Source of the DNA: Candidatus Omnitrophota bacterium
Lineage (GTDB): Bacteria; Omnitrophota; Gorgyraeia; Duberdicusellales; 4484-171
Assembly: GCA_003154195.1 (NCBI GenBank)
Contig: PMCS01000029.1
Span: forward strand, 24,142 to 88,141
Reading direction: 5' to 3'
DNA length: 64,000 nt
Shown here: in pieces, positions 1 through 64,000 of the stretch
How positions within the stretch are numbered: position 1 is the first letter of the stretch
How the letters are laid out: every line of letters begins with the position of its first letter
The notes under the pieces: generated by a model
Told to the model about the DNA's origin: nothing
Database searches by the model: none
The model's input: the letters and a program-made list of their open reading frames with translations, nothing else
Position numbers and translations under genes: made by a program

Positions 1-449
1 CCCGCTCCCCGGCCCAGCCTGTTCTTTTGCCGATCGAAAGCTAAACCGGGGACAATGATTAAATCTATTTTTCCAATATCCAGTTCTTTTGTTTTCTCTG
101 TATCCGGCTGCCGGACGCCAAACGGCCCGGGCAAAAAATCACGGTCAAGGTCGCCGGCTTCAAAGGCACGCAGCTCTTTTTTAGCTGTGTCCATCACAGG
201 AAAACAAAATCTTTTAATCCCAATAGCCTTTCCTATCAACCCTAAAACATCAACTTCGCCCCTTAAAGGGAAATAAGCCATGATAACTTTTGCATCTTTA
301 TATATTTGTAATTCCGATAATATCGATAAAACATTCGCGCTCCTCCTTTTTATTTCTTCTTTGGTTAAAGACAGAAGCTTAGCCAGTAATTTTCCCCGTA
401 AATCTTTCTTTGCTTTGTTAATATCCATAGTATCGGCGAAGATTTGCAT
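1..449 (-). CDS. 5-formyltetrahydrofolate cyclo-ligase (MTHFS/YgfA family), partial because the C-terminus runs off the window
   Basis: Translating the minus strand from the ATG at 449..447 gives MQIFADTMDINKAKKDLRGKLLAKL...IDLIIVPGLAFDRQKNRLGRGAG. This contains the PGLAFDxxGxRLGxGGGYYD signature. A GGAGAG ribosome-binding site lies about 11 nt upstream. The ORF is absent from the supplied track because it has no stop inside the window. Confidence 0.7.
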   Translation of the reverse strand, partial: MQIFADTMDINKAKKDLRGKLLAKLLSLTKEEIKRRSANVLSILSELQIYKDAKVIMAYFPLRGEVDVLGLIGKAIGIKRFCFPVMDTAKKELRAFEAGDLDRDFLPGPFGVRQPDTEKTKELDIGKIDLIIVPGLAFDRQKNRLGRGA

Positions 450-755
450 AAGACTAAATCTCTCCAGAATACGGCAGAATAATCCACCTCACCCTGCGCC
501 CCTTGAGCTTGCTAATTCAACTAAGTCCGGAGTACCGGGCGAGTTTCATTACGGTGAAGTCTCATTAATATTTTTTATTATATCATTCTTTTTATTTTGC
601 GCAAGTAAACCCTAATCCGGCAATCCCGTTATCTTAAATACTCTATCTTCGGCAACGGGATTGCCGGATTAGGCGAATGAAAACCTACGTTTTTTCCGCC
701 AACGGCGGACCAGCCTAAATATTTATTCTTTTGTGGCGAGCAAACTTTCCCTTTT

Positions 756-3700
756 TTATTTCGCCAAAGCCCATTCGGCGGCGGAAGGGTCAAAATCGCT
801 TACGGCAACAATCTCAAAATCAAACCCCTCGAAAACGGCGGGATCGAAAACCACAGGGGAAAACACAGGCGGCAGGGAACGGGAAGCCGGTAAAACAGCC
901 TGAGGCTTTACTTTTTTGGTTTCGATATTAAGATTGGAAGGATTGAAATCAATACCTCCGGTTTTTTCTGGTTTCGCGGGAAGAACCCCGGTTTTTTCTT
1001 CGTAAAGCGAAGAAAAAGGAGAAGAAGCAACCATGCCTTCCCCATTAATCATCTTTTCGATTCTTCCCATTATTGCCGCTTCATTATGCTCTAAGGCGTA
1101 TTTAAATTGCTCTAATTCTCCGGCGGCAAACCTTGTTTCTATTTCTTCCCTTAAATCAGCCGTCTCGCTATCGCCGGCATTTAAAAATCTATCCCGTATT
1201 TCGCCATCAATAATGCCTAAGATTAAGTGCTTGAGCTCAATATACTTTTTTATAATTTTCTTATTAATTGCGTTAGCCCTCTTAGCTCCCTCTTGCGATA
1301 TCTCCTGGCTGATAAGCAATCCCATAAAAGGCTCAACAAATACTCTTTTCTCAAGTGATTCGAAAACTATCATCCTGTAACGTTCCATAGACCGAAAGAT
1401 ATGCGGCTCAAATTTTCCCATCTCATCCAATAGCAAATCATCTTTTTCCATGTGCTCTAAAATACTTTCCAGCACCTTTCTCCTGAATATTTCCGCATGA
1501 CGTATTTCTTCCCCTGTCACCGCAAATCTCCTCCACCCCTCATCGTTTAGAATAATAGAAATATCAACATCGCCCACCGCAGCCAACGCCACCCTGCCAT
1601 CTTGCGCCAAATACATGCTTGAACCGGAAACAAATACCCTATCAATAAGCCTTTGCCCATCACCATCCACCACGCGGGCTACCGCCTGATTAAGTACGGC
1701 ATTCAACCGCACCGGGTACAAGAAATCGCCTTCGATGATCGGCGACGCGGCAACCCGGCCATTCATAATCTTTTCGATTCTTCCCCTTATCGCTACAATA
1801 TTATCATTTAAGTCTTGTTCAAGCCGCCTTCGCTCTCCTGCGGCAAGTATTTTTTTGACTCTTTTTCTCAATTCAGCCATCTGCGCCGCATCGCCGGAAT
1901 TACGCGAAAGTTGTTTTTGCAGAACGCGCAGCTCCACAGTGTCACCCTCAACCAACCGCTTAAGTTCAGTGTATTTTTTAAGAAATTTTAAATCCCGCGC
2001 CAACGGCTCCTTGCCCGCCAATGCCCACCTTTCCGTGCGAGTAAAAAGATCCTTATCGGCCAATCTTTCTTTTAATGATTTTAAAAATTGCGTTTTATAA
2101 CTGCTGTCGGATAAAAAAACTGCCCCCGTCTTTGCCTGCCTGCTATCTAAAAAAGCGCGCTGTTTATCATAGCTTAATATACGCTTTAGCGCCTTCTCAA
2201 ACCCTTTTCTAAAAATGTCTGCCGCCATCGTTCCCCTATCCACCCTATCGATACCCCGCCGGCGAAATAAGTTTTTTTTCATCTCGCGGCCGGCCTTGTT
2301 CAATATAATAAAGATATCCTCGTCGCCTACCGCGCCTAACGCAACCTTGCCGTCCCGCGCCAGATACTGCAGCGAACCATTTACGAATGCTCTTTCAAAA
2401 ATCCTTTGCCCTCTAGCGTTCCTTATTAACCTTGCCGCACGGTTAAGCGCTCTGTTCAACCGCTCCGGATACAAAAAACCACGCTCAATGATAGGAGGGA
2501 CGGCGGGTTTTTCTTTTACTTCTCCGTCCCCCATTCCTCTTCTTTCTTCCCTCATCCCCTGGTCTTCTACAGGCGACCCCGCGCGGCCCTGCCCCCATTT
2601 TACCAAGGCCTTTTTTTCCCGGCCATCATCACGGCGCCATATCACGCCGCAATTTTTGCCGGATACCATCATTGCCGCTGCGCCGCCCCGGCCTTGAGGT
2701 AAAACACGCTGTACGCGGGCAAAAGGAAATTTGTCCTGGATTATTTTTTTAGCCTCGCGTAATATTTTACGCTCCTTCGCATTATTCTCATGGGTATAGA
2801 AAACAACCTGCAAGCTTGTTAAATCTGGGGGTAACTTTTCCATGACTTCCTGCACCGGGACACTGAAATCATGGCCGTCTTTATCATACATGCCCAAAGT
2901 AAAGTGCCCCAACCCGGAAATCGTATCCTTTTTATTTGCGCCAAATAATCCCATACCGGCACAAACAGAAATACCTTCAGTCGCGAGCCGCGCGTCATCG
3001 GGTGGATTGCGCGCTAAAATAAATTTACTCTCTTCCACAACATAGGCTTTAACGCCTTGCCCCAATTGCATGCTCGGCGCTGTCTCACGCGTAATCAAAC
3101 GATAGTTTTGTTTATCCACATCATAATGGCCAAAATCTTCCGGCAAAAAATCGAAATATTTTATTTCGGGAACATCAACAAATGTCCGCAACTCAGCGAA
3201 TAACGGGTTTTCTTCTTCATCGCCCATCTTCCCTCGCCCCGGGCTTGTGCTGAGCGAAGTCGAAGTGTACTCGCGAACCGCCGAACGAGAAAACGCCCCA
3301 TGAGACGCTCGGTCATCACCTTCTTCTCTGTTTTTTACAAATGCCGGCGACCCCGCCCCCCTCAACCGCGCCGTCACGGTTTTACCGCTTTCCATTTCTA
3401 CCGGCTGAAACGGCCGCTCCACCAACGCGCTCGACACTCCGGCTAAAGTGCAACCTCCGGAAAAATAGCGACGGCGGATTTGTTTTCGGACAGGGCTTAG
3501 CCCTGTCCCTACATATTCTTTTTTAATAATATTGTAGGCGCCTTTTTTGTAGGCTTCTAAATACTTTTGATAAACGTTGTCTTTAATCTTGGGATCTATT
3601 TTATCGATACCTTTAATTTTATTTTTGTCGATATACAGATTAAAGGCGTTTAGCCAGTTGGGTCCGTTAGACTCGTCCCCTTCGGGGAGGCTCCGCTTCG

Positions 3701-4694
3701 CTTCGCTCTTGATCCTGTTATTTTTTTCAGCGATCATCTGCTTTTTCTCATCTGCGATCATCAGCGCAGCGCGCAAGCGCCGCTTAAACCACGTTGCCAG
3801 CACAACCGCGTGATAAATCCGGCGTAATTCGGCAAACTGCTTGCCGTTATTCACCTCTTCCTCGATTGCCGGGACAATGATTTCGCGCATGATTTGACTG
3901 CTTAATTCGTTTAGCCCGTTAGGCCCGTTGTGCCGGTTTAGCCGGTTAGAAGACTTTAACCCTGCAACCGGCTTAACTGGCTCAACCGGCTCAACATTTT
4001 TCTTCATGGCAAGATAGTCGCTTTCAAGCATCACCTTCAATTTCGCTTCACCCACCATTGCCTTATCGCCATCGGCGTAAACTACCGCTTTATCCGGCAC
4101 AATCCATACCTTGCTGAAGGTATTGATTATCCGGTTACGGGCGGGGGCAAGCCCCGCCCCTACATTATTGTTGATCCTTTCATAAACCCTATCCCAGAAT
4201 TTTTTGCCCAAAGGCGATTCGGGATAGGTCAGGCTGGCGGATAATTGTTTTAAGATATAATCCTGGTTCAGCAGGCCTTCGCCCATATCGGTAGCATCTA
4301 AACCCGCGGGGATGACCCTATTTTGCTCATAAGGAGAAAGGTTAACCCAGAGGTCGTTTTCGGGTATAGTTAATGCAGCGAGAAAATATCTGATTAATTT
4401 TTCCGCATCCAATTTTAATTCTTCGTTAGAAGAATTAAAATTGCCGGAATCGATAATAAAATCTAACTTCAAAGGGTCACGGGGATAAAATTTAATACCC
4501 TTCAGGGTCGGTGGATTAAACGCCGGGCTTGCGCTGATAAGCGGATAGGCTTGCGGAGCGTTGACCAGCGTAGAAGCGGAAACGTTCACCCCCAGGCTCG
4601 TCGCCAATAAACAAAGCACCAGCGCCGGGGATACGGCCTTGATCAATAATAGTTTTTTAGTGCCCATCCTTACCATAGTATATAAATGTAACAT
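756..4694 (-). CDS. large secreted protein (1312 aa) of unknown function with a signal peptide and an internal duplicated domain of about 90 aa
   Basis: A long uninterrupted ORF. The N-terminus has a hydrophobic signal-like segment (LLLIKAVSPALVLCLLATSLG). Two paralogous segments are present: IIERGFLYPERLNRALNRAARLIRNARGQRIFERAFVNGSLQYLARDGKVALGAVGDEDIFIILN and IIEGDFLYPVRLNAVLNQAVARVVDGDGQRLIDRVFVSGSSMYLAQDGRVALAAVGDVDISIILN. A palindromic 9-mer repeat element lies in frame at 3908..3995. No family was recognised. Confidence 0.7.
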   Translation of the reverse strand: MLHLYTMVRMGTKKLLLIKAVSPALVLCLLATSLGVNVSASTLVNAPQAYPLISASPAFNPPTLKGIKFYPRDPLKLDFIIDSGNFNSSNEELKLDAEKLIRYFLAALTIPENDLWVNLSPYEQNRVIPAGLDATDMGEGLLNQDYILKQLSASLTYPESPLGKKFWDRVYERINNNVGAGLAPARNRIINTFSKVWIVPDKAVVYADGDKAMVGEAKLKVMLESDYLAMKKNVEPVEPVKPVAGLKSSNRLNRHNGPNGLNELSSQIMREIIVPAIEEEVNNGKQFAELRRIYHAVVLATWFKRRLRAALMIADEKKQMIAEKNNRIKSEAKRSLPEGDESNGPNWLNAFNLYIDKNKIKGIDKIDPKIKDNVYQKYLEAYKKGAYNIIKKEYVGTGLSPVRKQIRRRYFSGGCTLAGVSSALVERPFQPVEMESGKTVTARLRGAGSPAFVKNREEGDDRASHGAFSRSAVREYTSTSLSTSPGRGKMGDEEENPLFAELRTFVDVPEIKYFDFLPEDFGHYDVDKQNYRLITRETAPSMQLGQGVKAYVVEESKFILARNPPDDARLATEGISVCAGMGLFGANKKDTISGLGHFTLGMYDKDGHDFSVPVQEVMEKLPPDLTSLQVVFYTHENNAKERKILREAKKIIQDKFPFARVQRVLPQGRGGAAAMMVSGKNCGVIWRRDDGREKKALVKWGQGRAGSPVEDQGMREERRGMGDGEVKEKPAVPPIIERGFLYPERLNRALNRAARLIRNARGQRIFERAFVNGSLQYLARDGKVALGAVGDEDIFIILNKAGREMKKNLFRRRGIDRVDRGTMAADIFRKGFEKALKRILSYDKQRAFLDSRQAKTGAVFLSDSSYKTQFLKSLKERLADKDLFTRTERWALAGKEPLARDLKFLKKYTELKRLVEGDTVELRVLQKQLSRNSGDAAQMAELRKRVKKILAAGERRRLEQDLNDNIVAIRGRIEKIMNGRVAASPIIEGDFLYPVRLNAVLNQAVARVVDGDGQRLIDRVFVSGSSMYLAQDGRVALAAVGDVDISIILNDEGWRRFAVTGEEIRHAEIFRRKVLESILEHMEKDDLLLDEMGKFEPHIFRSMERYRMIVFESLEKRVFVEPFMGLLISQEISQEGAKRANAINKKIIKKYIELKHLILGIIDGEIRDRFLNAGDSETADLREEIETRFAAGELEQFKYALEHNEAAIMGRIEKMINGEGMVASSPFSSLYEEKTGVLPAKPEKTGGIDFNPSNLNIETKKVKPQAVLPASRSLPPVFSPVVFDPAVFEGFDFEIVAVSDFDPSAAEWALAK

Positions 4695-5038
4695 TAATCA
4701 GGTAATGATTGCCATAGAAAAGACGGGGGTTTCGAGGTATTTTGTAAACGGTTACATCAAATTGTTTCGCTATTTTTGCGAAACAATTTGTCAGGCAAAA
4801 ATAAAAATCAAGAAAAAATATAATTTTTTAAATATTTTATTGCCGCCGGCTTCCTTTATCCGCAAAGCGGTATTATTTTATTTTTACGCAGTAAAAATAA
4901 AATCTTGACAATAAACGGTGGAATTATACAATAATATCTTGAAACTTATTGAAAACATTCATTAATCTGCACTTATTGCTTACGGGCGTAAAGTACGCTT
5001 TCAAGCGAAGTGCGCTCAAACTAAAGGGAGGTGTCTTA

Positions 5039-5308
5039 ATGAATAAGGCGCAGTTAATCGAAGAGGTCGCGAAGAAGACTTGCACCAAGAAAGAAGCGCA
5101 GGAAGCAGTAGAATCGGTTTTCGATATAATCAGAGGCTCATTAAAGAAAAAAGACGACGTGGCGATTTCCGGTTTCGGCACATTCCGGGTAAAACAGACC
5201 AAAGCCCGCCAGGGAAGAAACCCCAAGACCGGCGAAACAATCCAGATCCCGGCAAAAAAGAAAGTAGCTTTTCGCGCCGCGAAAGATTTAAAAAACGCGG
5301 TTCTATAA
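5039..5308 (+). CDS. hup: HU / IHF-family nucleoid DNA-binding protein
   Basis: MNKAQLIEEVAKKTCTKKEAQEAVESVFDIIRGSLKKKDDVAISGFGTFRVKQTKARQGRNPKTGETIQIPAKKKVAFRAAKDLKNAV is a canonical 90-aa HU sequence with the GFGxF and RxGRNPxTGE motifs. An AAGGGAGG ribosome-binding site lies upstream of the ATG at 5039. The longer track ORF starting at 4949 is an upstream in-frame extension. Confidence 0.9.
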   Translation: MNKAQLIEEVAKKTCTKKEAQEAVESVFDIIRGSLKKKDDVAISGFGTFRVKQTKARQGRNPKTGETIQIPAKKKVAFRAAKDLKNAVL

Positions 5309-5408
5309 TAAAAATTTGCCGTAAGCAAATTTTTATCGAACAAAAAATAGAGCGCATCATAAACGATGCGCTCTATTTTTTTGGCCGGACGCCCGGTTAC
5401 AAACACCT

Positions 5409-7091
5409 TTAAAAAACTACCTTCCTAAGATTGACCGTATTGCCGGTTAAGCCTTTAATTACTAATTTGTTCAAAACATCCCTGAAATTATTTTCCGGTG
5501 TTATAAAATTTTCTTCAAAAAATTCGTACCGGAATGCCTTGTCCCGGCACGTTTCCTCCACGCGAAAAATTTTCCCCTCTCTCAGCAGCTTCACTAAAAG
5601 AATAATCCCCAGCGCCTCTCTATCTACCCTCGCTGATGTTAATACTGCTTTACTTAAATCCGAATTAAGCGTTTTTTCTTTTAAGAATATGGGAAAATTT
5701 TCGCTGTTAAGCAAAAATTTTCCCATCAGGCTTTTAATAAAGTTAACAATCCGGCAGAGGTAAACTAAAGAAAAAATACCGTCCCGGCCGATATCTTTAT
5801 CGAAGCAGGCGGCGCTGCTGCGAAAAAACAGGTAATCGCTTTCCGCGAAGGAAAATTTCTCTTTCAGCTCATTGAACAAACCGCTTTCGATTACGGGATA
5901 AAAAATACTGGGCCCAAGCATTACGTTTTCAGCGGCTAAGGATTTTATATCCCTGAGGCAATCGCCAAAGCGCTGGCCCGGCAAACCGATAATAAAATGA
6001 ACCGTGGAGGGAATATTTTCCGCCAGCCGGCCGGCGATGGAAAAAATATTTCTTTCCTGAGTTTTGCGCTTCGCGTTATTCCGCGGGGCGGATTGCGCCC
6101 CGGCGATGGAAAAATCAAGATGGGTAAGGCCGGCGGCGGAAAGTTTCCGGCATATTTTTTTAGTCAGCCCGCGGCTCAAAACACCGTTCATGAAGGAAAT
6201 CTTTATTTTCCCGGCGTAGCCGGCGATCAATAAATCCAGGAGTTTTCCCAGTTCCGGGTTAAAGTTAATGTTGTCGTCTTCAAAATTAAAATGGCGGATA
6301 CCCAGAGAATAGCACTCCTCTATTTCCTTAAACACATTATCGGCGCGGCGAAAACGAAATCTTTCTTTTATCGCGCAAAACTTACAGCCAAGACTACAGC
6401 CCCGCGACGTCAACAATGCCGCGGAAAGCATACCTTTAAAAATATACCGGGAAGAATCGATCAAGGAACGCTCGGGAAAGGGCAGGCTGTTTAAGTCGCG
6501 GATTATACCGGAAGTCCGGGAGATATTTAAGTTATTTTTAATTTTATAGCCCAACCCGTCAATCTTAGGCAAAATACCTTTCCCCGCCCCTTCGCATAAT
6601 CTGACCATACTCTGTTCCGCTTCGCCGCGAATAATGAAATCGACGTTTTCTTGCCCTAAAACAAACTCCGGCATTATGGCAGGGAACCTCCCGCCTAAAA
6701 CAACCGGTATTCTCTTGTCGATTTTTTTTACCCGGCCGGCGACGCCCAGCGCGGTATCGAAATAAGGCGAGAAATTCGAGGAAATTCCTACGATGCTCGG
6801 TTTGAATCCGGCAATCTCTTCTTCGATTTCGGCCCAGGACATGCCGAAATGATAGTAATTATCGAAGAGGCAAAAAGGCGATTTGTTCCGGCGATAATAC
6901 CGTTTAAGGTAGGAAAATTCTTCCGGGGTTTTCAGGGAAAATTTTTTATTCCCTTCCAGCGTATTCAAAACTTTTACGTCAAACCCGGCTTGTTTTAAGG
7001 AAGCGGCAAGATAAAGCAAACCTAAAGGATATGCTCTCTGGGGAGTAAAGAAAAAATCTTCGATAGGAGGGGCGATCAGAAGAATTTTCAA
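5409..7091 (-). CDS. B12-binding-domain radical SAM protein (class B radical SAM)
   Basis: An N-terminal Rossmann-like B12-binding region (MKILLIAPPIEDFFFTPQRAYPLGLLYLAASLKQAGFDVKV) is followed by the radical SAM cluster motif SRGCSLGCKFCAI (CxxxCxxC). Confidence 0.8.
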   Translation of the reverse strand: MKILLIAPPIEDFFFTPQRAYPLGLLYLAASLKQAGFDVKVLNTLEGNKKFSLKTPEEFSYLKRYYRRNKSPFCLFDNYYHFGMSWAEIEEEIAGFKPSIVGISSNFSPYFDTALGVAGRVKKIDKRIPVVLGGRFPAIMPEFVLGQENVDFIIRGEAEQSMVRLCEGAGKGILPKIDGLGYKIKNNLNISRTSGIIRDLNSLPFPERSLIDSSRYIFKGMLSAALLTSRGCSLGCKFCAIKERFRFRRADNVFKEIEECYSLGIRHFNFEDDNINFNPELGKLLDLLIAGYAGKIKISFMNGVLSRGLTKKICRKLSAAGLTHLDFSIAGAQSAPRNNAKRKTQERNIFSIAGRLAENIPSTVHFIIGLPGQRFGDCLRDIKSLAAENVMLGPSIFYPVIESGLFNELKEKFSFAESDYLFFRSSAACFDKDIGRDGIFSLVYLCRIVNFIKSLMGKFLLNSENFPIFLKEKTLNSDLSKAVLTSARVDREALGIILLVKLLREGKIFRVEETCRDKAFRYEFFEENFITPENNFRDVLNKLVIKGLTGNTVNLRKVVF

Positions 7092-7250
7092 GGGCGATTT
7101 ATTTTGAGTGAACTGCCACCTTTGTCCGCCCTCGGCGGCATCCCGTCATAGGCGGTGAACAGCGGCAATTTTCTGCGGAAAAATAAAAAAATGAGCCGTA
7201 AACCATCGACATCCGATAATTACCTTATGGCTTACGGCTCATTAATTTAA

Positions 7251-7898
7251 TCATTTCACTAAATCATCGATCTCAACCGCATACCCTTTTTGAAAATTTA
7301 TTTCGGGCACCTCGACACGGGAACCATCGCGTTCCAAACCGCTCAAAGTAAGAGACATGGCCTCTTCCGGCGAAGGCGGGTATATTTCAAATTTTAAAAG
7401 CACGCCGGACCACTTTCCTTTCTCCAGCTCCAGAGCCGAACTCAGCGGTGCCGCAGAAAAGTTACTATTGTCCAGAAAAGCTTTCTTGAAATCCTTAAAA
7501 CAGAATAAACTGGTAAGGTATACTTCCCTGTCGTATTCCGGGCCATAACTGGCAACGGGTTTTAATGTCTTGCCGTAAGCATTTAATTCTACCCCCGAAG
7601 GGTCGAAAGAAAAACCACTGGCCTTAGGTAAAAATGCCATTTCCACGAAAAACGCGTGTTCTACCGGGCCGTCAAATCTTTTAGGGATTTTGAAACCAAA
7701 TAATATCGCGGAAGCATTGACATCGAAATTATACGGCTTGATGGTCATCCGTAAACCAGGCATGATAATATTGCCGTCGTCTTTAACCTTAATATTGCCC
7801 GACACGTAAGGCTTGGGCCGGCTTACGTCAAAACGAGTGGTCATACATCCCGAAAAAAACAAAACAGCAAAAACTAAAAAAATGGCCTTTTTCATCAT
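7251..7898 (-). CDS. hypothetical lipoprotein
   Basis: MMKKAIFLVFAVLFFSGC is a lipobox-type signal peptide. A hairpin terminator lies downstream at about 7190..7245. Confidence 0.55.
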   Translation of the reverse strand: MMKKAIFLVFAVLFFSGCMTTRFDVSRPKPYVSGNIKVKDDGNIIMPGLRMTIKPYNFDVNASAILFGFKIPKRFDGPVEHAFFVEMAFLPKASGFSFDPSGVELNAYGKTLKPVASYGPEYDREVYLTSLFCFKDFKKAFLDNSNFSAAPLSSALELEKGKWSGVLLKFEIYPPSPEEAMSLTLSGLERDGSRVEVPEINFQKGYAVEIDDLVK

Positions 7899-8117
7899 CT
7901 TATCCTCCTCAAGAAAAATTTGCCCGAAGGGAAAATTTTTCTTGATCCCGAAGCAGCAAGCCGAGGGATCTTATATGAAATGATTTCCTATAATTATAAA
8001 TGAACCTGCTTTTCCCTGTATCCTCGAAGGTACCTATAACTGTTAGGGTATAATTTTTTAATATGCATAAAAAGAAACAGTATTAATATACTCTTATCCT
8101 TTAAAAAATCAAGTTTT

Positions 8118-9248
8118 TTATATTTTTCTCAATTTCGCCACGAAAAATCCCTCCATATATGCGTTAGGGATAATCCGGCGGCATAGATGCAAAGGCGCGC
8201 TGCTTTTTAGGCCGCGCCAACCGGTTAAACCGCGGCAAGAGTTTTTTAACGGCGTTTCTATCGGCAGGATCTCCAACCTATCCTTAAATTTATCCACGAA
8301 CCAATCGATTACGCCTTCGTTTTCTTCCGGCGAAAAGGTGCAGGTCGAATAAACCAGCTCGCCGCCTTGTTTCAGGGCGAAGAATGCCGCGGCCAGGAGC
8401 TTTTTCTGCGTATGCACCATCTCTTTAACCTTATTCGGTCGCCAGTATTTAAAAGTTTTTGGTTCGGCTACCCAGAACCGGCCTTCGGCGGAACAGGGCG
8501 CGTCGACCAGAATCTTATCGAAATATTCGGGAAATTTCTTCCGCACCCACATCCCGTCGATCAACATCACCCGCACCCGGGGGATACCATCGTAAACCTC
8601 TCCGGACGCATCATCTTCGACCGGTGAGAATTCCTGTTCGTCGGCGTCGCCGGGGTATTCTTCGCCGGCGCCATCACTGCCATCGCCTTCATCTTCCCGG
8701 CTATCATGCGCATAATCGGGGATCTTGTGGGGATAACGCTCTTCGTAATAACCGCCAATTCGTACCGCTTCGATGCCCTGGATCTTTAAATTAGCCAGAA
8801 GCTTATAGTAGCGGATACGATTCTTTTCTATCGCCACGACATTGCTTCTGGGCGCCAGCGATATGATCTGAGTAGTTTTGGTGCCGGGGGCGGCGCAAAG
8901 ATCAAGAATTTTTTCGCCGTTTTGCGGGTTGAGGATAACCGGGGGAAGCATGCTGGAAACATTCTGGATATAAACACAACCGTTTAAATAAAAACTGGTT
9001 TTTTGGAAATCTCTCAGGGGAGTATTTAATAAAAAAGCTCCTGCGGGATAAGGCAATTCCTGAAAACGTATCCCCTGGCGTAAAAGTTCTTTCTTCAAAG
9101 TAACCAGGTCTATTTTTAAAAAATTAGGCCGGAAGGAACTTAATTTTTTATCCAGGAAAGATTCCAGAATAGTGTTGAAATTAGCCGGATAAATATCCTG
9201 CATTTTTTCGATGAACCCGCGAGGTAGTCGGTAAATAGTTTCTTTCAT
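8118..9248 (-). CDS. NOL1/NOP2/Sun-family RNA cytosine-C5 methyltransferase (RsmB/RsmF-like)
   Basis: The SAM-binding motif LDLCAAPGTKTTQI and the catalytic motifs DKILVDAPCSAEG and TCT are present. It contains an unusual acidic low-complexity insertion (SREDEGDGSDGAGEEYPGDADEQEFSPVEDDASGE). Confidence 0.8.
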   Translation of the reverse strand: MKETIYRLPRGFIEKMQDIYPANFNTILESFLDKKLSSFRPNFLKIDLVTLKKELLRQGIRFQELPYPAGAFLLNTPLRDFQKTSFYLNGCVYIQNVSSMLPPVILNPQNGEKILDLCAAPGTKTTQIISLAPRSNVVAIEKNRIRYYKLLANLKIQGIEAVRIGGYYEERYPHKIPDYAHDSREDEGDGSDGAGEEYPGDADEQEFSPVEDDASGEVYDGIPRVRVMLIDGMWVRKKFPEYFDKILVDAPCSAEGRFWVAEPKTFKYWRPNKVKEMVHTQKKLLAAAFFALKQGGELVYSTCTFSPEENEGVIDWFVDKFKDRLEILPIETPLKNSCRGLTGWRGLKSSAPLHLCRRIIPNAYMEGFFVAKLRKI

Positions 9249-9399
9249 GGTGGCTTTTCATTCTCCCGGCGATTTATAATTGAACAAAATTTGAGATAAT
9301 GCCCCTTATGAGCAATCTCGAAAATTACCCCGATCAACCCTTTGATTCTTCTTCACTTAGCTCAAGATTAATTTTTCCGGCTGTATTCCGCCGGAAAAA

Positions 9400-10716
9400 T
9401 TAAAAGGAATACACCAGGGACGAATTAAGCATCCAATAGCTTGTTTTTACCGTATGGTCTATATCGTCGCTGGCGCCGAGAAGGTAACCCTGGTAATAAA
9501 ATCGCTCTTTTAATTTGCCTTTTGTGTTAATATTAATACAATTAAATCCTAAATTCCAGGTCCAAAACGGATCGATGCGGCAGCTTCCCACGATATCCGC
9601 TAAATATGCTTTTCCTTTGCATACCCCCCGGCTGATCATATCGACGTTGGCGCCCAGAACCGCGTCGGTATCAGGGTAAAGATGCACGTCCTTATCTTTT
9701 ATGCGCACCCACTGCGAAAAGCCGAGCTTAAAATATAAAGTAAATCTTTCCCATGGCGAAATACTTGAAGCTATCCCGATATAAGGCAATTGGGTCTTGA
9801 CGGCATACTCGCACCATTTCAAGTTCTGGGTATCGGTATATCCGGCGTCAAACGGCCCGGGGCCGTAAGGCCCGTAGCCTGCCTGCGCCAGGCTGGTAGA
9901 AGAAAACTTAAACATTTCGTAGCGAAAGCCCGCTAAAACACCCAGGGTATATTTGGGACGAATCAGAAAATTATACAAATAATCCAAGTCGAGCAGGGTT
10001 AAGGCTTCGACGTTTGTATCAGACTCCGAATAAATATCCTTACCGTCATGGTTAGTTGCCCAATTGGCGCTGTTGTTAAGCACGCCGTCGTCGTTGTAAT
10101 CGATATACCCCTTGTCGTTTTGAATCCAATCGGAATCTTTCATCTTGCCGCTGGCCCGGCTGAAGCATTTAAACCAAAATCCCATATCTAATTTATATTT
10201 TGGTTTGTTCTCGTAATCAGGAGAATTAACTCCCAGCGCGCAAAGAACGCCGCTTAAAATGTTATGAATCGGCCATTCCAATGCGCTTTCGCCATGACCG
10301 CCCACAGAATAATCGTTATCAAACATTATATGATACTTCACCTGGCCGCTGATACGGGCCAATTGGAGTCCGAAGGAAATAAACCCGTCTTCACCCAAAA
10401 AGGCTAAGGCTGCCTGTCTAAGTTTCCGGTTGTCGCCGCCGACCGCCTGGATAAATTCTTCTTGCCGGACAACAGGGCCGGCTTTATCCGGGCTGTTTTC
10501 CGCCGCGCCTTCCTGATTCGAATTTTTCCGGCCGGCCTCAACAGCATCAAGATAAACATCTACGGTGGCGGCCTTGGCTTTAGCGTCAATCCCCTGGCTG
10601 AAAACAAAGGAAGGAAAAAGTAGGAAAAAAATGACGAAAAAAAATGAATAAGGATTGTCCGGCTTAAGTATTTTCAAGGGCGAATGGTAAATTTTACAAT
10701 TGTTATCCCTTATCAT
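9400..10716 (-). CDS. putative outer-membrane beta-barrel protein
   Basis: There is an N-terminal hydrophobic signal (FFFVIFFLLFPSFVFSQG) and a C-terminal aromatic residue (SLVYSF) typical of an OMP terminus. Alternating amphipathic strands are seen. A hairpin terminator lies at 9372..9398. Confidence 0.5.
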   Translation of the reverse strand: MIRDNNCKIYHSPLKILKPDNPYSFFFVIFFLLFPSFVFSQGIDAKAKAATVDVYLDAVEAGRKNSNQEGAAENSPDKAGPVVRQEEFIQAVGGDNRKLRQAALAFLGEDGFISFGLQLARISGQVKYHIMFDNDYSVGGHGESALEWPIHNILSGVLCALGVNSPDYENKPKYKLDMGFWFKCFSRASGKMKDSDWIQNDKGYIDYNDDGVLNNSANWATNHDGKDIYSESDTNVEALTLLDLDYLYNFLIRPKYTLGVLAGFRYEMFKFSSTSLAQAGYGPYGPGPFDAGYTDTQNLKWCEYAVKTQLPYIGIASSISPWERFTLYFKLGFSQWVRIKDKDVHLYPDTDAVLGANVDMISRGVCKGKAYLADIVGSCRIDPFWTWNLGFNCININTKGKLKERFYYQGYLLGASDDIDHTVKTSYWMLNSSLVYSF

Positions 10717-10770
10717 ATTTTTTCCGGTTCTGAGATGATTAATTCTCGCGGGTTTTTATGCGATAATTAA

Positions 10771-12213
10771 TCATGCGCCGAACCAACCGGTCACAGGACT
10801 GGGCAACAATCCAATACCGATATGCTTGGATTGGATATATTCGAAAAACCCTTCCCGTCCAAGATTGCGGCCCCAGCCGCTTGCCCGAACGCCGCCGAAA
10901 GGCGTAAGCGAACTCATCTGAACAAAGGAATTCACCCAAACCGTTCCGTAGCTGATCTCTCCGGCGAGCCTTTGGGCATAAGGTAAATCCTTAGTCCAGA
11001 TCTGGCAGACTAAGCCGGTAGGGTTATTTTCAATGATTTCTTCGGCTTCGCGCCGGCCGTTAAAACTTTTGAGCAATACCACCGGCGCGAAAAACTCTTC
11101 GTAGCAGATATTTTTTAATTCGATAACCGTAGCGGGATAAAAATAACCTTTTCCGGCAAGGGGTTTGCCGCCGCATAAAATTACCGCGCCGGTTTTTATC
11201 AATTCGCTCACTTTATTATCGATATCATCCCGGTGTTTTTTCGTCGCTATTGGCCCCAAACCGTTTTCCGGCGCGAACGGGTCGCCGATTTTTATCGCCC
11301 CGGCCTTGCGGACAAGCTCGCGGGAAAACTCCGGATAAATTTTTTCATCCACCAGTGCCAGGCTTGTCCCGATACACATCTGCCCCTGCTTCATAAATGA
11401 CGAACCTAAAATATTTTGCATCGCCGCTTCTTTATCGCAATCGGCAAATACCGCCGCGATGTTGCAGCCGCCTAATTCACAGATTATTTTTTTGGGGTTG
11501 TCGACGGTAGCGGCGATTATCTTTTTCAGCGTTTGGCGCGAACCGGTAAAAGAAATCAAATCGACCGGGCTTTCGGCCAAAGCTTTGCCGATGGTTTCAC
11601 CTCTTCCCGTAACTACGTTAATCAACCCCTTGGGCAAATCTAACCGGTCTAAATGCTTCACCAACTCGAGCAGGGAAAGTGAAGCGAATTCCGAAGGTTT
11701 GATAATTAAAGAATTCCCTGCCGCCAATGCCGCGGCGCCGGTGAAACCAAAAATCATCAACGGCACATTGTAGGGCAGGTAAACGCCGCATACGCCGAAA
11801 GGCTCATATTTGATTAAATCTATCCCGTACTCGCCCGGCAGGCTTTCCTCCTGGATACTTTCCAGAAAAGAAGCGTAATATTTAAAACAATCGGCGCCCA
11901 ATTGGATATCGACAAACAAGGATTCCTTAAACGGTTTACCGATTTCCCGCGTTTCCAAGGTGGCTAAAGTATTCAAATTATCATAAATACACTTGGCGAT
12001 TTCCCGCAACGCCGCCGCCCTTTCCTTGAAGGAAGTTTTTTTCCAGAGTTTTGCCGCTTGCTTCGCGCCGGTAACCGCGGCTTGCAGATCTTTTTCCGAA
12101 GTCTGCGATAGGCGCGCGAAAATTTCTTCCGTGGCGGGATTAACCACATTAATTTTTTCATCGCCTGTTTTAAATTCTCCGGCGATATAATATTTGTATT
12201 CTTCCATAATCAA
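10771..12213 (-). CDS. NAD(P)-dependent aldehyde dehydrogenase
   Basis: ALDH-family motifs are present: ELGGCN, the catalytic-cysteine region FMKQGQMCIGTSL, and the glycine-rich NAD site FTGSRQTLKKI. Confidence 0.85.
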   Translation of the reverse strand: MIMEEYKYYIAGEFKTGDEKINVVNPATEEIFARLSQTSEKDLQAAVTGAKQAAKLWKKTSFKERAAALREIAKCIYDNLNTLATLETREIGKPFKESLFVDIQLGADCFKYYASFLESIQEESLPGEYGIDLIKYEPFGVCGVYLPYNVPLMIFGFTGAAALAAGNSLIIKPSEFASLSLLELVKHLDRLDLPKGLINVVTGRGETIGKALAESPVDLISFTGSRQTLKKIIAATVDNPKKIICELGGCNIAAVFADCDKEAAMQNILGSSFMKQGQMCIGTSLALVDEKIYPEFSRELVRKAGAIKIGDPFAPENGLGPIATKKHRDDIDNKVSELIKTGAVILCGGKPLAGKGYFYPATVIELKNICYEEFFAPVVLLKSFNGRREAEEIIENNPTGLVCQIWTKDLPYAQRLAGEISYGTVWVNSFVQMSSLTPFGGVRASGWGRNLGREGFFEYIQSKHIGIGLLPSPVTGWFGA

Positions 12214-12348
12214 TCCTTTTAAAATCTAGGTAAAGGTTACGGTTAAGAAGCCAGTTTGGGTTTAAGGTAATGGCCTGGGCTTAAAAAATATTTTCAAGCC
12301 GTTACCTTAGCCTTAACCCATATGGGCATCGTAGCCTTAGCCCTAACC

Positions 12349-13380
12349 CTATTGACGATGCGGTTCGATGATGACCTTAAGCGACTCTTTCGCTTCGGCG
12401 GTAAGCCGAAAACCCAAACCCGTATCGGCTAACGACAGCCGATGGGTGATCATTTTCGATAAAGGAAGCCGCCCGCCGGAAATCAAACCGGCGGCGATAT
12501 TCGCGTCGCTGGGGCTGCTCCCGTAAGAAGGCATCAATTTTATTTCATTGCGCCAGAATTGGTTTAACGGCACCGGTAGATTTACGCCCGGCTCGGTACA
12601 GGCAAAAAACAACACCGTCCCTCCCCGGTCTACCGCGGAAAGCGCCTGGGCAAATGCCGGGAGCGCACCGGTACAGACAATAACCAGATCCGCCGGCCTT
12701 CCCTGGTTACGCTCTTTTACTTTCGCCGCGATATCTTCATTGGCTTTAAACACCGCGTCGGCGCCAAACTCTTGGGCAAATTTAAGGCGATAATCGTTTA
12801 TATCCGTAGAGAAAATTTTTCCGGCGCCGGCGTGGCGCGCGGCAATAAGATGCAGAAGCCCGGATATGCCGCTGCCGATAATCAGTATCGTCTGGCCAAG
12901 TTTGGCCTGAGCCAATCTCTGGCCGCGCAAAACGCAGGCCAGCGGTTCGATAAAAGTTGCGTCCTCGTAAGACATTTCCTTCGGCAAAACCACCACGCCC
13001 CGGTCGACATTCAAGCTGGGAACGCGCAAATACTGCGCGAATCCGCCGGGGTCATAGTTGGTAGTGTGCAGCGTCTCGCAAGCCGTATGATAACCGCTTA
13101 AACAGTAATGACAGGTATTACAGGGAACGTGATGGGCGACGAATATCCGGTCGCCCACCTTATACTGGTTGACCCCTTCCCCGGTTTGTACGATTTGGCC
13201 GCCAATCTCATGGCCTAAAACCAACGGCGCTTTTTTTATGCGGTACCACTCTAGAACGTCGCTGCCGCAAATACCGCTGGCAATCACCTTTACCAGAAGT
13301 TCACCCTTGCCGATTTTCGGTATCGGCCTGGTTTCAATGCGCACATCGCGGTTATTATAATAAACCGCGGCTTGCATCAT
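12349..13380 (-). CDS. zinc-dependent alcohol dehydrogenase of the MDR family (threonine/sorbitol dehydrogenase-like)
   Basis: GICGSDV...GHEIGGQIV carries the Zn ligands, and GSGISGLLHLIAARHAGAG is the Rossmann motif. The start could instead be the upstream ATG at 13416, which has an AGGA ribosome-binding site but would overlap the next gene by 35 nt. Confidence 0.8.
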   Translation of the reverse strand: MMQAAVYYNNRDVRIETRPIPKIGKGELLVKVIASGICGSDVLEWYRIKKAPLVLGHEIGGQIVQTGEGVNQYKVGDRIFVAHHVPCNTCHYCLSGYHTACETLHTTNYDPGGFAQYLRVPSLNVDRGVVVLPKEMSYEDATFIEPLACVLRGQRLAQAKLGQTILIIGSGISGLLHLIAARHAGAGKIFSTDINDYRLKFAQEFGADAVFKANEDIAAKVKERNQGRPADLVIVCTGALPAFAQALSAVDRGGTVLFFACTEPGVNLPVPLNQFWRNEIKLMPSYGSSPSDANIAAGLISGGRLPLSKMITHRLSLADTGLGFRLTAEAKESLKVIIEPHRQ

Positions 13381-13381
13381 C

Positions 13382-14188
13382 TCATTTGCTTTTGCTTTTT
13401 TTATTTTTGGTTTCATTGAAAATATCCTGAGCTTCTTTTATATCGGCATCTTCATGAATAATCGCCCTTAAAGCTTTGGCCATGGCAACAGGGTGGGGGC
13501 TCTGCCAGACGTTCCTGCCCAGGTTGACGCCGATCGCTCCTTTTTGCATTCCATCATAGACAAATTCAAAGACCTGCTTTTCGGTTTCGCATTTCGGGCC
13601 GCCGGCAATCACCACCGGCACCGGGCACCCTTTTACCACTTTATCGAAATCCTTATCGCACCAATAAGTCTTCACCACCCGCGCGCCTAATTCCGCGGCG
13701 ATGCGGCAGCAAAGCGCTAAATAGCGCGCCTCGCGCTTTTCGATCTCTTTGCCGACTGCGGTTACGGCCATCACCGGAATACCGTAGTTCTCGCATTGGT
13801 TGACCAACTGGGCTAGATTATTCAAAGTCTGCTTTTCGTAAGCGCTGCCGATAAACACCGATATACCGACCGCGCTGGCATTGAGCCGAATGATTTCTTC
13901 AATCGAAGTTGTCAAAGCTTCGTCGGCTAAATCCTTACCGACCATGCTGGTGCCGCCGGAAACCCGCAGGATTATCGGCTTAGAACCAACCGCTTCGATG
14001 CAGGAGCGCAAAACCCCCCTGGTGCAAAAGAGCGCGTCGCAGTATTCGATGATCGGCTTTATCGTTTCGCCGGGCTTTTCCAAACCGGTCGTCGGGCCCT
14101 GAAAATAGCCGTGGTCAATCGGCATAAAAAAACATTTTCCGTCCTCTTTAATCAACTGCGATAAGCGATTCTTCATCCCCCAATCCAT
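13382..14188 (-). CDS. DhnA-type class I fructose-bisphosphate aldolase / ADH-synthase family (DeoC/LacD-like TIM barrel)
   Basis: CFFMPIDHGYFQGPTTGLE...ILRVSGGTS...VVKTYW (Schiff-base lysine region)...VVIAGGPK are typical of DhnA / 2-amino-3,7-dideoxy-D-threo-hept-6-ulosonate synthase-type aldolases. Confidence 0.75.
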   Translation of the reverse strand: MDWGMKNRLSQLIKEDGKCFFMPIDHGYFQGPTTGLEKPGETIKPIIEYCDALFCTRGVLRSCIEAVGSKPIILRVSGGTSMVGKDLADEALTTSIEEIIRLNASAVGISVFIGSAYEKQTLNNLAQLVNQCENYGIPVMAVTAVGKEIEKREARYLALCCRIAAELGARVVKTYWCDKDFDKVVKGCPVPVVIAGGPKCETEKQVFEFVYDGMQKGAIGVNLGRNVWQSPHPVAMAKALRAIIHEDADIKEAQDIFNETKNKKSKSK

Positions 14189-14309
14189 TTTGTGTCCCCC
14201 TAATTGGTTAATTTAATTCTCTTTGTTTTTCTTCCCCATAACCCGCAAGGTGCGCTTGGAGCGGATAAAGAGCGGTAAGAATTTGACGCGAGCAAGCGCA
14301 TTTTGCGGG

Positions 14310-15314
14310 TTATTCTACGGGAGCCTGTTCCCACAATTTAAACGTCCGCACCATCACCGGATACCATTTGCTCATCTTCGCGAAGTCGCCTTTGGTTTTC
14401 ACCTTGCCCTGGGTAGAGGCAACAAACGGGTCGATTTCGCGGTTAAAAACTTTTCTTAATATTTCCGGCTTGCCGATAATCACAAACTCGGCGTTTTCAT
14501 CATTATCGATTTTCATGATCTTTCCATGCTCATAGACAAACCGTATCACTTCGCCGTTATCCTGGTTCTTCACCGCCAGGGTACAGGTCAAATCATACTT
14601 TCTGCCCAATTCTTGCGCTTCGCTGTCATTGTTGACTATGCCCATCAGCGCCCCGGCATGTTCTTCCGACAGCATCTTATATTTTTTTGTATTTGCCTTT
14701 GCTTCTTCGATAGTTTTTTGCTTCTGGTCTGGTGTCTGTAAATTTGCTGATTTCATCAGCAAATTTACCCTTGCCTGTTCTTCCAGCAATTCGATCAGGC
14801 TGAATGCCGCCTTAAAATCATCTCCCACCGCCACAACCCCGTGGTTTTTTAAAACCACGATATTGGCGTTTTCCAATGCTTCCAATACCGGCTCAATATT
14901 AGTTACGGTGGGCGTATCCTGCGCGATGGCTTTCACCTCGCCCAGATAAAACTTCGCTTCGAAAGAAAAAATATCCAACCGGTCAAAATAGTTAAAAAAC
15001 GCGGTAGTAAAAGAGGGATGCGCGTGCAAGACAACCTTTGTATCTTTAAATTGTTTGTAAATCTCCAGATGAAGCTCCCGCTCCACGCTCGGCTCTTCTT
15101 TTCCTTCTAAGATTTTACCGCCTTCTTCCATCAAGACGATATCGGCCTCCTCTAAAAAGCCCAGATAAGCGTCATGGCCGGTAATCATGATTTTACCTCT
15201 GCCGGCGTTCAGGGAAATATTGCCGCTGCGGCCGATTACCAGATTTTTCGCGCCCAGTAACCGCGCCCAGTAAACTATATCCTTTTTTTCTTGTTCGAAA
15301 TTCATATTTACCAT
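14310..15314 (-). CDS. class II aldolase/adducin-domain protein (FucA/MtnB/Ald2-like) fused to a C-terminal SCP2 sterol-carrier domain
   Basis: The N-terminal roughly 200 aa (GRSGNISLNAGRGKIMITGHDAY...HLEIYKQFKDTKVVLHAHP...LKNHGVVAVG) match the class II aldolase fold. The C-terminus (AEFVIIGKPEILRKVFNREIDPFVASTQGKVKTKGDFAKMSK) matches the SCP2 signature. Confidence 0.8.
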   Translation of the reverse strand: MVNMNFEQEKKDIVYWARLLGAKNLVIGRSGNISLNAGRGKIMITGHDAYLGFLEEADIVLMEEGGKILEGKEEPSVERELHLEIYKQFKDTKVVLHAHPSFTTAFFNYFDRLDIFSFEAKFYLGEVKAIAQDTPTVTNIEPVLEALENANIVVLKNHGVVAVGDDFKAAFSLIELLEEQARVNLLMKSANLQTPDQKQKTIEEAKANTKKYKMLSEEHAGALMGIVNNDSEAQELGRKYDLTCTLAVKNQDNGEVIRFVYEHGKIMKIDNDENAEFVIIGKPEILRKVFNREIDPFVASTQGKVKTKGDFAKMSKWYPVMVRTFKLWEQAPVE

Positions 15315-15579
15315 TTTAATCGGATTTTTTCGAAAGTGAAGTTATAAATTCAACAATATCGGCTGTTTTATTCTTCGCGGCACTAAAACCCCGTTTTTCA
15401 AAACGGGGTACCACCGACGAAGTCGGTGGTATAATTCGACTACAGCCTTGCGCTACGTCCTTCGGGCTTGCGCTCGGCTAAGTCTCATTAATTAACACGG
15501 TGTGCCGCTCTAGAATGAGCCTTGCTGGATACCCCGGTCTTCAGACCGGGGAGTTATGGAAGGCTTCATTTTGCGCGGC

Positions 15580-16905
15580 TCACGGCGTAACGGCATAAAG
15601 CTCATCCAGCGGACTCTTGGGAGCGTTACTCATATCCCGCAGAACATGAGTATAGATCATCGTCGTTTCCACATTCTTATGCCCCAGCAGCTCCTGCACC
15701 TCGCGAATGTTTACCCCGTTCTGCAAAAGATGCGTGGCAAAGCTATGGCGCATGGTATGAACCGTCGCGTGCTTGACAATACCCGCTTTGTTAACCGCGG
15801 CGCGCACCGCCTTCTGTATCGAAGTTTCATCGATATGATGCCGCCTCACCTTACCCGAACGCGGATCAACCGAAAGCTTGCTGGAAGGAAAAACATACTG
15901 CCAGCGCCATTCTTTTCCGGCGTTAGGCATCTTACGCCCTAAGCTGTCCGGTAAAAAAACTTCGCCATATCCGGAAACTAAATCTTTGTCATGAAGTTTT
16001 TTAACTTCTTCCAAATGCAAACGTAATTGCCCCTTAACCGCTTGCGGCAAAATCGTCGACCGATCCTTATCGCCCTTGGCCGCACGGACAAAAATTAAAT
16101 TATTATCGAAATCAATATCCTGCGCGCGAAGCCGCGCCAGTTCCATCAACCGCAAACCCGAGCCATAAAGCACCTGCGCGATCAATAAATCTCTTCCTTT
16201 GATCTGCTTGAATAATTCCTGAACCTCTCTTACCGACAATACCACCGGAAGCTTAAGCCCCCGCTTAGCCCTCACCGTTTTATCTAAATTACCCAGTTCG
16301 GCGCCAAGCACATCGCGAAATAAAAACAATAGCGCGTTAAACGCCTGATTCTGCGTGGATGACGACACTCGCTTATTAATCGCTAAAAACGTAAGAAAAT
16401 CAGTAACATCTTCTGACGATAATCCACTCGAACAAATCTCTTTCTTTTTTACTTCTGCCGTATATTCAAAAAATCGTTTAATCCAATCCAAGTAGGTGCG
16501 TTCCGTGCTGTAAGAAAAATGCTTAACCCGGATTAGCCGGCGGGCCTTCTCTAAAATATCTCCCGGGGTATCAGTGGGATCAGCCGAAATTTCCAAATTA
16601 GACGTTTTCTGCCCTTTAAAATGTTCAAAATAAATCTTCAAAGCATCCTGCGCCTGCCGTAACTGCCATTCGCTGGATTGCGCCCCTTCTAATAAGGCTA
16701 AAAATTTATTCTGCTGTTCGAGAAAAGATAGATTCCCATAATTTTGGGAAAACTTCAAAAACTTATCCACCCAAACCGCGCAATAAGATACATACTTAGA
16801 GTCAGTAAATTTCTTATCCAGCAAAAACTTTTGGAATTCCGGCAATACGTTTTCGTAGGATTTTTTCTTTTCTGCCAAGTTTCCCATGCTATACGGATTC
16901 CGCAT
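15580..16905 (-). CDS. intI: integron integrase (IntI-type tyrosine recombinase) with an N-terminal extension of about 105 aa
   Basis: The C-terminal half [92 protein letters not shown] aligns with IntI1 and VchIntIA. This includes the IntI-specific extra segment between the RHR and HxxR patches and the catalytic RHRY tyrosine. The gene is transcribed divergently from a downstream attC cassette array. Confidence 0.85.
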
Positions 16906-17263
16906 AATCTGATATTATAGAGCAAAGGCGGAACAATTCAATAAGAAAATGATATTTTTAGTGCGTAATCGTCATATTTTTGCTAAAATACACAAGGGTA
17001 CCAAAGAAAACACCGAATCCGTATATTAATTGTTGCGCGAAATCCAAATAATATAGAACCAGTATTTATTTCGCGCAACGCGGAGCTCAGGCTTCGCCGT
17101 TCCGCGCTTTGTCGCGCCTAAATTCAAAAATCGTACGCGCAACAAATCGCTCCAGCGGAATACGCAAAATGTAAGCAGGTAAATGCGCCACCTGTATTAT
17201 CAAAGGAACGCGCACTTACCTGCCACCTACACTTTGCGTATTCCGCTGAGCTCCGCGTTAGGC
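16906..17263. promoter_or_regulatory. putative attI / integron promoter region with nested long inverted repeats, ending at a GTTAGGC core-like site
   Basis: Perfect inverted repeats occur at 17032-17042/17068-17078 (11 bp), 17077-17090/17246-17259 (14 bp) and 17153-17168/17233-17248 (16 bp). GTTAGGC (matching GTTRRRY) lies at 17257-17263, about 10 nt before the first cassette ATG (17274). Confidence 0.4.
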
Positions 17264-17273
17264 CAAAAAATAA

Positions 17274-17861
17274 ATGAAAATTATTGCAATAATAGCGCTG
17301 GTCATTGGTGGATTGATTTCTTCTGGTAATTGGTCTACGATTTATCAATCACACAAAGACAAAAGACACGTTTCAACAATTCCTATTTTAGGAGCTATAT
17401 TCCTCGGCATTGGCCTAACATATTTTAAAGCAACTAGACCGCTTGCCTTGCTATGCTTGATTGCTGACTATGGAACGCTGCTCCTTATTATTTCAACTCC
17501 GCGGCTAATAAACGAAGCCTGGAAAACTAGCCGGTTTAATTTGGTTAACGCCCTTGCCGGTTGTTCCCAGTATACTGAATATAAATTAAATCTTTATAAA
17601 AAGGGAATTTTTGTAATCAGGGCAAAAGTTAATCCTCCTCAAGCAACCAATGAGCATGGCGCCTTAATCAAAGAGTTTGGTTTTGAAAGGCAATGGGAAC
17701 AAAAGAAAAACGTTATTGTTTTAAGCCGATATGCAAACAATAGAGAGGTTACACTAGTGCAAAGCAATAATAAATATATCTCCAGAGAAAGTAATTATCC
17801 CAAAGACAGAAAATGTAATTATGATATGTTGGATGGTATCGAATTTACAAAAAACGCCTAA
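17274..17861 (+). CDS. integron cassette ORF: hypothetical membrane-anchored protein (195 aa)
   Basis: It is the first ORF after the GTTAGGC junction. It is AT-rich relative to the flanking chromosome. There are two N-terminal hydrophobic helices and no recognisable family. Confidence 0.55.
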   Translation: MKIIAIIALVIGGLISSGNWSTIYQSHKDKRHVSTIPILGAIFLGIGLTYFKATRPLALLCLIADYGTLLLIISTPRLINEAWKTSRFNLVNALAGCSQYTEYKLNLYKKGIFVIRAKVNPPQATNEHGALIKEFGFERQWEQKKNVIVLSRYANNREVTLVQSNNKYISRESNYPKDRKCNYDMLDGIEFTKNA

Positions 17862-17951
17862 CAATTTCATCCAGCGGATTTTGCCTACGGCACCCGAAAT
17901 TTTCCCGCAAAAACATTAAAAATATGTTATAATTTGTTTGGAGGCAATCTT

Positions 17952-18170
17952 ATGAAAATAACCGATATCCCTAAAATTTCTCGCTTAAGTATAGCCGAAA
18001 AAATTTTATTCGTAGAAGAACTGTGGGATTCTATCTCGTCCAACAAACGCATCCCTGTCCCTGAATCTCATAAGGCGGAGCTGGATAGAAGGCTGCTTAA
18101 ATACCAAAACAATCGGGGACGCCTACTCTCCTTGAAAGAACTGCAAGCGCGAATAGAAAAAAGAAAATAA
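17952..18170 (+). CDS. antitoxin, putative addiction-module component (CHP02574-like), partner of the ParE/RelE toxin
   Basis: MKITDIPKISRLSIAEKILFVEELWDSISS...ELDRRLLKYQNNRGRLLSLKELQARIEKRK matches the small 'putative addiction module component' antitoxin family. A GGAGG ribosome-binding site and a TGTTATAAT -10-like box lie upstream. The stop is 3 nt before the toxin start. Confidence 0.7.
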   Translation: MKITDIPKISRLSIAEKILFVEELWDSISSNKRIPVPESHKAELDRRLLKYQNNRGRLLSLKELQARIEKRK

Positions 18171-18172
18171 CC

Positions 18173-18484
18173 ATGGGTTATTCGTTATCATTCCTTCCTG
18201 AAGTTGAAGAAGACGCTATCGGCGCGTATCTTTGGTATGAAGAAAAATCCCAAGGCCTCGGCGAAGATTTATTAAGAATATTTTATGCCGGCGCCGCTGA
18301 AATAGCCAGAACTCCCAATCTTTATCCCAGAGTCTATAAAAACTTCCATCGCAAACTTCTTAAACGCTTCCCCTACGCTGTCTATTTTTTTGTTGAAAGA
18401 AAAACTATTATCGTTTACGGATTATTCCATTGCGCCAGAAATCCGTATTTAATACAAGAAAAAATAAACAATAGACACTCCTAA
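18173..18484 (+). CDS. ParE/RelE-family toxin
   Basis: LSFLPEVEEDAIGAYLWYEEKS...FPYAVYFFVERKTIIVYGLFHCARNP fits the ParE/RelE fold consensus. It is immediately downstream of the antitoxin and its stop overlaps the start of the attC. Confidence 0.7.
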   Translation: MGYSLSFLPEVEEDAIGAYLWYEEKSQGLGEDLLRIFYAGAAEIARTPNLYPRVYKNFHRKLLKRFPYAVYFFVERKTIIVYGLFHCARNPYLIQEKINNRHS

Positions 18485-18608
18485 CCAGAAAATCCAGCCG
18501 ACCTGAACCGTTCTGCTTCGCGCTTTATTAGGAAGCATAGTCGCGTTGACGCGCTTCGCAGCAACGAGCCGGCACGAACGGTTCAGGCGGCTGATTATTG
18601 TGTTAGAC
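18479..18608 (+). repeat. integron attC site 1 (about 130 bp, imperfect palindrome, ends GTTAGAC)
   Basis: It begins with CCTAACC overlapping the toxin stop codon. The arm ATCCAGCCGACCTGAACC pairs with GGTTCAGGCGGCTGAT with a bulge, and the site ends ...TGTGTTAGAC. It is homologous to the sites at 19078, 19715 and 20163. Confidence 0.75.
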
Positions 18609-18644
18609 ATAAATAATTAATATAAAAACAAAAAAGGAGGGAAA

Positions 18645-19067
18645 ATGGATAAATTAACGAGAGAAGCTCAAGAACATGGTGAAATTTTTGAATCATTAAT
18701 CTTTTTCGAAAAATTAATACCTGTCTTGTCTGATAAAAATATTGAAAAATTCAAAAGCTTTCTCGATGAACATGCTGAGGATCATTTTGAATTTGAAGAA
18801 AAAGAAATATTCCCAATAATATTAGACAAAGGAACAAATGAAGAAAAAAATTTAATCGAAGAGTTACAAAGTCAGCATAAAGAAATACTGGATATGATCA
18901 ATCAATTAGATAAACTAGTGTCTACCCATGGCGCATCTTCCTCTGGAAATAATAAAGAAAAAATCATGAAACTGAACACAAAAATAATTGAATCACTGCT
19001 TGCGCATGCTCGTAAGGAAGATACTGAGATATTCCCTATTTTTAAAAAATATGGAAACAACATTTAA
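18645..19067 (+). CDS. cassette ORF: hemerythrin-like (HHE cation-binding) protein (140 aa)
   Basis: Repeated H...E / H..H..E spacing (EHGEIFE, DEHAEDHFEFEE, QSQHKEILD, LLAHARKEDTEIF) suggests a hemerythrin-like four-helix bundle. It is very AT-rich. An AAGGAGGG ribosome-binding site lies upstream. Confidence 0.45.
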   Translation: MDKLTREAQEHGEIFESLIFFEKLIPVLSDKNIEKFKSFLDEHAEDHFEFEEKEIFPIILDKGTNEEKNLIEELQSQHKEILDMINQLDKLVSTHGASSSGNNKEKIMKLNTKIIESLLAHARKEDTEIFPIFKKYGNNI

Positions 19068-19077
19068 AATAACAAAT

Positions 19078-19210
19078 GTCTAACCATCAAATCCAGCCGA
19101 CCTGAACCGCTTCTGCTTCGCCCTTTGTTAGGCAAGTAATAGCGTTGATGGGCTTCGCAGAAACAGGGGCACGGAAGGAGTGGTTCAGGCGGCTGATTAT
19201 ATTGTTAGAA
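19078..19210 (+). repeat. integron attC site 2 (about 133 bp, ends GTTAGAA)
   Basis: GTCTAACCATCAAATCCAGCCGACCTGAACC ... GGTTCAGGCGGCTGATTATATTGTTAGAA is about 85% identical to attC site 1. Confidence 0.75.
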
Positions 19211-19277
19211 CCAATAAAATAATAAAAAACTCGAAAAACAAAGGAAAATATGGTAGACTTAAATAGAGGTGGGAACA

Positions 19278-19484
19278 ATGAGCGAAATTATATTTATTAT
19301 TGAAAATTCCGACGAAGGCGGCTACACCGCCAAAGCCCTCGGTTATTCCATTTATACCGAGGCAGAAACCATGGAAGAGCTGAAAGAAAACATTAAAGAC
19401 GCGGTAAAATGCCACATTGACGCTAAAGAACTACCCCATATCGTTCGTCTTCACATGGTAAAAGACGAAGTAATGGCGATATGA
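19278..19484 (+). CDS. hicB: HicB-family antitoxin (UPF0150)
   Basis: MSEIIFIIENSDEGGYTAKALGYSIYTEAETMEELKENIKDAVKCHI matches the HicB N-terminal RNase-H-like fold consensus (EGGYTAxxPxLPGCxTxGETxEEAxxNxKEAI). A GAGGTGG ribosome-binding site lies upstream. It overlaps hicA by 4 nt. Confidence 0.7.
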   Translation: MSEIIFIIENSDEGGYTAKALGYSIYTEAETMEELKENIKDAVKCHIDAKELPHIVRLHMVKDEVMAI

Positions 19485-19720
19485 GACTACCCAGAGAAAT
19501 TAGCGGCGAAGAACTGGCAAAACTTCTCAAAAAATACGCCTACGAAATTACCCGACAAACCGGCAGCCACATGCGGCTTACTACCACCCTTCAAGGCGAA
19601 CACCACATTACCATCCCTGCGCATAAATATCTTAAAATCGGCACATTAAACGGAATTCTGTCCGATGTTGCCAATCATTTCAAAATAGATAAAAACGATT
19701 TAATTAAAGAATTGTTCTAA
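19481..19720 (+). CDS. hicA: HicA-family mRNA interferase toxin
   Basis: ISGEELAKLLKKYAYEITRQTGSHMRLT...ITIPAHKYLKIGTLNGILSDV matches HicA (xLxKxGWxxxRxxGSHxxxxHP...VPxHxxDLxxGTLxSILKQA). The ATGA overlap indicates translational coupling with hicB. Confidence 0.7.
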   Translation: MRLPREISGEELAKLLKKYAYEITRQTGSHMRLTTTLQGEHHITIPAHKYLKIGTLNGILSDVANHFKIDKNDLIKELF

Positions 19721-19797
19721 CCAACAAATCCAGCCGACCCTGCTCCGCCGTCGCTTCGCTCCTGGCTTCGCAGAGGCGGCTGATTTTTGTGTTAAAT
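19715..19797 (+). repeat. integron attC site 3 (short, about 83 bp, ends GTTAAAT)
   Basis: TTCTAACCAACAAATCCAGCCGACC ... GGCGGCTGATTTTTGTGTTAAAT. It has the same left and right arms as the other attC sites but a shorter centre. Confidence 0.7.
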
Positions 19798-19839
19798 AAT
19801 AAATGGGAATAACAACACGCTTTGATATAATGATTATAG

Positions 19840-20019
19840 ATGAATAAAAGAATCATAAAAATAACAAGCATTAAGAATAAGGACAATGCGTTTGCTTATT
19901 GGCTTTCAAAGCCGGCTAGCGAACGTATCGAAGCCGTCGAGATACTAAGGAAACAGCTCAATGGAAACGCAAAAAGATTTCAAAGAACTATTAGAATTAT
20001 TCAACAAGCACAAGGTTAA
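19840..20019 (+). CDS. small cassette ORF (59 aa), hypothetical
   Basis: The ATG at 19840 gives MNKRIIKITSIKNKDNAFAYWLSKPASERIEAVEILRKQLNGNAKRFQRTIRIIQQAQG. It falls below the 60-aa cut-off of the ORF track and overlaps the downstream pseudogene in another frame. Confidence 0.3.
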   Translation: MNKRIIKITSIKNKDNAFAYWLSKPASERIEAVEILRKQLNGNAKRFQRTIRIIQQAQG

Positions 20020-20162
20020 ATACATAATCGTCGGCGCCTACGCTCTGGCATTCCCATGGAAACACACCCGCCTACTTTATCGGCAAAAATGATTTTATCG
20101 TAAACAAAAAGTCCCTAGGCCGGCATAAAGACATGGCTGACATAGAATCTATCACTGAATAA
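19961..20162 (+). pseudogene. decayed cassette gene: nucleotidyltransferase-fold protein fragment with an internal deletion or frameshift
   Basis: The N-terminal piece METQKDFKELLELFNKHKVKYIIVGAYALAF matches the small nucleotidyltransferase family (LLxLLNxxxVxYLVIGGYA). After a frame break, only the C-terminal piece VNKKSLGRHKDMADIESITE* (RPKDLADIE-like) remains in a different frame. Confidence 0.4.
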
Positions 20163-20219
20163 TCATTTAACAAGCCAGCCGACCTCGCCTACGGCGGGCG
20201 ACGAATTTTTGTGTTAGAA
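20163..20219 (+). repeat. integron attC site 4 (short, about 57 bp, ends GTTAGAA)
   Basis: AAGCCAGCCGACCTCGCCTACGGCGGGCGACGAATTTTTGTGTTAGAA shares the CCAGCCGACC left arm and TTTTTGTGTTAGAA right end. Confidence 0.6.
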
Positions 20220-20231
20220 AAGGGAAAAACA

Positions 20232-20825
20232 ATGAAATGGGTAGCTGTTTCACTATTGCTCATGATAACCCTGGGGATAAATTCCAGTGTGGAGCCGGCA
20301 TCATCTGCCGCTCAAGATGAACACATCGAAAAACTCATCCAAGCGTTATACACGCATCCCTGGCCGGGCGCGGAAATGTTTGCCGAGCCGATGGAGTGGG
20401 ATTTTCACTTCACCGAGCCGATACAGGCCCTGCTCGAAATCGGCGCGGCGGCTCAGAAACCGCTTTTAGCGCGGCTTTCGGATCCGGCGATAACGGACCA
20501 GGTCATTTTTTTGCTGGGTGGTGTCGGCGACGAAGAGTCGGTTGGCCCGATAATCGCCGCGATGGAACAGGCGTCAAACCTGCCGGCAGAAAAACGTAAA
20601 AGAATCCTCGAGGTGGGAAATTTGGCACTGACGAATATCACCGTAGCGGATATAATCTGGCACCATGGAGGCGGTATTGTCCTTGACCGCTGCCCGGATG
20701 ACCCGGCCCAATGCTGGGCCCAATGGTGGAAACAAAATAAGGCGACTTTTCGGGTGCGCGATATAAAACAAAGCCGGCGCTACAGCAACTACCCGGGCTA
20801 TGGCATCTATAAAGGCCTGCCGTAA
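20232..20825 (+). CDS. cassette ORF: secreted hypothetical protein (197 aa)
   Basis: MKWVAVSLLLMITLGINSSVEPASSA is a signal peptide. The ATG at 20232 lies just after the attC core. The longer track ORF starts at GTG inside the attC. Confidence 0.55.
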   Translation: MKWVAVSLLLMITLGINSSVEPASSAAQDEHIEKLIQALYTHPWPGAEMFAEPMEWDFHFTEPIQALLEIGAAAQKPLLARLSDPAITDQVIFLLGGVGDEESVGPIIAAMEQASNLPAEKRKRILEVGNLALTNITVADIIWHHGGGIVLDRCPDDPAQCWAQWWKQNKATFRVRDIKQSRRYSNYPGYGIYKGLP

Positions 20826-20966
20826 ACTCCTGTCACCGTTTTCCAACAAATCGTTTCAGCGCACCCGCGAAAAGCGCGAACCGCTTGATTCTTTCTTTAT
20901 AGCCCTACCTTGCGGTGATGATAATTTATATAAGAAAAGCGGAATTGGCGAAAAAGACAGGAAGCG

Positions 20967-21470
20967 TCAGCTTTTGGTCCTGAGGTCAACAGAAACAGTC
21001 AGCATCGGTATTTCGATAAATTCGTCATCCGCCGGAATAATCGAATCGGCTTTATTCGGCGCCGCGATAAATGCCTTGCCCCCCAAAACCGAAACATCGT
21101 CTTTAAATAAACCCGCGGGGGCATTGCCTTGAAGAAAAATCGAAATGGGAACATTATGGAGTTTGCTTAACATCGCGGCATAAAGGCTTCCGGCAATTGC
21201 GGTAATGCCCTGGTCGGTTTTAGTTTTGTAAAAAATCATCGTTTTGGCGATTTTATTTTTATAGAACAACATCCCCAGGGTGTTATCGGTGCAATACACA
21301 AACGACAACTCGGCGCGTTTTAAAATAGACATATTGTATTTAAGCCCCAGCATAAACGGCCGGTTTTCCGGCAGAATCACCAGATTTCTTTGCCGGCGAA
21401 GTTCCATCACCCCCTCGGGAGATATCGGGCCCCAGATTAAAAATGCGTTATTAATATTTTCTAATTTCAT
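20967..21470 (-). CDS. truncated eIF-2B/MtnA-family paralog (C-terminal-domain-like, 167 aa)
   Basis: ENRPFMLGLKYNMSILKRAELSFVYCTDNTLGMLF...GITAIAGSLYAAMLSKLHNVPISIF aligns weakly with the ETRPxLQGxRLTxWEL...GADR...NKxGTYxxAxxAKxHxxPFY region of the adjacent full-length gene. The catalytic residues are not conserved. Confidence 0.45.
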   Translation of the reverse strand: MKLENINNAFLIWGPISPEGVMELRRQRNLVILPENRPFMLGLKYNMSILKRAELSFVYCTDNTLGMLFYKNKIAKTMIFYKTKTDQGITAIAGSLYAAMLSKLHNVPISIFLQGNAPAGLFKDDVSVLGGKAFIAAPNKADSIIPADDEFIEIPMLTVSVDLRTKS

Positions 21471-21486
21471 AATTAATACTTATATC

Positions 21487-22392
21487 TTATTCAAAAAGAT
21501 TAAGCTCGATCGGTTTGGTGACAAAATCGCCTTTAGTAATATCGAACGCCGGGTATACCGCGTCGACCTGGGAAAAATCTCCCCCTAAAAACATAAACGT
21601 TTCTTCTTTCGGCCTTTCTTCAATCGGGATTGCGTCGATATTAATCTTTATGGGGTACTGAGTTAAAGGATAAAAAGGTATCCCAAAGTGTTTAGCCAGG
21701 CGCGCTATCGCGTAGGTGCCTAATTTATTGATGACATCATTGCCGACGGTAGCGCGGTCGGCGCCGGTTACCACGCAGTTAACGATACCGTTCCGCATCA
21801 AGCTTGCCGCCTGGTTGTCGCAAAGAACTTTTACCGGGATATTATTTTTCTGCAGTTCCCAATAAGTCAGGCGCGTACCCTGCAAATACGGCCGCGTTTC
21901 CGAAACATAAAAACAGGCTTTTTTCCCGAGTTGGGTTAATTCTTCATAAAGATAGAGCAATTCGCCGTTAACATTGCAAATGGTTAGAATATTGGCGGGA
22001 TCGGGCAGGATTTGCGCCAAAGCCAGGCAGCGTTTTTTCCTTGCCCGGTCAAAAGCCCACACAAAGCTTTCCACGGCGTCTTTCACCGTTACCCCGTTGC
22101 CGGTCTGGCGCTTGATAATCGAGGCAAGCGTGTCGAAATCGAAGGTCGGCCGCACCGCCTTGAATTGGCCGCAAATATAATCGACAGTTGTCTCCTGCCG
22201 GAATAAGGCGCAGGAATAAAAAAACAGGAGCACCTGGCCCAGGGAACGGGTCTTCATTTCTTTCAAAACCCACAACGCTTTCGGCAAACCGGTAACTTCG
22301 ATATACTCTTCCTTAAAAGGGATAAGGGTTTCATCCAGAACGACAATCTTATTATCTTTTATTTGAACGGGAAATAAGAGTGGGCTTTCCAT
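21487..22392 (-). CDS. eIF-2B alpha/beta/delta-family sugar-phosphate isomerase (MtnA / 5-deoxyribose-1-P isomerase-like)
   Basis: ETRPYLQGTRLTYWELQKNNIPVKVLCDNQAASLM...VVTGADRATVGNDVINKLGTYAIARLAKHFGIPFYPL...IPIEERPKEE matches the methylthioribose-1-phosphate isomerase signatures. Confidence 0.75.
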   Translation of the reverse strand: MESPLLFPVQIKDNKIVVLDETLIPFKEEYIEVTGLPKALWVLKEMKTRSLGQVLLFFYSCALFRQETTVDYICGQFKAVRPTFDFDTLASIIKRQTGNGVTVKDAVESFVWAFDRARKKRCLALAQILPDPANILTICNVNGELLYLYEELTQLGKKACFYVSETRPYLQGTRLTYWELQKNNIPVKVLCDNQAASLMRNGIVNCVVTGADRATVGNDVINKLGTYAIARLAKHFGIPFYPLTQYPIKINIDAIPIEERPKEETFMFLGGDFSQVDAVYPAFDITKGDFVTKPIELNLFE

Positions 22393-22418
22393 AATAAAAA
22401 AATTCTTTCGTAATTTTT

Positions 22419-23219
22419 TTATATTAGCTTTTTATAAAGCTTCCTTATTTTCGGCGTGACGGTGAATTTATCGATATTAAAAGACCGGTCTGCTGCCTGC
22501 GCCACCGGCATTATTCCCATCAACGAGCTGGTCAAGAATACTTCATCGCAGTTAAGCAAATCGGTTTTCGTAAATTCTCCTTCGACAATCTTTATTTTAT
22601 TATCCCGGCAGATATCGATAACGGCTTTCCGGGTGACGCCGGCCAGCAAACCGCAGGAAAGGCCGGGTGTAAAAACTTTCTTATTTTTTACTAAAAAAAT
22701 ATTACTGCGGCTGCCTTCCTGTAGAAACCATCTTTCATTCAAAAAAATAGCCTCTTCTTTTTGCTGTTTTTGCGCGGCCAGCCAGGCAATCCGGTTTTTC
22801 ACATAACTCAAAGATTTGACACTCAAAAATTCGTCTTTGGAGTAGCGGATGATATCGGAAAATATTATTTTTGCCCCTTTCTGGTAATCCTCTTCCTTGT
22901 AATAATCAAATTCCGAAACCTGGATGATACAGCCGGCGCCTTTCCTTTTTTTAAAAACATTGATCCGCACGTAAGCATCCTCCAAATCATTTTGAGCCAT
23001 AAGGCTCAAAATGATTTGCTTATAATCTAAATCAGGGCATTCTAATTGCAAAAATTTAGCACCGTCCCTTAAACGGCCGATATGTTCATTCAGAAAAGGA
23101 ATATTTCCGCCGCGCGGCCGGAAAGTCTCGAACACCCCCCAGCCGAATAAATATCCCGGCTCAAGAACTTCCCCCAACGTTTCTTTTTCAACAAATTGAT
23201 TATTACAATATATTTTCAT
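22419..23219 (-). CDS. class IV aminotransferase (BCAT / D-aminotransferase / ADC-lyase fold)
   Basis: The GWGVFETFR motif and a length of 266 aa are consistent with a fold-type IV PLP enzyme. Confidence 0.7.
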   Translation of the reverse strand: MKIYCNNQFVEKETLGEVLEPGYLFGWGVFETFRPRGGNIPFLNEHIGRLRDGAKFLQLECPDLDYKQIILSLMAQNDLEDAYVRINVFKKRKGAGCIIQVSEFDYYKEEDYQKGAKIIFSDIIRYSKDEFLSVKSLSYVKNRIAWLAAQKQQKEEAIFLNERWFLQEGSRSNIFLVKNKKVFTPGLSCGLLAGVTRKAVIDICRDNKIKIVEGEFTKTDLLNCDEVFLTSSLMGIMPVAQAADRSFNIDKFTVTPKIRKLYKKLI

Positions 23220-23226
23220 AAAATTA

Positions 23227-24114
23227 TCAGCTTATAAATTCCAGAAAATTACCACTGGTTATTTTATTTTTTATACCGGGGCCGAAAGCTTCCAGCTCCC
23301 CGAGATTATCCTGCACGTCGGGATTAACCGGGTAATCCGAGCCCCACAGGATACGGTCGTCGCCGAATAAATCAACGGCAAGTTTTATATTGGTAAGGCT
23401 GGCGCCGGAAGTATCTACGTATATTTTCTTAAGTATTTCCGAAGGCTTTTTCCCTAAATCTTTTACCATACCCCTGGCTTTCAGCATCGGATATACCCGG
23501 TCAAAGCGGTCTTTTAAAAACGGCATTACGCCGCCCAGGGAAGAAAAAATAAACTTGATCCGGTAGCGGTCTAAAACCCCCTGCATCATCAAAATCCCCA
23601 TACACAACGACAAATCAAAACTGTATTCAAGAACCGGCATAAGCAAAGGGTCGTCAACCCGGTCAAACCCTACCGGATTATCCGTCTGGGGATGGATAAA
23701 AACGTTCATCTTATTTGCTTGCAGGGCTTCAAAAACAAGGGTAAGTTTATCGATGACGAACTTGCCGTTATAACTCGACGCCAGGCTTACCGCCTTAAAG
23801 CCTCTCTCCGCCAATTCGGCGATCTGGCCCGGTATATACGAAACATCGTCCATGTTGAGAATCGCGCAGGGGATGATCTTAGGGTTTTCTTTCGCGAGGG
23901 CCTCGACTTCGCCATTATAGATCACCGCTTCCTCTTCGTGGCCGCGCAGCTTTTTATGCGCATCAGTCGAGGGATAAACCAGAAGAGCTTTAGCGATACC
24001 ATTGGCATCGAGAAAATCGTAAAGCTTATCCTTATCCTGCCAAACCCCTTGATAAAAAGAAGTATAGGCGCCGATTGCTTGAGGAATGTAGTGGAGATGA
24101 GCGTCACAGAGCAT
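23227..24114 (-). CDS. amidohydrolase-2 family metal-dependent TIM-barrel hydrolase
   Basis: The N-terminal MLCDAHLHY (HxH metal motif) and a C-terminal D in ...WGSDYP are typical of the amidohydrolase_2 (ACMSD-like) family. Confidence 0.65.
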   Translation of the reverse strand: MLCDAHLHYIPQAIGAYTSFYQGVWQDKDKLYDFLDANGIAKALLVYPSTDAHKKLRGHEEEAVIYNGEVEALAKENPKIIPCAILNMDDVSYIPGQIAELAERGFKAVSLASSYNGKFVIDKLTLVFEALQANKMNVFIHPQTDNPVGFDRVDDPLLMPVLEYSFDLSLCMGILMMQGVLDRYRIKFIFSSLGGVMPFLKDRFDRVYPMLKARGMVKDLGKKPSEILKKIYVDTSGASLTNIKLAVDLFGDDRILWGSDYPVNPDVQDNLGELEAFGPGIKNKITSGNFLEFIS

Positions 24115-24122
24115 AATTTATA

Positions 24123-24218
24123 GTTTAGCCAGTTAGGCCTGTTGGTCAGTTTAGCCTGTTGGGACTGTTAAAAGATTTTAACGCTACAACCGGCTAAACC
24201 GACTCAACCGGCTCAACC
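24123..24218. repeat. palindromic repeat element built from tandem 9-mers (CCGGTTTRG units and their reverse complement)
   Basis: GTTTAGCCAGTTAGGCCTGTTGGTCAGTTTAGCCTGTTGGGA ... CAACCGGCTAAACCGACTCAACCGGCTCAACC gives forward copies, then a spacer, then reverse-complement copies. Homologous elements lie at 3908..3995 (inside a CDS) and 25711..25872. Confidence 0.7.
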
Positions 24219-24219
24219 A

Positions 24220-25683
24220 TTAAATATGCTTTTCTCCCTTAACCGCGCCTTTTTCCCATTTGCTAACGCCGCGCATGACATCCTGGAAACAAAGTTTAGC
24301 CAATTCGTCAAAAGGGCTGGTCATGATTCTTTGCACGCGGCCGGGTTTAGAAAAAAACTCCCTCATACACCAGGCGCCAAGCCGGCCGAGATCTTCGATG
24401 GATAAATGGTCGGTAGGCATTACCGGATGCAAAAAATCCCATTTCAGAAAATCAATTTTGTCGTAATCGATCCAGCCTTTCTTCATCCCGATTCTCCACA
24501 TGGGAGAATTAGGCGCGGGGGTAACGTAACCGATCCAGAGGATATCCGGGTCGACTTCATCGGTAAACTCAAACCGCTGTTTGATAATCGCTTCGGTGTC
24601 ATAGTCAAAACCCATCATAATATCCGCGACGACCGCGATATTGTTCTTGCGCAAAATCTCGATGGTTTTTTTAATCTGGGCGATGGTTATGCCTTTGGCG
24701 ACTTTTTTCAATTCCTCTTCGGTAGTGACTTCGATGCCGAAAACACCGGTGAACAAACCGGTCTCTTTCATCAGCGGCAAAATATGTTCGCAATTGATCC
24801 AATCGATGGCACGGCCTAAAGACACCCATTTAATCGGGTTGCCTTTAGCTTTTTTTAGATTGCAGAATTTTTCCACGCGCTTGGCGTCGACATTAAAATT
24901 ATCGTCCTGGATGACTACGACTTTAGTGCCGAATTTTTTATGCAACAGCTCAAGTTCCTCGATGACCCTTTCCGGGCTTTTCGCGCGCCAGGTAAGGAAA
25001 TCTTCCGGATGCCGGGGATCGTACTGGTCCCACTCATAACAAAATGTGCACGCCGACGGGCAGCCGCGCGAAGTGACCATTTCCACAAATGGCTTCCAAT
25101 AGGTATGGCCGACGTATTTATCCATGGGAAATAAATCATAGGCCGGCAAAGGCAGCTTATCCAAATCTTTAGAAAGCGGGCAATGCGGCCCCATTACCGG
25201 TTTACCGCTCGCGTCGCGGGTAGTGGCTCCGGCAACATCTTTAAGGTTTTTGCCTTTATCAATCGCTTCGATAAGAGCGTAAAAAGATTCTTCTTCGCCC
25301 ATGACCACATAATCCACGCAAGGATGGCGTTCCATCGTTTGCACCGGCGTGGCGCTGAACCACAGGCCGCCTAAAATAATCTTGGTTTTGGGACAGGCTT
25401 CTTTGATTCTTTTCGCCGTATCGAGAAAATAATGGACAATCGCGTAGCCGCCATAAGAATGAAGCATATCCCCCAATACTACGACATCGGGATTTTTTTC
25501 TTTGACTTGAGCTACCATCGCGTCCGATTCGATAAAAAGCGCCCGGCAGTCCATGACTTCCAGCTTATCGTAACCTTTCTCCCGGATATACGCGCCCCAC
25601 TGGGCATAAAGCTGGTTAGGCGCCCGATGTTCGCCATGCGTCGCCCACGCGCCGACCTTGGGCATTACGAATAATATTTTCAT
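24220..25683 (-). CDS. B12-binding-domain radical SAM protein (class B), second copy in the window
   Basis: An N-terminal B12-binding Rossmann region is followed by SRGCPSACTFCYEW (CxxxCxxC). 9-mer palindromic repeat elements lie on both sides. Confidence 0.8.
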   Translation of the reverse strand: MKILFVMPKVGAWATHGEHRAPNQLYAQWGAYIREKGYDKLEVMDCRALFIESDAMVAQVKEKNPDVVVLGDMLHSYGGYAIVHYFLDTAKRIKEACPKTKIILGGLWFSATPVQTMERHPCVDYVVMGEEESFYALIEAIDKGKNLKDVAGATTRDASGKPVMGPHCPLSKDLDKLPLPAYDLFPMDKYVGHTYWKPFVEMVTSRGCPSACTFCYEWDQYDPRHPEDFLTWRAKSPERVIEELELLHKKFGTKVVVIQDDNFNVDAKRVEKFCNLKKAKGNPIKWVSLGRAIDWINCEHILPLMKETGLFTGVFGIEVTTEEELKKVAKGITIAQIKKTIEILRKNNIAVVADIMMGFDYDTEAIIKQRFEFTDEVDPDILWIGYVTPAPNSPMWRIGMKKGWIDYDKIDFLKWDFLHPVMPTDHLSIEDLGRLGAWCMREFFSKPGRVQRIMTSPFDELAKLCFQDVMRGVSKWEKGAVKGEKHI

Positions 25684-25710
25684 TGTGAATCCTCCTCTTG
25701 TATTTGTTTT

Positions 25711-25872
25711 GCCGGTTTGGCCGGTTTGGCCGGTTTGGCCGGTTGAGCCGGTTAAAACATTTTATATAATCAAACGGCATTTAAAACAGTCTTAATAAGT
25801 TAAATAGGGCTTGCTGAATTCAATTAATTCAACCAGCTAAACCGGCTTAACAGGCTCAACTGGCTAAACAGT
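25711..25872. repeat. palindromic 9-mer repeat element, copy with a long AT-rich central spacer
   Basis: (CCGGTTTGG)x3 CCGGTTGAGCCGGTT - 73 nt AT-rich spacer - CAACCAGCTAAACCGGCTTAACAGGCTCAACTGGCTAAAC. Confidence 0.7.
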
Positions 25873-26637
25873 TTATTTCTCAGGATGTTTCTGCTTAAAC
25901 GGTATAACCGGCTTAGTCCACGGCGTAGTCTGGTTGATTACCGCTAACTCCAGGGGACAGGCATTGGCCGGCTGCTTCAACGCGAATAAAATCGCGTCGG
26001 CGATTGTTTCCGGTTCCATAAGCCTTCCCGCTTCGCCTGATACATCTTTTAATTTTCCGGTTAAAGGCGTGTCAGTTACCCCGGGAAAAATCGAAGTCAC
26101 CTTGATGCCAAAATCCCTCATTTCCCAGAATAAGCCTTTGGCAAACGCCCGCAAACCCACTTTCAATGAGGTATAAACTAAAAAATTTCTCGGCGGCGGC
26201 TCGACCATCACCGAACCGGAAGTGATATTGATAATGTGGCCGCATTTCCGGTCCTTCATATGATTGACCACCAGGCGCGCCAACATCACATAGCTGAAGT
26301 AATTAGTGTACATCACTTTCTCGATATCTTCAAGGGGTTGTTCCCAGAAGGGATGCTGGCTGGAAACACCGGCGCCGTTGATTACAACATCGATTTTTTT
26401 GTATTCGAGCAGAGTAGTATTGATTAAACTTTCTAAGTCCTTCTGTTTCGTAACATCGCACTGCACGCAAAGAATATTTTCCTTGCCCTTCACCTTCGCC
26501 TTTAAGTCTTCCAGAACTTCCAGTCGGCGCGCCGCCAATACCAGTGTCGCTCCTTCTCCCGCCAGTTTCTCCACCACCGCTTTACCAATCCCGCCAGACG
26601 CGCCGGTAATAATACAAACTTTGCCTTTTAAACTCAT
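25873..26637 (-). CDS. short-chain dehydrogenase/reductase (SDR)
   Basis: CIITGASGGIGKAVVEKLA is the TGxxxGxG motif. NGAG and the YxxxK active-site motif (YTSLKVGLRAFAK) are present. Confidence 0.85.
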   Translation of the reverse strand: MSLKGKVCIITGASGGIGKAVVEKLAGEGATLVLAARRLEVLEDLKAKVKGKENILCVQCDVTKQKDLESLINTTLLEYKKIDVVINGAGVSSQHPFWEQPLEDIEKVMYTNYFSYVMLARLVVNHMKDRKCGHIINITSGSVMVEPPPRNFLVYTSLKVGLRAFAKGLFWEMRDFGIKVTSIFPGVTDTPLTGKLKDVSGEAGRLMEPETIADAILFALKQPANACPLELAVINQTTPWTKPVIPFKQKHPEK

Positions 26638-26875
26638 GATTTACTCCTTTTTTTAAAAAACATAATCTTTAAGGATAAAGCAAAATTTTCACCACCCGCT
26701 CGTCCCGCCTATGGCGGGACTCGCTAGAGAACACAGGGGGCGCGGAGAAAAACTGTTGATTTCAAACATTTTCCTTTCTCTGTGAGTTCGGTCCCTTCCG
26801 GGAGGCTACGCTTCGCTTTGCACTGCGCTCTGTGGTAAGAATTTTTTTATTTTTCTAGCATCGATCTTCTACAAT

Positions 26876-28006
26876 CTATGGTCTACGCACATCTGCTAAT
26901 AATCTGCTTGCCGCAATCCCTAAAATCACCAATGCCGCCGCCGTAATCCCGAAATGCGTTTTAAAACCAAAATAAAGAATCAAAACATTCGCCGCCAGCG
27001 CCCCCAGGCCGCCGGAAATAAACCGCACCGAGCTATTTAAGCTGGCGGCTTCGTTAACGAATTTCTTCGGCAAATCCGTAAGCAATGCCGAGACGCCGGC
27101 GTGATTAAACGTCCAGCCCATACCCCATATTATCATAATCACCGAAAGAATATATACCGGCGATTTAAAAAATAAAGCGGCAAGCGAAACAACCATAAGA
27201 AACAAGCCCCACTCCATCGTCTTAAGCCGGCCGGACTTGTCGGCCAGCTTTCCGCCGAAGATTTCGCCGAAAACCCCGCTTAGGCTGGTAAGGGTAACCA
27301 GCATGCTGATCGTAAACTGGTTCAGGAAAAAACTTTTAGAGAAATAAACCGCGAACCACTGCTGCGCGCCATGGTAAAGCAGGCTGATAAAAAATATATA
27401 GGTAAAAATAGCCAATACCCGCTTGTCCCGGAACGCATCTAAATAATTTACTTTAAAACCGCTTTCTTGTTTAAAGCTCGGCAGATACATCCAGACATGA
27501 ATCCAAAGAAGTATCCCGAAAATTCCGGGTATCCAAAAAATCATCCGCCAATGCACGATGCCGCTTAAAAATAAACCCAACAGCGACGACGCGTAACTTG
27601 CGGCAAAAAATTTGCCGATGGTTCTGCCTCGCGCTTTCTCTTCGACATGGTTAGCGATGAGGATAAGGACCAAAGGCGTGACCGAAGCGCCAAATAGCCC
27701 CAAAAACAAACGCGCCCAGAACAGAACATCGATATTCCAAGCAATCGCCGCCAGGATATTCGCCAGAGAAAAAAAGAACAAACAGAATAACTCTATTTTC
27801 TTAATATCGAAACGCCGGGCCAACGGCCCGTATAAAAGAGCCGCCAAACCGTAAGGCAGCATATATATCCAGACCAGCTTTCCCGCGGAATATTGCGAAA
27901 CGCCGAAACAAGCGGCAATCGAAGGAAGCAGGGCGGCACAAGCCGCCACGTTAAAAGAAAGAACCGCGCCCTCAAGGCAAAGCAACACAAACGTCGTTCT
28001 GGTCAT
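26876..28006 (-). CDS. MFS transporter
   Basis: There are twelve predicted TM helices, and a D/R-rich loop between TM2 and TM3 (GPLARRFDIKK). Confidence 0.75.
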   Translation of the reverse strand: MTRTTFVLLCLEGAVLSFNVAACAALLPSIAACFGVSQYSAGKLVWIYMLPYGLAALLYGPLARRFDIKKIELFCLFFFSLANILAAIAWNIDVLFWARLFLGLFGASVTPLVLILIANHVEEKARGRTIGKFFAASYASSLLGLFLSGIVHWRMIFWIPGIFGILLWIHVWMYLPSFKQESGFKVNYLDAFRDKRVLAIFTYIFFISLLYHGAQQWFAVYFSKSFFLNQFTISMLVTLTSLSGVFGEIFGGKLADKSGRLKTMEWGLFLMVVSLAALFFKSPVYILSVIMIIWGMGWTFNHAGVSALLTDLPKKFVNEAASLNSSVRFISGGLGALAANVLILYFGFKTHFGITAAALVILGIAASRLLADVRRP

Positions 28007-28069
28007 TAATTTCTTTGATTATAAACCGAAAACCAATTCATCTTAAAATTATCATTTATCATTTTAAGC

Positions 28070-28432
28070 TTAATCCAAAACCGTTTCGTCAACCGCTCGC
28101 CAGGCCGGATCTACGATACATAAAAATTTTAACATCTTTTTCCCGGTATTTTTTATGCACTGAACCACCTCAGGCGGGATGTAGATAACGCTATCGGGAA
28201 AAACTTTCTTTTGTTCATTATCGATATACATAATCCCCGCTCCCTCAAGGATGTAATATACTTCCGATGTTTTCAGGCTATGCCGGACGGTAGTCTTACC
28301 GGGTTTTACCTGGGCGTAAGCTAAACTATAACGCAGGCTCAAACCAGCCTTGGCCGGGTGTAAAAGTTCCCTTAAAACACACTGGTCTCCCGCAGTAAAT
28401 TTTTTGCACTCTTTTAAACGTCTGATAAACAT
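28070..28432 (-). CDS. cupin-domain protein
   Basis: The 120-aa protein has two beta-motifs (VKPGKTTVRHSLKTSEVYYILEGAGIMYI and VIYIPPEVVQCIKNTGKK) typical of a small cupin barrel. Confidence 0.6.
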   Translation of the reverse strand: MFIRRLKECKKFTAGDQCVLRELLHPAKAGLSLRYSLAYAQVKPGKTTVRHSLKTSEVYYILEGAGIMYIDNEQKKVFPDSVIYIPPEVVQCIKNTGKKMLKFLCIVDPAWRAVDETVLD

Positions 28433-28665
28433 AACTTTTTTATGTTAAACCGCTCCGGCCAATTTATTTTTTGCTCTCTATTTCTTTCTTTTTGTTTCTC
28501 TCGTCCCACGTCCCAGCGGCTGCTGCCGCGGGACACCCCCCATCCTTCGGCCTTTTTCCTTATCCCTTCCCTCATCCTCGCCATCTCGTCACCTTTGGTG
28601 ACGGATGGCGAGGTCTCGCCAATTTGTTAACCAAATTGGCGGACTTCATCTCTCAATATCTCCCC

Positions 28666-30345
28666 TCACCCTTGCGCCTGGGCGAACATCTCCTGGGCAT
28701 GTTTAAGCGATACTCCGCTTTCGTGGCTGCCGCCCATCATCTGGGCTAATTCTTTTATCCTGGCTTCGCCGTTCAACGCTTCGATTCCGGTAACGGTGCG
28801 ACCGGCCTTAACCTTTTTAAATACTTTGTAATGAACGCCGGCAAAAGAAGCGATTTGCGCCAAATGGGTGATTACTAAAACCTGCCGGACACGGCTTAAC
28901 TCTTTTAGTTTCCCCCCGGTAACCAGTCCAAGCCGGCCGCCGATCTGGGCGTCGATTTCGTCAAAAATCAATACCGGGACAGAATCGGCTTTAATCAAAG
29001 CTTTTTTTAACGCCAACATCACCCTCGCCGATTCGCCCGAGGAAATAATATCCGCCAGAGGCTTTAACGGCTCGCCGGGGTTAGGGCTGATATAAAATTC
29101 CACGTCATCGAAACCGTCATCTTTAAAATCGGCCCGCGTCATCCGGCAATCAAACAAAACTTTCGTAAAACCGAGTTCGAGCAACTCTTTTTCGATGGTT
29201 TTTTTCAGAATCTTGGCGGCTTTGGCGCGCTTATCGCTAAGCTGGCCGGCAATCGCGGTCAGCTTTTCTTCTAATTGGGCGATGTCGTCACGAATTTGGC
29301 GGTCGTTATGTTCGAAATCGTTTAAAAAATAGAAGCGTTCCCGGGCTTTCTGGAAAAATAACGCCGCGTCTTCGATTTTCGGGCCGAATTTACGCAGAGC
29401 ATCGGCGTAGCTATCGCATAGTTCATTGATCTTAGCGGCGCGCTCCGGATCAAACTCTAAACTATTTATATACTCCTGCAATTTGTTCAATACGCTGTCG
29501 GCTGCTTCCTGCGCCGCGCCGAGTTCCTGCGACAGCGAAGCAGTCGATTCGTCGATGCGGTTAAGTTTTTTCATCAACGCCGAAACCTTCATCAGGCCGG
29601 CAGTAACCGAGATATCGCCTTCCTGGAGAAGATTAATCATCTCACCCACGCAGCCGCTTAATTCCTGCGTATTATTTATACGCGCCTGCTGGGAAAGATA
29701 TTCTTCATATCTGGCGGGATTCAACTCTAAGGGTGATAATTCTTTGATCTGGTGGCCAAGCAGGTCGAGTTCGCGTTCGCGCGTTCGCGCGTCATTTTGC
29801 ATCCCGGCCAGTTTAGCTTTTAAAACGGTGCGCCGGGAAAAAATATCTTTGTATTCGGCAAGCAATCCGTCAATGCCGCTTAAACTATCGAGCATGCCGA
29901 TATGAGATTCTTGGGAAAGTAATGCCTGGTGGTCGTGAGGGCCGTGGAAATCTACCAGTTTATCGCCGATGGCTTTAAGTTGAGCCAGCGTAACCGCCAG
30001 GCCGTTGATTTTAATCTTCCCTTTACCATCGGCAGTAAAAATACGGTTGATCATCAACTCATTCTCCGCGGTCAAAAACTCTCTGACGTTTTCGTTGGCA
30101 TTCAGAAAATCGGCGGATAGTTGGAAAACCGCTTCCAGCACGCAAGGGACAGACGTATCGCGCACCTGCGAAGAATCGATACGCTCGCCTAAGGCGATAC
30201 GCAGCGCGTCGATGATAATCGACTTACCCGCGCCGGTCTCCCCGCTGATCGCGTTAAAACCGGATTCAAAATCAACGGACAAGTCTTCAATCAGAGCGAA
30301 ATTTTTAATCGTAATCGAAGTAAGCATAGCTAAATCTCTATTCAC
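28666..30345 (-). CDS. recN: DNA repair protein RecN
   Basis: MLTSITIKNFALIEDLSVDFESGFNAISGETGAGKSIIIDAL is the Walker A region, with a long coiled-coil centre and a C-terminal signature/Walker B region (VLIFDEIDAQIGG). Two hairpin terminators lie downstream at 28574..28643. The start overlaps the upstream gene's stop by 4 nt. Confidence 0.85.
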   Translation of the reverse strand: MNRDLAMLTSITIKNFALIEDLSVDFESGFNAISGETGAGKSIIIDALRIALGERIDSSQVRDTSVPCVLEAVFQLSADFLNANENVREFLTAENELMINRIFTADGKGKIKINGLAVTLAQLKAIGDKLVDFHGPHDHQALLSQESHIGMLDSLSGIDGLLAEYKDIFSRRTVLKAKLAGMQNDARTRERELDLLGHQIKELSPLELNPARYEEYLSQQARINNTQELSGCVGEMINLLQEGDISVTAGLMKVSALMKKLNRIDESTASLSQELGAAQEAADSVLNKLQEYINSLEFDPERAAKINELCDSYADALRKFGPKIEDAALFFQKARERFYFLNDFEHNDRQIRDDIAQLEEKLTAIAGQLSDKRAKAAKILKKTIEKELLELGFTKVLFDCRMTRADFKDDGFDDVEFYISPNPGEPLKPLADIISSGESARVMLALKKALIKADSVPVLIFDEIDAQIGGRLGLVTGGKLKELSRVRQVLVITHLAQIASFAGVHYKVFKKVKAGRTVTGIEALNGEARIKELAQMMGGSHESGVSLKHAQEMFAQAQG

Positions 30346-31163
30346 TTCAATTGTCCTTGCGTCACATAGGAAACGATATGGGTGGAACCCAGGCCGGTTT
30401 CCAGGCCTTCATATTTAATCCATTGATAAGGCGGCTCCTGGCGGTACCAGAGATAAGTCGGCGGCACGATTAATTTGGAAAGGCCGGTTAACAGCCCTAA
30501 ATTGGGGATTATTCTTATTTTTACCGCGCTGATGACCTTACCGTCGTCCAATTTTATTTCTTCTACGCCGATTATTTTAATATCGATTTTATAAAGCTCC
30601 GGTTCGTTGGTAACCAGATAAAACCTGCGGTAACTTTTATCGTCCCGGCGCGCGATAAAGGCCGTCAGAAAATATATCATCGTGCTATCGTCGGTCATTT
30701 GCTCTTTTAGCCTAAAAATCTTTTCGCTTATCTTTTTCCCTTTACCATCCAGGGCACGATAGTGTACGGTTCGCTTTTCATAGTCGAAAACTTTGCTATA
30801 TTCGATTATTGTTTTTCCGCCCTCATCTTTAATCACGCGGCGCGACTCGATAAGATACAATAAACCTTCTTTTTCTTCCATCCGCGCCTGAATATTCCAG
30901 CTTATATTTTCATATTTATCGTAATTACCTTTGCCCTGTTCCGTCATGTCGTAGAATACCCGGCCGCCTTCTTCCCGCCGCGAAAAAGACGATTCGAATT
31001 CAGAGCGCGGGGCTGAATCTTTCTTGTAAACATAAACGCCTCTTACGGTATGCCGGGTATCCCCTGGGACGGAGGCTTGCACGCCCGGAGCTGACGGAAC
31101 AGCAAACACCGCCGCCACAAAGAACAATACCATCAATTTTAACGATAAAGAATGCTGGTTCAT
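30342..31163 (-). CDS. hypothetical secreted protein
   Basis: A signal peptide is present (MVLFFVAAVFAVPSAPGVQA). No family was recognised. Confidence 0.5.
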   Translation of the reverse strand: MNQHSLSLKLMVLFFVAAVFAVPSAPGVQASVPGDTRHTVRGVYVYKKDSAPRSEFESSFSRREEGGRVFYDMTEQGKGNYDKYENISWNIQARMEEKEGLLYLIESRRVIKDEGGKTIIEYSKVFDYEKRTVHYRALDGKGKKISEKIFRLKEQMTDDSTMIYFLTAFIARRDDKSYRRFYLVTNEPELYKIDIKIIGVEEIKLDDGKVISAVKIRIIPNLGLLTGLSKLIVPPTYLWYRQEPPYQWIKYEGLETGLGSTHIVSYVTQGQLK

Positions 31164-31190
31164 ATCGGTTACGGATAGAAAATCGGTAAT

Positions 31191-31634
31191 TTATTCAGAA
31201 ACGCAGTTGTTTCCTTCGTGGTGCCAGCTTTCGACGGTACCGTTGGTATTTATTACAAAACTGGTCTTGCAGTATAATTTGTATTGCTCGACCGGCGAAG
31301 TCTGCGTCACATACTGGGTGGATATCCCGCTGTATGGTTTATCGCCGATAACGCCGGAGTGAGAGACTGTCCGCTCCTCCACAAAGGTATCGCCGCCGGT
31401 TTGAACCAAATCTTTACGCGCGTATTCCACCGCTTTTTTACCACTATCCAAGCGGTATTCCTTGCGCGGAACGCCCCAGGAAGCTATCAAAGAACCTTCG
31501 CTTTGGCCGATAAAAGTATTCAAGCGCGCTTCGTATTTTGCGACCGTCGCGCAACCGCTTGATAAAAGAATCATAGCGGCAAAAATAAATACCAATTGCC
31601 TTTTATTCATTAACCGCACCATATTTAGTGTCAA
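31191..31634 (-). CDS. hypothetical lipoprotein
   Basis: MNKRQLVFIFAAMILLSSGC is a lipobox. A nearer start at 31610 is likely. Confidence 0.5.
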   Translation of the reverse strand: MTLNMVRLMNKRQLVFIFAAMILLSSGCATVAKYEARLNTFIGQSEGSLIASWGVPRKEYRLDSGKKAVEYARKDLVQTGGDTFVEERTVSHSGVIGDKPYSGISTQYVTQTSPVEQYKLYCKTSFVINTNGTVESWHHEGNNCVSE

Positions 31635-31705
31635 AGCGTCAGAGCGTCAAGGTGTCGGAGGGATTTAACTTTGACACTTTGATACTATGACACTCTGACA
31701 CTATT
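31628..31705. repeat. palindromic intergenic repeat, family B (GTCAGAGCGTCA / TGACACTCTGAC arms)
   Basis: GTGTCAAAGCGTCAGAGCGTCAAGGTGTC...GACACTTTGATACTATGACACTCTGACAC has homologous copies at 39280..39368 and 45128..45190. Confidence 0.65.
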
Positions 31706-31722
31706 AATAATCTTACCTTTTT

Positions 31723-32829
31723 TCAGCGAGGGCCGTCCAACTCTCCGAATATCTCCATGGTTTTCCGGGCCGCTTCTGACCAGCTGAACTCATTAACCCG
31801 CCCAAGCGCGCGCTGTTTTAATAATTTTTTTAAATGCTCGTCTTTAATGATCCGCAGCATTGCCCAGGCGATGGCCGGATAACTATAAGGATCTACCAGC
31901 ATCGCGGCTTCGGCGGCGATTTCCGCGGTCGAAGAAACGTTGGAAGTAACCACCGGCAGGCCGAAGGAGAAAGCTTCTAAGATGGGCAGACCCGCTCCTT
32001 CGTAAAAAGAAGGGTAAACAAACATCTCCGCTCTCGTGTACAAACTTTTAAGCTCGCTGCGGCTTACGTAACCGGTAAAAATTATTTCTTTTTCCAATTC
32101 CCGATCTTTAACCAGAGAAAAAATATCTTCGCACCCCCAGCCTTTCATCCCGCAAACGACCAGCCGATGCGCGACTTTAAAATCTTTTTTCAAGATTCCG
32201 AATGCCCTGATCAGCCCTTCAACGTTTTTTCTCGGCTCGATCGTCCCCACATATAAAATATAGGGCAGAGTGACTTTAAGTTTTTTGTTTAATTCTTTTT
32301 CGCTTAAAATTTTTATTTTCGCCGCCGCGATATCGGTGTTTACTCCCGGATAGACCAGCCTGATCTTAGCCTTATCGACTTCATAGAAACGCGCCAGATC
32401 CTTCGCCGTAGTCTGCGAATCGACGATTATCCTGTCCGCGAGCGGCAAAACTTTTTTTAGGCTTTCGTCAATATCCTTAACCGTCTTCATGGCATGAGCC
32501 AGCGGATAAGCTTTTTGAATAACATCATGGACGACCAGGACCAGCCGGCATTGCTGCGGTTTGGATAAATCATAGCTGGAGGTGTGCAGAACGTGCGCTT
32601 TTTTGAGTAAGGCGGCGGGATTTGTCTTAAACCGGTTTACCAGATGCGTAAAATTCTTCGCGGGCAATTTCGGCAGTTTCTTATCGCGGCTGAAAATTCC
32701 TTTTTGGCTGTAAAGAAAATAATTATCTTTTTTGTCGGCCTCCGCTAAATGTTGGATTAAATTAAGCGTATAATAGCCGATGCCGGTTTTCTGCTTCAAG
32801 GTCGAGCGGATATCGATGGCAATATTCAT
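31723..32829 (-). CDS. GT4-family glycosyltransferase
   Basis: The C-terminal EGAGLPILEAFSFGLPVVTSNVSSTAEI matches the GT4 (E-x7-E) retaining glycosyltransferase motif. Confidence 0.8.
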   Translation of the reverse strand: MNIAIDIRSTLKQKTGIGYYTLNLIQHLAEADKKDNYFLYSQKGIFSRDKKLPKLPAKNFTHLVNRFKTNPAALLKKAHVLHTSSYDLSKPQQCRLVLVVHDVIQKAYPLAHAMKTVKDIDESLKKVLPLADRIIVDSQTTAKDLARFYEVDKAKIRLVYPGVNTDIAAAKIKILSEKELNKKLKVTLPYILYVGTIEPRKNVEGLIRAFGILKKDFKVAHRLVVCGMKGWGCEDIFSLVKDRELEKEIIFTGYVSRSELKSLYTRAEMFVYPSFYEGAGLPILEAFSFGLPVVTSNVSSTAEIAAEAAMLVDPYSYPAIAWAMLRIIKDEHLKKLLKQRALGRVNEFSWSEAARKTMEIFGELDGPR

Positions 32830-32932
32830 ATTTATTTTTTGCAGGGTTTATTTTAAATCACGGTAATCAAACTCACATGGTTTCTTCGGGACGAACTAAT
32901 TAGTTTTCGTTGAAGGTCTTTTTCAGCGAAAA

Positions 32933-33691
32933 CTAATTAGCGTGCCTTATCGTTATTAATCCTATGTTAGTATAAATTTTAGCGGTCAAAATTATTTTTT
33001 TTGGTTTATCGAGAATCCAGAGTTCAAATTTCGAAGAATGGCGTAAGCTTTTATCGCGCCGCGCCACGCTGCCTTTCAGCAAATATACATCAAAAATATT
33101 TTTTCCGATTTGAAGCTGACGTTTTTCCATAACGTTGGCCAAAAGCCGGTAATTTTTTTGGCTGGTATTAATATTCATATCAAAAGCCTTCCCCAGCGTT
33201 AAATCCTGGTTCATTATGCGCAACATCGCCGAAAGGGGATCGTAAGTATTGGGCAAAATTACTCTTTTTTTATTATTTATCTCCATAACCTGGTTTTTCT
33301 GGTCATAAAGAATTATCTTTTCGTCTTTGGTTTTTCCCGAAATAATCAATTCCTGCCGGAATTTCAACGGGCACAACGAATGCCGGTCAATAAAACTATC
33401 GGCGTTGGCGGTTATTTTATAAAAATAATCGGCTAATTTATTAGGTTTAACCCGCGCACTTAAATGGTAGACTCGATCGGGCCCGAAATCTTCCAGCCCT
33501 TTATTTATAATAACCGCTTCGCCTAAAGATATAAAACCTGCGTAGCTGATTTTAAACGTTATCGTTGCCGGATTGCCGCCGGGGCCAAGCTTGCTTAAAA
33601 TAACCCTCAAATCATTGGCGTATGTCCCGGCTACGAAGCCAGCGATTATTGCCACAATAAGTAATACCGCTAGCAACTTGATAATTTTCAC
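32933..33691 (-). CDS. hypothetical membrane-anchored protein
   Basis: There is an N-terminal TM anchor (KIIKLLAVLLIVAIIAGFVAG). No family was recognised. Confidence 0.45.
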   Translation of the reverse strand: MKIIKLLAVLLIVAIIAGFVAGTYANDLRVILSKLGPGGNPATITFKISYAGFISLGEAVIINKGLEDFGPDRVYHLSARVKPNKLADYFYKITANADSFIDRHSLCPLKFRQELIISGKTKDEKIILYDQKNQVMEINNKKRVILPNTYDPLSAMLRIMNQDLTLGKAFDMNINTSQKNYRLLANVMEKRQLQIGKNIFDVYLLKGSVARRDKSLRHSSKFELWILDKPKKIILTAKIYTNIGLITIRHAN

Positions 33692-33766
33692 CTGTTTACC
33701 TCCTTATTAAGCTATATCTCATTGCCGTCATTTTAACCCAAAAAATGAATTTTACCAAATGCATTT

Positions 33767-34438
33767 TTATTCAGGCTTCTTCATAACCATAAAAGTAGCC
33801 GCCAAAATAAAAATAATATAGAAGACTTCTAAACCAAGAAAAAAGGGATGCGCTAAAAAATAATAATTAATTTTTTCGAGCGACAAACATCTTACCGCCG
33901 CAAGAGGCCACTGGTGCCAAAGAATCCTGGGAAAAGACGCCAAAAGAACCGCCGCTAAATATTTTTTGAAAGAAAAGGCGCTTAACCCAAACCCGACATC
34001 CAAGACACGGAAAGGGATCAAAGGATTGGCGCGCAGTACCAATGCGGCCGGCCAATTTAAATTCCCGGCTTTTTCATAGATATTTTTAAATCTTGTCCCG
34101 ATTTTTTCCTGGACGAAATCGCGGCCCAAATTTCTGCTTAACTTAAAAAAAATACAGGCATTTACGCTTTCGGAAAGAAAAATAAGAAAAGTACTGAAAA
34201 TACCGCCGAATAATAGCGCGCCGACGATCTTCAGCGCGTCTTTCAGTCCCCAGATAAAAAATGTGCCGGCGATGTACAAGAGGACAAATACCGCGGCGGC
34301 CGGGCCGAGCGGTATTTTTTTAAGAAACTCGTCGACTTTCTGCGTATCTACCCGCAAAAGGATACCGGCAATAACGATAGCGGTGATAAAAAAAACAAAC
34401 CATGAAAATCGGCGCAACGAACCGGAAATTTTATCCAT
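33767..34438 (-). CDS. TVP38/TMEM64 (DedA/VTT-domain) family membrane protein
   Basis: The polytopic membrane protein carries LLFGGIFSTFLIFLSESVNACIFFKLSRNLGRDF and PLIPFRVLDVGFGLS motifs typical of the VTT domain. Confidence 0.6.
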   Translation of the reverse strand: MDKISGSLRRFSWFVFFITAIVIAGILLRVDTQKVDEFLKKIPLGPAAAVFVLLYIAGTFFIWGLKDALKIVGALLFGGIFSTFLIFLSESVNACIFFKLSRNLGRDFVQEKIGTRFKNIYEKAGNLNWPAALVLRANPLIPFRVLDVGFGLSAFSFKKYLAAVLLASFPRILWHQWPLAAVRCLSLEKINYYFLAHPFFLGLEVFYIIFILAATFMVMKKPE

Positions 34439-34673
34439 AAAATTATGAATTGTAAATTCCCTTCGGTTATTTTAGCCACGGATTAACACTGATTATCACG
34501 GATAAACAATGTATTTGTTAAGTTCTTTGAATAAAATTTAAAAACTAAGCATGTTGTTTTTAAATTCTAAAGTATGTTTTTATTCAAATCCGTGTTTCAT
34601 CCGTGTCAATCAGTGGCTAAAAATGAAGCTCCACAGCCTCACCGCCGCGGTATCTTCTATTTAAGGATTCCGC

Positions 34674-35717
34674 TTAAGTGGAGCGGAATCCCTGGTTTGG
34701 CTTTTCAAATTTTGCCTTCAACTGGCCGCAGGCGGCGTTGATATCGCCCCCGCGGGATTTGCGCAGAAAATAGAAAATACCGCGCTTTTTTAATTCCTGC
34801 GTAAACTCAACAATCGCTTCATCGGGGGACGGCTCAAACCCTTCAAAAGAACTATTACAATTGATAAGGTTGACTTTCGCGTCGAACCCTTTGATGAGTT
34901 TGCCTAACGCCGCGGCGTCCCGGAGTGAATCATTAAATCCTTTAATCAACGCGTATTCGAACATAACGGAGCGTTTTTGCCCCAGGGAAAATTCTTTCAC
35001 CACGGCGATAAGTTCTTTCAGGGGGTATTTTTTATTAACCGGCATGATTTTTGTCCGCGTGCCGTCTTCGGCGGCATGCAAAGAAACAGATAATTTTACT
35101 CCTAAACTCGCGGCAGCAAACTCTCTGATCCCGGGAATAATCCCCGAGGTAGAAACGCAAATTTTATTCTTGCCGAACCCTAACCCTTTGGGTTCCAAAA
35201 ATATTTGGATTGCCTTAATAAGATTGGGCAAATTATCCAGCGGTTCGCCAATCCCCATAAAAACAATATTGGTGACCTTCGAGTTTAAATCTTTGCTCAC
35301 GGATAAATACTGATTTATAATTTCGCTTGCGGCAAGATTTCTCTGGAAACCATCCCGGCCGCTGGCGCAAAATTTGCAAGCATATTTACACCCGACTTGA
35401 GTAGAAAGGCAGAGCGTAAATCTTTCTCTTTCGGGGATATACACCGATTCGATTGCCGCGCCGTCACTAAGCCCAAATAAAAATTTAACCGTCCCGTCGG
35501 ATGATTCCTCTTTTTTCAATGATTTAAGCCTGGGGAAGAAAAAATTATCTTCTAAAAATTTGCGGGCGTCTTTAGAAACATTGGTCATCAAAATAAAGTC
35601 TTCGAGACGCCTTCGGTAAATCCAATTAAAAACCTGTTGGGCCAGAAAACGAGGGTAATCAGCGGCCTGGCAAAATTTTGTTAACTCTTCTAAGGTATAG
35701 TTATAGATATCTTCCAT
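34674..35717 (-). CDS. rlmN: radical SAM 23S rRNA (adenine2503-C2) methyltransferase RlmN/Cfr family
   Basis: CKYACKFCASG (CxxxCxxC) and GIGEPLDN are present, with conserved cysteines at the expected C-terminal positions. A hairpin terminator overlaps the stop. Confidence 0.85.
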   Translation of the reverse strand: MEDIYNYTLEELTKFCQAADYPRFLAQQVFNWIYRRRLEDFILMTNVSKDARKFLEDNFFFPRLKSLKKEESSDGTVKFLFGLSDGAAIESVYIPERERFTLCLSTQVGCKYACKFCASGRDGFQRNLAASEIINQYLSVSKDLNSKVTNIVFMGIGEPLDNLPNLIKAIQIFLEPKGLGFGKNKICVSTSGIIPGIREFAAASLGVKLSVSLHAAEDGTRTKIMPVNKKYPLKELIAVVKEFSLGQKRSVMFEYALIKGFNDSLRDAAALGKLIKGFDAKVNLINCNSSFEGFEPSPDEAIVEFTQELKKRGIFYFLRKSRGGDINAACGQLKAKFEKPNQGFRST

Positions 35718-35948
35718 TCATCCCAGGTTAATTAATGAGACTTCACCGATAATGAAACTTGCCAGGTATTCCGGGCTTAGTTGGATTATCAAACCCAAAG
35801 GGCGCAGATTGAGGCGGTAGTCGAATTACCCAGCACTAATTTTGTTACGACAAAATTAGTGCTGGGTAATACTAGGCCCACCGACGAAGTCGGTGATAAT
35901 TCACTTTTACAGCTGGCCGGCGATCCTGCCGGCGCCCCGCCGAAAAAA

Positions 35949-36446
35949 TTAAAAGGAAAGGTATTTAGGAGTGTTATCTTCCAGATTAATCAGCTCCGCG
36001 CGGGAAGCGCTGATATTAGCCACTCGATAATTGTCAATCTGATCTTTTTCTTTTAGAACTTTCCCGTTGATTATTACCAGAGGAACGGCGCCGTTATTAT
36101 CGTAGATTATCCCTTCCAGCACATACTTATTAGGCGCGTAGGTTTTATCGGGGACGATGATTCTCTTTGCCGCCGGCTTAGAGCTTCGCGCCGAAGAATT
36201 TTTTTTGTTCGCCGAAGCAAGTTCAGGGCTTAATTTAGCTAAAAGATTGGTTACGGTTTCTTTGCTTACATAACGCCGGCCTAAAAAATAAAGCGCGCCG
36301 CAGATTACCAAAAATAATAAAATTACAATCGCCGCATTTTTACCTTTACCCTGCGGTTTATTATCATTTTTTCCGTTATCCTGATTTTCCTTATCTCCGT
36401 CTTTATCCGGCTTATTTAACGCATCGTAAATTACACTCATACTCAT
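35949..36446 (-). CDS. hypothetical membrane-anchored protein adjacent to the ExeA-like ATPase (possible GspB/MshN-like partner)
   Basis: It has a lysine/aspartate-rich N-terminus, one TM helix (AAIVILLFLVICGALYFL) and a small C-terminal domain. It lies immediately downstream of the ExeA-like gene with a 13-nt gap. Confidence 0.4.
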   Translation of the reverse strand: MSMSVIYDALNKPDKDGDKENQDNGKNDNKPQGKGKNAAIVILLFLVICGALYFLGRRYVSKETVTNLLAKLSPELASANKKNSSARSSKPAAKRIIVPDKTYAPNKYVLEGIIYDNNGAVPLVIINGKVLKEKDQIDNYRVANISASRAELINLEDNTPKYLSF

Positions 36447-36459
36447 CTCCCTTTTACGT

Positions 36460-37278
36460 TCAGTTATTATGCGTTTGGGGAAATTCTAATTCTTCAATGC
36501 ATATCTTAAAAAGTGCGGGGTCGAAAATCTTTTTATCGTGGGCGAACCCGCAAAGCAAAACCCGGTCGCAAAGCATATTAATCAACCGCGGGATGCCGCC
36601 GGAAAACTTATAGATAACATCGTAGCTTTGCGGCATAATTTCTATGGAAGAATCGCCGGCTTTCTTGAGCCGGTGTTCGATATATTTTTTTACTTCTCCC
36701 AACCGTAAGGGAGTAAGGGTATGATGAACACAAATGCGCTGGCGTATCTGGCGCAATGAAAATTGGCTTAACTTATCGTCTAATTCCGGCTGGCCCGCCA
36801 AAACAATTTGTAAAAGCTTGCCCGCGGCCGTTTCTAAATTAGAAAGAAGCCTTATCTGTTCAAGCTGCCTTGCCCCCAAATCCTGGGCCTCGTCAACGAT
36901 GAGAACGGCATTACCGCCGACGCGATTTTGTTCGAGGAGAAAAGAATTCAGGCCTTTGACAATATCGAGCCGGCCTTTGCCTTTAATATTTAAACCAAAA
37001 TCCTCGACAATCGCTTTCAATAATTGCACTTCGCTGAAATAAGGATTCAAAATAAGGGAAGTCTTTACTTCCTGAGGCAAAACATTAAGGAAAGTCTTGC
37101 AAAGCGTGGTTTTTCCCGTCCCCACTTCACCGGTAATCAAGATAAGCCCCTTGCGCTCTTTGACACCGTAGAGCAACGCCGCTAAAGCCTCCTTATGCGA
37201 AGCGCTTTCGAAGAAAAATTGGGGGTCGCTGGTGATGTGAAAGGGAAAATTTTTTAAGCCGTAAAATTCAAGGTACAT
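36460..37278 (-). CDS. ExeA/GspA/MshM-like AAA ATPase
   Basis: LILITGEVGTGKTTLCKTFL is the Walker A and AVLIVDEAQDL the Walker B. The overall pattern matches ExeA/MshM. Confidence 0.75.
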   Translation of the reverse strand: MYLEFYGLKNFPFHITSDPQFFFESASHKEALAALLYGVKERKGLILITGEVGTGKTTLCKTFLNVLPQEVKTSLILNPYFSEVQLLKAIVEDFGLNIKGKGRLDIVKGLNSFLLEQNRVGGNAVLIVDEAQDLGARQLEQIRLLSNLETAAGKLLQIVLAGQPELDDKLSQFSLRQIRQRICVHHTLTPLRLGEVKKYIEHRLKKAGDSSIEIMPQSYDVIYKFSGGIPRLINMLCDRVLLCGFAHDKKIFDPALFKICIEELEFPQTHNN

Positions 37279-37465
37279 ATTTTAACTTGGGTTAGGGTAA
37301 TGGTAACGATGCCTGTATGGGTTATGGCTAAGGTTATGGCTTTATTCAGATTAGCCTTAACCCTTGCCCTAGCCCGAACCGGCTTTCCGCCTTCGCCAAA
37401 GGCTTCGGCGAGACTTCTCCGAAGCTCAAAGAGCGAAGGAGAGCCTAGCCTTAGCCCTGGCCGAT

Positions 37466-38857
37466 TTACTTCTGCTTCCCCTGAGCACTCTCCGGCGTAT
37501 TTTCCGACTGAGCCGCAGCAAGAATCCGTTCCGGGGTCACAATCGTCGGCGTGATAAAAATCATCAAGTTTTTCTTGTCGACGGTTTTACTTTTGTGTTT
37601 AAAAAAATACCCTAAAAGCGGAATGTCGCCTAAAAGCGGAACTTTGTTGATAGTATCGATAGTTTTATCACTGATCAACCCGGCGATGACCAATGTATTA
37701 CCGTCTTTAATCATGACTTTCGTAGAAGTACTTTGAGTATTAAGTATCGGTAATTGTACAGTGCCGGAAGTGGAGCTACTCGAAAACGCTACTTCTCCCA
37801 CTTTATCGCTTACCGTCGGTTCGAGCGTAAGCGTAATGAAGCGTTCTTTGTTTATTTGCGGCGTTACCTTAAACGTCACGCCGTAGTTAATTGTGGTAAA
37901 ACCGCTTATCGTAAGAGCCCCCTGTTGTTCGTTATAACTATAGTTGGGCACGGGATAATTGGTAAGCACATTGATACTAGCGACCTGGTTATTCAAGGTA
38001 GTAATTTTAGGCATAGAAATAATCTTAGTATTACTGTCGTTGAAAATAATTTCCAGGGTAGCGGCTAATTGCGAAGCGTCTAAGCTCCCGAATGACCACG
38101 CCCCGGTAGCCCCGGTAGTAGTAGGCACAGCCAAAAAATCGGTAGCCGTTCCCATAAATTTTCCCATCTTTTTGCTGTTGTCGTCTTGTTTAAACGGCCA
38201 TGTCATCGGCCGCTTACTGGCTGAAGCTCCTCCCACGATATTCCAATTAATACCCAGGGTGTTAGTTAATCCTAAGTCGGTTTCGAGGATCTTTGCTTCG
38301 ATTGCAACCTGCGGTGTAATTTCATCGAGCGCTTTTATCGCCTTCTCGATGTTCGGTAAATTGGATTGGACATCGATAACCACTAAAGTATTGGTCCGGG
38401 CATCGGAAATAATCCTGCCCCGGCCGGAAACCATACTCTGAATCGTATTTTTTACATCCTCGACTTTGGCAAAATTCAAACTGAAAACTTTGGAATCAAC
38501 CGGCTCAGCTACTTTCGCTTCGGCGCCTTTTTTACGTTTTTCCGCCAGATTATCCACAGTATCGACTAAAATTATATTTTTCCCCACCCACTCATAGCCG
38601 TAATTGTAAGTTCTCAGCACCGCGTCTAAGGCCGTCTGCCAATCGACATTTTCCAGGTCCACCGTAACCAGCCCCTTTATATCCGGCGCGACCAAAATAT
38701 TGACTTTACTTTCATCCTTAATCGCTTTTTGCGTAATCGCCTGCAAGACGATCCTGATATCGGCATCTTTGAATTTAAGGGTCGAGAGCACCCCTTCCTG
38801 GGCGAAGCTAACGAAACTTACCGCAAGCATCAATGCAAGAACGAATAACTTTCTCAT
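37466..38857 (-). CDS. pilQ: type IV pilus secretin PilQ (MshL-like)
   Basis: It has a signal peptide and a C-terminal secretin domain (VPLLGDIPLLGYFFKHKSKTVDKKNLMIFITPTIV). Confidence 0.85.
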   Translation of the reverse strand: MRKLFVLALMLAVSFVSFAQEGVLSTLKFKDADIRIVLQAITQKAIKDESKVNILVAPDIKGLVTVDLENVDWQTALDAVLRTYNYGYEWVGKNIILVDTVDNLAEKRKKGAEAKVAEPVDSKVFSLNFAKVEDVKNTIQSMVSGRGRIISDARTNTLVVIDVQSNLPNIEKAIKALDEITPQVAIEAKILETDLGLTNTLGINWNIVGGASASKRPMTWPFKQDDNSKKMGKFMGTATDFLAVPTTTGATGAWSFGSLDASQLAATLEIIFNDSNTKIISMPKITTLNNQVASINVLTNYPVPNYSYNEQQGALTISGFTTINYGVTFKVTPQINKERFITLTLEPTVSDKVGEVAFSSSSTSGTVQLPILNTQSTSTKVMIKDGNTLVIAGLISDKTIDTINKVPLLGDIPLLGYFFKHKSKTVDKKNLMIFITPTIVTPERILAAAQSENTPESAQGKQK

Positions 38858-38858
38858 C

Positions 38859-39242
38859 TTACCCCTCCCATTTTAAAGTAAACTCTCTGCCGTCTCTTTC
38901 TAAAATAACAGTATTCTTTTCAATCTTCTTTATTTTATATCCCTGAAAAATACCGCTTTCCTTATACATCTCATTATTGATTATCGCAACGCTTCCCTCT
39001 TGTGAATAGATTATACCTTGCAATAGAGAATCCCCCAGTTCTTTTTTTTCTTTGATCAATACTTCGCCCCGTTCGTTTACCAATGGCCGCATGGGATCGC
39101 GGTCCTTTAAAGAAGAGTAGGGGTACTTAAATTCCTGGGCATCTAAAATAAAATGAACCGCCAGTAACAAGCCCGCGATAAAAAAATATAGCGCGCACCT
39201 TTTTATCCCGTTTGAGTTGACCTTGCGTCTTTTTCCCAACAT
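38859..39242 (-). CDS. PilP-like pilus assembly lipoprotein or inner-membrane protein
   Basis: It is a small protein with one TM helix, positioned between pilO and pilQ as in canonical pilMNOPQ operons. Its stop is 2 nt before the pilQ start. Confidence 0.5.
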   Translation of the reverse strand: MLGKRRKVNSNGIKRCALYFFIAGLLLAVHFILDAQEFKYPYSSLKDRDPMRPLVNERGEVLIKEKKELGDSLLQGIIYSQEGSVAIINNEMYKESGIFQGYKIKKIEKNTVILERDGREFTLKWEG

Positions 39243-39374
39243 ATTCTACCTTCGGTTTATTATCAAAAATACCCAATGTAGTTTCAGAGTATCAAAGTAT
39301 CATAGCGTCAAAGTTGAATTCCTGTAACGCTCTGACGCTATGACGCTATGAAGCCCTGACACTCTTAGCGCATC

Positions 39375-39914
39375 TCAATCCCTCAGCAACGCCGTAAGCG
39401 AGATACTTATTTCGTGATAAGGATTAGCTGCTCTAATCGAAAGCTCTTTTACCAGAAGGGAATAAGGCCCCGTTTCAACCAGATTGAGAAACTGCCCTAA
39501 ATTATGGAAACCCGCTCTCCCTTCCATTTTTAACGGCAGATAAAAAAATTTGCTTTCGCCGATTGTTTTAGCTTCCTGCAATTTTCCCGAAACGATTTCT
39601 TGCGCGTCAAAATTAGTTTCTTTTGCTTTACTGGAAAGAAATACCGAAATCGCCGAAGTGTCGCCGGTGGAAGCGATTTTATTTTCCCGATCCGCTATTT
39701 CCTTATTTATCCTGATCTTTTCATCGAAAAGAGAAACTTCCCGTATCGCTTCCTGCTCAAAAAGATTTATTTTTTTCTTAAGGTCGCCAGCCTGGAGGTT
39801 TACCTTTATAATCTTTTGAACTTGCAGCGGTAAAACCGCCGCCAGGTCGAACAGCAAAACTATATAAAAAGAAGCGTAGACAATTGTTTTTTTATTCAGT
39901 TTTAATTTTTGCAT
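39375..39914 (-). CDS. pilO: PilO-like pilus assembly protein
   Basis: It has an N-terminal TM helix and a coiled-coil, sits third in the pilMNOPQ order and overlaps the pilN stop. Confidence 0.55.
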   Translation of the reverse strand: MQKLKLNKKTIVYASFYIVLLFDLAAVLPLQVQKIIKVNLQAGDLKKKINLFEQEAIREVSLFDEKIRINKEIADRENKIASTGDTSAISVFLSSKAKETNFDAQEIVSGKLQEAKTIGESKFFYLPLKMEGRAGFHNLGQFLNLVETGPYSLLVKELSIRAANPYHEISISLTALLRD

Positions 39915-40462
39915 TCGACCTCGAATCTCATGACTTCCGTGCCGGATAGATAATTTTTGCGGGAATTCTTTAGACTAATATTTTTAAATATCCCGGCAAA
40001 CTTCTCTTTCTTCAAATTCCGGATAAATTCTTGTATTGATGCCAGGTAATCATCTTTCCCCCGCACGGCATAGCCCACAAAATTAAAGGAATTTCCTTTA
40101 AGGTTTATTTCCTCAAGCCATATATTTTCCGGCAACGACTTAAAAAGATCCGCCAGTATCTGGGAAACGCTAATCCCCGAACCCGCCAAATTTTGATAGT
40201 CGGTTTGTTTATTTCTTAAACCATCGACCTCTTTTTTTAAAGTGCTTAACGCTTCGGATTTAGGAATCAAGCTTTTCCATTTTTTGCTTAAATCGTTGCG
40301 CGCCGATAAAGCGAAGGTTGTAAAAACAAATAAAACAATATTCAAAAGCATGACGCCGCATAATGTTAAAAATACAGCGGGCAAAAATTTCTCCAATAAA
40401 TCGATAAGCTTATCGTCCCCGTTGCCGGTATAAGGATAGAGATTAATATCTATTTTTTTCAT
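39902..40462 (-). CDS. pilN: PilN-like pilus assembly protein
   Basis: It has a short cytoplasmic N-terminus, one TM helix (FLTLCGVMLLNIVLFVFTTFAL) and a periplasmic domain. It overlaps pilM by 4 nt. Confidence 0.6.
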   Translation of the reverse strand: MKKIDINLYPYTGNGDDKLIDLLEKFLPAVFLTLCGVMLLNIVLFVFTTFALSARNDLSKKWKSLIPKSEALSTLKKEVDGLRNKQTDYQNLAGSGISVSQILADLFKSLPENIWLEEINLKGNSFNFVGYAVRGKDDYLASIQEFIRNLKKEKFAGIFKNISLKNSRKNYLSGTEVMRFEVECKN

Positions 40463-41466
40463 ACCGCCATACCTAAGCTTACCCCAAGCATCTCCTTAAA
40501 CTTCAACATTGTTTCGTCGGGATTAAAATTAGACCCTTCTAAAGGGTTCCAAATTTTTACCTCCACGCCTAAAGAATTATTCATAATCTTATCGATGCCT
40601 GGCAGTTTGGATAACCCCCCGGTCACATAAAGCGATTGAATACGGCTTCCCCAATTCACTTCAAAATAATCCAGAGAATTTTTTACTTCTTCAGAAAGCT
40701 CTAAAACCATTTCCTCGATTACTTCAATGATTTCGCTTATTTCGCCGACCGACGATTTTTCATCCGCCTGAATAATCATATTCTCCGCAGCCGCTACGTC
40801 GATATTTTTTATTTTTGCTATTCTTTGCAAAAATTCGCCGGCGGACACTTTTATCTCCCTGCTTAGACAAGGCATCCCTTTTTTGAACATATTAAAAAGA
40901 GTGGAATTAAAACCGATATCAAGCACGGCCGCCGTCGAATCCGCGAAAAACGAATTCATAAATAAATTAATCAGAGCCAGGTTGTTCAGGGTTATCGCCT
41001 TAAGATTAATCTTAGCGGCTTGAAAATCCTTTATGAGCGAATCCAAGAAACTCTTTTTCACTACCGCCAGAAGGACAAAGATTTCATGGGAAGAATAATT
41101 TTCATCTAAGACAGAAACATCAAAGTAAACATCATCCTTATTAAACGGCATAAACTTAGAGATCTCATAACCAAAAACTTCTTTGAGATTCTTTTTATCA
41201 ACCTTGGGAAAAGGAGTATATCGTATAAGCGTATCTTGCCCTTTCACGGCTAATTTAACGGGTTTATACGATAATCTTTCTTTTTCCAGCCATTCGCCAA
41301 TTATTCTTATGGGTTCGCCTTTGTTTTTTTCCGCAAGAAATTTGCAGTTATTATTTTCGTCCTTATAAATAGCCTTAATATACCCACCGCCTAAATCAAT
41401 AACTACCTTGGTAGTTTCTTCTTTTTTTAGAATTTTATTGAATATTTGTGTAAGTGTATCCAGCAT
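40459..41466 (-). CDS. pilM: type IV pilus assembly ATPase-like protein PilM (actin/FtsA fold)
   Basis: VIDLGGGYIKAIY, AVLDIGFNSTLFN and SLYVTGGLSKLPGI are the actin-like ATPase motifs of PilM. Confidence 0.8.
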   Translation of the reverse strand: MLDTLTQIFNKILKKEETTKVVIDLGGGYIKAIYKDENNNCKFLAEKNKGEPIRIIGEWLEKERLSYKPVKLAVKGQDTLIRYTPFPKVDKKNLKEVFGYEISKFMPFNKDDVYFDVSVLDENYSSHEIFVLLAVVKKSFLDSLIKDFQAAKINLKAITLNNLALINLFMNSFFADSTAAVLDIGFNSTLFNMFKKGMPCLSREIKVSAGEFLQRIAKIKNIDVAAAENMIIQADEKSSVGEISEIIEVIEEMVLELSEEVKNSLDYFEVNWGSRIQSLYVTGGLSKLPGIDKIMNNSLGVEVKIWNPLEGSNFNPDETMLKFKEMLGVSLGMAV

Positions 41467-41699
41467 AATTATTTTTATCTTACAATATAAACGTTAAAAT
41501 TGCAAGTAACTTCCATTTAATTGGGAAAATGGCATTTTCCCAATTAATGCCGGCAATAGTTTTGTTCGCGGGTAACCGCCGTAATCTCCTCGTAGAGAAT
41601 TATTTATTATCAATATCACCAAAAATAATTAGGCATCATGATATATAACCCAACTCCTTAAACCGCAATAAGTTATGCGTACAACAATATTATGAAAAA

Positions 41700-41906
41700 A
41701 ATTCAACTTAGGGTTGACAAAACCATGTTTATATGTTATCTTCTAATTGGAAAGAAGGAAGAGTTCTTTGGACAAAAGTTACTTAAGGTTGCGTATATTT
41801 CCTAAGGTTGCCCGGTGTTGCATTAAAAACGCAATACTGCCGTAATCTTAGGAAACCTTAAGTAACCTCAGGAACTTTAAGAAACCTAAAAAAAGGGAGG
41901 TGCTTT
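41700..41906 (+). promoter_or_regulatory. pilin promoter and long repetitive 5' leader
   Basis: A TTGACA(-35)...TATGTT-like promoter lies at about 41701..41730. A leader of about 170 nt follows, carrying repeated CTTAAGGTTGC / CCTAAGGTTGC / ACCTTAAGTAACCTCAGG / AACTTTAAGAAACCT units. An AGGGAGG ribosome-binding site precedes the ATG at 41907. Confidence 0.4.
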
Positions 41907-42365
41907 ATGTTGAAGAGAAAAGGGTTTACGCTCGTGGAAATCATGATTGTTGTAGCGATTATTGCGCTATTAGCGGCAATCGCCATCCCCAACTTGCTGC
42001 GCGCCCGGCTTAACGCCAACGAAAGCGCGGCCATCGCAGCGATGCAGACTCTCGTAAGCTCGGCAACCAGCTTTAGGGCAGCCAACCCGCAATATCCCAC
42101 TAATTTAGGATGCCTTACTGCCGTTGCCCCCCCTTACATTGACACGCAGTTGGGATGCGCAAACGCAACTTGTTTAAAGCAAGGCTATAACTTCGCGTTG
42201 GTCGGCGCAACCAACAGCTTTACCGCTACAGCTCAACCGGAAAATACGGGAATCACCGGCGTCCGGAGTTTCTTTGTTGACTCCAGCGGCGTCATTAGAT
42301 ATTGCACGGGAACCACCGGATCACCCTGCACCGCCACCAATGCGTCGGACATTTTGAATAATTAA
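41907..42365 (+). CDS. pilA: type IV major pilin (PilA/MshA-like)
   Basis: MLKRKGFTLVEIMIVVAIIALLAAIAIPNLL shows the class III signal peptide with the G|FTLVE cleavage site and Glu+5. There are C-terminal cysteine pairs. Confidence 0.85.
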   Translation: MLKRKGFTLVEIMIVVAIIALLAAIAIPNLLRARLNANESAAIAAMQTLVSSATSFRAANPQYPTNLGCLTAVAPPYIDTQLGCANATCLKQGYNFALVGATNSFTATAQPENTGITGVRSFFVDSSGVIRYCTGTTGSPCTATNASDILNN

Positions 42366-42372
42366 ATATCAT

Positions 42373-42405
42373 AAAAAAGGGAAGCCTTCGGGCTTCCCTT
42401 TTTTT
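42373..42405 (+). terminator. rho-independent terminator of the pilin gene
   Basis: AAAAAAGGGAAGCCTTCGGGCTTCCCTTTTTTT is a GC-rich hairpin followed by a T-run. Confidence 0.75.
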
Positions 42406-42605
42406 CTGTTACCCCGAAAATACCGGCAGACAGCGTTTATCGATAAGCCCTCGCCCAAAATAGGACAACATCATATTTTTAGATAGTTTTTTATATCGTC
42501 TTATTATATAATAAGTTTGTTGAAATATAACGCCCGTCAATTGCCGGGCGTTCATAGCCTAAAATAACAATTACTAAATAACTTCTTTTTTTACCCGCTA
42601 AACAT

Positions 42606-43160
42606 ATGGATATCGGAAAAAAAATACGCACCCTACGAGGTAACATGAGCCAGGACGAACTGGCCCGCCGGTCCAAAGTAGACAAAGCGATCATCAGTAA
42701 AATCGAAAACGGCAAGATGAACGGCACGATTGCTTGCCACACTAAGATCGCCTCGGCCTTCGGCATGAAACTTTCGGAATTCTATGCGCATCTTGAAAAC
42801 GATAACCGTGAGCCGGCGGCATTGCATCCGGCAAATTTAAAAACTGATGTCTATCAAGATTTTCTGGAAATCCTTACCGTTATTCCTTTAGCAAAAAGGA
42901 TGCTCCCCGTTTTTATTACCGTAAAAGAAAACCAGACGCAATATCTGGAAGAAACCATTAAAAAAGTAGAACGGTTTATTATAATTTTGGAAGGCGAGGT
43001 AGAAATCGAAATAGAAGAAAAAAAATATCTCCTCGGCAAGGAAGATAAAAATGAGAAAGGCGACAGCCTTTATTCTTTAAGCCAGGGCCGGCACGCCATC
43101 AAAAATATAGGCACCGCAACAGCAAAACTTTTATGCGTCAGCGTGCCGCCAGTATTATAA
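42606..43160 (+). CDS. XRE-family HTH transcriptional regulator with a C-terminal cupin domain
   Basis: IRTLRGNMSQDELARRSKVDKAIISKIENGK is an HTH_3 motif. The C-terminal region is a beta-rich cupin-like fold. Confidence 0.75.
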   Translation: MDIGKKIRTLRGNMSQDELARRSKVDKAIISKIENGKMNGTIACHTKIASAFGMKLSEFYAHLENDNREPAALHPANLKTDVYQDFLEILTVIPLAKRMLPVFITVKENQTQYLEETIKKVERFIIILEGEVEIEIEEKKYLLGKEDKNEKGDSLYSLSQGRHAIKNIGTATAKLLCVSVPPVL

Positions 43161-43164
43161 TAAA

Positions 43165-43286
43165 AGGTTAAGGCTAAGGTTACGAAACCGGTTTGGGTAA
43201 GGGCAAGGGTTAGGGCTAAAAAATATTTTAAAACCGTTACCTTAACCCTAACCTATACTGGCTTCGTTACCATTACCCTAACCGAG
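43165..43286. repeat. palindromic intergenic repeat, family C (GGTTAAGGCTAAGGTTACG / CGTTACCTTAACCCTAACC arms)
   Basis: It is about 80% identical to copies at 12226..12345 and 37285..37380. All share the central AAAAAATATTTT. Confidence 0.65.
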
Positions 43287-43303
43287 TTTTTAAGGGGGTA
43301 AAC

Positions 43304-43669
43304 ATGGAAAAGATAAAGATACTGATATGCGAAGATGAAGTGACTTCGCAAAAAGCGATAAAAAATATACTGGCCAAGAGGAAATATGAAGTTTATACGG
43401 CACAAGACGGCGAGGAAGCTTTAGGCAAAGCTAAAACATTGGGCCCGGATTTGATTATTCTCGACATCCGCATGCCTAAAATCGACGGGATTGAAGTATT
43501 GAAAGAAATTAGAAAATTTAACGCGGGAGTAAAAATAATTATCGTTACCGCTTTTCAAAGCCCTCAAATATCCCAGGAAGCCGCTAAATACAATATCTTC
43601 GATTATATCGTAAAACCTCTATCGGGAGAAAAACTGATTGAGGTTGTGGAAAAAGCCCTCCAAAGATAA
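43304..43669 (+). CDS. stand-alone response-regulator receiver domain (CheY-like)
   Basis: ILICEDEVTSQKAIKNIL...DLIILDIRMPKIDGIEVL...IIVTA...K carries the acidic pocket, the phospho-acceptor Asp and the conserved Lys. Confidence 0.8.
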   Translation: MEKIKILICEDEVTSQKAIKNILAKRKYEVYTAQDGEEALGKAKTLGPDLIILDIRMPKIDGIEVLKEIRKFNAGVKIIIVTAFQSPQISQEAAKYNIFDYIVKPLSGEKLIEVVEKALQR

Positions 43670-43884
43670 TATCCCTTCAAAATAAATATTCCTTCGGAAT
43701 ATTTATTTTTGTTGACCGGAAAAATGCGTGAAACTGCATTTTTCCGGTTCGAAGAAAAACTTATAAATTTTCATAAAAATTTGGCTTCAGAAGTATTCCA
43801 ATCAAAGGGAAAGCATGAAAACCGCAGGTTTTCATATGCCTAATTTGGACGAGCTTTTTTGTCTTTGCTTGTGGCTCGTCCAAA

Positions 43885-45090
43885 TTAGTGGCCGAGCATG
43901 GTGGTTATCGAAATAATCGGCAAGAACAGCGCGACCACGATCCCGCCGATCACTATTCCTAAAAATCCTATAACCAAAGGCTCGATAAGACTGGTAAGGC
44001 TGGAAATGACGGCTTCGGTTTGCTCTTCATAAAATTCGGCAATTTTAGAAAGCATTGCCTCAAGCTTGCCCGTCGTTTCTCCGACGCCGATCATCTTTAC
44101 TACCATGGGAGGAAAAACCTTGCTTTCTTCCAAGGGAACGGAAATAGGTACGCCTTCCTGTATTGATTTCTTGGCTTTTATCACCGCCTCTTCAATTACT
44201 TTATTCCCGCTGGTTTTAGCTACTATTTCTAGAGAGTTTACGATGGGGACGCCGCTACGCACCAGAGTTGCGAAAGTCCTGGCGAATTGAGCGATGCTTA
44301 TTTTTTTGATGATATCTCCGGCAATGGGCAATCTAATTAAAAATTTATGGTAGTTCATTTTGCCCCTGGGCGTGGAAACGTATTTTTTAAAAGCGACTAC
44401 GGCGATGACAAAAACTACAACCAATAACAAAAACTGCTTTCGCATTATATCGGAAAAACCCACCAGGATCTGGGTGGGAAGCGGGAGCTTTCCGCCTAAG
44501 GTCGCGAAGATGCCTTTAAAAGTCGGGATGACTTTTAAAATTAAAAAACCGGTTATCCCTATTGCCATAAGGATTACCACTGCCGGATAAGTAAGGCTGG
44601 ATATTATCTTTCTTCTAAGAGCGCTGGATTTTTCCAGATAAACGGACAAACGCTCCAGAATCTCCGGCAGATTACCCGAACTTTCCGCCGCCTCTACCAT
44701 GCTGACATATAATTCAGAAAAAATCTTCGGGTACTTGGCGATTGCCGCGGCAAAACTTGAGCCTTCGCGTAAATCTTTTAAAATTGCCGCGATAACTTTT
44801 TTAAAATAGGGGTTTTCCACTTGCTGATACAAAATATCCAAAGCGCCGACAATGGGAATACTGCTCTCGATTAACGTAGTAAGTTGGCGGGAAAAAATTA
44901 CCAGTTCATCAACCTTTACCTTTCCTTTGGTAGCCGACTTAAGTTTACCGGCTTTCGCCTCCTGTAAAGATAAAACCATATGCCTCTGGGTATGCAAAAG
45001 CTCGATGGCTTTATTCTGGGATTCCGCTTCAAGGCTGCCCTTTAAAACATGGCCGTCTTTATTACGTATGGTATAAGAAAATAAACTCAT
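43885..45090 (-). CDS. pilC: type IV pilus / type II secretion platform protein PilC/GspF (MshG-like)
   Basis: It has two T2SSF repeats and three TM segments, and ends ...FLPIISITTMLGH. Confidence 0.85.
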   Translation of the reverse strand: MSLFSYTIRNKDGHVLKGSLEAESQNKAIELLHTQRHMVLSLQEAKAGKLKSATKGKVKVDELVIFSRQLTTLIESSIPIVGALDILYQQVENPYFKKVIAAILKDLREGSSFAAAIAKYPKIFSELYVSMVEAAESSGNLPEILERLSVYLEKSSALRRKIISSLTYPAVVILMAIGITGFLILKVIPTFKGIFATLGGKLPLPTQILVGFSDIMRKQFLLLVVVFVIAVVAFKKYVSTPRGKMNYHKFLIRLPIAGDIIKKISIAQFARTFATLVRSGVPIVNSLEIVAKTSGNKVIEEAVIKAKKSIQEGVPISVPLEESKVFPPMVVKMIGVGETTGKLEAMLSKIAEFYEEQTEAVISSLTSLIEPLVIGFLGIVIGGIVVALFLPIISITTMLGH

Positions 45091-45195
45091 CCGCTTTACT
45101 CCAATTTTGATAATAAAACCAATACGAAAGTGTCAGAGCGTCAGAGTATTAGAACACCTAAACTTTGACCCTATGACACTTTGACGCTAATCTAA

Positions 45196-46890
45196 TTACC
45201 CCGCAACCCTTAACACTTCTTCCAGAGTCGTAATGCCTTCGATACATTTCTTAAACCCGTCTTCTTTTAAGGAAAGGAAACTTCTTTTCTTCCTGGCATA
45301 ATCCGTAATTTCGTCCTCCGAGTTTTTCTTTAAAATCATCGTTCTAATTGTATCATCAAACGATAAAATTTCCAAGAGGGCAATTCTTCCCCGATAACCG
45401 GTACGATTGCAAAAACTACACCCGGCCGGCCGATAAAGTTCTTCTACCGGTTCTAAATTCAACCTCTCCAGGAGCTTTTGATCCGTTTTTTCTTTAATTT
45501 TACACTTCGTGCAAAGCCTTCGGGCCAGGCGCTGCGCGGTAGTAGCAATCATCGAAGACGCCACAAGAAAAGGCTCTATCCCCATATCAACCAAACGGGT
45601 TATCGCTCCGACGGAATTATTGGTATGCAGCGTCGAAAAGATAAATTCGCCGGTCAGCGAAGCCTTGATGGCGATATCCGCAGTTTCCGCGTCCCTTATC
45701 TCGCCGACCATAATAATATCCGGGGACTGGCGCAGGACACTGCGCAGGCTTGAAGAAAAATTCAAGCCGATTTCCGGTTTTACCTGTATTTGCGTTATCC
45801 CTTCGATTTGATATTCCACCGGATCCTCAATGGTAACGATGTTTTTTTCCGCATTGTTAAGCTGGTTGATTATTGAATAAAGGGTCGTGGATTTACCGCT
45901 GCCGGTCGGCCCGGTCACCAGAATTATCCCGAACGGCGCCTCCAAAGATTCTTCGAATAATTTCTGCGGTACCGGCGAAAACCCTAAGTTTTTAATCCCC
46001 ATGGCAAGGCTTTCTTTATCAAGTATGCGCAGTACTATTTTTTCTCCGAAATTGCCGGGAAGGCTGGAAACACGAAAGTCTATTTCCCGGTTTTCGAATT
46101 TAATCTTAAACCGGCCGTCTTGAGGCACCCTGAACTCCGTAATATTTAATGAAGACATTATTTTAAGCCGGGCCAGGATACCGCCTTGATTTTTTTTGGG
46201 CAGGCTAAACCCGTGATGGAGAACTCCGTCGATGCGGTATCTCACCGATAAATCTTTTTGTGTAGGTTCAATGTGGATATCGCTTGCCCTTCTTTTCAAA
46301 CCCTCATAAATCATCAGATCTACGACTCTTACTACGGGGGGAAGTTTGCTTTCGCTGATCATCCCCTCTAAACCCTGGTCGTCCTTAAGCGAAATATCTT
46401 TTATCGCTACATCGTCGTCGTTGATATCATTTTCCTCCACGAGAGGAGCAATTGTTGTTTCCGAATACAAACTATTAAGGTACTTGGTTATTTTTTCTTC
46501 TTTGGACAAAACCAAATCAATCTTTTTAAAACCCGCGGTTATTCTAAGATCATCCAAGGTAATAACATCCAGGGGATTAGCGGTAGCGACGGTCAAAACG
46601 TCACCGATTTTAGATATCGGCAAAACTCTGTAGCGAAAGGATAATTCTTTCGACAGAAAATTTTTGTTCTCATTCGAAATACGATATTTATCCAAATCCA
46701 TATAAGGTATTTTGTATTCCCGGGATAACACAATAAGGATATCTTCTTCGCTGATGATATTATTTTTGATTAGCTTTTCTTTAAACTCACGGAAGCTAAC
46801 GGATCCCCGGTCGATTTCCCGAACCAGGTCTTCTTTTGCTTTCTTATGAGCTATGATGTAACGCACTATTCTTTCTTTTAATGATTCCAT
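45196..46890 (-). CDS. type IV pilus assembly ATPase PilB/GspE/MshE family with an N-terminal T2SSE_N (MshEN-like) domain
   Basis: VTGPTGSGKSTTL is the Walker A. The Asp box, Walker B, His box and the tetra-cysteine Zn motif (CTKC...CSFC) are present. The N-terminal 150 aa form a GSPII_E_N domain. Confidence 0.85.
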   Translation of the reverse strand: MESLKERIVRYIIAHKKAKEDLVREIDRGSVSFREFKEKLIKNNIISEEDILIVLSREYKIPYMDLDKYRISNENKNFLSKELSFRYRVLPISKIGDVLTVATANPLDVITLDDLRITAGFKKIDLVLSKEEKITKYLNSLYSETTIAPLVEENDINDDDVAIKDISLKDDQGLEGMISESKLPPVVRVVDLMIYEGLKRRASDIHIEPTQKDLSVRYRIDGVLHHGFSLPKKNQGGILARLKIMSSLNITEFRVPQDGRFKIKFENREIDFRVSSLPGNFGEKIVLRILDKESLAMGIKNLGFSPVPQKLFEESLEAPFGIILVTGPTGSGKSTTLYSIINQLNNAEKNIVTIEDPVEYQIEGITQIQVKPEIGLNFSSSLRSVLRQSPDIIMVGEIRDAETADIAIKASLTGEFIFSTLHTNNSVGAITRLVDMGIEPFLVASSMIATTAQRLARRLCTKCKIKEKTDQKLLERLNLEPVEELYRPAGCSFCNRTGYRGRIALLEILSFDDTIRTMILKKNSEDEITDYARKKRSFLSLKEDGFKKCIEGITTLEEVLRVAG

Positions 46891-47046
46891 ACGGCAATTA
46901 AGGAAATTAAGGTATCGGGGAATTAGGAATTGGAAATTAGGGCACTGGGTTATTGGGCAACAACCCTAATCCACTAATTTCCCGATCCCCAAATCCTGAT
47001 AGCCTAATCCCCTGATCTCCTCTCAAAAAATACCTGTGCTCTCAAG

Positions 47047-48747
47047 TTAGCTCTCATCGCCGACCGTCGCCCTAACGACTTCTTCCAGGCTGGTCAACCC
47101 TTTTTCTACTTTCAAAATACCGTCGGACCTGAGCGTTCTCATGCCGTTGCTGATCGCTTCTCTTTTTATCGTATGCTCATCCGAATCTTCTCCTACCAAC
47201 CGGCGTAACGACGAATCCATATGCAAATATTCGATTAACGCTACTCTTCCTTTATACCCGGTCTGATAGCAGAATTTACAACCCCGGGGTTTATAAACAA
47301 CGGCATCGTTTTTTATCTTATATTTTACCCTTGCCGCATCATCCAGGTTATTGGTTTCTCTGCATTTCGGGCAAAGCCGTCGCACCAGGCGCTGGGCTAA
47401 AACTCCAATCAACGTTGAAGAAAGCAAAAACGGTTCAACTCCCATATTGATCAAGCGCGTAATCGAACCGCAGGCAGTAGTCGTATGCAGAGTCGATAAA
47501 ACAAGATGGCCGGTCAATGCCGCTTTTATCGCGATATCCACGGTATCAAAATCGCGGATTTCTCCCACCATAATGATATCGGGATCCTGACGTAAAATAG
47601 AACGCAAGGCGGCGGGAAAAGTAAGCTCAACTTCATAATTCACATTAACCTGGTTTATACCTTCAATCTGATATTCGATAGGATCCTCTACCGTAATGAT
47701 GTTCTTTTCCGGCGAATAAATGTGGCGTAAAATTGAATATAAAGTCGTGGTTTTGCCGCAGCCGGTAGGGCCGCAGGCAAGAATCATGCCGAAGCTTGAC
47801 GTAGCATCGCCTTTGATTCTATCCGCGGTATCGCTTTCAAAACCTAATAGGTTTATATCTAAAAGCCCGGCGGATTTATCGAGAATCCTTAAAACTATTT
47901 TTTCGCCGAGGGTAGAAGGTAGAATAGAAACGCGGAAATCGATGTCGTTGCCGAAAATATTCATCCGGAAACGGCCGTCCTGAGGCAACCGGTGTTCGGT
48001 AATATTTAAATTAGCGATAACTTTAATGCGCGAAATAACAAAAGTGTGCATTTTTTTAGGAAACGCCTGCGCCTGGCGCAGCACTCCGTCAATACGATAG
48101 CGAACCCTTGAGCTATTGCCTAACGGTTCGATTAAAATATCCGAGGCTTTCTCTTCTACCGCTTTTTTTAAAATATAATTGGTGAGCTTTATAATCGGAG
48201 CTTCTTCGATGGAGCGTAAAATCTCTTCGTCTTTTACTTCTTCTTTTTCTTCGTTAATAATCTCTATGGAAGCCTGGTCTGAATCTTTTATAATTTCGTC
48301 AATGGCGTTGGCCAAAGATTCTTTGTAGTGGACATCAAATACCTGCTGCAATTCTGAACGCGAAGCGATAACCGGCGATATTTGGCAGCCGGTTATCCTT
48401 TCTAAATCTTCAAAAATTAAAACATTTAAAGGGTCGGTAACGGCAACCGTAAGGACATTGCCGATTTTGCCTACCGGTAATACCATATACTTTTTCGCGA
48501 TTGCCTTGGGGATAAGATTAAGTATTTCGGGAGCGACTTTGATGTTTGATACTTTTATAGGAGGTATGGCTAAATAGGTAGAAAGAAAAATCATTAAATC
48601 TTTTTCATCGATATAGCCTGAATTTATAAGAAGCTCGCTGAAGGAGCCTCCTTTTTGAGCATGAACCTTGTAAACATCATCAAGGCGCTCTTGAGTTATT
48701 AATCCTTTATCTACTAAAAGTTTGGTAAAATTTTTTACTTCGTCCAT
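47047..48747 (-). CDS. second PilB/GspE/MshE-family ATPase, tandem paralog
   Basis: ACGPTGCGKTTTL is the Walker A. A CPKC...CKFC Zn motif and an N-terminal GSPII_E_N domain are present. The ATPase core is about 50% identical to the adjacent paralog. Confidence 0.85.
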   Translation of the reverse strand: MDEVKNFTKLLVDKGLITQERLDDVYKVHAQKGGSFSELLINSGYIDEKDLMIFLSTYLAIPPIKVSNIKVAPEILNLIPKAIAKKYMVLPVGKIGNVLTVAVTDPLNVLIFEDLERITGCQISPVIASRSELQQVFDVHYKESLANAIDEIIKDSDQASIEIINEEKEEVKDEEILRSIEEAPIIKLTNYILKKAVEEKASDILIEPLGNSSRVRYRIDGVLRQAQAFPKKMHTFVISRIKVIANLNITEHRLPQDGRFRMNIFGNDIDFRVSILPSTLGEKIVLRILDKSAGLLDINLLGFESDTADRIKGDATSSFGMILACGPTGCGKTTTLYSILRHIYSPEKNIITVEDPIEYQIEGINQVNVNYEVELTFPAALRSILRQDPDIIMVGEIRDFDTVDIAIKAALTGHLVLSTLHTTTACGSITRLINMGVEPFLLSSTLIGVLAQRLVRRLCPKCRETNNLDDAARVKYKIKNDAVVYKPRGCKFCYQTGYKGRVALIEYLHMDSSLRRLVGEDSDEHTIKREAISNGMRTLRSDGILKVEKGLTSLEEVVRATVGDES

Positions 48748-48874
48748 AATTTATTTTTTACTTCGTAAAAAATAAATTTATCCCTTTAATCATCTAACCT
48801 AAAATGCAACTACTTAAAGGGATAAACTTATTTTTCGCAATAATTGCGAAACAATTTGAAAGCGAAAAATAAGT

Positions 48875-49318
48875 TTATTTGTAGCATCGCTTTATCGCGT
48901 TACGTATATCGGAAGCGGTACCGACAAATACGTGTATGTCTAAAGAAGTAATATCTTCCAGATCTTCCAGCGCTTCCGCGTTTAAAGGATTAGCCATCGC
49001 CACAGTAAGGGCGTTGCCGATCTTATCAATGGGAATAAAACAATAATGCTGAGCTACGCTGGCCGGAACAAGTTTTAAAACTTCTTCGGAAATTTCGCAA
49101 TTTTCTAACGGCAGGTAAGGAAACCCGTATTGGAAGGAAATACACTGGGCGATCTCTTCTTCATTGGCGAAGTTCAATTTAACAATAATCTCGCCGATCA
49201 TCCCGCCGGTATTCATCTGAATCGTCAAAGCTTCCTTGAGCTGCTCGGGGCCGATGATGCCCCTATCCACGAGGATTTCGCCCAATAATTTTTCGGTTTT
49301 CTTTTTATTAAATCTCAT
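48875..49318 (-). CDS. stand-alone T2SSE_N / MshEN-domain protein (putative c-di-GMP-binding module)
   Basis: LLGEILVDRGIIGPEQLKEALTIQMNTGGMIGEIIVKLNFANEEEIAQCISFQYGFPYLPLENCEISEEVLKLVPASVAQHYCFIPIDKIGNALTVAMANPLNAEALEDLEDITSLDIHVFVGTASDIRNAIKRCY matches the MshEN-type GSPII_E N-terminal domain across its full length. The start was chosen at the ATG at 49318, which has an AAGGAA ribosome-binding site. The track ORF is longer. Confidence 0.6.
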   Translation of the reverse strand: MRFNKKKTEKLLGEILVDRGIIGPEQLKEALTIQMNTGGMIGEIIVKLNFANEEEIAQCISFQYGFPYLPLENCEISEEVLKLVPASVAQHYCFIPIDKIGNALTVAMANPLNAEALEDLEDITSLDIHVFVGTASDIRNAIKRCYK

Positions 49319-49546
49319 ATAAAAAAATTCCTTAACCTCAGTCATTCCGCGCATCGACGGAATTTTTTTATCTATTTTGTCCGCCACAAATAATAAATTA
49401 TTTAGGCGGATCAGCCTTCGGCGGAAAAACCTTCGGTTTTTTCGCCAACGACGAGACTTCGCCAAAAGTTGGAAACTTTTGGCGAGCAAACTTTCCCCTT
49501 GTAAAAATATTCTACTTCCGGCGGCGCGCTTTGCGCTTGCAGTCGG

Positions 49547-50890
49547 CTAAGCCTCATTAAGATGCGACTGGATTCGTTCGAAAAGTTGATCGGGAGTCGT
49601 ACCATCAATGGGGTTTTCCGCGACGGCAAAAGAAAAACGCACTGGTAATTTTTCGCTGTCCTTGAAAGAATCCGACAGCGCTTCCTTCAACTGCGTTCCG
49701 ATATAATGGCTTTGCCTCTTGCTTCTTTCAATCAGGATGACGCCGATTTTATTTTCTTGTATACGGCCTAAGATATCAATCGGCCTTATGTTATTTTTGA
49801 ATATACTAACCGCCTTTTTCAAAATCCTCTCCAGCTCAATCATGCCAAACTTATGTTCATAATCCATACCATTGGTAATTTCTATTACCAAAAAAGCGCA
49901 CGGTCTTTGATAAATCGAAGCCCGGTTTATTTCTTCCTGAAGGCGCACGAAGAAAAATTTCTCATTATATATGCCGGTTAAAGGATCTTTTATTTCTAGA
50001 TCCTCTACTCTTTTGGCAAGAAGCTGGTGTTCCCAGATAATACCGGTATTTCTGGCGAATAACTCTATGATTTGGCAGTCCTCGTCGGAAAAAGCAAAAT
50101 CATCGTCGCGATTACCGGCAATTATAAATCCGATGACTCTATCCCGCAAAGATACGGGATTGACGATAATATTCTTGGCATTAATAATATTTTGCAAGAA
50201 AATTATAGAATCCGCTTTATGTTTTTTATCGATGATTTGCCGTTCTTTTATTTTTAAAAAATTTGCGAATTCGCCGCTTTCAAGCAATTGGCGGGCATTG
50301 CTTAAATTTATCCCGTGCAAAAATATATCATAATTATCGCCGGAGTATTTTTTGATCAGGGTAATCGCCGCTCCGGCTCCGATAATGCCTTTCAGCCGCT
50401 CCGTTAAAAACTGCAGGATTTCTTCCAACGGACCGCCTTTGGAAAATAAAATATTGGCCTGGAGAATAGTCGAAAAAACATTAACTTTTTGCGTAATCGC
50501 CTTATTTAATTCTTCAGTCCTATGGCTTACTTCTTTAAGCTCCTCCACGCTTTCTTTCACCTTGGAAGAAAGCGTGCTAAAAATAAGGTCCAGCCTTTCT
50601 ACTTCATTTTTTACGTAATTTTCGGACCCAATAGCTTCCATTGAATCGACTATTCTGCTGGATTTATTGTGGATTCGTAAAATAGAAAAGAAAACATCGA
50701 AAATAAACCACCAACCGATAAGAGCAAGAGATACCACAATAAAGATTACCGAACCGGTTATGGGAAAAAGATTAGTCAAATAGTGGAAAATCAACGCGGC
50801 CGGAAAAAACGTGGTAAAGGCAAAAGCAAGCCAGAGCCGGCTTTTTAAACTTATTTTGCTTAAGGAAGACTTTTTCTCGGTTGTTTTCAT
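49547..50890 (-). CDS. membrane-anchored sensor with a degenerate GGDEF-like C-terminal domain
   Basis: It has two N-terminal TM helices, a central GAF/PAS-like region and a C-terminal region with the GGDEF fold outline (DPLTGIYNEKFF...AFLVIEI...ILGRIQENKIGVIL). The GG(D/E)EF motif is replaced by RIQENK and the DxD-type metal site is absent, so it is probably catalytically inactive. Confidence 0.55.
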   Translation of the reverse strand: MKTTEKKSSLSKISLKSRLWLAFAFTTFFPAALIFHYLTNLFPITGSVIFIVVSLALIGWWFIFDVFFSILRIHNKSSRIVDSMEAIGSENYVKNEVERLDLIFSTLSSKVKESVEELKEVSHRTEELNKAITQKVNVFSTILQANILFSKGGPLEEILQFLTERLKGIIGAGAAITLIKKYSGDNYDIFLHGINLSNARQLLESGEFANFLKIKERQIIDKKHKADSIIFLQNIINAKNIIVNPVSLRDRVIGFIIAGNRDDDFAFSDEDCQIIELFARNTGIIWEHQLLAKRVEDLEIKDPLTGIYNEKFFFVRLQEEINRASIYQRPCAFLVIEITNGMDYEHKFGMIELERILKKAVSIFKNNIRPIDILGRIQENKIGVILIERSKRQSHYIGTQLKEALSDSFKDSEKLPVRFSFAVAENPIDGTTPDQLFERIQSHLNEA

Positions 50891-51050
50891 TTATCCCCCT
50901 AATCCGGCAAAGCCGGAATTAAAAAAAATAAGTCAGAACTCCGGCTTTGCCGGATTAGGCGACCGAAAAATTGGCGAAGCACATTTTTCGGTTCATAAAA
51001 CCCTGGGGTTTTTTCGCTCGAGGCGAAACTTTGTCAAAAGTTAGAAACTT

Positions 51051-51632
51051 TCATGATGCCTTCGGCCGCCTGGGCGGATTTACCATCTCGATCATGCTTT
51101 TGATAAATTCTTTTTCGACGGATACTAATTTAAAATGGTGTTCCAAAAGAAGGGTATTTTTGGAAGAACTCTTGAGTTTCTGTTGTTTATTGAGCAGCCA
51201 CTTTTTTACTTTTTCAAGAAACATCAGGCGAAACCGAAGCGCCGTCGACATTTCTTTTTTATTGATAAAATGAGAAAAATAGAGCGCGATATCCGACTCG
51301 ATAAACGGCCTTGCCTGCGAAAGCAAAGTCTGTTTACATAACTTCAAAAATTCTTTTTCGCCATGGGTAGTTATCGAATAAACGTACTTTTTTGCGTTTT
51401 TCCCTTGTGTTTCTTTTTTGCGGACCAAACCCTCTTTTTTCATCTGGTTAAGAGGGTAATATATGGACTTATTTTCTAAACCGAAAAAAACGCCCAGTTC
51501 GTCTTGTATATATTTCTTAATATCGTAACCGGACGATGGTTTTTCTTTTAAACTACCTAATATGATAAGTCTTTGAATCATCCAGTGACCCTTCGCTAAC
51601 GCTTCAGGGCAATCCCTTGCGGGAAAATTCAA
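51051..51632 (-). CDS. PadR-family transcriptional regulator
   Basis: LIILGSLKEKPSSGYDIKKYIQDELGVFFGLENKSIYYPLNQMKKEGLV is a PadR winged HTH. The true start is probably the internal MIQRL at about 51584. Confidence 0.7.
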   Translation of the reverse strand: MNFPARDCPEALAKGHWMIQRLIILGSLKEKPSSGYDIKKYIQDELGVFFGLENKSIYYPLNQMKKEGLVRKKETQGKNAKKYVYSITTHGEKEFLKLCKQTLLSQARPFIESDIALYFSHFINKKEMSTALRFRLMFLEKVKKWLLNKQQKLKSSSKNTLLLEHHFKLVSVEKEFIKSMIEMVNPPRRPKAS

Positions 51633-51640
51633 CTACCGCC

Positions 51641-52627
51641 TCAATCTACGCCCTTCGGGCTTGATTTCGGCGAAGTCTCATTAAAAACACCTAATTTTCT
51701 AAATTTATCGTATCGGTTACGCATAAATTCTCCGGATAGTGCGGATACTTCCTCTAAATTATTCAAAAGGGCGAGTTTCAAATTGTTCGCCGCTTCTTCA
51801 TGATTGTTATGGGCGCCGCCTTCAGGCTCCGGTATAATTTGGTCGATGATTCCCAATCCCAGTAAATCCGGCGCGGTTAATTTTAACACTTTAGCCGCCT
51901 CTTCCTTTTTGGCCGAATCCTTCCACAAGATAGCCGCGCACCCTTCCGGTGAAATCACGGAATAATAAGCATATTCCAACATCAAAACCTTATCGCCCAC
52001 GCCGATGCCCAGGGCGCCGCCGGAACCGCCTTCGCCGATAACGATAGCGATAACCGGGGTTTTTAAAGAAAACATATCCCGGATATTTTCCGCAATCGCC
52101 TGGGCCTGGCCTCTTTCTTCCGCGCCGATACCCGGATAAGCTCCGGGCGTATCAATAAAACAGATTATCGGCATGTTGAAACGTTCGGCAAGCTTCATCA
52201 CCCTCATCGCTTTTCGATAACCTTCCGGATGAGCGCAGCCGAAATTACGCTCGATGTTTTCTTTGGTATCTTTGCCTTTTTGGTGCCCGATCACGGCGAC
52301 TTTCTTTCCTTCTATTTTGGCAAAACCGCAGATCATCGCCCGGTCCTCGCCGAAGAGCCGGTCGCCGCAAAGCAAAATAAAATCTTTCATAAGCAAATTT
52401 ATATAATCAAGGGTGGCCGGCCGATTCGGATGTCGCGCAATCTGTACCTTCTGCCAGGGATTAAGGTGGGAATAAATTTCCGTTTTCAGCTTTTTCAACT
52501 TCTCTTCGAGATTGGTAATATCTGAAGAAAGGTTTACTTTTTTAAACTGGGAAAACCTTTTGAGTTCTTCTATCTTGTTTTTTAATTCTATGATCGGTTT
52601 TTCAAATTCCCAAGTATGATGTGCCAT
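51641..52627 (-). CDS. accA: acetyl-CoA carboxylase carboxyltransferase alpha subunit
   Basis: MAHHTWEFEKPIIELKNKIEELK...FIDTPGAYPGIGAEERGQAQAIA is the canonical AccA sequence. Confidence 0.9.
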   Translation of the reverse strand: MAHHTWEFEKPIIELKNKIEELKRFSQFKKVNLSSDITNLEEKLKKLKTEIYSHLNPWQKVQIARHPNRPATLDYINLLMKDFILLCGDRLFGEDRAMICGFAKIEGKKVAVIGHQKGKDTKENIERNFGCAHPEGYRKAMRVMKLAERFNMPIICFIDTPGAYPGIGAEERGQAQAIAENIRDMFSLKTPVIAIVIGEGGSGGALGIGVGDKVLMLEYAYYSVISPEGCAAILWKDSAKKEEAAKVLKLTAPDLLGLGIIDQIIPEPEGGAHNNHEEAANNLKLALLNNLEEVSALSGEFMRNRYDKFRKLGVFNETSPKSSPKGVD

Positions 52628-52758
52628 AATAATTTACCAAAAAACGAAAAAACCTAAAAACCAAAAAACTATTTTTGATTCCCCGGTTTTTCAGCTTCAA
52701 AATTTTCAGGTTCTTTCGTTTTTTATGTTTTTCGGTTTTAGGTTATCCGCCGTTACCG

Positions 52759-53562
52759 TCAGTTAACAACAGTTACTTCCGTCCCCGTGCCGACGATATC
52801 GTAAAGTTCTTCAACCTCTTCGTTTTTCATCCGGACACAGCCGGCCGTTACTTGTTTGCCTAAATCCTGGGGCATGGTAGTGCCGTGTATGCCATAACCT
52901 TTCTTGTCCAGGCCAAGCCAGCGTGACCCCAGGATATTTTCGGGGCTGTCCGACGGCAGCACCGCGCCCGCTTTAAACCAGGTAGGATTCGGGAGTTTAT
53001 TCACGATCTTAAAAGTCCCCACCGGCGTACAGTTATTCTTGCCCGTAGAAACAACATAGGTCTTTAAAATTTCGTCGCCTCTTTTCAAAAAAAGCAGGTT
53101 TTGCGATTTATAAACAAGGATAGAAAACGGGCTGGTATTTATTTTCAGGGTTTGGCCGACGTTTAAAATATCGGATTTTAAATTATTAGCGCGCTTGATC
53201 AGATCGACCGTAGTATTAAATTTATTGGCAATTTTTATTAAAACATCGCCGGGCTTTACCGTGTATTGGGTACTGCCCTCATCTAAAGCGGAAGAAAACA
53301 ACAGCTTCAAGCTTATATCTTCAATCGCCTTTCTGGTATCTTTAAGCTTTTCGGCGTCAATGGTATTTTCTAAAACTTTCTGATATTCTTTTTTCGCCCC
53401 GCGTAAATCTCCTTTGGCCAAAGCGCTTTCCGCTTCCCGCAGGAATGGTATTTGTTCAAGCCTGGCCGCTTCTTTATTTTTACTGTTCGCGATAAAAAAA
53501 ATAGCCGCTCCGGCCGCCAAAACAAGAATAATTACCGACGTAACAATAAGTAGTTTTTTCAT
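52759..53562 (-). CDS. LysM-domain L,D-transpeptidase (YkuD family)
   Basis: YTVKPGDVLIKIANKFNTTVDLIKRANNL is the LysM domain. HGTTMPQDLGKQVTAGCVRM carries the catalytic His and Cys of the L,D-transpeptidase. Confidence 0.8.
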   Translation of the reverse strand: MKKLLIVTSVIILVLAAGAAIFFIANSKNKEAARLEQIPFLREAESALAKGDLRGAKKEYQKVLENTIDAEKLKDTRKAIEDISLKLLFSSALDEGSTQYTVKPGDVLIKIANKFNTTVDLIKRANNLKSDILNVGQTLKINTSPFSILVYKSQNLLFLKRGDEILKTYVVSTGKNNCTPVGTFKIVNKLPNPTWFKAGAVLPSDSPENILGSRWLGLDKKGYGIHGTTMPQDLGKQVTAGCVRMKNEEVEELYDIVGTGTEVTVVN

Positions 53563-53593
53563 ATCCTCCTAATTTTAGTCGACAAAATTCCAA

Positions 53594-54043
53594 TCACTTA
53601 TAGAGCAGCAGCGCAACAACAACCCCCACGATGGCGCCCACAAAAACTTCGATGGGAGTATGCCCTACCAATTCCCGCAGCCTTTCATCGATAGGCTTCT
53701 TATTTTCCTGTAGATCGCCCATCATTCTATTCAATATTTTGGCTTGAGCGCCGACCGACCGGCGCCAAGTCTGAGCGTCAAACATCGTTACCAGGGCGAA
53801 TATCGTGCTTAACGCGAAAAACGGCGAATTAAACCCTAATCCCTTGCCGATACAAATAGCCAAAGATACCACGGCGGCGCTATGGCTGGAAGGCATACCT
53901 CCCGTACCGAGAATCCAGGAAAAATTAAACTTCTTTTTGCTGCATACCCCAATAATAATTTTGGCGCCTTGAGCGATGAACCAGGAGAGAAGCGTTACCC
54001 ATAAAGCCCGATTGTTGAGAACCTGTGCCCAGAATTCTTTCAT
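53594..54043 (-). CDS. DUF212 / divergent PAP2-like membrane protein (acid phosphatase/vanadium haloperoxidase-related, YuiD family)
   Basis: GGMPSSHSA and the surrounding TM helices match the DUF212 signature. Confidence 0.6.
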   Translation of the reverse strand: MKEFWAQVLNNRALWVTLLSWFIAQGAKIIIGVCSKKKFNFSWILGTGGMPSSHSAAVVSLAICIGKGLGFNSPFFALSTIFALVTMFDAQTWRRSVGAQAKILNRMMGDLQENKKPIDERLRELVGHTPIEVFVGAIVGVVVALLLYK

Positions 54044-54224
54044 AATACCTATTATTATAAAGAAAAAGCGCTATTGCGCAATAAAAAAATTCCTTACGTC
54101 CAGCTGTCCCTGTGCCAACGCCGCAAAAAATTTAGCCGATTACATAAAGTTTCTCCTCGCCGGAATTTTTTTATCTGTTTTGCCCGCCAAAAGGTGAAAA
54201 CTTTTGGCGGGCAAACTTTCCCTT

Positions 54225-55478
54225 TTATAAGGATTCAAGGAAAGCTTTAAGTTTCTTTTCCTCGCCCACATCTAAAGGAAAATAATACTTTTTCTTTGTG
54301 CCGTAATCCTGCGCGACATAACCTCCCTGGTCACCCCTCTGATAATCATGAGGATATTGATAATCCTTGGCATGGGTTTTAATATGGCCGGGAACTTCTC
54401 TGGTATTCTCGTTCTCCACATCCGCTAACGCCGCTCCGATTGCTTTAGCAGCGGAATTGGATTTAGGCGAACAGGCTAAATATATCGTAGTTTGCGCCAA
54501 AATCAGGTTGGCCTCCGGCATCCCCACAAATTCCACGGCATTAAAACAACTCGCCGCCATCACCAGACCGAACGGATTGGCGTTGCCGATATCCTCGGCG
54601 GCTAAAATCACCAGCCTCCGGGCGATAAACCGCGGGTCTTCGCCGCCGGTAAGCATCTTGGCCAGCCAATATAAGGCGCTATCCACGCTGGAGCCTCTTA
54701 CCGATTTTATAAAAGCTGAGATTGTATCATAATGATAATCGTCTTTCTTATCATAAAAAATATTCTTCTGGATACTTTCCTTTACCACTCCCATATCTAT
54801 TATAACTGTCCCGTCATTATCAACGGAAGTGCTCAATACCGCGACTTCCAGGCTGTTTAAAGCTTTTCGGGCGTCGCCGGAACTCATTACTACTAAATAC
54901 TTCAGCGCTTCTTCGGATATTTGCGTTTTGTGACCGCCCAGGCCGTTTTCTTTATCTCCCAGCGCTCGTTTTAACAGCGATAAAACCGCCTCATCGCTAA
55001 GCGGTTTAAACTGGCCGACAATCGAACGGGAAATCAAAGATTTAATCAGGTAATAATGGGGATTATAAATCGTCGCGCCGATAAAGATTATTCCGCCGCT
55101 TTCGGTATCCGGCACCAGCGCTTCCTGCTGGAGTTTATTAAACCGGTGGACTTCATCGATAAACAAAATCGTTTTACGGTTTTTTTCATTCAGTTTGCTT
55201 TTCGCCGCCGCTAAAATTTTCTTCACTTCCGCCGTCGAGGTAAACGCGGCATTTAAATATTCGAAGTCGGCTTCGATGTTGTTGGCAATAATCAAACCGA
55301 GGGTAGTTTTGCCGGTCCCCGGCGGCCCGTAAAAAATCAGCGAGGGAACTTTTTTCGCAATAATCACCCGGCGCAACAGCTTCCCTTCACCGAGGATGTG
55401 TTCCTGCCCCGCGAAATCTTCCAGAGTTTTCGGCCGCATGCGCACAGCCAGGGGTTCGTTGGAGTTTGTCGAATTCAT
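54225..55478 (-). CDS. rarA: replication-associated recombination protein A (RarA/MgsA AAA+ ATPase)
   Basis: LIFYGPPGTGKTTLG is the Walker A and ILFIDEVHRFNK the Walker B. The C-terminal MgsA tetramerisation region is present. Confidence 0.85.
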   Translation of the reverse strand: MNSTNSNEPLAVRMRPKTLEDFAGQEHILGEGKLLRRVIIAKKVPSLIFYGPPGTGKTTLGLIIANNIEADFEYLNAAFTSTAEVKKILAAAKSKLNEKNRKTILFIDEVHRFNKLQQEALVPDTESGGIIFIGATIYNPHYYLIKSLISRSIVGQFKPLSDEAVLSLLKRALGDKENGLGGHKTQISEEALKYLVVMSSGDARKALNSLEVAVLSTSVDNDGTVIIDMGVVKESIQKNIFYDKKDDYHYDTISAFIKSVRGSSVDSALYWLAKMLTGGEDPRFIARRLVILAAEDIGNANPFGLVMAASCFNAVEFVGMPEANLILAQTTIYLACSPKSNSAAKAIGAALADVENENTREVPGHIKTHAKDYQYPHDYQRGDQGGYVAQDYGTKKKYYFPLDVGEEKKLKAFLESL

Positions 55479-55724
55479 TTTAAATTTACTAATTATACCG
55501 CGGTTTTATTAAATGGGGTAGGGATTCCAGGGAATAAAAGATAAGTGTGGTTGTATCCGCCATAATTCATCGACGGATTATTTAGTGTTCTATATTTAGC
55601 CCAAAAAATTCAACCGCCCTTTTATAATTGCAGCCATATATATCCGCCCCAGAGTCGTCGGCGGATTATTTTCCCCGCAAGGAATAAGCCTATATAACTG
55701 CGGGGAAAATAAAAAAACCCTGCC

Positions 55725-56150
55725 GTAAGTACGTAGCGGGCAAGTAGACCTACAGCAATTCTCACGCAAGTGGGTACCCTATCAACGGCTTTACGCCGAG
55801 GAAATCAGGCTCCCTATTAAGTATTTGGCTGTAATACTTAAAGCCCGCTTCGATACAGGCAGGGTTGTTGTTAACGCCGTTATGTATCCAAGCGCGATCA
55901 TGTTATCCAATTATATTAAGAGCGTTTCTACTTTTGTTATAACACTTTTTCCAAATTTGGCAAGAAAAAAATAATGAGACTTATCCAGCGCTAATTTAAA
56001 AATGAAATTAGTGCTGGATGTAGTCGGATTACCCCGGAACGAAGCGGAGGGGTAACACTCGAAAAACCTAATAGATACAAGGGTTTTTATGGTTATGCAA
56101 AAAATATTTTGAGTGAAAACCGGCAGGATAGGGGGGTATCAACCCCTGCT
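55725..56150 (+). ncRNA. rnpB: candidate RNase P RNA (rnpB), bacterial type, tentative
   Basis: It lies in a 1.2 kb ORF-free stretch. Spaced matches to rnpB conserved blocks are present: GAGGAAAUCAGGCUCC (cf. GAGGAAAGUCCGGGCUCC, P4 5' strand) at about 55796, then a hairpin insertion, then ACAGGCAGGGUUGUUGUUAACGCC (cf. AUAGGGCAGGGUGCCAGGUAACGCC), then CCCCGGAACGAAGCGGAGGGG (cf. CACCCGGAGCAAGG), then GUGAAAACCGGCAGG (cf. ACAGAACCCGGCUUA, P4 3' strand) at about 56110. P4 complementarity is imperfect, so this is tentative. Confidence 0.3.
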
Positions 56151-56700
56151 CGTAAACCGCCCCAAAAATTTCTTCGATATTTTTGGGGCACTCGCGGGGT
56201 AAGTGCGGCTAAGCTCCGAAAAATCGGAGTTAAGCCGCACTAAATAAAAAAACCCCGCTTTGAGTCCGTCCAGGAATTTCGCGTTCAGTCTCTCGTTCAA
56301 GGTGGGAGCTCCATAGCTCCCAAACAATGTATTTGGCTGAAGCGTCTTACCCGTAAACGCGACAAGCAGGGTTTTTTAGCGCTTTAGTTTAAGTATCCGG
56401 TGAAATGTAAAGAACGATTTTCCCTCTTCCCTTTCTTCAACGTATTTATAACATTTATTCCCGCACGTTACAAGGCTCCAGGCGCCCTGGAATGTAAACG
56501 TTTTCCGATTTACCTGCGAACCGTAAATGTGCACCGAAGCTCCGCGGCCCTACCGGCGTGGCCCTTTGGTGCGTGGATAAAATTAATAACACATGTGGAA
56601 AATAATGTTATGGAAAAATGCAGCGATAGTATTTTTAAAAATAAGCTGCATTTTTAATTTTTAATCGGAAAACGCTTTGGTTCTTAAAAGTGTTTTCCGA

Positions 56701-58704
56701 TTAACGCAGGGTTATACCGTTGATTTTGCTTAAGGTATCGCGCAATAATTGGTGGGAAGAATCTACTTCTTCAGAGGTTAAAGTCCTGTCGGCAGCCTGA
56801 TAAAAAACTCTTAAAGTAAAAGCGGCGCAATCGGGAGGGATGTTTTTCCCCCGATAAATATCCACGACTTTATAGCTGCAAAGTTCCCGTCCGACGCCTT
56901 TTACGGCTTTTTCTACACCGCTGAATTTAATCTTGTTTTGGGCTAAAATGCTGATATCCCGCCATACGGCAGGATAGGGGCTGAATGGTTTATAAGTCTT
57001 ATCCCGCCTTAAATCCAAAAGTGTATTTAAGTCAAATTGCGCGAAATAAAGGTTTTCTTTTAAATCAAATTCTTTTCTTATCTTTTCGTCAAGCTTGCCC
57101 AAGAACCCCGCTGGTTTTCCGTCGGCGTAAACCTGAAGGGCATTGGTAAAATTATTTAATTCCGCTTCCTTAAATTCTAGTTGCGGCCGGTTAAGAAAAA
57201 TAAAAATCTCTTGTGTTGCTCTTTTCAAGTAGAAAAAATCTTCGTGGGAACCGCTGGCCGCAAGGCTAAGCGCGCCGGCCTCACGGAATCCGTTATCCGC
57301 GCGTTGATAAATGTTGGCCGTTTCGAAAAATCTCAATTTAGTCTGGCTGCGGTTCAAATTATGCCGCATCGCTTTAATCATCCCGGGAAGCAGGCTGGGC
57401 CGTAAAACATTTTCCTGGCTACGCATCGGGTTGCTTAAAGGCAGCGGGTCTTTTTCGCCGAGCCTTAAAAGCTCTTCGCCGCTCTCCAAGCTATAAGTGA
57501 TAATCTCTTTCAGCCCCAGGGAAGCAATAAAAACCCTTAATTCATTTTTAAACGCGTAAAACCGGCCCAAAGGGCCGGTTTTTAAAACCCGCTTTTCCGG
57601 AGAGATTAAAAAAGGAATCTTGGTTTTTATATTGTTATAACCATAAATACGGCTAAATTCCTCGTAAACGTCTACTTCCCGCTTAATGTCCAATCTTAGC
57701 GCCGGCGCCAACAATGAAATATTCCCCGCCGATTCCTTAGTCGTAGAAAACCCCAGGTTAGCCAGAATATTTTTCAGCTTCACGGGGGAAAATTCTTCAC
57801 CCAGATAACGGTTCATATGGGCGATATCGATCCGGACTGCCTGCCGCTTCACCAAAGGTTTTTTACCGGCCTGTTGGTAACCGGAAAAGGCGCCGGCACA
57901 CAATTGCCCGATTAAATCAGAGGCTTCCTGCGAAGCGCACTCAAGACAATCGGGGTGGACCATGCGTTCAAAACGATAACTTGAATCGGTATCCAAACCG
58001 ACAGCCCGGCGGGAACGCCGGACGACCACCGGCGAGAAAATCGCCGCTTCCAGAAATATATTTTTTGTGTTTTTATCGACCTCGGTATTTTTTCCACCGA
58101 TCACTCCGGCCAAAGCGATGGCTTTCCGGTCATCGGCGATGACTAAGTTTTCTCCCGACAAAACTCTCTCTTTTTCGTCTATCCCGATAAATTTTTCGCC
58201 GGTTTTAGCGCGGCGAATATATACATTGCCTTCTATTTTGTCTAAATCAAAAGCATGCAGGGGGTTACCCCACTTAAGCATGCAATAATTGGTAATGTCC
58301 ACGGCGTTGGAGATAGAATTAATCCCGCAGTGAGCAACTTTTTGCGCCAGGCCGGCCGACGAATCGGAAACCTTAACATCACGGACAATCCGGGCGATAT
58401 AAAACGGGCAATCGGAAATATTCTCGATGACAATCTTCCGGTCGCGGATTAACGGTTTTTTGATGAGCTCAACATGGGGTAAATTGAATTTTTTATGCGT
58501 GCAGGCGGCGATTTCTCCGGCAATGCCGACCAGAGACAGCCAATCATAGCGGTTGGTAGTAACTTCGATATCGAAAATCCAGTCATCTCCGGCTTGTTCG
58601 TAATGCTCTACCTCCATCCCGGCCATGGTCAGGACCTGGACCAATTCCTGGGGCGGCATCTCAATCGGGAATAATTCTTTGATAAAGTTTAGGCTGAATC
58701 TCAT
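56701..58704 (-). CDS. pheT: phenylalanine--tRNA ligase beta subunit
   Basis: MRFSLNFIKELFPIEMPPQELVQVLTMAGMEVEH is the N-terminal B-domain. B3/4, B5 and the C-terminal FDX-ACB domain follow. The protein is short (667 aa). A terminator hairpin lies at 56655..56695. Confidence 0.85.
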   Translation of the reverse strand: MRFSLNFIKELFPIEMPPQELVQVLTMAGMEVEHYEQAGDDWIFDIEVTTNRYDWLSLVGIAGEIAACTHKKFNLPHVELIKKPLIRDRKIVIENISDCPFYIARIVRDVKVSDSSAGLAQKVAHCGINSISNAVDITNYCMLKWGNPLHAFDLDKIEGNVYIRRAKTGEKFIGIDEKERVLSGENLVIADDRKAIALAGVIGGKNTEVDKNTKNIFLEAAIFSPVVVRRSRRAVGLDTDSSYRFERMVHPDCLECASQEASDLIGQLCAGAFSGYQQAGKKPLVKRQAVRIDIAHMNRYLGEEFSPVKLKNILANLGFSTTKESAGNISLLAPALRLDIKREVDVYEEFSRIYGYNNIKTKIPFLISPEKRVLKTGPLGRFYAFKNELRVFIASLGLKEIITYSLESGEELLRLGEKDPLPLSNPMRSQENVLRPSLLPGMIKAMRHNLNRSQTKLRFFETANIYQRADNGFREAGALSLAASGSHEDFFYLKRATQEIFIFLNRPQLEFKEAELNNFTNALQVYADGKPAGFLGKLDEKIRKEFDLKENLYFAQFDLNTLLDLRRDKTYKPFSPYPAVWRDISILAQNKIKFSGVEKAVKGVGRELCSYKVVDIYRGKNIPPDCAAFTLRVFYQAADRTLTSEEVDSSHQLLRDTLSKINGITLR

Positions 58705-58721
58705 TGTAAGTTTAACTCCCG

Positions 58722-58960
58722 GCGCTGATGATCGCTGATTAAAAGATGCTGATGATCACAGATAATTGAAAATCCCAAATTCCAATATCCAAATCCCAAA
58801 TAAATTCCAATATTCAAATTTCAGACTCCAAACAAAAAATTATTTGTTTCGGTAATTGGGTATTGGAATTTGGATATTATTTGGGATTTGGTATTTGTTA
58901 TTTGGAATTTCATCGTCTTATCAGCGATCATCTGTTTCTTCTCATCTGTGATCATCTGCG
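58722..58960. repeat. long AT-rich palindromic element upstream of pheT, related to the element at 60018..60160
   Basis: The outer arms CGCTGATTAAAAGATGCTGATGATCACAGATAAT / TTATCAGCGATCATCTG...TGTGATCATCTGCG are shared with 60018..60160. The inner arms (ATCCCAAATTCCAATATCCAAATCCCAAATAAATTCC / GGTATTGGAATTTGGATATTATTTGGGATTTGG) are inverted repeats. Confidence 0.65.
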
Positions 58961-58962
58961 TA

Positions 58963-60000
58963 TTAAAATTGCTCTAAGAATTTAACGTCATTCTCGGTAA
59001 ACAACCGAATATCGTCGATGCCGTATTTAAGCATGGCCGGCCGCTCCACGCCCATGCCAAAGGCAAACCCCTGGTATTTACTGGAATCAATCCCGCAAAA
59101 TTCAAGGACATGGGGATGAATCATGCCGCAGCCCAGAATCTCCAGCCACCCTTTGCCTTTACAGACACTGCACTTTTTCTCGCCCCGCACGTTGCCGGAG
59201 CACTTAAAACATGACACGTCCACTTCCGCCGACGGCTCGGTAAAAGGAAAAAAATGCGGCCGAAAACGCAGGCGGGCGTCACCGCTAAAAAATTCCCGCG
59301 CGAAATAAAATAAAACACCTTTTAAATGGCTGAAATTAATCTCCCTGTCCACGGCAAACCCTTCGATCTGGTGGAACATGAACGAATGCGTCGCGTCGAC
59401 TTCATCGGGCCGGTAAACCCTGCCGGGAGAAATTACCGCCAGCGGCGGCTTATTTTCCTCCATCACGCGTATTTGTGACGGCGAAGTATGACAGCGCAAA
59501 AGATGTTTGCCTTTTTCAGGGTCAACCGGCGGGATGTTCAGGTAAAACGTGTCGAAAGCATCGCGGGAAGGATGGTCGCCGGGAAAATTAAGGGCGGTAA
59601 AATTATGCCACTCGTCTTCAATCTCCGCTCCTTCAATAATGTCAAAACCTAATCTTTCGAAAATCGCGCAGATTTCCTGGTTAACCCGGCTTAAAATATG
59701 CAGGGAACCTTTATCGCCGGACGAAGCGGGAAAAGTTAAATCAAATTTTTCCTCGGATGATTGCGAACCTTTTAATTTTTCATCGAGGCAGGAAGTAATT
59801 TTCTGCTTAAGGATATTGAGGTTTCTACCGGCGCGCGCCTTCTCTTCTTTATTTAAAGAAACTATCCCGGCGAATAAATCATTTAAGCTCGATTTCCTGC
59901 CCAGGTACCTTACCCTTAAAAATTCTATATCCTGAGCGGTAACGGCATTCTTGATATCTTCATTGAATCGCGCTTCTAGGTTCTTAATATCATTATCCAT
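58963..60000 (-). CDS. pheS: phenylalanine--tRNA ligase alpha subunit
   Basis: It has class II aaRS motifs 2 and 3 (FRPHFFPFTEPSAEVDV and GFAFGMGVERPAML). It also carries a Cys-rich zinc-ribbon-like insertion (CFKCSGN...CSVCKGKGW). Confidence 0.9.
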   Translation of the reverse strand: MDNDIKNLEARFNEDIKNAVTAQDIEFLRVRYLGRKSSLNDLFAGIVSLNKEEKARAGRNLNILKQKITSCLDEKLKGSQSSEEKFDLTFPASSGDKGSLHILSRVNQEICAIFERLGFDIIEGAEIEDEWHNFTALNFPGDHPSRDAFDTFYLNIPPVDPEKGKHLLRCHTSPSQIRVMEENKPPLAVISPGRVYRPDEVDATHSFMFHQIEGFAVDREINFSHLKGVLFYFAREFFSGDARLRFRPHFFPFTEPSAEVDVSCFKCSGNVRGEKKCSVCKGKGWLEILGCGMIHPHVLEFCGIDSSKYQGFAFGMGVERPAMLKYGIDDIRLFTENDVKFLEQF

Positions 60001-60017
60001 ATATTTTTTATACGCGG

Positions 60018-60160
60018 ATAATCGCTGATTGGAGGATGCCGATGATCACAGATAATAGAAAATATTAAGATTCCTAACAAAATAATGTTTGTTTTGGGCC
60101 GTAGGATTTCATTATTTTATCAGTGATCATCTGTATCTTTTAATCCGTGACCATCTGCGA
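60018..60160. repeat. palindromic element upstream of pheS, shorter relative of 58722..58960
   Basis: CGCTGATTGGAGGATGCCGATGATCACAGATAAT...TTATCAGTGATCATCTGTATC...CCGTGACCATCTGCG. Confidence 0.6.
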
Positions 60161-60502
60161 CTATTTAATGGTCTCGATTATTTTGTCGAAAACCCGAGGC
60201 TCTTCCGCGGCGATTTTTGCTAAAATATCCCGGGAGAGAATTACGTTTTTTAATTTAAGCCGGTGTATCAAATCCCGGTAGCTTAAGCCATGCTCCTTGG
60301 CTGCCGCGCCGATGCGGGTAATCCACAGGGATCGAAATTCCCGCTTTTTTGCCCTACGATCACGATAGGCATAAACGAGCGCGCGTCTTCTGGTCTCTTT
60401 GACGCGGCGTATATTCTTGGAACGTTTAAGAAAATATCCTTTGGCCGATTTGATTAATTTTTTTCTTCTTGCCCGCGAAGCTACTTTATTACGCGCTCTC
60501 AT
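60161..60502 (-). CDS. rplT: 50S ribosomal protein L20
   Basis: MRARNKVASRARRKKLIKSAKGYFLKRSK...YAYRDRRAKKREFRSLWITRI is the L20 signature. Confidence 0.9.
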   Translation of the reverse strand: MRARNKVASRARRKKLIKSAKGYFLKRSKNIRRVKETRRRALVYAYRDRRAKKREFRSLWITRIGAAAKEHGLSYRDLIHRLKLKNVILSRDILAKIAAEEPRVFDKIIETIK

Positions 60503-60771
60503 GTTTTATCTCCTTATGTTTTTTTACTTCGTAAAAAAACATTTGCCTCCGCTTACGCGGATATGTTATAAAAAATCCGAACCCTTAAATGATTACAAAA
60601 AATTGCCTGTTTTTATATTTTCCCTTTGTTCCCATAATTATCAACCCATAAAGGGAAAGTATGCCCGCCACAAATATAAATATTTAGGCGGGTCCGCCTT
60701 AGGCGGAAAAACCGCAGGTTTTCATTCAGCTAATTAAAAGCTAATTTTACCGCAGAAAAATTAGCTTTTAA

Positions 60772-60969
60772 TTAGGCGTAAGGTAGGGCGGCCCTGATCA
60801 TTTTAAATTCGACTTTGTCGATCGTCCCTTTTTTCCTTAAATTTCTTTTCCTCTTCTCCGACCTGCCGCTCAACAGATGCCGGCGGCCTGCCTTAGAATA
60901 TACCGCTTTACCTTTTTTAGTAATCCTGAACCTTTTCGCTACAGATTTTTTTGTTTTTAGTTTCGGCAT
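60772..60969 (-). CDS. rpmI: 50S ribosomal protein L35
   Basis: MPKLKTKKSVAKRFRITKKGKAVYSKAGRRHLL is the L35 signature. Confidence 0.9.
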   Translation of the reverse strand: MPKLKTKKSVAKRFRITKKGKAVYSKAGRRHLLSGRSEKRKRNLRKKGTIDKVEFKMIRAALPYA

Positions 60970-61054
60970 GTTGACTCCTTTTATTTTTTGCTGCGCAAAA
61001 AATAACTGCCACCCGCCTCTGCGGATGGAAAAAGACGAAAAAATTACTTTTTAT

Positions 61055-61558
61055 TTATTTTGGGCCTAAAATCAACACCATCGTCCTTCCCAGCATTATC
61101 GCTTGTTTATCGATCTTCCCGACTTTTTCCACATCCTGCAGCAATTTCCCGATTAATCTATCGCCGATATCCCTATGAGCGATTTCCCTTCCCCGGAACA
61201 TCATTCTTATCTTCACTTTGTGTTTTTTTTCTAAAAACTCTCTTATATGATTTAATTTGATTTGGTAATCGTGATTATCGATCCTCGGGCTGATGCGCAT
61301 CTCTTTTAATTGCGTCTGCTTCTGATGCTTCCGGGCTTCCCTTTCTTTTTTTTCCTGTTCATAGCGGAATTTAGCGAAATCCATTATCCGGCACACCGGC
61401 GGATTTCCTTCCGGCGCGACCTCGACTAAATCCAGTTCAAACTCTTCGGCTTTCTTCAGCGCTAAATCCCGCGGAAACACCCCCAGTTGTTGGCCGTCGG
61501 GGCCGATCACGCGCATGGTCTTGGCAAAAATCCTTTCGTTTATTCTTACATATCTCAC
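61055..61558 (-). CDS. infC: translation initiation factor IF-3
   Basis: INERIFAKTMRVIGPDGQQLGV...FELDLVEVAPEGNPPVCRIMDFAKFRYEQEKK...KEMRISPRIDNHDYQIKLNHIREFL gives the IF3 N- and C-domains. It has an apparent GTG start with an AAGGAGG ribosome-binding site 9 nt upstream. Non-AUG starts are typical of infC. Confidence 0.85.
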   Translation of the reverse strand: MRYVRINERIFAKTMRVIGPDGQQLGVFPRDLALKKAEEFELDLVEVAPEGNPPVCRIMDFAKFRYEQEKKEREARKHQKQTQLKEMRISPRIDNHDYQIKLNHIREFLEKKHKVKIRMMFRGREIAHRDIGDRLIGKLLQDVEKVGKIDKQAIMLGRTMVLILGPK

Positions 61559-61671
61559 TAGCGCATACCTCCTTTGCTGAGCAGAAGATTCACAAATTTT
61601 TACCGGAATTTGTAAATCATACCCCTGACATTAGTGCTGTAGCGCAGCAAACTTGCCAAGGGGCCTGCGAA

Positions 61672-63393
61672 TTAACTTTCCGCCTTTAATCTCGCGACAA
61701 AATCCGCGACGCTCATCACCCCTATATTTTCCATCCCCCGCCGGCGGATAGATACGGTTTTATTTTCTTTTTCTTTCTTGCCGATAACAACCATATAGGG
61801 TATTTTAAGCATCTCTTTCTCTCTTATTTTTTTCTGTAAAGTTTCTCCGCTTAAATCAAGTTCTACCCGGAAATTATCTTTCTCTAAGATACTCTTGACC
61901 GCAGCGGCATAATCGGCTACTTCGGCCGTAATATTTAAAATACTGATCTGCACCGGAGCAAGCCAGAGAGGAAATCTTCCGGCGTAATGCTCGATAAGAA
62001 CACCCATGAACCGTTCCAGCGACCCCAGCAAAGCCCGGTGAATCATATACGGCTGTTTGTGCGTGTTGTCGGAATCATTATAGGAGAGTTCGAATAGTTT
62101 CGGCAAATTGAAATCGAATTGTATCGTAGAACACTGCCATTCACGGTCAAGGGCATCTTTAATCTTAATGTCTATCTTGGGCCCGTAAAACGCCCCTCCG
62201 CCTTCATCCATTTCGCATTCGAGGTTCTCGGCCTTAACCGCTTCTTGCAGCGCCGCGGTAGCTTCTTTCCATTGCGTCTCGTCCCCGACAAATTTTTCTT
62301 TTGGCTTTGTCGCCAGGTAAACTTTAAAAGACTCGAAGCCGAAAGATTTCAACATGAATAAACAAAATTTAAGTACATTGCGTATTTCCCCGGGCATCTG
62401 GTCCGGCCGGCAGATAATGTGCGCGTCATCCTGGGTAAAGCCCCGCACGCGCAGCAGGCCATGCAATACGCCGCTTTTTTCATACCGGTAAACCGTACCC
62501 AGCTCCGCCCAACGCAAAGGCAGCTCGCGATAAGAATGAGCGTGCTTCTTATACATCATAAGATGAAAAGGACAATTCATCGGTTTAACAAAATATTCCT
62601 GTTTATCGATTTCCATCGGCGCGTACATATTTTCCCTGTAAAAATCAAGATGGCCACTGGTCTGCCAGAGGCCGGCACGGCCCAGATGTGGCGTATAAAC
62701 AATTTCATAGCCGTTTTTATAATGCTGCTGGCGCCAAAAATCCTCGATGATCGTGCGCAGCCTGCCGCCTTTAGGATGCCAGAGGATCAAACCCGGGCCG
62801 ACATCTTCACAGACCGAATACAAATCCAGCTCCTGCCCAAGTTTGCGATGGTCGCGTTTTTTTGCCTCTTCTAATATTTTCAGGTAATTTTCCAATTCCT
62901 CTTTGCTGGGGAATGCCGTTCCGTAAATACGGACCAGCTGGGGATTGGAATCGATACCCCGCCAATAGGCTCCTGATGTTGAGAGAATCTTAAAATATTT
63001 GACTTCACCCGTTGACCCCACATGCGGTCCCCGGCAAAGATCGGTAAAATCGGCATGCCGGTAAATCGATACGACTGGCGTATTTAAACCTTTTATCAAC
63101 TCTACTTTATATTTTTCGCCTGCTTTTTCGAATAAGGCAATTGCCCCGCCGGAACTTATTTCTTCACGTTGAAAAGGCGAATTTTCGGCGACGATATCCC
63201 GCATGAGCTTTTCTATCTTTGCCAAATCATCTTCCTTAAAACCTCCGGCTATTTCGAAATCATAGTAGAATCCATTCTCGATCGCCGGCCCAATCCCGAG
63301 CTTCGCCTGGGGATAGAGCCGCTTCACGGCGCTGGCCATGATATGGGAACAGGAATGCCGTAAAATTTCTAACGAAAATTTATTACTTTCCAT
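61672..63393 (-). CDS. thrS: threonine--tRNA ligase lacking the N-terminal TGS domain
   Basis: RHSCSHIMASAVKRL starts in the N2 editing-domain HxxxH region. Class II motifs are FYGPKIDIKIKDALDREWQCSTIQFDFNLP and HRALLGSLERFMGVLIEH, followed by an anticodon-binding domain. At 573 aa it is shorter than the usual roughly 640. Confidence 0.9.
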   Translation of the reverse strand: MESNKFSLEILRHSCSHIMASAVKRLYPQAKLGIGPAIENGFYYDFEIAGGFKEDDLAKIEKLMRDIVAENSPFQREEISSGGAIALFEKAGEKYKVELIKGLNTPVVSIYRHADFTDLCRGPHVGSTGEVKYFKILSTSGAYWRGIDSNPQLVRIYGTAFPSKEELENYLKILEEAKKRDHRKLGQELDLYSVCEDVGPGLILWHPKGGRLRTIIEDFWRQQHYKNGYEIVYTPHLGRAGLWQTSGHLDFYRENMYAPMEIDKQEYFVKPMNCPFHLMMYKKHAHSYRELPLRWAELGTVYRYEKSGVLHGLLRVRGFTQDDAHIICRPDQMPGEIRNVLKFCLFMLKSFGFESFKVYLATKPKEKFVGDETQWKEATAALQEAVKAENLECEMDEGGGAFYGPKIDIKIKDALDREWQCSTIQFDFNLPKLFELSYNDSDNTHKQPYMIHRALLGSLERFMGVLIEHYAGRFPLWLAPVQISILNITAEVADYAAAVKSILEKDNFRVELDLSGETLQKKIREKEMLKIPYMVVIGKKEKENKTVSIRRRGMENIGVMSVADFVARLKAES

Positions 63394-63823
63394 AAAATTC
63401 TTTAATCGCTTTTTGTAAATTGGAACGTGTCGCTACCACAAGCTTTATGCTGCAACCGGCTACGCTTTCTAAATTACCGATTAATTCGAAATCAGTGGGG
63501 TCAAACACGGCTACCGTCAATGATGATAAATCACGGCAAAGCGCCAGCGCATTGCGCCGCGCGGCAAATTCATAGGGGATAAGCTCTTCTAAATTTTCCT
63601 CGGGGATAGGATATAAACGGTTATCTTCCGGACGGATAAAGGCAAGGTTATATTCGCGGCTTAAAAATCCGGCGATCACCTCTTCTTTAACATGGCCGTA
63701 ATCAACCATTAACTCAATAATACTTTTGCGTTCCTTTTTTTGCGCTTGCGTGATTTCTTCCAGCTGCGCTTGCGTGATTAAACGTTCCTGGAGAAGTCTA
63801 TTTTCCAAACGGCTTAGTGTCAT
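63383..63823 (-). CDS. second stand-alone T2SSE_N / MshEN-domain protein
   Basis: LLQERLITQAQLEEITQAQKKERKSIIELMVDYGHVKEEVIAGFLSREYNLAFIRPEDNRLYPIPEENLEELIPYEFAARRNALALCRDLSSLTVAVFDPTDFELIGNLESVAGCSIKLVVATRSNLQKAIKEFYG matches the MshEN-type GSPII_E N-terminal domain across its full length. It overlaps thrS by 11 nt. Confidence 0.6.
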   Translation of the reverse strand: MTLSRLENRLLQERLITQAQLEEITQAQKKERKSIIELMVDYGHVKEEVIAGFLSREYNLAFIRPEDNRLYPIPEENLEELIPYEFAARRNALALCRDLSSLTVAVFDPTDFELIGNLESVAGCSIKLVVATRSNLQKAIKEFYGK

Positions 63824-64000
63824 CTTTAGGATTATTGGTTATGAATTCTCCCGATTCGATCTTCTCACAAATATAACAAAGTTCATCTAACACGGCAATA
63901 AAATTATCTTCACTTTTAAACAAGTTTACGCTCAATAAATAGGTAGGATCGGCAAAACCGACCAGTTTGTTTTTAAGTAAACTGAGCGCGCGTTTTTTAA
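63798..64000 (-). CDS. hypothetical protein, partial because the N-terminus lies beyond the window
   Basis: The open frame runs from the window edge to a TAG at 63800..63798 (...FIAVLDELCYICEKIESGEFITNNPKDDTKPFGK*). It overlaps the start of the MshEN gene by about 26 nt. Confidence 0.3.
   Translation of the reverse strand, partial: KKRALSLLKNKLVGFADPTYLLSVNLFKSEDNFIAVLDELCYICEKIESGEFITNNPKDDTKPFGK

Follow-up and report, generated by a model that had tools for sequence, protein, structure and literature searches.

A 64-kb stretch of DNA from an uncultured Omnitrophota bacterium (hereafter the window) carries an integron between the gene of an MtnA/eIF2B-family isomerase and that of a class II aldolase, which raises the question of whether the two genes belong to one operon, and what that operon does. 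The genes lie where a first-pass annotation had listed them, and open reading frames and profile matches agree with their families (Table 1). The conserved cluster is ordered as MFS transporter, short-chain dehydrogenase (SDR), B12-binding radical SAM enzyme (B12-rSAM), Amidohydro_2 protein, class IV aminotransferase, MtnA-like isomerase, small IF-2B-like protein (sIF2B), aldolase-SCP2, LsrF-like enzyme, polyol-type Zn-dehydrogenase, and ALDH. The annotation described a tightly packed, co-directional cluster. The minus-strand layout is correct, but as nearly all genes in the 64 kb occupy the minus strand, co-directionality alone is no evidence of an operon. That evidence comes from synteny in relatives. 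We judge it rather probable that a conserved operon has been split by an integron and that its core performs DHAP-shunt-type chemistry.

Table 1. Features of the integron and its surroundings in the 64-kb window
Feature	Position	Strand	Family or remark
MFS transporter	26876..28006	-	PF07690; first conserved gene of the cluster in this genome
SDR (dehydrogenase/ketoreductase)	25873..26637	-	PF00106
B12-rSAM	24220..25683	-	PF02310 + PF04055
Amidohydro_2 protein	23227..24114	-	PF04909; non-oxidative decarboxylase clade
Class IV aminotransferase, BCAT-like	22419..23219	-	PF01063; PDB matches are branched-chain aminotransferases
Sugar-phosphate isomerase, MtnA/eIF2B family	21487..22392	-	PF01008; distinct clade
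sIF2B, 167 aa	20967..21470	-	Homolog of MtnA/eIF2B C-terminal Rossmann-like domain
Cassettes overall	about 17135-20905	+
Cassette 6	20220..20905	+	~200-aa ORF (20211/20233-20825), function unassigned; then degenerate attC-like end
Cassette 5	19798..20219	+	No intact long ORF; short attC5 (20164-20219)
Cassette 4	19211..19797	+	71-aa ORF (19269-19484); HicA toxin (19481-19720), PF07927; attC4 (19715-19797)
Cassette 3	18609..19210	+	Hemerythrin-domain protein (18645-19067), PF01814; attC3 (19078-19210)
Cassette 2	17933..18608	+	Putative toxin-antitoxin pair, PF09720: Unstab_antitox (17934-18170), 103-aa ORF (18173-18484); attC2 (18479-18608)
Cassette 1	17267..17932	+	195-aa ORF (17274-17861), function unassigned; then weak attC
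attC0	17135..17266	+	First attC-like hairpin, no ORF ahead; inverted repeats I1 and I4
Region between intI and cassettes	16906..17134		Expected site of PintI, Pc, and attI
intI, integron integrase	15580..16905	-	TIGR02249; in databases start 16887, 435-aa product
Spacer, intI stop to aldolase start	15315..15579	-	Three hairpins
Class II metal-dependent aldolase-SCP2	14310..15305 (or 15314)	-	C-terminal SCP2 lipid-binding-type domain
LsrF-like class I aldolase/thiolase	13382..14188	-	DhnA (DhnA/DeoC) family; NF006081
Zn-dependent medium-chain dehydrogenase	12349..13380	-	ADH_N + ADH_zinc_N; polyol/secondary-alcohol type
ALDH	10771..12213	-	PF00171, 423 bits; final gene of downstream half
Radical SAM genes	5409-7091, 24220-25683, 34674-35717		Three among ORFs scanned

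The isomerase, sIF2B, and aldolase-SCP2 form a conserved unit in 36 related loci, which are those holding both sIF2B and aldolase genes among 83 scanned by tblastn. The isomerase–aldolase pairing pointed out earlier is thus conserved in relatives. In 35 of the 36, the sIF2B and aldolase genes directly adjoin or overlap each other; integron-free contiguous clusters are found in L001–L003, L092, and L093. Only in the window is this pair split, by ~5.65 kb of integron, with both cluster halves still intact around it. Hence, as had been proposed, the integron separates the isomerase half from the aldolase half of a cluster that was ancestrally contiguous. We read 14 contigs with an identical IntI; six of these, from six independent metagenome assemblies (JGI and ENA), reproduce the window junctions at 99.9–100% identity, so the arrangement is no chimera. 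No relative above 69% protein identity was found for dating the insertion.

We regard the gene identities, the integron anatomy, the point of insertion with its recurrence across assemblies, and the conservation of catalytic residues as established. The integron is genuine: intI is joined by six or seven cassettes, and four or more of the attC sites are well formed. IntI scores 409 bits against its model (cut-off 265), and homologs of ~430 residues span 95–96% of the query. Conserved attC end motifs are confined to the array. The DNA fold of attC0 has an energy of −44.3 kcal/mol (z = −9.6); the z-scores of attC2, whose ends are conserved, attC3, and attC4 are −5.0, −4.1, and −2.75, respectively. 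The end motifs of attC5 carry two to three mismatches, and its fold is no better than those of shuffled sequences. The array ends distally with cassette 6, which has a terminator-like site (20872-20886, plus strand). The GC content of the cassette region is 37–40%, versus 44–51% in the flanks. Two promoter-like sites by intI (16941 to 16914 on the minus strand, 16881-16908 on the plus strand) do not exceed the count in shuffled sequence. Neither attI in the region between intI and the cassettes nor the mechanism of insertion was identified.

Like the sedentary chromosomal integrons of Vibrio and Xanthomonas, this one has an intI divergent from a promoterless cassette array, several closely similar attC sites, toxin-antitoxin cassettes, and a location and content that stay the same from sample to sample within the species. 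Unlike them, it sits inside a conserved operon, between normally overlapping genes and not by a housekeeping gene; its host is an Omnitrophota bacterium, its array is small, its IntI has a conserved N-terminal extension of ~110 residues, and the nearest IntI relatives (64–69% identity) occupy unrelated genomic contexts. The cassettes run antisense to the cluster genes, and intI shares the direction of the downstream half. One spacer hairpin (15428-15491) belongs to a family of repeated hairpin elements specific to the lineage. On the minus strand, the spacer scan detected nothing resembling a terminator between the intI and aldolase genes, so the aldolase half is probably expressed despite the integron, by read-through from PintI, from a promoter within the 265-bp spacer, or both. 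The spacer holds a weak promoter-like site (15340 to 15313); hits of the promoter scan are no more numerous than in shuffled sequence.

We then inspected the enzymes of the conserved unit. Family membership of the isomerase stands, whereas its identity as MtnA does not. Its scores lie below the cut-offs of both MtnA models (155 bits against 271; 143 against 279), the loop following the catalytic cysteine is shortened, and in the tree it belongs to a clade of its own, apart from canonical MtnA-like proteins. Cys139 and Asp212 are invariant. The sIF2B had been taken for a truncated MtnA-like paralog. It is no truncation product, but a member of a conserved family without catalytic residues (16 orthologs). 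Its homology is supported by hhalign (probability 95.4%, E = 1.8e-8) and by profile matches to the PDB entries 1t5o (E = 1e-9) and 1t9k, and its C-terminus is nine residues longer than those of three close orthologs. In the Binatia group an sIF2B-type domain is fused to the isomerase, and we consider sIF2B a probable partner of the isomerase. The aldolase matches Aldolase_II with 120 bits and SCP2 with 23.9 bits (cut-off 21.3), and 25 of 30 orthologs carry SCP2. Its residues Glu75, His94, His96, and His155 are invariant, and its AF2 model (pLDDT 88) has two domains. The best sequence and PDB fold matches are to the 5-deoxyribulose-1-phosphate aldolase DrdA (6btg/6btd), to which it is barely closer than to FucA.

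The downstream half also encodes an LsrF-like enzyme, a Zn-dehydrogenase, and an ALDH. The predicted DhnA-type aldolase does belong to the DhnA family and is more precisely an LsrF-type enzyme, with 367.5 bits against NF006081 (equivalog cut-off 297). E. coli LsrF is a CoA-dependent thiolase and catalyzes the last step of autoinducer-2 processing; the present protein matches it (3gkf) with 266 bits and likewise keeps the Schiff-base lysine motif (KTY). Different from the E. coli system, LsrK, LsrG, and the Lsr transporter are not encoded nearby, and the gene is linked to an MtnA-like isomerase and always paired with that of the Zn-dehydrogenase, to which it is adjacent in L001, L002, L008, L013, and L014. 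A Sterolibacterium MAG has an independent cluster in the order rSAM, LsrF-like, MtnP, Apt, MtnA. The Zn-dehydrogenase is of the alcohol dehydrogenase family assigned before, but of the polyol/secondary-alcohol clade and not of the acetaldehyde-reductase type; its best PDB matches are ketose reductase, threonine 3-dehydrogenase, arabinitol 4-dehydrogenase, sorbitol dehydrogenase, and galactitol-1-phosphate 5-dehydrogenase. Its ORF is extendable to 13416, and orthologs have 342–343 residues. An ALDH ortholog (51–68% identity) is present in the cluster in 13 related loci.

Upstream of the isomerase, a DeoD-like PNP_UDP_1 phosphorylase gene is located immediately 5′ in seven Omnitrophota/Desulfobacterota loci and 17 Binatia-group loci. 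The window has the Amidohydro_2 gene, whose product matches IDCase, LigW, and ACMSD in the PDB, at that place, and profile matches of its ORFs reveal neither a kinase nor a phosphorylase within the 64 kb. The B12-rSAM has BchE and HpnJ as its best curated models, both below cut-off. It shows 76–82% identity in seven Omnitrophota loci and 37–51% in the others, and its gene accompanies the unit in Omnitrophota and Desulfobacterota loci. Four radical SAM genes had been counted in the window; the scanned ORFs include three. The SDR shows 72–78% identity to complete orthologous copies and 63% to a copy cut at a contig end. In relatives, B12-rSAM, type II PKS, and lipid-export genes surround the unit and make up a larger cluster with it; a long-chain acyl-CoA-ligase-like gene adjoins it, together with a PPTase gene in Binatia.

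The DHAP shunt, or 5-deoxyribose salvage, is known from Bacillus thuringiensis and E. coli and consists of MtnP or MtnK/DrdK, MtnA/DrdI, and Ald2/DrdA (PMC6079011, PMC10986504). The cluster resembles it in that the gene of an eIF2B/MtnA-fold isomerase stands beside that of a class II metal-dependent aldolase with DrdA as best match, an ALDH is encoded downstream, and radical SAM genes are associated with the unit. With the phosphorylase directly 5′ of the isomerase in many relatives, the enzyme logic of the shunt is complete. These features support the earlier assignment to the shunt in part; the sub-cut-off scores of the isomerase and the lack of a kinase or phosphorylase gene in the window speak against it. 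The cluster departs from the shunt in the separate, sub-cut-off clade and short loop of its isomerase, an obligatory non-catalytic IF-2B-like protein, the SCP2 domain, a phosphorylase that in relatives is DeoD-like and not MtnP, the much larger surrounding cluster, and the added LsrF-like enzyme and polyol dehydrogenase.

Judged from gene content and sequence, DHAP-shunt-type chemistry is the most likely function of the conserved core, and we infer its substrate and reaction order as follows. A nucleoside phosphorylase, whose gene must be elsewhere in this genome, would supply a 5-deoxy- or 5-substituted ribose-1-phosphate. The isomerase, with its retained Cys and Asp and probably with sIF2B, would convert it to the ribulose-1-phosphate, which the metal-dependent aldolase would cleave to DHAP and an aldehyde, the latter being oxidized by ALDH. 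The polyol-type dehydrogenase and LsrF-like enzyme offer a plausible second outlet. Oxidation of 5-deoxyribulose-1-phosphate at C4 would give 3-hydroxy-2,4-pentanedione-5-phosphate, the substrate of LsrF, and its thiolysis would yield DHAP and acetyl-CoA. We found no paper joining LsrF to oxidation of 5-deoxyribulose-1-phosphate.

The surroundings of the unit also suit a different function. The SCP2 domain and the acyl-CoA-ligase-like, MMPL/DUF1329/DUF1302, and type II PKS genes hint at biosynthesis on a substrate that is bulky or hydrophobic, more than at plain 5-deoxyribose salvage, and the larger cluster around the unit likewise has the look of a biosynthetic one and not of the purely catabolic or salvage set first proposed. 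The rSAM would then modify a hydrophobic or polyketide molecule with the SAM-derived 5′-deoxyadenosyl or some other group; phosphorylase, isomerase, and aldolase-SCP2 would trim the ribose to a short aldehyde or acid handle, to be followed by CoA thioester formation, the type II PKS, and MMPL/LolA-like export. Flanking genes for KS-CLF-ACP-cyclase-SRPBCC cyclase, SDR, B12-rSAM, decarboxylase-like protein, and aminotransferase, as well as MMPL-DUF1329-DUF1302-4HBT, fit this scheme, as do the frequent SCP2 domain and the adjoining ligase and PPTase genes. DUF1302/DUF1329 genes of Pseudomonas show fitness phenotypes on fatty esters (preprint 10.1101/2020.07.04.188060). The pathway to fluorometabolites in Streptomyces cattleya, as cited in PMC6079011, leads from 5′-fluoro-5′-deoxyadenosine through phosphorylase, isomerase, and aldolase to fluoroacetaldehyde and ALDH. 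[quoted passage not shown] It differs in phyla and accessory genes, and none of our loci showed a SAM enzyme of the fluorinase or chlorinase type. Against biosynthesis, PKS genes are missing from the window, L002, and the PNP-type architecture, radical SAM genes do not flank the unit in Binatia-group loci, and no product is known. Moreover, most B12-binding radical SAM enzymes of this kind are methyltransferases and not adenosyl donors to substrates. We consider a biosynthetic cluster unlikely, if well ahead of the remaining alternatives.

Canonical methionine salvage, with the isomerase as MtnA and the aldolase-like protein as the MtnB dehydratase, draws on MtnA models being the best curated matches of the isomerase and on the class II aldolase fold of MtnB. 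It is highly improbable: the aldolase scores 55.5 against the MtnB cut-off of 137, the isomerase fails the MtnA cut-offs and stands in its own clade, genes like MtnC, MtnD, and MtnK occur in none of the loci, and the ALDH and CoA-ligase neighbors suit an aldehyde product, not a diketone. We give equally little credence to an ordinary fucose- or rhamnose-type deoxy-sugar operon unconnected with nucleoside by-products. Models and structures of the FucA type nearly tie for best match to the aldolase domain, yet every FucA model scores far below cut-off (108 against 250; 35.7 against 400), genes for fucose isomerase, kinase, and permease are absent, the partner isomerase has the MtnA/eIF2B fold, and the conserved upstream neighbor in relatives is a nucleoside phosphorylase. 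Least credible of all is that the integron was misplaced in assembly or that the halves were never one unit. The assemblies derive from metagenomes, in which attC-type repeats can cause mis-joins, but both junctions recur in independent assemblies and the junction genes are neighbors in all but one of the related loci.

The preferred reading thus remains a split operon with a core of DHAP-shunt type. The locus would represent a little-known operon, resembling the way bacteria recycle the sugar left over by radical SAM enzymes, which has been split by a gene-capturing element.

A genuine integron has almost certainly been inserted into an ancestrally contiguous gene cluster. The ORF list together with Pfam and NCBIfam scans reproduced the gene list of the first-pass annotation, and among the scanned ORFs three radical SAM enzymes were confirmed instead of the four that it had counted in the window. 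Nearly all genes of the 64-kb window lie on the minus strand, so co-directionality alone carries no weight as operon evidence. Outside the cluster, the window holds a 1312-aa ORF that matches no Pfam family and a large co-directional type IV pilus/type II secretion cluster; in locus L003, one of the related loci compared with the window, a similar pilus/secretion cluster adjoins the operon.

Features of the window and the basis of their assignment
Feature	Position	Strand	Basis or remark
ALDH	10771-12213	-	ORF list, Pfam/NCBIfam scans
Zn-dependent dehydrogenase	12349-13380	-	ORF extensible to 13416; orthologues 342-343 aa
DhnA/DeoC-family (LsrF-like) protein	13382-14188	-	Pfam/NCBIfam scans
Aldolase_II + SCP2	14310-15305/15314	-	Pfam/NCBIfam scans
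intI	15580-16905	-	ORF list, NCBIfam scan
IntI N-terminal extension	16555-16905	-	about 110 aa
attC0	17135-17266		-44 kcal/mol
sIF2B, 167-aa ORF	20967-21470	-	ORF list
IF-2B-family isomerase	21487-22392	-	Pfam/NCBIfam scans
Upstream of isomerase, in order: Aminotran_4, Amidohydro_2, B12-binding radical SAM, SDR, MFS			Pfam/NCBIfam scans
Small cupin	28070-28432	-	upstream of MFS gene
1312-aa ORF	756-4694	-	
Pilus/secretion cluster	36460-49489		secretin, PilM, PilN, T2SSF, two T2SSE ATPases, MshEN-domain proteins
Hairpin repeat	15428-15491	-	
Hairpin repeat	51620-51684	-	
Hairpin repeat	49500-49560	-	
Hairpin repeat	about 500-568	-	
Hairpin repeat	35732-35800	+	

Three relatives found via the isomerase have the same cluster and no integron. 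Their gene order is MFS-SDR-B12rSAM-Amidohydro_2-(aminotransferase)-isomerase-small ORF-aldolase/SCP2-(LsrF-like, ZnADH, ALDH), and in all three the small ORF, here termed sIF2B, abuts or overlaps the aldolase gene. A scan taking one genome per species gave a further 80 loci; the related loci come from Omnitrophota, Desulfofervidaceae, Syntrophobacter-labelled MAGs, Binatia, 'Deltaproteobacteria', and Chloroflexota/Limnocylindrales, and nearly all isomerase homologues are labelled Candidatus Omnitrophota. Adjacency was counted by tblastn and ORF clustering over these loci plus two others (L092 and L093). The sIF2B and aldolase genes are adjacent in 35 of the 36 loci holding both, and in the lone exception two genes of the cluster itself intervene. 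In the window, they are about 5.65 kb apart. The proposal that an integron separates the aldolase and isomerase halves is hence borne out by synteny. The arrangement is not chimeric, since both junctions are reproduced in independent data: of 14 contigs read that carry an identical IntI, six were fetched, from six JGI and ENA assemblies, and all six agree with the window at 99.9-100% over both junctions. At 64-69% identity, the closest intI relatives reside in unrelated genomic contexts, so the location is specific to the window's lineage. All genes flanking the integron are full length. The C-terminus of sIF2B exceeds that of three close orthologues by 9 aa, which places the right integron boundary near 20967-20995; other orthologues have short extensions of their own.

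The integrase is an integron-type tyrosine recombinase. It scores 409 bits against TIGR02249 (cut-off 265) with the full model aligned, and an identical protein carries the database name 'integron integrase'. The ~430-aa proteins of the large environmental clade in which it falls have a common N-terminal extension (homologue coverage 95-96%), which is found in Omnitrophota, PVC-group bacteria, Thermodesulfobacteriota, and Ratteibacteria. The extension has no Pfam match, and by its sequence pattern it looks like a second SAM-like core-binding repeat. The cassette ORFs are all on the plus strand and form an attC-bounded array in a single orientation, divergent from intI. The conserved attC ends are [CT]CTAAC...AAATCCAGCCGACC on one side and GGCGGCTGATT..GTTAG on the other, and the R''-side and R'-side motifs are confined to the array and absent from the rest of the window. 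Four sites fold on the bottom strand better than 200 shuffles, with z-scores of -9.6 (attC0), -5.0 (attC2), -4.1 (attC3), and -2.75 (attC4). The weak or degenerate attC1, attC5, and attC6 fold no better than shuffles, which leaves cassettes 1, 5, and 6 with approximate boundaries. The cassette products are two proteins without assigned function (195 aa and ~200 aa), a hemerythrin-domain protein, an Unstab_antitox pair, and a HicA pair; one cassette has no intact ORF. GC content is 37-40% in the cassette region against 44-51% in the flanks.

At attC0, 130 nt form an unusually strong hairpin; no ORF precedes the site, which follows the attI region directly and may be an empty cassette or a piece of attI. 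An Rfam scan of 15000-21600 returned a single match, a miRNA precursor on this hairpin, which we judged spurious. No attI was identified beside intI, and a promoter scan for Pc found promoter-like sites near 16881-16941, but no more of them than in shuffles. The array is identical in all samples apart from a small deletion in the hemerythrin cassette of one metagenome copy (L086 7857-8243 versus window 18645-19067; 128 aa versus 140 aa), and thus gives no sign of recent cassette turnover.

We then inspected the junctions. No direct repeats were found flanking the insertion. A stretch upstream of the aldolase start ('ADIVEFI...') seemed at first to repeat the 3' end of sIF2B and was considered as a target-site duplication at the left junction; this was rejected because an HMM of the sIF2B family matched 15300-15580 in no frame. 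Assignment of the 265-bp spacer after intI, or of the distal 141 bp, to the integron platform is unsupported by similarity, as no similarity links either of them to sequence beside the closest intI relatives or to any other locus. Within the spacer is one copy of a repeat native to the window's genome, an intergenic hairpin of ~60 nt with the pattern TTAATGAGACTT[AC][GA]CCGA ... GTAGTTGAATTAT. The window has five copies, where 0.11 would be expected. The copies share a conserved outer stem and vary in the inner hairpin, with some compensatory changes. Several genes have the repeat upstream, among them the aldolase gene beside the integron. The loci of other species lack it, and Rfam gave no match. 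Between intI and the aldolase gene there is no terminator-like site, so transcription from PintI may read through.

The loci from Omnitrophota and Desulfobacterota show two architectures around the unit of isomerase, sIF2B, and aldolase-SCP2. Type A reads acyl-CoA ligase - B12rSAM - DeoD-like phosphorylase - unit - (ALDH) - MMPL - DUF1329/LolA-like - DUF1302. Type B, that of the window, reads [KS-CLF-ACP-cyclase-SRPBCC] - MFS - SDR - B12rSAM - Amidohydro_2 - (aminotransferase) - unit - (ALDH, LsrF-like, ZnADH) - (MMPL...-4HBT). A Binatia group has the order MarR - Fe-S/CCG protein - phosphorylase - fused isomerase - aldolase/SCP2 - acyl-CoA ligase - PPTase. The most complete type B locus is L092 (1-17772), where a minimal type II PKS set (KS, CLF, ACP, PF04199 cyclase, and SRPBCC cyclase) lies directly upstream of the MFS gene, as it does in L001, L003, L005, L008, L012, and L093; MMPL-DUF1329-DUF1302-4HBT lie downstream. 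At the PKS position the window keeps only the small cupin, and no PKS genes were found elsewhere in it. A paper on 'benzene activation' by DUF1329/MMPL proved unrelated, and our literature search found none on this cluster in Omnitrophota.

The isomerase aligns with MtnA structures (124 bits for T. maritima 1t9k). Its Cys139 (TICN) and Asp212 (GADR) align with the MtnA catalytic residues and are invariant in 22 orthologues, and the loop following the catalytic Cys is shortened relative to MtnA structures. It nevertheless falls below every MtnA cut-off (NF004326, 155 vs 271; TIGR00512, 143 vs 279; TIGR00524, 127 vs 186); a canonical MtnA in L063, a Sterolibacterium MAG locus, scores 470. In a neighbour-joining tree built without bootstrap, all unit-linked isomerases group in a single clade, separate from 45 canonical-type sequences. 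By homology, the small ORF corresponds to the C-terminal domain of the isomerase fold (hhalign 95.4%; PDB profile match E = 1e-9), and it lacks the catalytic residues. The first-pass annotation had taken it for a truncated MtnA-like paralog; it instead represents a conserved family, with 16 orthologues encoded as separate proteins. The Binatia group carries it as an in-frame fusion with the isomerase, ~500 aa long (L019-L038 and L040, e.g. L038 9992-11497; Binatia, 'Deltaproteobacteria', and Chloroflexota MAGs). These orthologues and the fusion point to a physical partner of the isomerase rather than a pseudogene.

The aldolase adjoins the isomerase-sIF2B pair in relatives, and both the metal triad and the glutamate of class II enzymes are conserved. 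Among solved structures, the 5-deoxyribulose-1-phosphate aldolase DrdA (6btd/6btg; PMC6079011) comes closest in sequence and fold, barely ahead of FucA in PDB sequence matches (60.8 versus 57.8 bits) and in fold-search E-values (1.3e-14 versus 1.8e-14). It scores below the family cut-offs of MtnB (TIGR03328, 55.5 vs 137), FucA (TIGR01086, 35.7 vs 400; FucA_Meth, 108.5 vs 250), and AraD (TIGR00760, 41.5 vs 389). A C-terminal SCP2 domain is predicted by a Pfam match (PF02036, 23.9 vs cut-off 21.3), found in 25 of 30 orthologues with a best E of 4e-8, and by a confident two-domain AF2 model with a separate alpha/beta domain at residues 214-331. Such fusions are rare, the family having 51 representatives at E <= 1e-30 among 1.84 billion proteins. 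We found no paper on an SCP2-fused class II aldolase beside an MtnA-like isomerase.

The protein previously called a DhnA aldolase is LsrF-like. It scores 367.5 against NF006081, above the equivalog cut-off of 297, and aligns with E. coli LsrF (3gkf; 266 bits) including the KTY motif with the catalytic lysine. It shares these features with LsrF but not the lsr operon context: LsrK kinase, LsrG isomerase, and the Lsr transporter are absent from the window and the related loci. The Zn-dehydrogenase falls in the polyol/secondary-alcohol clade, and its gene and the LsrF-like gene are adjacent wherever either occurs. The known substrate of LsrF is 3-hydroxy-2,4-pentanedione-5-phosphate. The same compound would arise by C4 oxidation of 5-deoxyribulose-1-phosphate, so we infer that a polyol dehydrogenase and its paired LsrF-like enzyme could yield DHAP and acetyl-CoA. 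In L063 (6136-11014), radical SAM, LsrF-like (402 bits, above the cut-off), MTA phosphorylase (MtnP), adenine phosphoribosyltransferase (Apt), and canonical MtnA genes lie on one strand. This independent cluster suggests that LsrF-type enzymes act in 5'-deoxynucleoside salvage outside the lsr operon, and supports a link between such enzymes and 5'-deoxynucleoside processing. No paper linking LsrF to MtnA or 5-deoxyribulose was found.

What the unit does is less firmly established than where the integron lies. We lean towards chemistry of the DHAP-shunt type, in which the isomerase would convert a 5-substituted ribose-1-phosphate to the ribulose-1-phosphate, the aldolase would split this into DHAP and an aldehyde, and ALDH would oxidise the aldehyde. 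Three observations support this: a DeoD-like PNP_UDP_1 phosphorylase gene adjoins the isomerase gene in 24 related loci, the catalytic residues are retained, and the aldolase resembles DrdA. The first-pass idea of a DHAP shunt keeps its isomerase-aldolase pairing, but neither a kinase nor a nucleoside phosphorylase was found among the window ORFs; its observation of the split cluster is confirmed, and its interpretation partly supported. As to the 5-substituent, the B12-rSAM neighbour fits 5'-deoxyadenosine, which we regard only tentatively as the physiological source.

The SCP2 domain, long-chain ligase, and lipid-export genes fit a hydrophobic group, which makes a biosynthetic reading the main rival. 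In such an 'adenosyl-trimming' pathway, the unit and phosphorylase would serve biosynthesis rather than waste salvage. The linked radical SAM enzyme would attach the SAM-derived 5'-deoxyadenosyl group to a hydrophobic substrate; the ribose would be trimmed to DHAP and a two-carbon-extended aldehyde bound by the SCP2 domain; ALDH plus CoA ligase, or dehydrogenase plus LsrF-type thiolase, would turn the aldehyde into an acyl-CoA for use by the type II PKS and the outer-membrane lipid export system. In the window's species, the integron would then split the pathway, leaving its second half downstream of intI, where it could be coupled to control of the integrase. Taken with all four steps and the split, this reading is improbable.

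Both main findings vary on known kinds: the chromosomal integron occupies an unusual site within an operon, and the DHAP-shunt-like unit includes new parts. To our knowledge, almost no integron biology has been described in Omnitrophota, and the locus is a clean, reproducible example of a chromosomal integron platform within a conserved operon. Integron platforms are thought to be immobile by themselves, so a precisely mapped insertion between normally overlapping genes is a useful test case for platform relocation. It also illustrates the fate of a split operon, whose second half is co-directional with intI. The interrupted operon marks out a rare gene unit spanning several phyla. To DHAP-shunt enzymology this unit adds an IF-2B-like partner without catalytic function, an aldolase fused to SCP2, and possibly an outlet to DHAP and acyl-CoA through a dehydrogenase and an LsrF-type thiolase. 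Were this outlet confirmed, LsrF homologues outside enteric bacteria would gain a role unrelated to quorum-signal processing.

Follow-up and report, generated by a model that had tools for sequence, protein, structure and literature searches.

The fusion gene and its product

The window analysed here is the whole stretch of 64,000 nucleotides. On its minus strand it carries a gene whose product joins a class II aldolase domain, through a variable linker, to a genuine SCP2 domain (Table 1). The gene is a single intact ORF filling exactly the interval given in the table and encoding 334 aa, with an ATG start and the stop included; the plus-strand frame over the same interval is full of stops. 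The strings quoted in the first-pass annotation (HLEIYKQ...HAHP and AEFVIIGKPEILRKVFNREIDPFVASTQGKVKTKGDFAKMSK) are present in the translation. An AlphaFold2 model of the full-length fusion had a pLDDT of 91.9 and a pTM of 0.83, with low confidence only at residues 197–202 of the linker. A chimera or a frameshift artefact as the origin of the ORF was ruled out, since the full-length architecture is identical in 74 independent genomes. A simple scan for promoters and terminators near the fusion gene gave nothing above the shuffle expectation.

Table 1 Features identified around the fusion gene in the window
Feature	Position	Strand	Basis or remark
NAD(P)-dependent aldehyde dehydrogenase (ALDH)	10771..12213	minus	Pfam Aldedh, E 1e-126
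Zn-dependent alcohol dehydrogenase (Zn-ADH)	12349..13416	minus	Overlaps LsrF-like gene; in 11/74 loci
LsrF-like class I aldolase/thiolase	13382..14188	minus	Directly downstream of fusion gene; in 11/74 loci
Aldolase-SCP2 fusion gene	14310..15314	minus	ORF list, translation, Pfam; homologs cover 99% of length
SCP2-fold domain, residues 214-334	14313..14675	minus	PF02036, PDB profile match, model against 2CX7
Linker, variable, low-confidence, residues 191-213	14676..14744	minus	14% mean pairwise identity; pLDDT <50 at 197-202
Class II (metal-dependent) aldolase domain, residues 1-190	14745..15314	minus	PF00596, alignment to DrdA 6BTD, invariant columns, Foldseek
Integron	15580..20900		Between small IF-2B-like gene and fusion gene
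intI	15580..16905	minus	TIGR02249, 409 bits (cut-off 265)
Small truncated IF-2B-like protein, 167 aa, E-x-RP motif	20967..21470	minus	Weak IF-2B/MtnA matches of ortholog
MtnA/DrdI-like (IF-2B family) ribose-1-phosphate isomerase	21487..22392	minus	Pfam, NCBIfam
Class IV aminotransferase-fold protein	22419..23219	minus	Holds the slot of the PNP_UDP_1 phosphorylase of other loci
Amidohydro_2 family protein	23227..24114	minus	In 45/74 loci
B12-binding radical SAM enzyme, BchE/HpnJ-like	24220..25683	minus	Below all equivalog cut-offs; in 52/74 loci

The class II aldolase domain

The class II aldolase fold that the first-pass annotation had placed in the N-terminal part was borne out by Pfam, by the metal ligands and by the model. 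Aldolase_II (PF00596) matched residues 12–184 with an E-value of 1.1e-34 and 120.3 bits against a gathering score of 22.2, and the match spans positions 2–182 of the 183 in the profile. The catalytic residues are intact: the three His metal ligands and the catalytic Glu of class II aldolases are present, with His97, His99, His158 and Glu78 invariant in 63 homologs. When aligned to 6BTD, Glu78, His97, His99 and His158 fall on Glu76, His95, His97 and His157 of DrdA, the residues named in PMC7162832. 6BTD, which is DrdA, a 5-deoxyribulose-1-P aldolase (PMC6079011), is the nearest solved structure by sequence (E 1e-15, about 26% identity). Foldseek comparison of the fusion model with structures of the class II aldolase fold gave TM-scores, normalised by target, of 0.79–0.84, with FucA and DrdA at 0.81–0.84.

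The fusion shares its fold and its metal and acid-base residues with DrdA from Bacillus thuringiensis (PDB 6BTD/6BTG) and with the Ald2 aldolases of the DHAP shunt. Similarly, the Zn/Mn ligands and the phosphate-binding motifs of FucA (E. coli 1FUA; archaeal MJ1418-type, NF040649; structural TM about 0.8) are conserved. On the other hand, the Tyr general acid of FucA (Tyr113, contributed by the neighbouring subunit), also a Tyr in DrdA, is not kept in the fusion family; its position is occupied by Phe118, found in at least 90% of the sequences and followed by an invariant Glu119. Thus, the catalytic details differ from those of the characterised aldolases. Moreover, DrdA is a single domain of about 210 aa with no SCP2, and where FucA has a short mobile C-terminal tail, the fusion has the linker and a 120-aa SCP2 domain.

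The fusion did not reach the equivalog cut-off of any known NCBIfam aldolase model. The best of them was NF040649 (FucA_Meth), with 108.5 bits against a cut-off of 250, and TIGR01086 (fucA) gave 35.7 bits against 400. With scores this far under the cut-offs and no sugar genes, a real fuculose or rhamnulose pathway was ruled out; unlike FucA, the fusion has no fucose genes nearby. In the public databases the homologs go by "class II aldolase/adducin family protein" or "L-fuculose-phosphate aldolase" only, and the latter name is very probably wrong as to substrate.

The SCP2 domain

The C-terminal part had been called an SCP2 domain, and this assignment held under profile and structural comparison. 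The Pfam match (PF02036, residues 232–317) is itself marginal, with an E-value of 5.4e-05 and 23.9 bits against a gathering score of 21.3, and the homologs score 18–33 bits, some of them below the threshold. A single-sequence search of the C-domain against the PDB returned only noise (E >0.2), and a profile was needed: the profile of C-domain relatives detected the SCP2 of Thermus thermophilus (2CX7/1WFR) with an E-value of 2e-8 and, more weakly, archaeal and mammalian SCP2. The 50 best Foldseek matches of the full-length model were all aldolases, with no SCP2 among them. The C-domain was also modelled separately, from an alignment against full-length homologs. The resulting AlphaFold2 model of residues 205–334 (pLDDT 91.7) superposes on 2CX7 with a TM-score of 0.83 and an rmsd of 1.7 Å, and all 46 of its structural matches with E <0.005 are SCP2 proteins or SCP2-type domains, including UbiJ, alkylsulfatase C-domains, MFE-2 and insect SCP2. 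The domain has the same alpha/beta fold and DP..A..QGK.K.KG motif as SdsA1/Pisa1, MFE-2/SCPx, UbiJ/UbiT and the Thermus protein.

The SCP2 domain is under strong purifying selection. Its mean pairwise identity is 67.6%, against 60.0% for the catalytic domain, and 53 of its 121 columns are at least 90% conserved, against 51 of 181; such conservation is much above what is usual for SCP2 domains. The conserved aromatic residues are F259, Y261, F277, F290, F297, W317, F325 and W328, and many polar or basic residues are conserved too, e.g. the K304/K306/K308/K313 cluster and D295/D310. As these polar and basic residues are unusual for a generic lipid pocket, perhaps the domain instead serves to dock onto a protein partner (ACP, ALDH or a FadD-like ligase) or onto a membrane surface, organising a metabolon in the way that UbiJ does for ubiquinone synthesis. 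The presence of the UbiJ SCP2 among the best fold matches and the tight adjacency of the ALDH gene would fit such a role. However, UbiJ is itself a lipid binder, which makes docking compatible with ligand binding, and ACP genes are missing from many of the loci that keep the fusion; we consider docking alone improbable.

This SCP2 domain seems to occur almost only in the aldolase fusion. A search of 1.84 billion representative proteins with the C-domain matched only 64 clusters; in the full-length matches the domain is C-terminal in a protein of ~330 aa, and 9 out of 9 that were scanned also have Aldolase_II. A 694-aa radical SAM-aldolase-SCP2 protein (P0126) has truncated domains and is probably an artefact of assembly or of a frameshift.

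Distribution of the fusion

Public databases contain more than 120 full-length homologs of the fusion (54–66% identity), and for many of them both Pfam domains are already precomputed. Of the 80 genome loci retrieved at species level, 74 carry the fusion, mostly from Candidatus Omnitrophota, and it is conserved across many uncultured members of this phylum, which to our knowledge has no cultured representatives. Two fused loci, L046 (Elusimicrobia) and L047 (Clostridia), are without any partner genes. An unfused ortholog of 192 aa, with no SCP2, is present in a similar cluster; the SCP2 domain is therefore not indispensable for the gene context.

The first-pass annotation regarded the fusion as undescribed. 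In the full-text literature we found no paper on a class II aldolase/SCP2 fusion or on a sterol carrier protein with fuculose, and no description of the gene cluster under combinations of LsrF, MTR-1-P isomerase, radical SAM and MMPL or under Omnitrophota. The architecture itself, however, is common within one phylum and annotated at the level of its domains, without functional annotation. As in alkylsulfatases and MFE-2, both of which act on amphipathic substrates, the SCP2 domain lies at the C-terminus of a catalytic domain; what sets the fusion apart from other SCP2-domain enzymes is that its catalytic partner is a class II aldolase.

The conserved gene neighbourhood

Gene order around the fusion is conserved. 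Synteny was counted over the 74 fused loci, and contig ends limit the counts. The IF-2B isomerase, whose best PDB match is the MTR-1-P isomerase 1T9K (E 9e-35), lies upstream of the fusion in 70 loci; in the window the two are separated by the integron. The small IF-2B-like gene is directly upstream in 40 loci and abuts or overlaps the fusion gene in relatives. A PNP_UDP_1 phosphorylase, DeoD-like rather than MtnP-like, is present in 34 loci and absent from the window. Aminotran_4 occurs in 17 loci, the window included, and never together with the phosphorylase. The best matches of the radical SAM enzyme are BchE, HpnJ and AprD4, and its PDB matches (AprD4, TokK) are generic and do not fix its substrate. 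The partnership with an MtnA-like isomerase and, in many loci, a phosphorylase resembles that of DrdA. DrdA clusters, however, carry a kinase or MtnP, and no kinase was seen alongside the isomerase in the fused loci; nor are DrdA clusters joined to ALDH, FadD-like ligase, FabF/ACP or MMPL exporters.

Downstream, the LsrF-like gene scored 367 bits with NF006081 (cut-off 297) and matched E. coli LsrF (3GKF) with an E-value of 2e-78; it always accompanies the Zn-ADH gene. The most constant downstream partner is ALDH, present in 63 loci and directly downstream of the fusion in 56. Its PDB matches (retinal, betaine and phenylacetaldehyde dehydrogenases) are generic and do not fix the substrate. This position of ALDH argues that the product of the fusion enzyme is an aldehyde, i.e. 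that the reaction is an aldol cleavage.

The dehydratase activity proposed as an alternative in the first-pass annotation is disfavoured because ALDH directly follows the gene and calls for an aldehyde, which a dehydratase would not give. More broadly, the catalytic domain might not be an aldolase in vivo. It might instead be an MtnB-like dehydratase, or an epimerase or decarboxylase that shares this fold, and process the isomerase product in a route resembling anaerobic methionine salvage or in another one, with the class IV aminotransferase performing the final transamination. The upstream MtnA-like gene, as in mtnA-mtnB pairs, and the Aminotran_4 genes would agree with this, as would the replacement of FucA Tyr113 by Phe118 followed by the invariant Glu119, since the MtnB/APIP family presumably uses a Glu near this position. 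Partial matches to the MtnB model TIGR03328 (55.5 bits) and to NF006672 point the same way. However, the former score is far under the cut-off of 137 while FucA-type models score higher (108 bits), the invariant Glu78 is typical of aldolases, and no gene for enolase-phosphatase or acireductone dioxygenase was present among the Pfam-annotated neighbours in six relative loci or among the window genes scanned. We regard a non-aldolase function as quite unlikely.

Genes related to lipid metabolism accompany the fusion in relatives. A FadD-like ligase is present in 25 of the 74 loci, KS/ACP/SDR genes in 26–37 and the MMPL/DUF1329/DUF1302 exporter in 17–20. The top-scoring model for the ligase is long-chain-fatty-acid-CoA ligase (418 bits against a cut-off of 476), ahead of acetyl-CoA synthetase; the KS is FabF-like, and the transporter belongs to the HAE3/MMPL type of RND proteins and has a sterol-sensing domain. 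In Pseudomonas, DUF1302 and DUF1329 genes have been connected with phenotypes involving fatty esters and envelope lipids. In L077 and L065, the gene of the unfused ortholog shares a few bases with those of the ligase, the phosphorylase and MMPL, which hints at translational coupling. The 64-kb window itself holds no FabF, ACP, ligase or MMPL genes, and the lipid context comes from the relatives, where the ligase, transporter, ketosynthase and DUF1302/DUF1329 genes are indications that the product may be hydrophobic.

A putative aldolase for hydrophobic substrates

A class II aldolase is normally a soluble enzyme of one domain that acts on small sugar phosphates. The gene cluster of the fusion appears to convert a modified ribose-phosphate to an aldehyde and then to an acid. 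Which reaction the fusion catalyses, which way the flux runs, what the substituent X is and what SCP2 does are inferred, as follows. Tentatively, and with a probability that we place a little short of even, the fusion is a DrdA-like aldolase that cleaves a 5-substituted ribulose-1-phosphate to dihydroxyacetone phosphate (DHAP) and a hydrophobic aldehyde, with SCP2 holding the apolar part. The protein would be a divalent-metal-dependent ketose-1-phosphate aldolase of the FucA/DrdA type, at which the usual short C-terminal tail has been swapped for a complete SCP2 lipid-binding domain. Its substrate, a 5-substituted 5-deoxyribulose-1-phosphate that originates from the adenosyl moiety of SAM, would be supplied by the MtnA-like isomerase, fed in many genomes by the nucleoside phosphorylase, and would be split into DHAP and the aldehyde X-CH2-CHO. 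If X is apolar, SCP2 could bind it and so either draw in the amphipathic substrate or keep hold of the aldehyde, which is poorly soluble. The adjacent ALDH would then oxidise X-CH2-CHO to the acid, which in many genomes the FadD-like ligase would activate for FabF/ACP chemistry, followed by MMPL/LolA-like export. In FucA the aldehyde pocket is covered by the mobile C-terminal tail, and a domain fused to the C-terminus would by its topology lie close to that pocket.

The first-pass annotation had suggested a hydrophobic or lipid-linked substrate or product, for which the FadD-like ligase, FabF/ACP and MMPL/DUF1329/DUF1302 exporter genes of the relatives give real but indirect support; nothing specific was found for its other suggestion, a solubilising carrier for a volatile product. 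Against a hydrophobic substrate, no enzyme of the cluster demonstrably attaches a hydrophobic group to C5′ of adenosine. The only candidate is the B12 radical SAM enzyme, the best matches of which do other chemistry.

The proposed order of enzymes is like that of the fluorometabolite pathway of Streptomyces cattleya, at which 5′-fluoro-5′-deoxyadenosine (5′-FDA) phosphorylase, an MtnA-like isomerase, a fuculose-type aldolase and fluoroacetaldehyde dehydrogenase lead to fluoroacetate, i.e. from a 5′-X-5′-deoxyadenosine to X-acetaldehyde and X-acetate. HpnH/HpnG of hopanoid synthesis and MqnE/MqnB of the futalosine pathway illustrate that large apolar groups, lipids or aryl groups, can sit on C5′ of adenosine and be released by enzymes of the PNP_UDP_1 family. 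The likeness to these systems is one of logic; no fluorinase-, chlorinase-, HpnH- or MqnE-type enzymes were found among the annotated cluster neighbours, and we know of no SCP2-fused aldolase in the fluorometabolite, hopanoid or futalosine pathways. The hopanoid side-chain pathway itself serves as an analogy only, as neither HpnH nor SHC was seen and the scores for HpnG (46 bits, cut-off 187) and HpnN (64 bits, cut-off 752) were low.

The main rival to a hydrophobic substrate is ordinary DHAP-shunt or 5-deoxyribose disposal. Here, 5′-deoxyadenosine from the B12 radical SAM enzyme (and/or MTA or SAH) would yield DHAP and acetaldehyde or (methylthio)acetaldehyde, which ALDH and the ligase would turn into the acid and its CoA ester, and SCP2 would be a structural cap, an oligomerisation module or a membrane tether that does not bind the substrate. 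The nearest solved relative of the fusion is indeed DrdA, and where the phosphorylase is present, the trio of phosphorylase, isomerase and aldolase would correspond to the drd/DHAP-shunt gene set (PMC6079011). A stoichiometric producer of 5′-deoxyadenosine, the radical SAM enzyme, is encoded in 52 of the 74 loci, the version of the cluster in the window is without lipid genes, and the unfused ortholog exists. Also, on chemical grounds, the Zn-ADH and the LsrF-like thiolase could take 5-deoxyribulose-1-P via P-HPD to DHAP and acetyl-CoA. Nevertheless, such disposal leaves unexplained why SCP2 is fixed and why it is better conserved than the catalytic domain, and it sits poorly with a ligase that is FadD-like and not acetyl-CoA synthetase-like, with a DeoD-like and not MtnP-like phosphorylase, with phosphorylase and aldolase genes apparently coupled to an RND lipid-type exporter gene, and with a fusion that scores under the equivalog cut-offs of known aldolases. 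We judge it the less probable reading, at somewhat under one chance in three.

A more far-reaching version of the hydrophobic-substrate reading, which we consider rather unlikely, would be an undescribed lipid-tailoring route. An apolar acceptor would receive the adenosyl group of SAM, linked through C5′, perhaps in a reaction of the B12 radical SAM enzyme, and phosphorolysis would remove the adenine. After isomerisation, the SCP2-aldolase would trim off DHAP, leaving a C2 aldehyde on the lipid, which SCP2 would hold during the cleavage; oxidation, FadD-like activation, FabF/ACP elongation and MMPL/LolA-like/DUF1302 export would follow. In this scheme SAM would donate a C2 unit to an envelope lipid of Omnitrophota.

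The conserved SCP2 domain, taken with an operon of MtnA-like isomerase, ALDH and B12 radical SAM enzyme, often with fatty-acid-type synthase and lipid-export genes, points beyond the known DHAP-shunt and methionine-salvage schemes. Should the substrate prove amphipathic, the ribose of SAM by-products or adducts would be put to a new use in lipid or polyketide metabolism, and a conserved Omnitrophota gene cluster would gain its first functional handle. If it is plain 5′-deoxyadenosine disposal, the fusion would be a curious domain accretion.

The integron within the operon

The cassette array of the integron lies on the plus strand and has at least 4–6 attC-like sites, formed by the repeat families D1/D2 and their inverted arms. 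No such insertion was found in the 74 fused relative loci. The first-pass annotation gave no strand for the fusion and included neither the conserved operon nor the inserted integron. The integron interrupts the operon and is not part of the enzyme system.

Domain architecture of the fusion protein

The fusion gene is a single intact ORF of 334 aa with an ATG start and its stop included, and the plus-strand reading of the same stretch is full of stops. Pfam assigned residues 12–184 to Aldolase_II (E 1.1e-34, 120 bits) and residues 232–317 to SCP2 (E 5.4e-05, 23.9 bits against a gathering score of 21.3). As the latter match was marginal, we tested the SCP2 assignment independently. When the C-terminal 141 residues were searched against PDB as a single sequence, only noise was returned; a profile built from 16 relatives of the C-domain matched Thermus thermophilus SCP2 (2CX7/1WFR) at E 2e-8, and AF_1534 and mammalian SCP2 at E 5e-4 to 6e-3. 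The AlphaFold2 model of residues 205–334 (pLDDT 91.7) fitted 2CX7 with a TM of 0.83 and an rmsd of 1.7 Å, followed by SCP2 folds only, namely UbiJ, alkylsulfatase C-domains, MFE-2, and insect and yeast SCP2. In the full-length model (pLDDT 91.9, pTM 0.83) only the linker 197–202 was of low confidence, and the N-domain showed a TM of ~0.8 to FucA, DrdA and related structures. Since Pfam, profile and models agree, both domains named in the first-pass annotation, an N-terminal class II aldolase and a C-terminal SCP2, are correct.

Distribution of the fusion

More than 120 full-length homologs (54–66% identity) were detected, nearly all from Candidatus Omnitrophota MAGs and named only "class II aldolase/adducin family protein" or "L-fuculose-phosphate aldolase". 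When the C-domain alone was searched against 1.84 billion representative proteins, only 64 clusters were obtained; the full-length matches were ~320–340 aa proteins with the domain at the C-terminus and with Aldolase_II in 9/9 of those scanned, and the remainder comprised short fragments and a handful of long, repetitive proteins matched weakly over several stretches. This SCP2 subtype is therefore confined essentially to the aldolase fusion. A scan of species-representative genomes gave 80 loci, 74 with the fusion, in two subfamilies (51–64% and 35–46% identity to the query), and 6 with an unfused aldolase of ~192–210 aa, 52–58% identical to the N-domain. Most hosts belong to Omnitrophota, and many carry the NCBI label "uncultured Planctomycetia"; a few are bins from Desulfobacterota/Deltaproteobacteria, Elusimicrobia, Victivallales or Clostridia.

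The first-pass annotation knew of no description of the fusion, and none was found in the searchable literature, but the fusion is already in public databases, where both Pfam domains are precomputed for many homologs. It is thus real and widespread within one phylum, but functionally unannotated. One metagenomic protein (P0126, 694 aa) is an apparent B12 radical SAM, Aldolase_II and SCP2 fusion, in which the radical SAM and aldolase domains are truncated and a fragment of histidinol dehydrogenase is present. An assembly or frameshift error is its probable origin, although it could be a real fusion of cluster neighbours.

Catalytic residues and conservation

Among solved structures, DrdA (6BTD/6BTG, E 1e-15), the 5-deoxyribulose-1-phosphate aldolase of Bacillus thuringiensis, was the closest in sequence; its identity is confirmed in PMC6079011. 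DrdA Glu76/His95/His97/His157, which PMC7162832 names, correspond in the alignment to Glu78, His97, His99 and His158, and the latter four are invariant in 63 homologs. On the other hand, the general-acid Tyr of FucA, present in DrdA too, is replaced by Phe118, which is followed by an invariant Glu119. No NCBIfam equivalog cut-off was reached, the best model being archaeal FucA_Meth (108 against 250), with MtnB at 55 against 137. The protein fails FucA, DrdA and MtnB by every curated threshold and is without the canonical Tyr.

Mean pairwise identity was 60.0% in the catalytic domain (residues 10–190; 51/181 columns at least 90% conserved), 14% in the linker (191–213; 0/23) and 67.6% in the SCP2 domain (214–334; 53/121). 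Conservation of the SCP2 domain above the catalytic domain argues for a specific and selected role rather than a passive appendage. Its conserved basic and polar surface residues and its resemblance to UbiJ would also suit a docking module for the ACP, the ALDH or the membrane, a role that we consider very unlikely and that would be compatible with ligand binding.

A conserved gene cluster around the fusion

The context was read from Pfam tables of six relatives and a phmmer screen of all loci. The fusion gene sits in a strikingly constant, co-directional cluster, with the order (KS KS ACP Cyclase Polyketide_cyc2 MFS SDR) – B12 radical SAM – Amidohydro_2 – (Aminotran_4 or PNP_UDP_1) – IF-2B/MtnA-like isomerase – small IF-2B-like protein – fusion – ALDH – (LsrF-like aldolase + Zn-ADH) – (MMPL + DUF1329/TP_0789-like + DUF1302) – (FadD-like ligase) – (4HBT thioesterase). 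It is this conserved, uncharacterised Omnitrophota cluster, marked by the fusion, that is of interest, more than the domain pair itself.

Cluster partners in the 74 loci with the fusion; the counts are lower bounds because of contig ends
Partner	Loci	Remark
IF-2B isomerase	70
ALDH	63	immediately 3′ of fusion in 56
B12 radical SAM	52
Amidohydro_2	45
Small IF-2B-like protein	40	each time immediately 5′ of fusion
PNP_UDP_1	34
Aminotran_4	17	never with PNP_UDP_1
FadD-like ligase	25
KS / ACP / SDR	26 / 28 / 37
MMPL / DUF1329 / DUF1302	20 / 19 / 17
LsrF-like + Zn-ADH	11

The phosphorylase is DeoD-like, the KS FabF-like, and the transporter an HAE3/MMPL RND protein with a sterol-sensing domain; the best model for the ligase was long-chain-fatty-acid-CoA ligase (418 bits, under its 476-bit cut-off). 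In Pseudomonas, DUF1302/DUF1329 genes have fatty-ester and envelope phenotypes. A "minimal" form (e.g. L086) comprises ligase, radical SAM, phosphorylase, isomerase, small IF-2B-like protein, fusion, ALDH, MMPL, DUF1329, DUF1302 and an omptin-like barrel. The slot between Amidohydro_2 and IF-2B (L006–L085) holds the phosphorylase or a class IV aminotransferase-fold protein, the latter in the window. The small protein (~160 aa; ortholog e.g. L086 9526–10008) is similar to a shortened MtnA/IF-2B C-terminal domain, has a conserved E-x-RP motif, and may be a partner subunit of the isomerase. In 40 relatives, all of the closer subfamily, its gene directly adjoins the fusion gene or overlaps it; none was detected in the 35–41%-identity subfamily.

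In the window, the minus-strand cluster runs MFS, SDR, radical SAM, Amidohydro_2, Aminotran_4, IF-2B, small protein, fusion, LsrF-like, Zn-ADH, ALDH and omptin-like barrel; FabF/ACP, ligase and MMPL genes are absent within the 64 kb. The large co-directional version, conserved across Omnitrophota (L008, L015, L016, L027 (3–17763), L035, L036 and others), starts with two FabF-like KS, ACP, PF04199 "cyclase", an SRPBCC Polyketide_cyc2 protein, MFS, SDR, B12 radical SAM and Amidohydro_2, and ends with MMPL, DUF1329/TP_0789-like, DUF1302 and a hotdog thioesterase. Its make-up suggests a so far undescribed system for making and exporting a lipid or polyketide. An unfused 192-aa ortholog (L077 7808–15202, L065, L079) lies in an operon of FadD-like ligase, PNP_UDP_1, aldolase, MMPL, DUF1329 and DUF1302, in which no isomerase, radical SAM enzyme or SCP2 was detected; its genes, including phosphorylase/aldolase with ligase/MMPL, overlap by a few bases, which suggests translational coupling.

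Proposed reaction

The core module would proceed from phosphorylase through MtnA-like isomerase, class II aldolase and ALDH to ligase. The fluoroacetate pathway follows the same phosphorylase–isomerase–aldolase–ALDH logic. There and in the DHAP shunt, 5′-X-5′-deoxyadenosine, X being the group on C5′, is converted to X-CH2-CHO and DHAP, and then to X-acetate. The same logic is found in the DHAP shunt / 5-deoxyribose disposal pathway (PMC6079011).

As the ALDH lies directly downstream, we argue that the fusion enzyme would release an aldehyde by aldol cleavage rather than perform MtnB-type dehydration. A dehydratase, or other chemistry of the same fold, would agree with the Phe118/Glu119 substitution and the MtnA pairing, but is highly improbable, since the ALDH gene adjoins the fusion, Glu78 is invariant and the MtnB model scores low.

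An apolar X is the most economical explanation, because the SCP2 domain is fixed and highly conserved, the ligase is FadD-like rather than acetate-type, and FabF/ACP and RND/LolA-like/outer-membrane export genes are recurrently coupled. FucA has a mobile active-site tail after the last helix of the aldolase fold, and the SCP2 domain would follow that helix at the position of this tail, where it would retain the hydrophobic portion of the substrate or the aldehyde as it forms. We tentatively propose such an aldolase acting on an apolar X. Plain disposal of 5′-dAdo/MTA from the neighbouring radical SAM enzyme, with a structural SCP2, seems doubtful: it is supported by the resemblance to DrdA, the neighbouring radical SAM gene, a window cluster free of lipid genes and the existence of an unfused ortholog, whereas SCP2 conservation, ligase type and exporter coupling do not fit. 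For the apolar X, the B12 radical SAM enzyme, with distant resemblance only to BchE, HpnJ and AprD4, is the only candidate for its attachment to C5′. In a more novel but unlikely reading, the SAM adenosyl group would serve as C2 donor to a lipid, trimmed by the fusion enzyme.

Immediately 3′ of the fusion gene, the window has a close LsrF homolog (NF006081, P-HPD thiolase, 367 bits against a cut-off of 297; E 2e-78 to E. coli LsrF), whose gene overlaps that of the Zn-ADH. Oxidation of the C4-hydroxyl of 5-deoxyribulose-1-phosphate would give 3-hydroxy-2,4-pentanedione-5-phosphate, the LsrF substrate, and its thiolysis would yield DHAP and acetyl-CoA (generally X-acetyl-CoA). The pair suggests a possible CoA-dependent variant of the DHAP shunt, which would converge with the aldolase–ALDH–ligase branch since the end product is the same; nothing on such a route from 5-deoxyribulose-1-phosphate was found in the literature.

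An integron within the operon

The ~5.65 kb that separate the fusion gene from the small IF-2B-like gene in the window contain a chromosomal integron. As these genes abut or overlap in relatives, the integron interrupts the conserved operon just 5′ of the fusion gene; the genes on both sides are all intact, and the small protein has ~8 extra C-terminal residues. The integrase has an N-terminal extension of ~116 aa relative to the TIGR02249 model, and an attI-like region is present. The plus-strand cassette array has at least 4–6 repeated attC-like sites (CTAACCA...CCAGCCGACC / GGCGGCTGAT...GTTAGAC), and its cassettes encode an unknown 195-aa membrane protein, a PF09720 antitoxin with a 103-aa partner, a hemerythrin, a 71/79-aa pair and a 204-aa protein.

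Coordinates of features in the window
Feature	Position	Strand	Remark
1312-aa ORF	756–4694	minus	no Pfam match; downstream
B12-binding radical SAM protein	5409–7091	minus	560 aa; second, unrelated; downstream
Omptin-like beta-barrel	9400–10716		after ALDH; after DUF1302 in L086
LsrF-like/Zn-ADH pair	12349–14188	minus
Fusion gene	14310–15314	minus
Hairpins	15400–15560	minus	between intI stop and fusion start
Chromosomal integron	15580–20900
intI integron integrase	15580–16905	minus	TIGR02249, 409 bits, cut-off 265
attC-like sites	18481–18610, 19080–19212, 19717–19799, about 20160–20221	plus
attC-like sites, weaker	17854–17935, 20839–20900	plus
Small IF-2B-like protein	20967–21470	minus
Class IV aminotransferase-fold protein	22419–23219	minus

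Three GC-rich hairpins in a row (CCCCGGTCTGAAGACCGGGG, CCACCGACTTCGTCGGTGG and ACCCCGTTTTGAAAAACGGGGTTTT) received no flag from a simple promoter/terminator scan; they may be terminators or REP-like elements insulating the downstream half-operon.

Follow-up and report, generated by a model that had tools for sequence, protein, structure and literature searches.

The integron in the window (the whole 64-kb stretch of DNA, 64,000 nucleotides, that was analysed) raises the question of what fills the space between its integrase gene and the first open reading frame (ORF) behind it. The intI gene lies on the minus strand and is followed by cassettes with attC sites on the plus strand. An earlier note had described the intervening 368 bp as a heavily structured region, atypical for an attI, that could be an attC-type hairpin, possibly belonging to an ORF-less first cassette, or a regulatory structure acting on the cassette promoter or on intI. 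The length of 368 bp holds if intI starts at 16905 and becomes 386 bp with the public start at 16887; the attI itself takes up only ~127 bp of it. We consider the region to be, with good probability, a normal attI (16906-17032) joined to a 225-bp gene-less cassette in the first array position, and the parts concerned are as follows.

15580-16905, minus strand: intI, integron integrase gene (ORF of 441 aa; TIGR02249, 409 bits)
16914-16941, minus strand: candidate intI promoter (TTGAAT, 16 nt, TATAAT; 10/12 positions in a consensus scan, a pattern match only)
16906-17032, plus strand: attI region (core CGTATATTAATTG at 17020-17032; crossover G17032|T17033)
17033-17257, plus strand: proposed gene-less cassette, 225 bp (starts TTGCGC, ends at the G before TTAGGC)
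17258-17932, plus strand: first coding cassette (ORF 17274-17861, 195 aa, membrane-like, then a degenerate attC)

IntI scored 409 bits against TIGR02249 (cutoff 265) over residues 117-436 and matched the Pfam families PF13495 and PF00589. Public gene calls place the intI start at ATG 16887 and give a 435-aa protein, to which P0001 is 100% identical; because these calls begin there, an exact look-up of the 441-aa form among public proteins returned no match, and the 435-aa form was matched. The TIGR02249 core is preceded by an N-terminal extension (residues 1-116) that had no Pfam or NCBIfam match; it is conserved, as relatives from Omnitrophota, Nitrospirota and Syntrophia align from residues 1-20 onward. 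IntI proteins identical to P0001 were found on 15 contigs from several peat and wetland metagenomes, and the spacer from intI to the first ORF on those contigs has the same sequence with 0-2 SNPs. Since it is repeated across independent assemblies, the sequence is real and fixed in the population and does not represent an assembly artefact. Several independent assemblies of the same species (L081-L090) break at positions corresponding to window 17127-17151 and about 17260, their contigs ending upstream of intI, at a distance of 240-264 nt or 373 nt from its start, either because the palindromes interrupt assembly or because the hairpin and the R' junction are truly heterogeneous.

Conservation beside intI is limited to 16906-17032. 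When up to 2 mismatches are allowed, the motif ATATTAATTGTT is present in 64 of 81 related loci, at ~95-175 nt from the intI start; attI in the window ends in CGTATATTAATTG|TT, and related integrons diverge right after G|TT into differing cassette starts and ORFs. The closest relative, L091 (69% IntI identity), reads CGCATATTAATTG|TTAGAA followed by an ORF. It has the same core without the palindromes and lacks the segment 17033-17273, in the place of which unrelated cassettes stand in most other relatives. The shared core and the divergence after G|TT therefore define attI as 16906-17032, with the crossover at G17032|T17033, and the core CGTATATTAATTG is specific to this integrase clade. The supposed atypical attI thus dissolves, the real junction lying elsewhere than at GTTAGGC 17257, and the comparison with relatives that the earlier note had suggested returned a conserved attI core and, in L091, no palindromes.

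The attI is bracketed by a perfect 11-nt inverted repeat, TATACGGATTC (16890-16900) and GAATCCGTATA (17015-17025), whose arms overlap the intI start region and the conserved attI core, respectively. These could be paired binding sites for the integrase or a regulator, and L091 has a similar pair. The Nitrospirae relative L004 (reverse complement, about 5767-6400) has ~650 nt between intI and the attI core, which may hold a small ORF; the same gap is about 120-160 nt in other loci.

A rival view takes the whole 368-bp stretch as a long attI or regulatory region, with hairpins that bind IntI or a regulator or attenuate transcription from Pc/Pint, and lets the first cassette begin from GTTAGGC at 17257. 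The location of the structure between intI and the first ORF would suit this, as would the 11-nt perfect inverted repeat around the true attI, but the clade-wide core ends at 17032 and the unrelated cassettes of relatives start right there. It also conflicts with three results given below: an independent attC model matches 17137-17263, like elements occur inside arrays and in tandem, and no LexA-type box or suitable promoter- or terminator-like site accompanies the structure. We regard a long attI as very improbable.

The segment behind the crossover has the borders of a cassette. Its two ends are the crossover points G17032|TT and G17257|TT, with the junctions ...TTAATTG|TTGCGC at the attI core and ...CTCCGCG|TTAGGC at the cassette end, and the ORF list holds no entry of at least 60 aa within 17033-17257. 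Textbook attC boxes read RYYYAAC and GTTRRRY. The cassette start with its preceding G, GTTGCGC (17032-17038), departs from the textbook GTTRRRY and is the exact complement of both R'' copies present in the element, GCGCAAC; with such an R'', the cassette is expected to start with TTGCGC after the G, and GTTGCGC was indeed found. The element therefore starts after the attI G, ends at the G of its own R' and has its first 6 nt complementary to R'', as in gene cassettes. Its 3' half is formed by an attC site with the following parts.

17137-17263, minus strand: canonical attC (the bottom strand is the folding strand)
17137-17143: R'' GCGCAAC
17144-17150: unpaired spacer AAATCGC
17151-17158: L'' TC[C]AGCGG, with one extra base
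17243-17249: L' CCGCTGA
17250-17256: 3' spacer GCTCCGC
17257-17263: R' GTTAGGC

R' fits GTTRRRY exactly and has the orientation of the other attC sites of the array; the earlier observation of GTTAGGC at 17257-17263 shortly before the first ATG is borne out, the ATG being at 17274. R'' has the AAC, and its GCGC is not strictly RYYY. L'' TC[C]AGCGG pairs with L' CCGCTGA around one bulged base, the spacers AAATCGC and GCTCCGC are non-complementary, and the inner hairpin is long, reaching 17248. Folded alone, the attC is more stable as the bottom strand (-40.7 kcal/mol) than as the top strand (-34.9), with a single bulged G. Both population SNPs fit an attC: 17152 C>A alters the bulged base and retains the bulge, and 17171 G>A leaves a pair that survives on the bottom strand only.

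A covariance model built from the four clear attC sites of the window (R1) did not match 17137-17263, because this narrow model was over-fitted to the sequence of those four sites. R1 was used to gather attC sites from 80 related loci found through IntI, and the models R2 (16 attC sites) and R3 (61 attC sites) were built from other genomes only, with the window sequence excluded. Applied to the whole window unfiltered, R3 recovered 17137-17263 on the minus strand at full length, its borders being exactly those predicted (33.5 bits; E=1.5e-5, a rough value owing to the shortened calibration of the covariance models), ranking 4th in the window after three obvious attC sites (48-50 bits). R2 gave 19.6 bits with identical borders.

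The other attC sites of the array (18479-18608, 19078-19210 and 19715-19797) share their layout with 17137-17263; the one at 18479, for instance, reads CCTAAC / CAGAAAA / TCCAGCCG ... CGGCTGA / TTATTGT / GTTAGAC. Common to all are AAC-7 nt-TCCAGC.. on one side and ..GCTGA-7 nt-GTTAG on the other, as well as a bottom-strand bias, and the lengths are 127 nt here and 130-133 nt in the other array sites. On the other hand, the bulge of 17137-17263 is one base whereas the others have G + T, its stem far exceeds theirs in length and pairs almost perfectly (-40.7 vs -17 to -33 kcal/mol elsewhere in the array), and it has a second, perfectly matching upstream 5' arm that ordinary attC sites lack. The identity of 17033-17257 as a cassette, which agrees with the ORF-less first cassette suggested earlier, is well supported by this attC and by the start at T17033 after the attI core.

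Behind the first coding cassette, R3 gave a weak attC match (17856-17932, 12.3 bits); this site and the last of the array (20841-20902, 11.8 bits) are degenerate, because of which the 195-aa gene and the antitoxin/toxin pair that follows may now form one immobile fused unit. The array of 5-6 cassettes includes two of toxin-antitoxin type, namely an Unstab_antitox family antitoxin with a 103-aa partner (17952-18484) and a HicA toxin with a 71-aa upstream partner (19269-19720), as well as a hemerythrin-domain cassette (18645-19067), and ends at about 20.9 kb beside housekeeping genes.

Outside the attC the gene-less cassette has 104 bp, containing three further parts.

17033-17079, plus strand: hairpin H1 (the start TTGCGCGAAAT, with G17032, pairs with ATTTCGCGCAAC at 17068-17079, the outer R'')
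17068-17090, plus strand: outer, perfect 5' arm (ATTTC GCGCAAC GCGGAGC TCAG)
17104-17117, plus strand: internal pseudo-junction GCGCTTT G|TCGCGC (pairs with 17137-17150, forming hairpin H3)

H1 is a 12-nt perfect inverted repeat that also appears in the predicted folds, and its 24-nt loop (17044-17067) is the sole cargo. The outer arm is the exact reverse complement (23/23, by script) of 17246-17257 joined to 17033-17043, and thus complements the junction of the circularised cassette, where the end is joined to the start. In the integrated state this 23-nt complement is split between H1 (17032-17043/17068-17079) and an outer 14-bp stem (17077-17090/17246-17259), and the H1 and 14-bp palindromes exist because 17068-17090 complements the joined end and start. 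All three perfect inverted repeats described in the earlier note are thus present at their positions. The first measures 12 nt (100%), not 11; the second is perfect over 14 nt, within a 25-nt pair of 84%; and the third, 17153-17168/17233-17248, is perfect over 16 nt, within a 21-nt pair of 95%, and runs on into the pair 17175-17188/17210-17223. The pseudo-junction is complementary to the canonical R'' plus spacer at 12/14 positions, a level reached in 0/2000 shuffles, and H3 is part of the minimum-energy fold. Nearly all cassette DNA outside the attC complements the cassette's own recombination arms. H1 together with the outer arm was also considered as a second complete attC and was rejected, having no model match and no L-box partner.

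Structure prediction for both strands, one of the checks proposed earlier, gave strong signals. As single-stranded DNA, 17020-17275 folds with -65.2 kcal/mol on the top strand (z=-8.7) and -75.3 kcal/mol on the bottom strand (z=-11.5), and 0/200 shuffles were as good in either case. The joint bottom fold of -75.3 kcal/mol compares with -40.7 for the attC and -21.3 for the 5' part when these are folded apart, so that the fully paired fold is ~13 kcal/mol more stable than both parts folded separately. A single 3' arm (L' CCGCTGA, spacer GCTCCGC, G|TT) has two rival 5' partners, 17137-17158 and 17068-17090. Pairing with the canonical arm, 17137-17158, gives the recombining shape on the bottom strand, with a paired R box, an unpaired 7-nt spacer and one bulged base.

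Searches for a regulatory role brought no support for it. A consensus scan of sigma-70 type, from which the uncharacterised promoters of this phylum may differ, found no sigma-70-like promoter within 17033-17257 on either strand. Elsewhere the promoter and terminator scan marked a Pint-like site in attI and a weak plus-strand site inside intI, and the only terminator-like item in the element is located in the inner stem, where the minus strand has a hairpin followed by a run of T. The E. coli-type LexA box (CTGT-N8-ACAG, 1 mismatch) was not found near intI/attI, and the total across the window equals chance expectation. Rfam 15 at gathering thresholds had no match in the window, and a relaxed Rfam search returned microRNA-precursor look-alikes only, at no more than 35 bits against thresholds of 69-100. 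The proposed LexA-box and promoter search thus came back empty for the element, and a regulatory structure acting on the cassette promoter or on intI finds no sigma-70-like promoter, LexA-type box or Rfam family to go with it.

Such a result bears also on a second alternative, namely that the gene-less cassette acts at the RNA or transcription level, like the promoter and small-RNA cassettes of Treponema, Vibrio and Xanthomonas, and that its hairpins are RNA structure or incidental. According to the Vibrio study, such promoters are not reliably predictable in silico (PMC11014356), and the bottom-strand bias would fit an antisense RNA too. Apart from the missing sigma-70-like promoter and Rfam family, however, the related elements described below conserve complementarity to their own arms and junction rather than a common sequence block, their deletion derivatives retain exactly those arms, and the cargo loop is only 3-4 nt in most members. 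We hold a function at this level to be unlikely.

The same design follows the attI core in relatives L002, L010, L013, L017, L020, L030, L034, L047 and L073, and a variant starting with G|AT occurs in L009, L025, L037 and L041. A junction-complement descriptor asked for G| at both borders, for 10 bp or more in the start hairpin and, next to this hairpin, for an arm complementing the cassette end over at least 10 nt. In the 64-kb window its single match is the 17033-17257 element; in the 81 loci it gave ~20 matches, all within arrays and in array orientation, plus 3 weak chance matches. The first scans for junction complements were too permissive, as adjacent hairpins anywhere gave 20-25-nt chance matches, and nearly all of these disappeared once both borders had to be G| and the arms had to reach 10 nt. 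Two AT-rich hairpin clusters of the window, 48750-48880 and 56580-56704, were chance matches of the early scans and are unrelated to the integron.

The two-arm design comprises the window element and 13 others, which come from 12 genomes (Omnitrophota, Nitrospirota and Syntrophia). In 14/14 elements the outer arm exactly complements the cassette start with its R'' and the 3' spacer with its 7-nt spacer (7/7), a complementarity that, across subfamilies, is partly demanded by the descriptor itself. All 14 also have the second, canonical arm with a non-complementary AAATCGY-like spacer, which gives independent support because the descriptor did not demand it, and all carry the extra L'' base at the identical position. 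The equivalent start hairpin has a 3-4-nt loop in 10/14 members, an H3-type partner is significant in most of them (L006 14/14, L002 12/14, L010 12/14, L034 11/14), and the bottom strand is the more stable one in 13/14. In elements starting with G|TA the outer R'' has co-varied (..GTAC) and the canonical R'' stays ..AAC. The full architecture persists in elements with almost no sequence identity, across three phyla.

Additional copies were found in a metagenome scan with the 5' motif of the sister (L010) subfamily, which gave at least 120 matching stretches. The full-length size is 164-166 bp in 34 distinct copies. When these were aligned, 99.2% of cells were paired, compared with 92.6% in shuffles and 22-42% with partners slid, and 110 cells had changed on both sides of a pair, compared with 40 in shuffles (0/500 reach this number). 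H1 and the inner hairpin hold the covariation; being invariant in this subfamily, the outer stem and H3 carry no such signal. The bottom strand is more stable in 34/34 copies. The structure reads as being under selection.

The arrangement of the copies speaks for mobility. Tandem copies occur in L020, L034 and L041, and some arrays hold several (six in L010, four in L034). Coding cassettes, each with a short attC of its own, alternate with the six in L010. The copy nearest attI has the full length (165 bp), and the others are internal-deletion forms keeping H1, the outer arm and the 3' arm. One L010 copy (reverse complement, 10318 onward) keeps the 5' part to GGTCGAA and continues with TTATGC and a coding cassette; its break falls exactly at AA|C of the canonical R'', so that in effect the whole attC is gone, from the C of R'' to the G of R'. 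An element stands directly at attI in 15/16 carrying arrays (the window and 15 loci, some of them partial or cut by a contig end), and the L004 copy also adjoins the attI core. Among the matches listed, 28/97 sister-subfamily copies with upstream context follow an attI core and 69/97 an attC 3' end, most copies thus being internal to arrays and away from attI. Internal-deletion variants span 47-136 bp; the 47-55-bp forms consist of H1 plus one hairpin and, among the matches listed, nearly all adjoin attI. In L104, L107, L148, L157, L170 and L171 elements of 47-55 bp have an attI core on one side and a coding cassette on the other; if they are mobile, such cassettes would be exceedingly small, the attC having ~40 nt and its spacer being fully paired.

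The deletion variants bring in a third alternative, a functionless and harmless remnant, left when a deletion or aberrant recombination fused two attC halves or two cassettes lacking cargo. The anatomy lends itself to this: the element may be taken for a fusion of the units Y (17033-17111) and X (17112-17257), in which GTC replaces GTT at the internal junction and each R''-plus-spacer complements the junction preceding it, and the spacer of the X attC would be unpaired because the arms have different 'true' partners. Variants of 47-136 bp exist, and fused cassettes are known (PMC8876359). A remnant, however, hardly explains the retention of the full architecture across three phyla despite almost no sequence identity, the 164-166 bp held in 34 distinct copies with compensatory changes, the bulged base fixed in position in 14/14 members, or the high copy number with enrichment beside attI. 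We consider it improbable.

The copies and their borders likewise decide on a miniature inverted-repeat element moved by a transposase, unrelated to the integron and landed beside attI by chance of insertion. Such an element would also be short, non-coding and multi-copy, and in the circular or junction view the cassette does show 23-bp terminal inverted repeats. All true descriptor matches, however, are inside arrays in one orientation relative to intI, with both ends exactly on G|TT crossovers after an attI core or an attC 3' arm; outside the arrays, the rest of the 64-kb window and the flanks of the 81 loci gave nothing but the 3 weak chance matches, and there is a canonical attC inside. 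Because the copies all lie in arrays, with borders on crossover points, a transposon of this kind can be set aside with near certainty, and the gene-less cassette remains our reading.

Combined with the above analysis, we infer that IntI mobilises the element by way of the canonical bottom-strand fold, in which the integrase would cut at G|TT as in any cassette. The perfect pairings would provide a fully paired fold that rivals the recombining one. The latter might form only transiently, e.g., on a lagging-strand template partly exposed during replication, and the site would afterwards be locked, keeping the element in place beside attI. As a free circle, the cassette would contain a palindrome with 23-bp arms centred on the tiny cargo loop, perhaps able to extrude from double-stranded DNA. 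Folding energies and conservation are the grounds on which a lock-or-switch role is inferred for the second arm; a dominant locked fold sits uneasily with the evident success of the family, and recombination by this integrase clade may instead depend on the perfect arm. According to PMC11511950, poorly translated cassettes depress the expression of those downstream; by analogy, an untranslated and strongly structured first cassette probably lowers the expression of those behind it.

The simplest view is that of a non-coding cassette exploiting the integrase, since the element is without a gene or recognisable promoter and yet spreads widely. It is possible, though on balance doubtful, that such junction-complement mini-cassettes form a distinct class of integron parasite or accessory, in which the arms have built-in perfect partners and would provide a conformational switch and a circle palindrome, in forms down to 47-55 bp. 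If this were true, the design would allow mini-cassettes to occupy attI before their competitors and to remain there, and to influence how every later cassette is captured and expressed.

Integrons are the main gene-capture devices of bacteria, and this family consists of cassettes that are almost pure recombination site. Its copies are abundant in metagenomes from sediment, groundwater, sludge and peat. It offers a natural system for the folded shape recognised by the integrase, for recombination controlled by pairing and for the minimum size of a mobile cassette, and bears on how attC sites fold, how this is controlled and where cassettes and attC sites come from. Annotation pipelines would otherwise call such regions long or odd attI sites, or plain intergenic DNA.

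Gene-less cassettes are already known, with promoters and regulatory RNAs as their attributed functions (PMC6557892; PMC11014356; PMC8876359). In a literature search of incomplete coverage, no account was found that covers 47-55-bp forms, the two-arm design or a cassette whose DNA complements its own arms and junction; the family of hairpin-only mini-cassettes is widespread and apparently undescribed, and its novelty is provisional. The ORF-less cassettes of Treponema from oral metagenomes and of the Vibrio superintegron are likewise bounded by crossover points, have their own attC and no gene, and can be first after attI (PMC6557892; PMC11014356; PMC8876359). Their non-attC DNA amounts to a few hundred bp and acts as a promoter or small RNA, whereas here the 104 bp of non-attC DNA complement the element's own arms and junction, the cargo is 24 nt (3-4 nt in most relatives) and no promoter is predicted. 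Fused (double) gene cassettes similarly consist of two cassette-like units, as does the present element with its inactivated internal junction GTC (17111-17113), but the known fusions join two coding cassettes after attC loss, while here both units are cargo-less and the arms are cross-complementary and conserved. Finally, the attI sites of class 1-3 integrons resemble 16906-17032 in being short, directly upstream of intI and terminated by G|TT; in our case, by contrast, the structured part lies outside attI, and the core CGTATATTAATTG belongs to this clade only.
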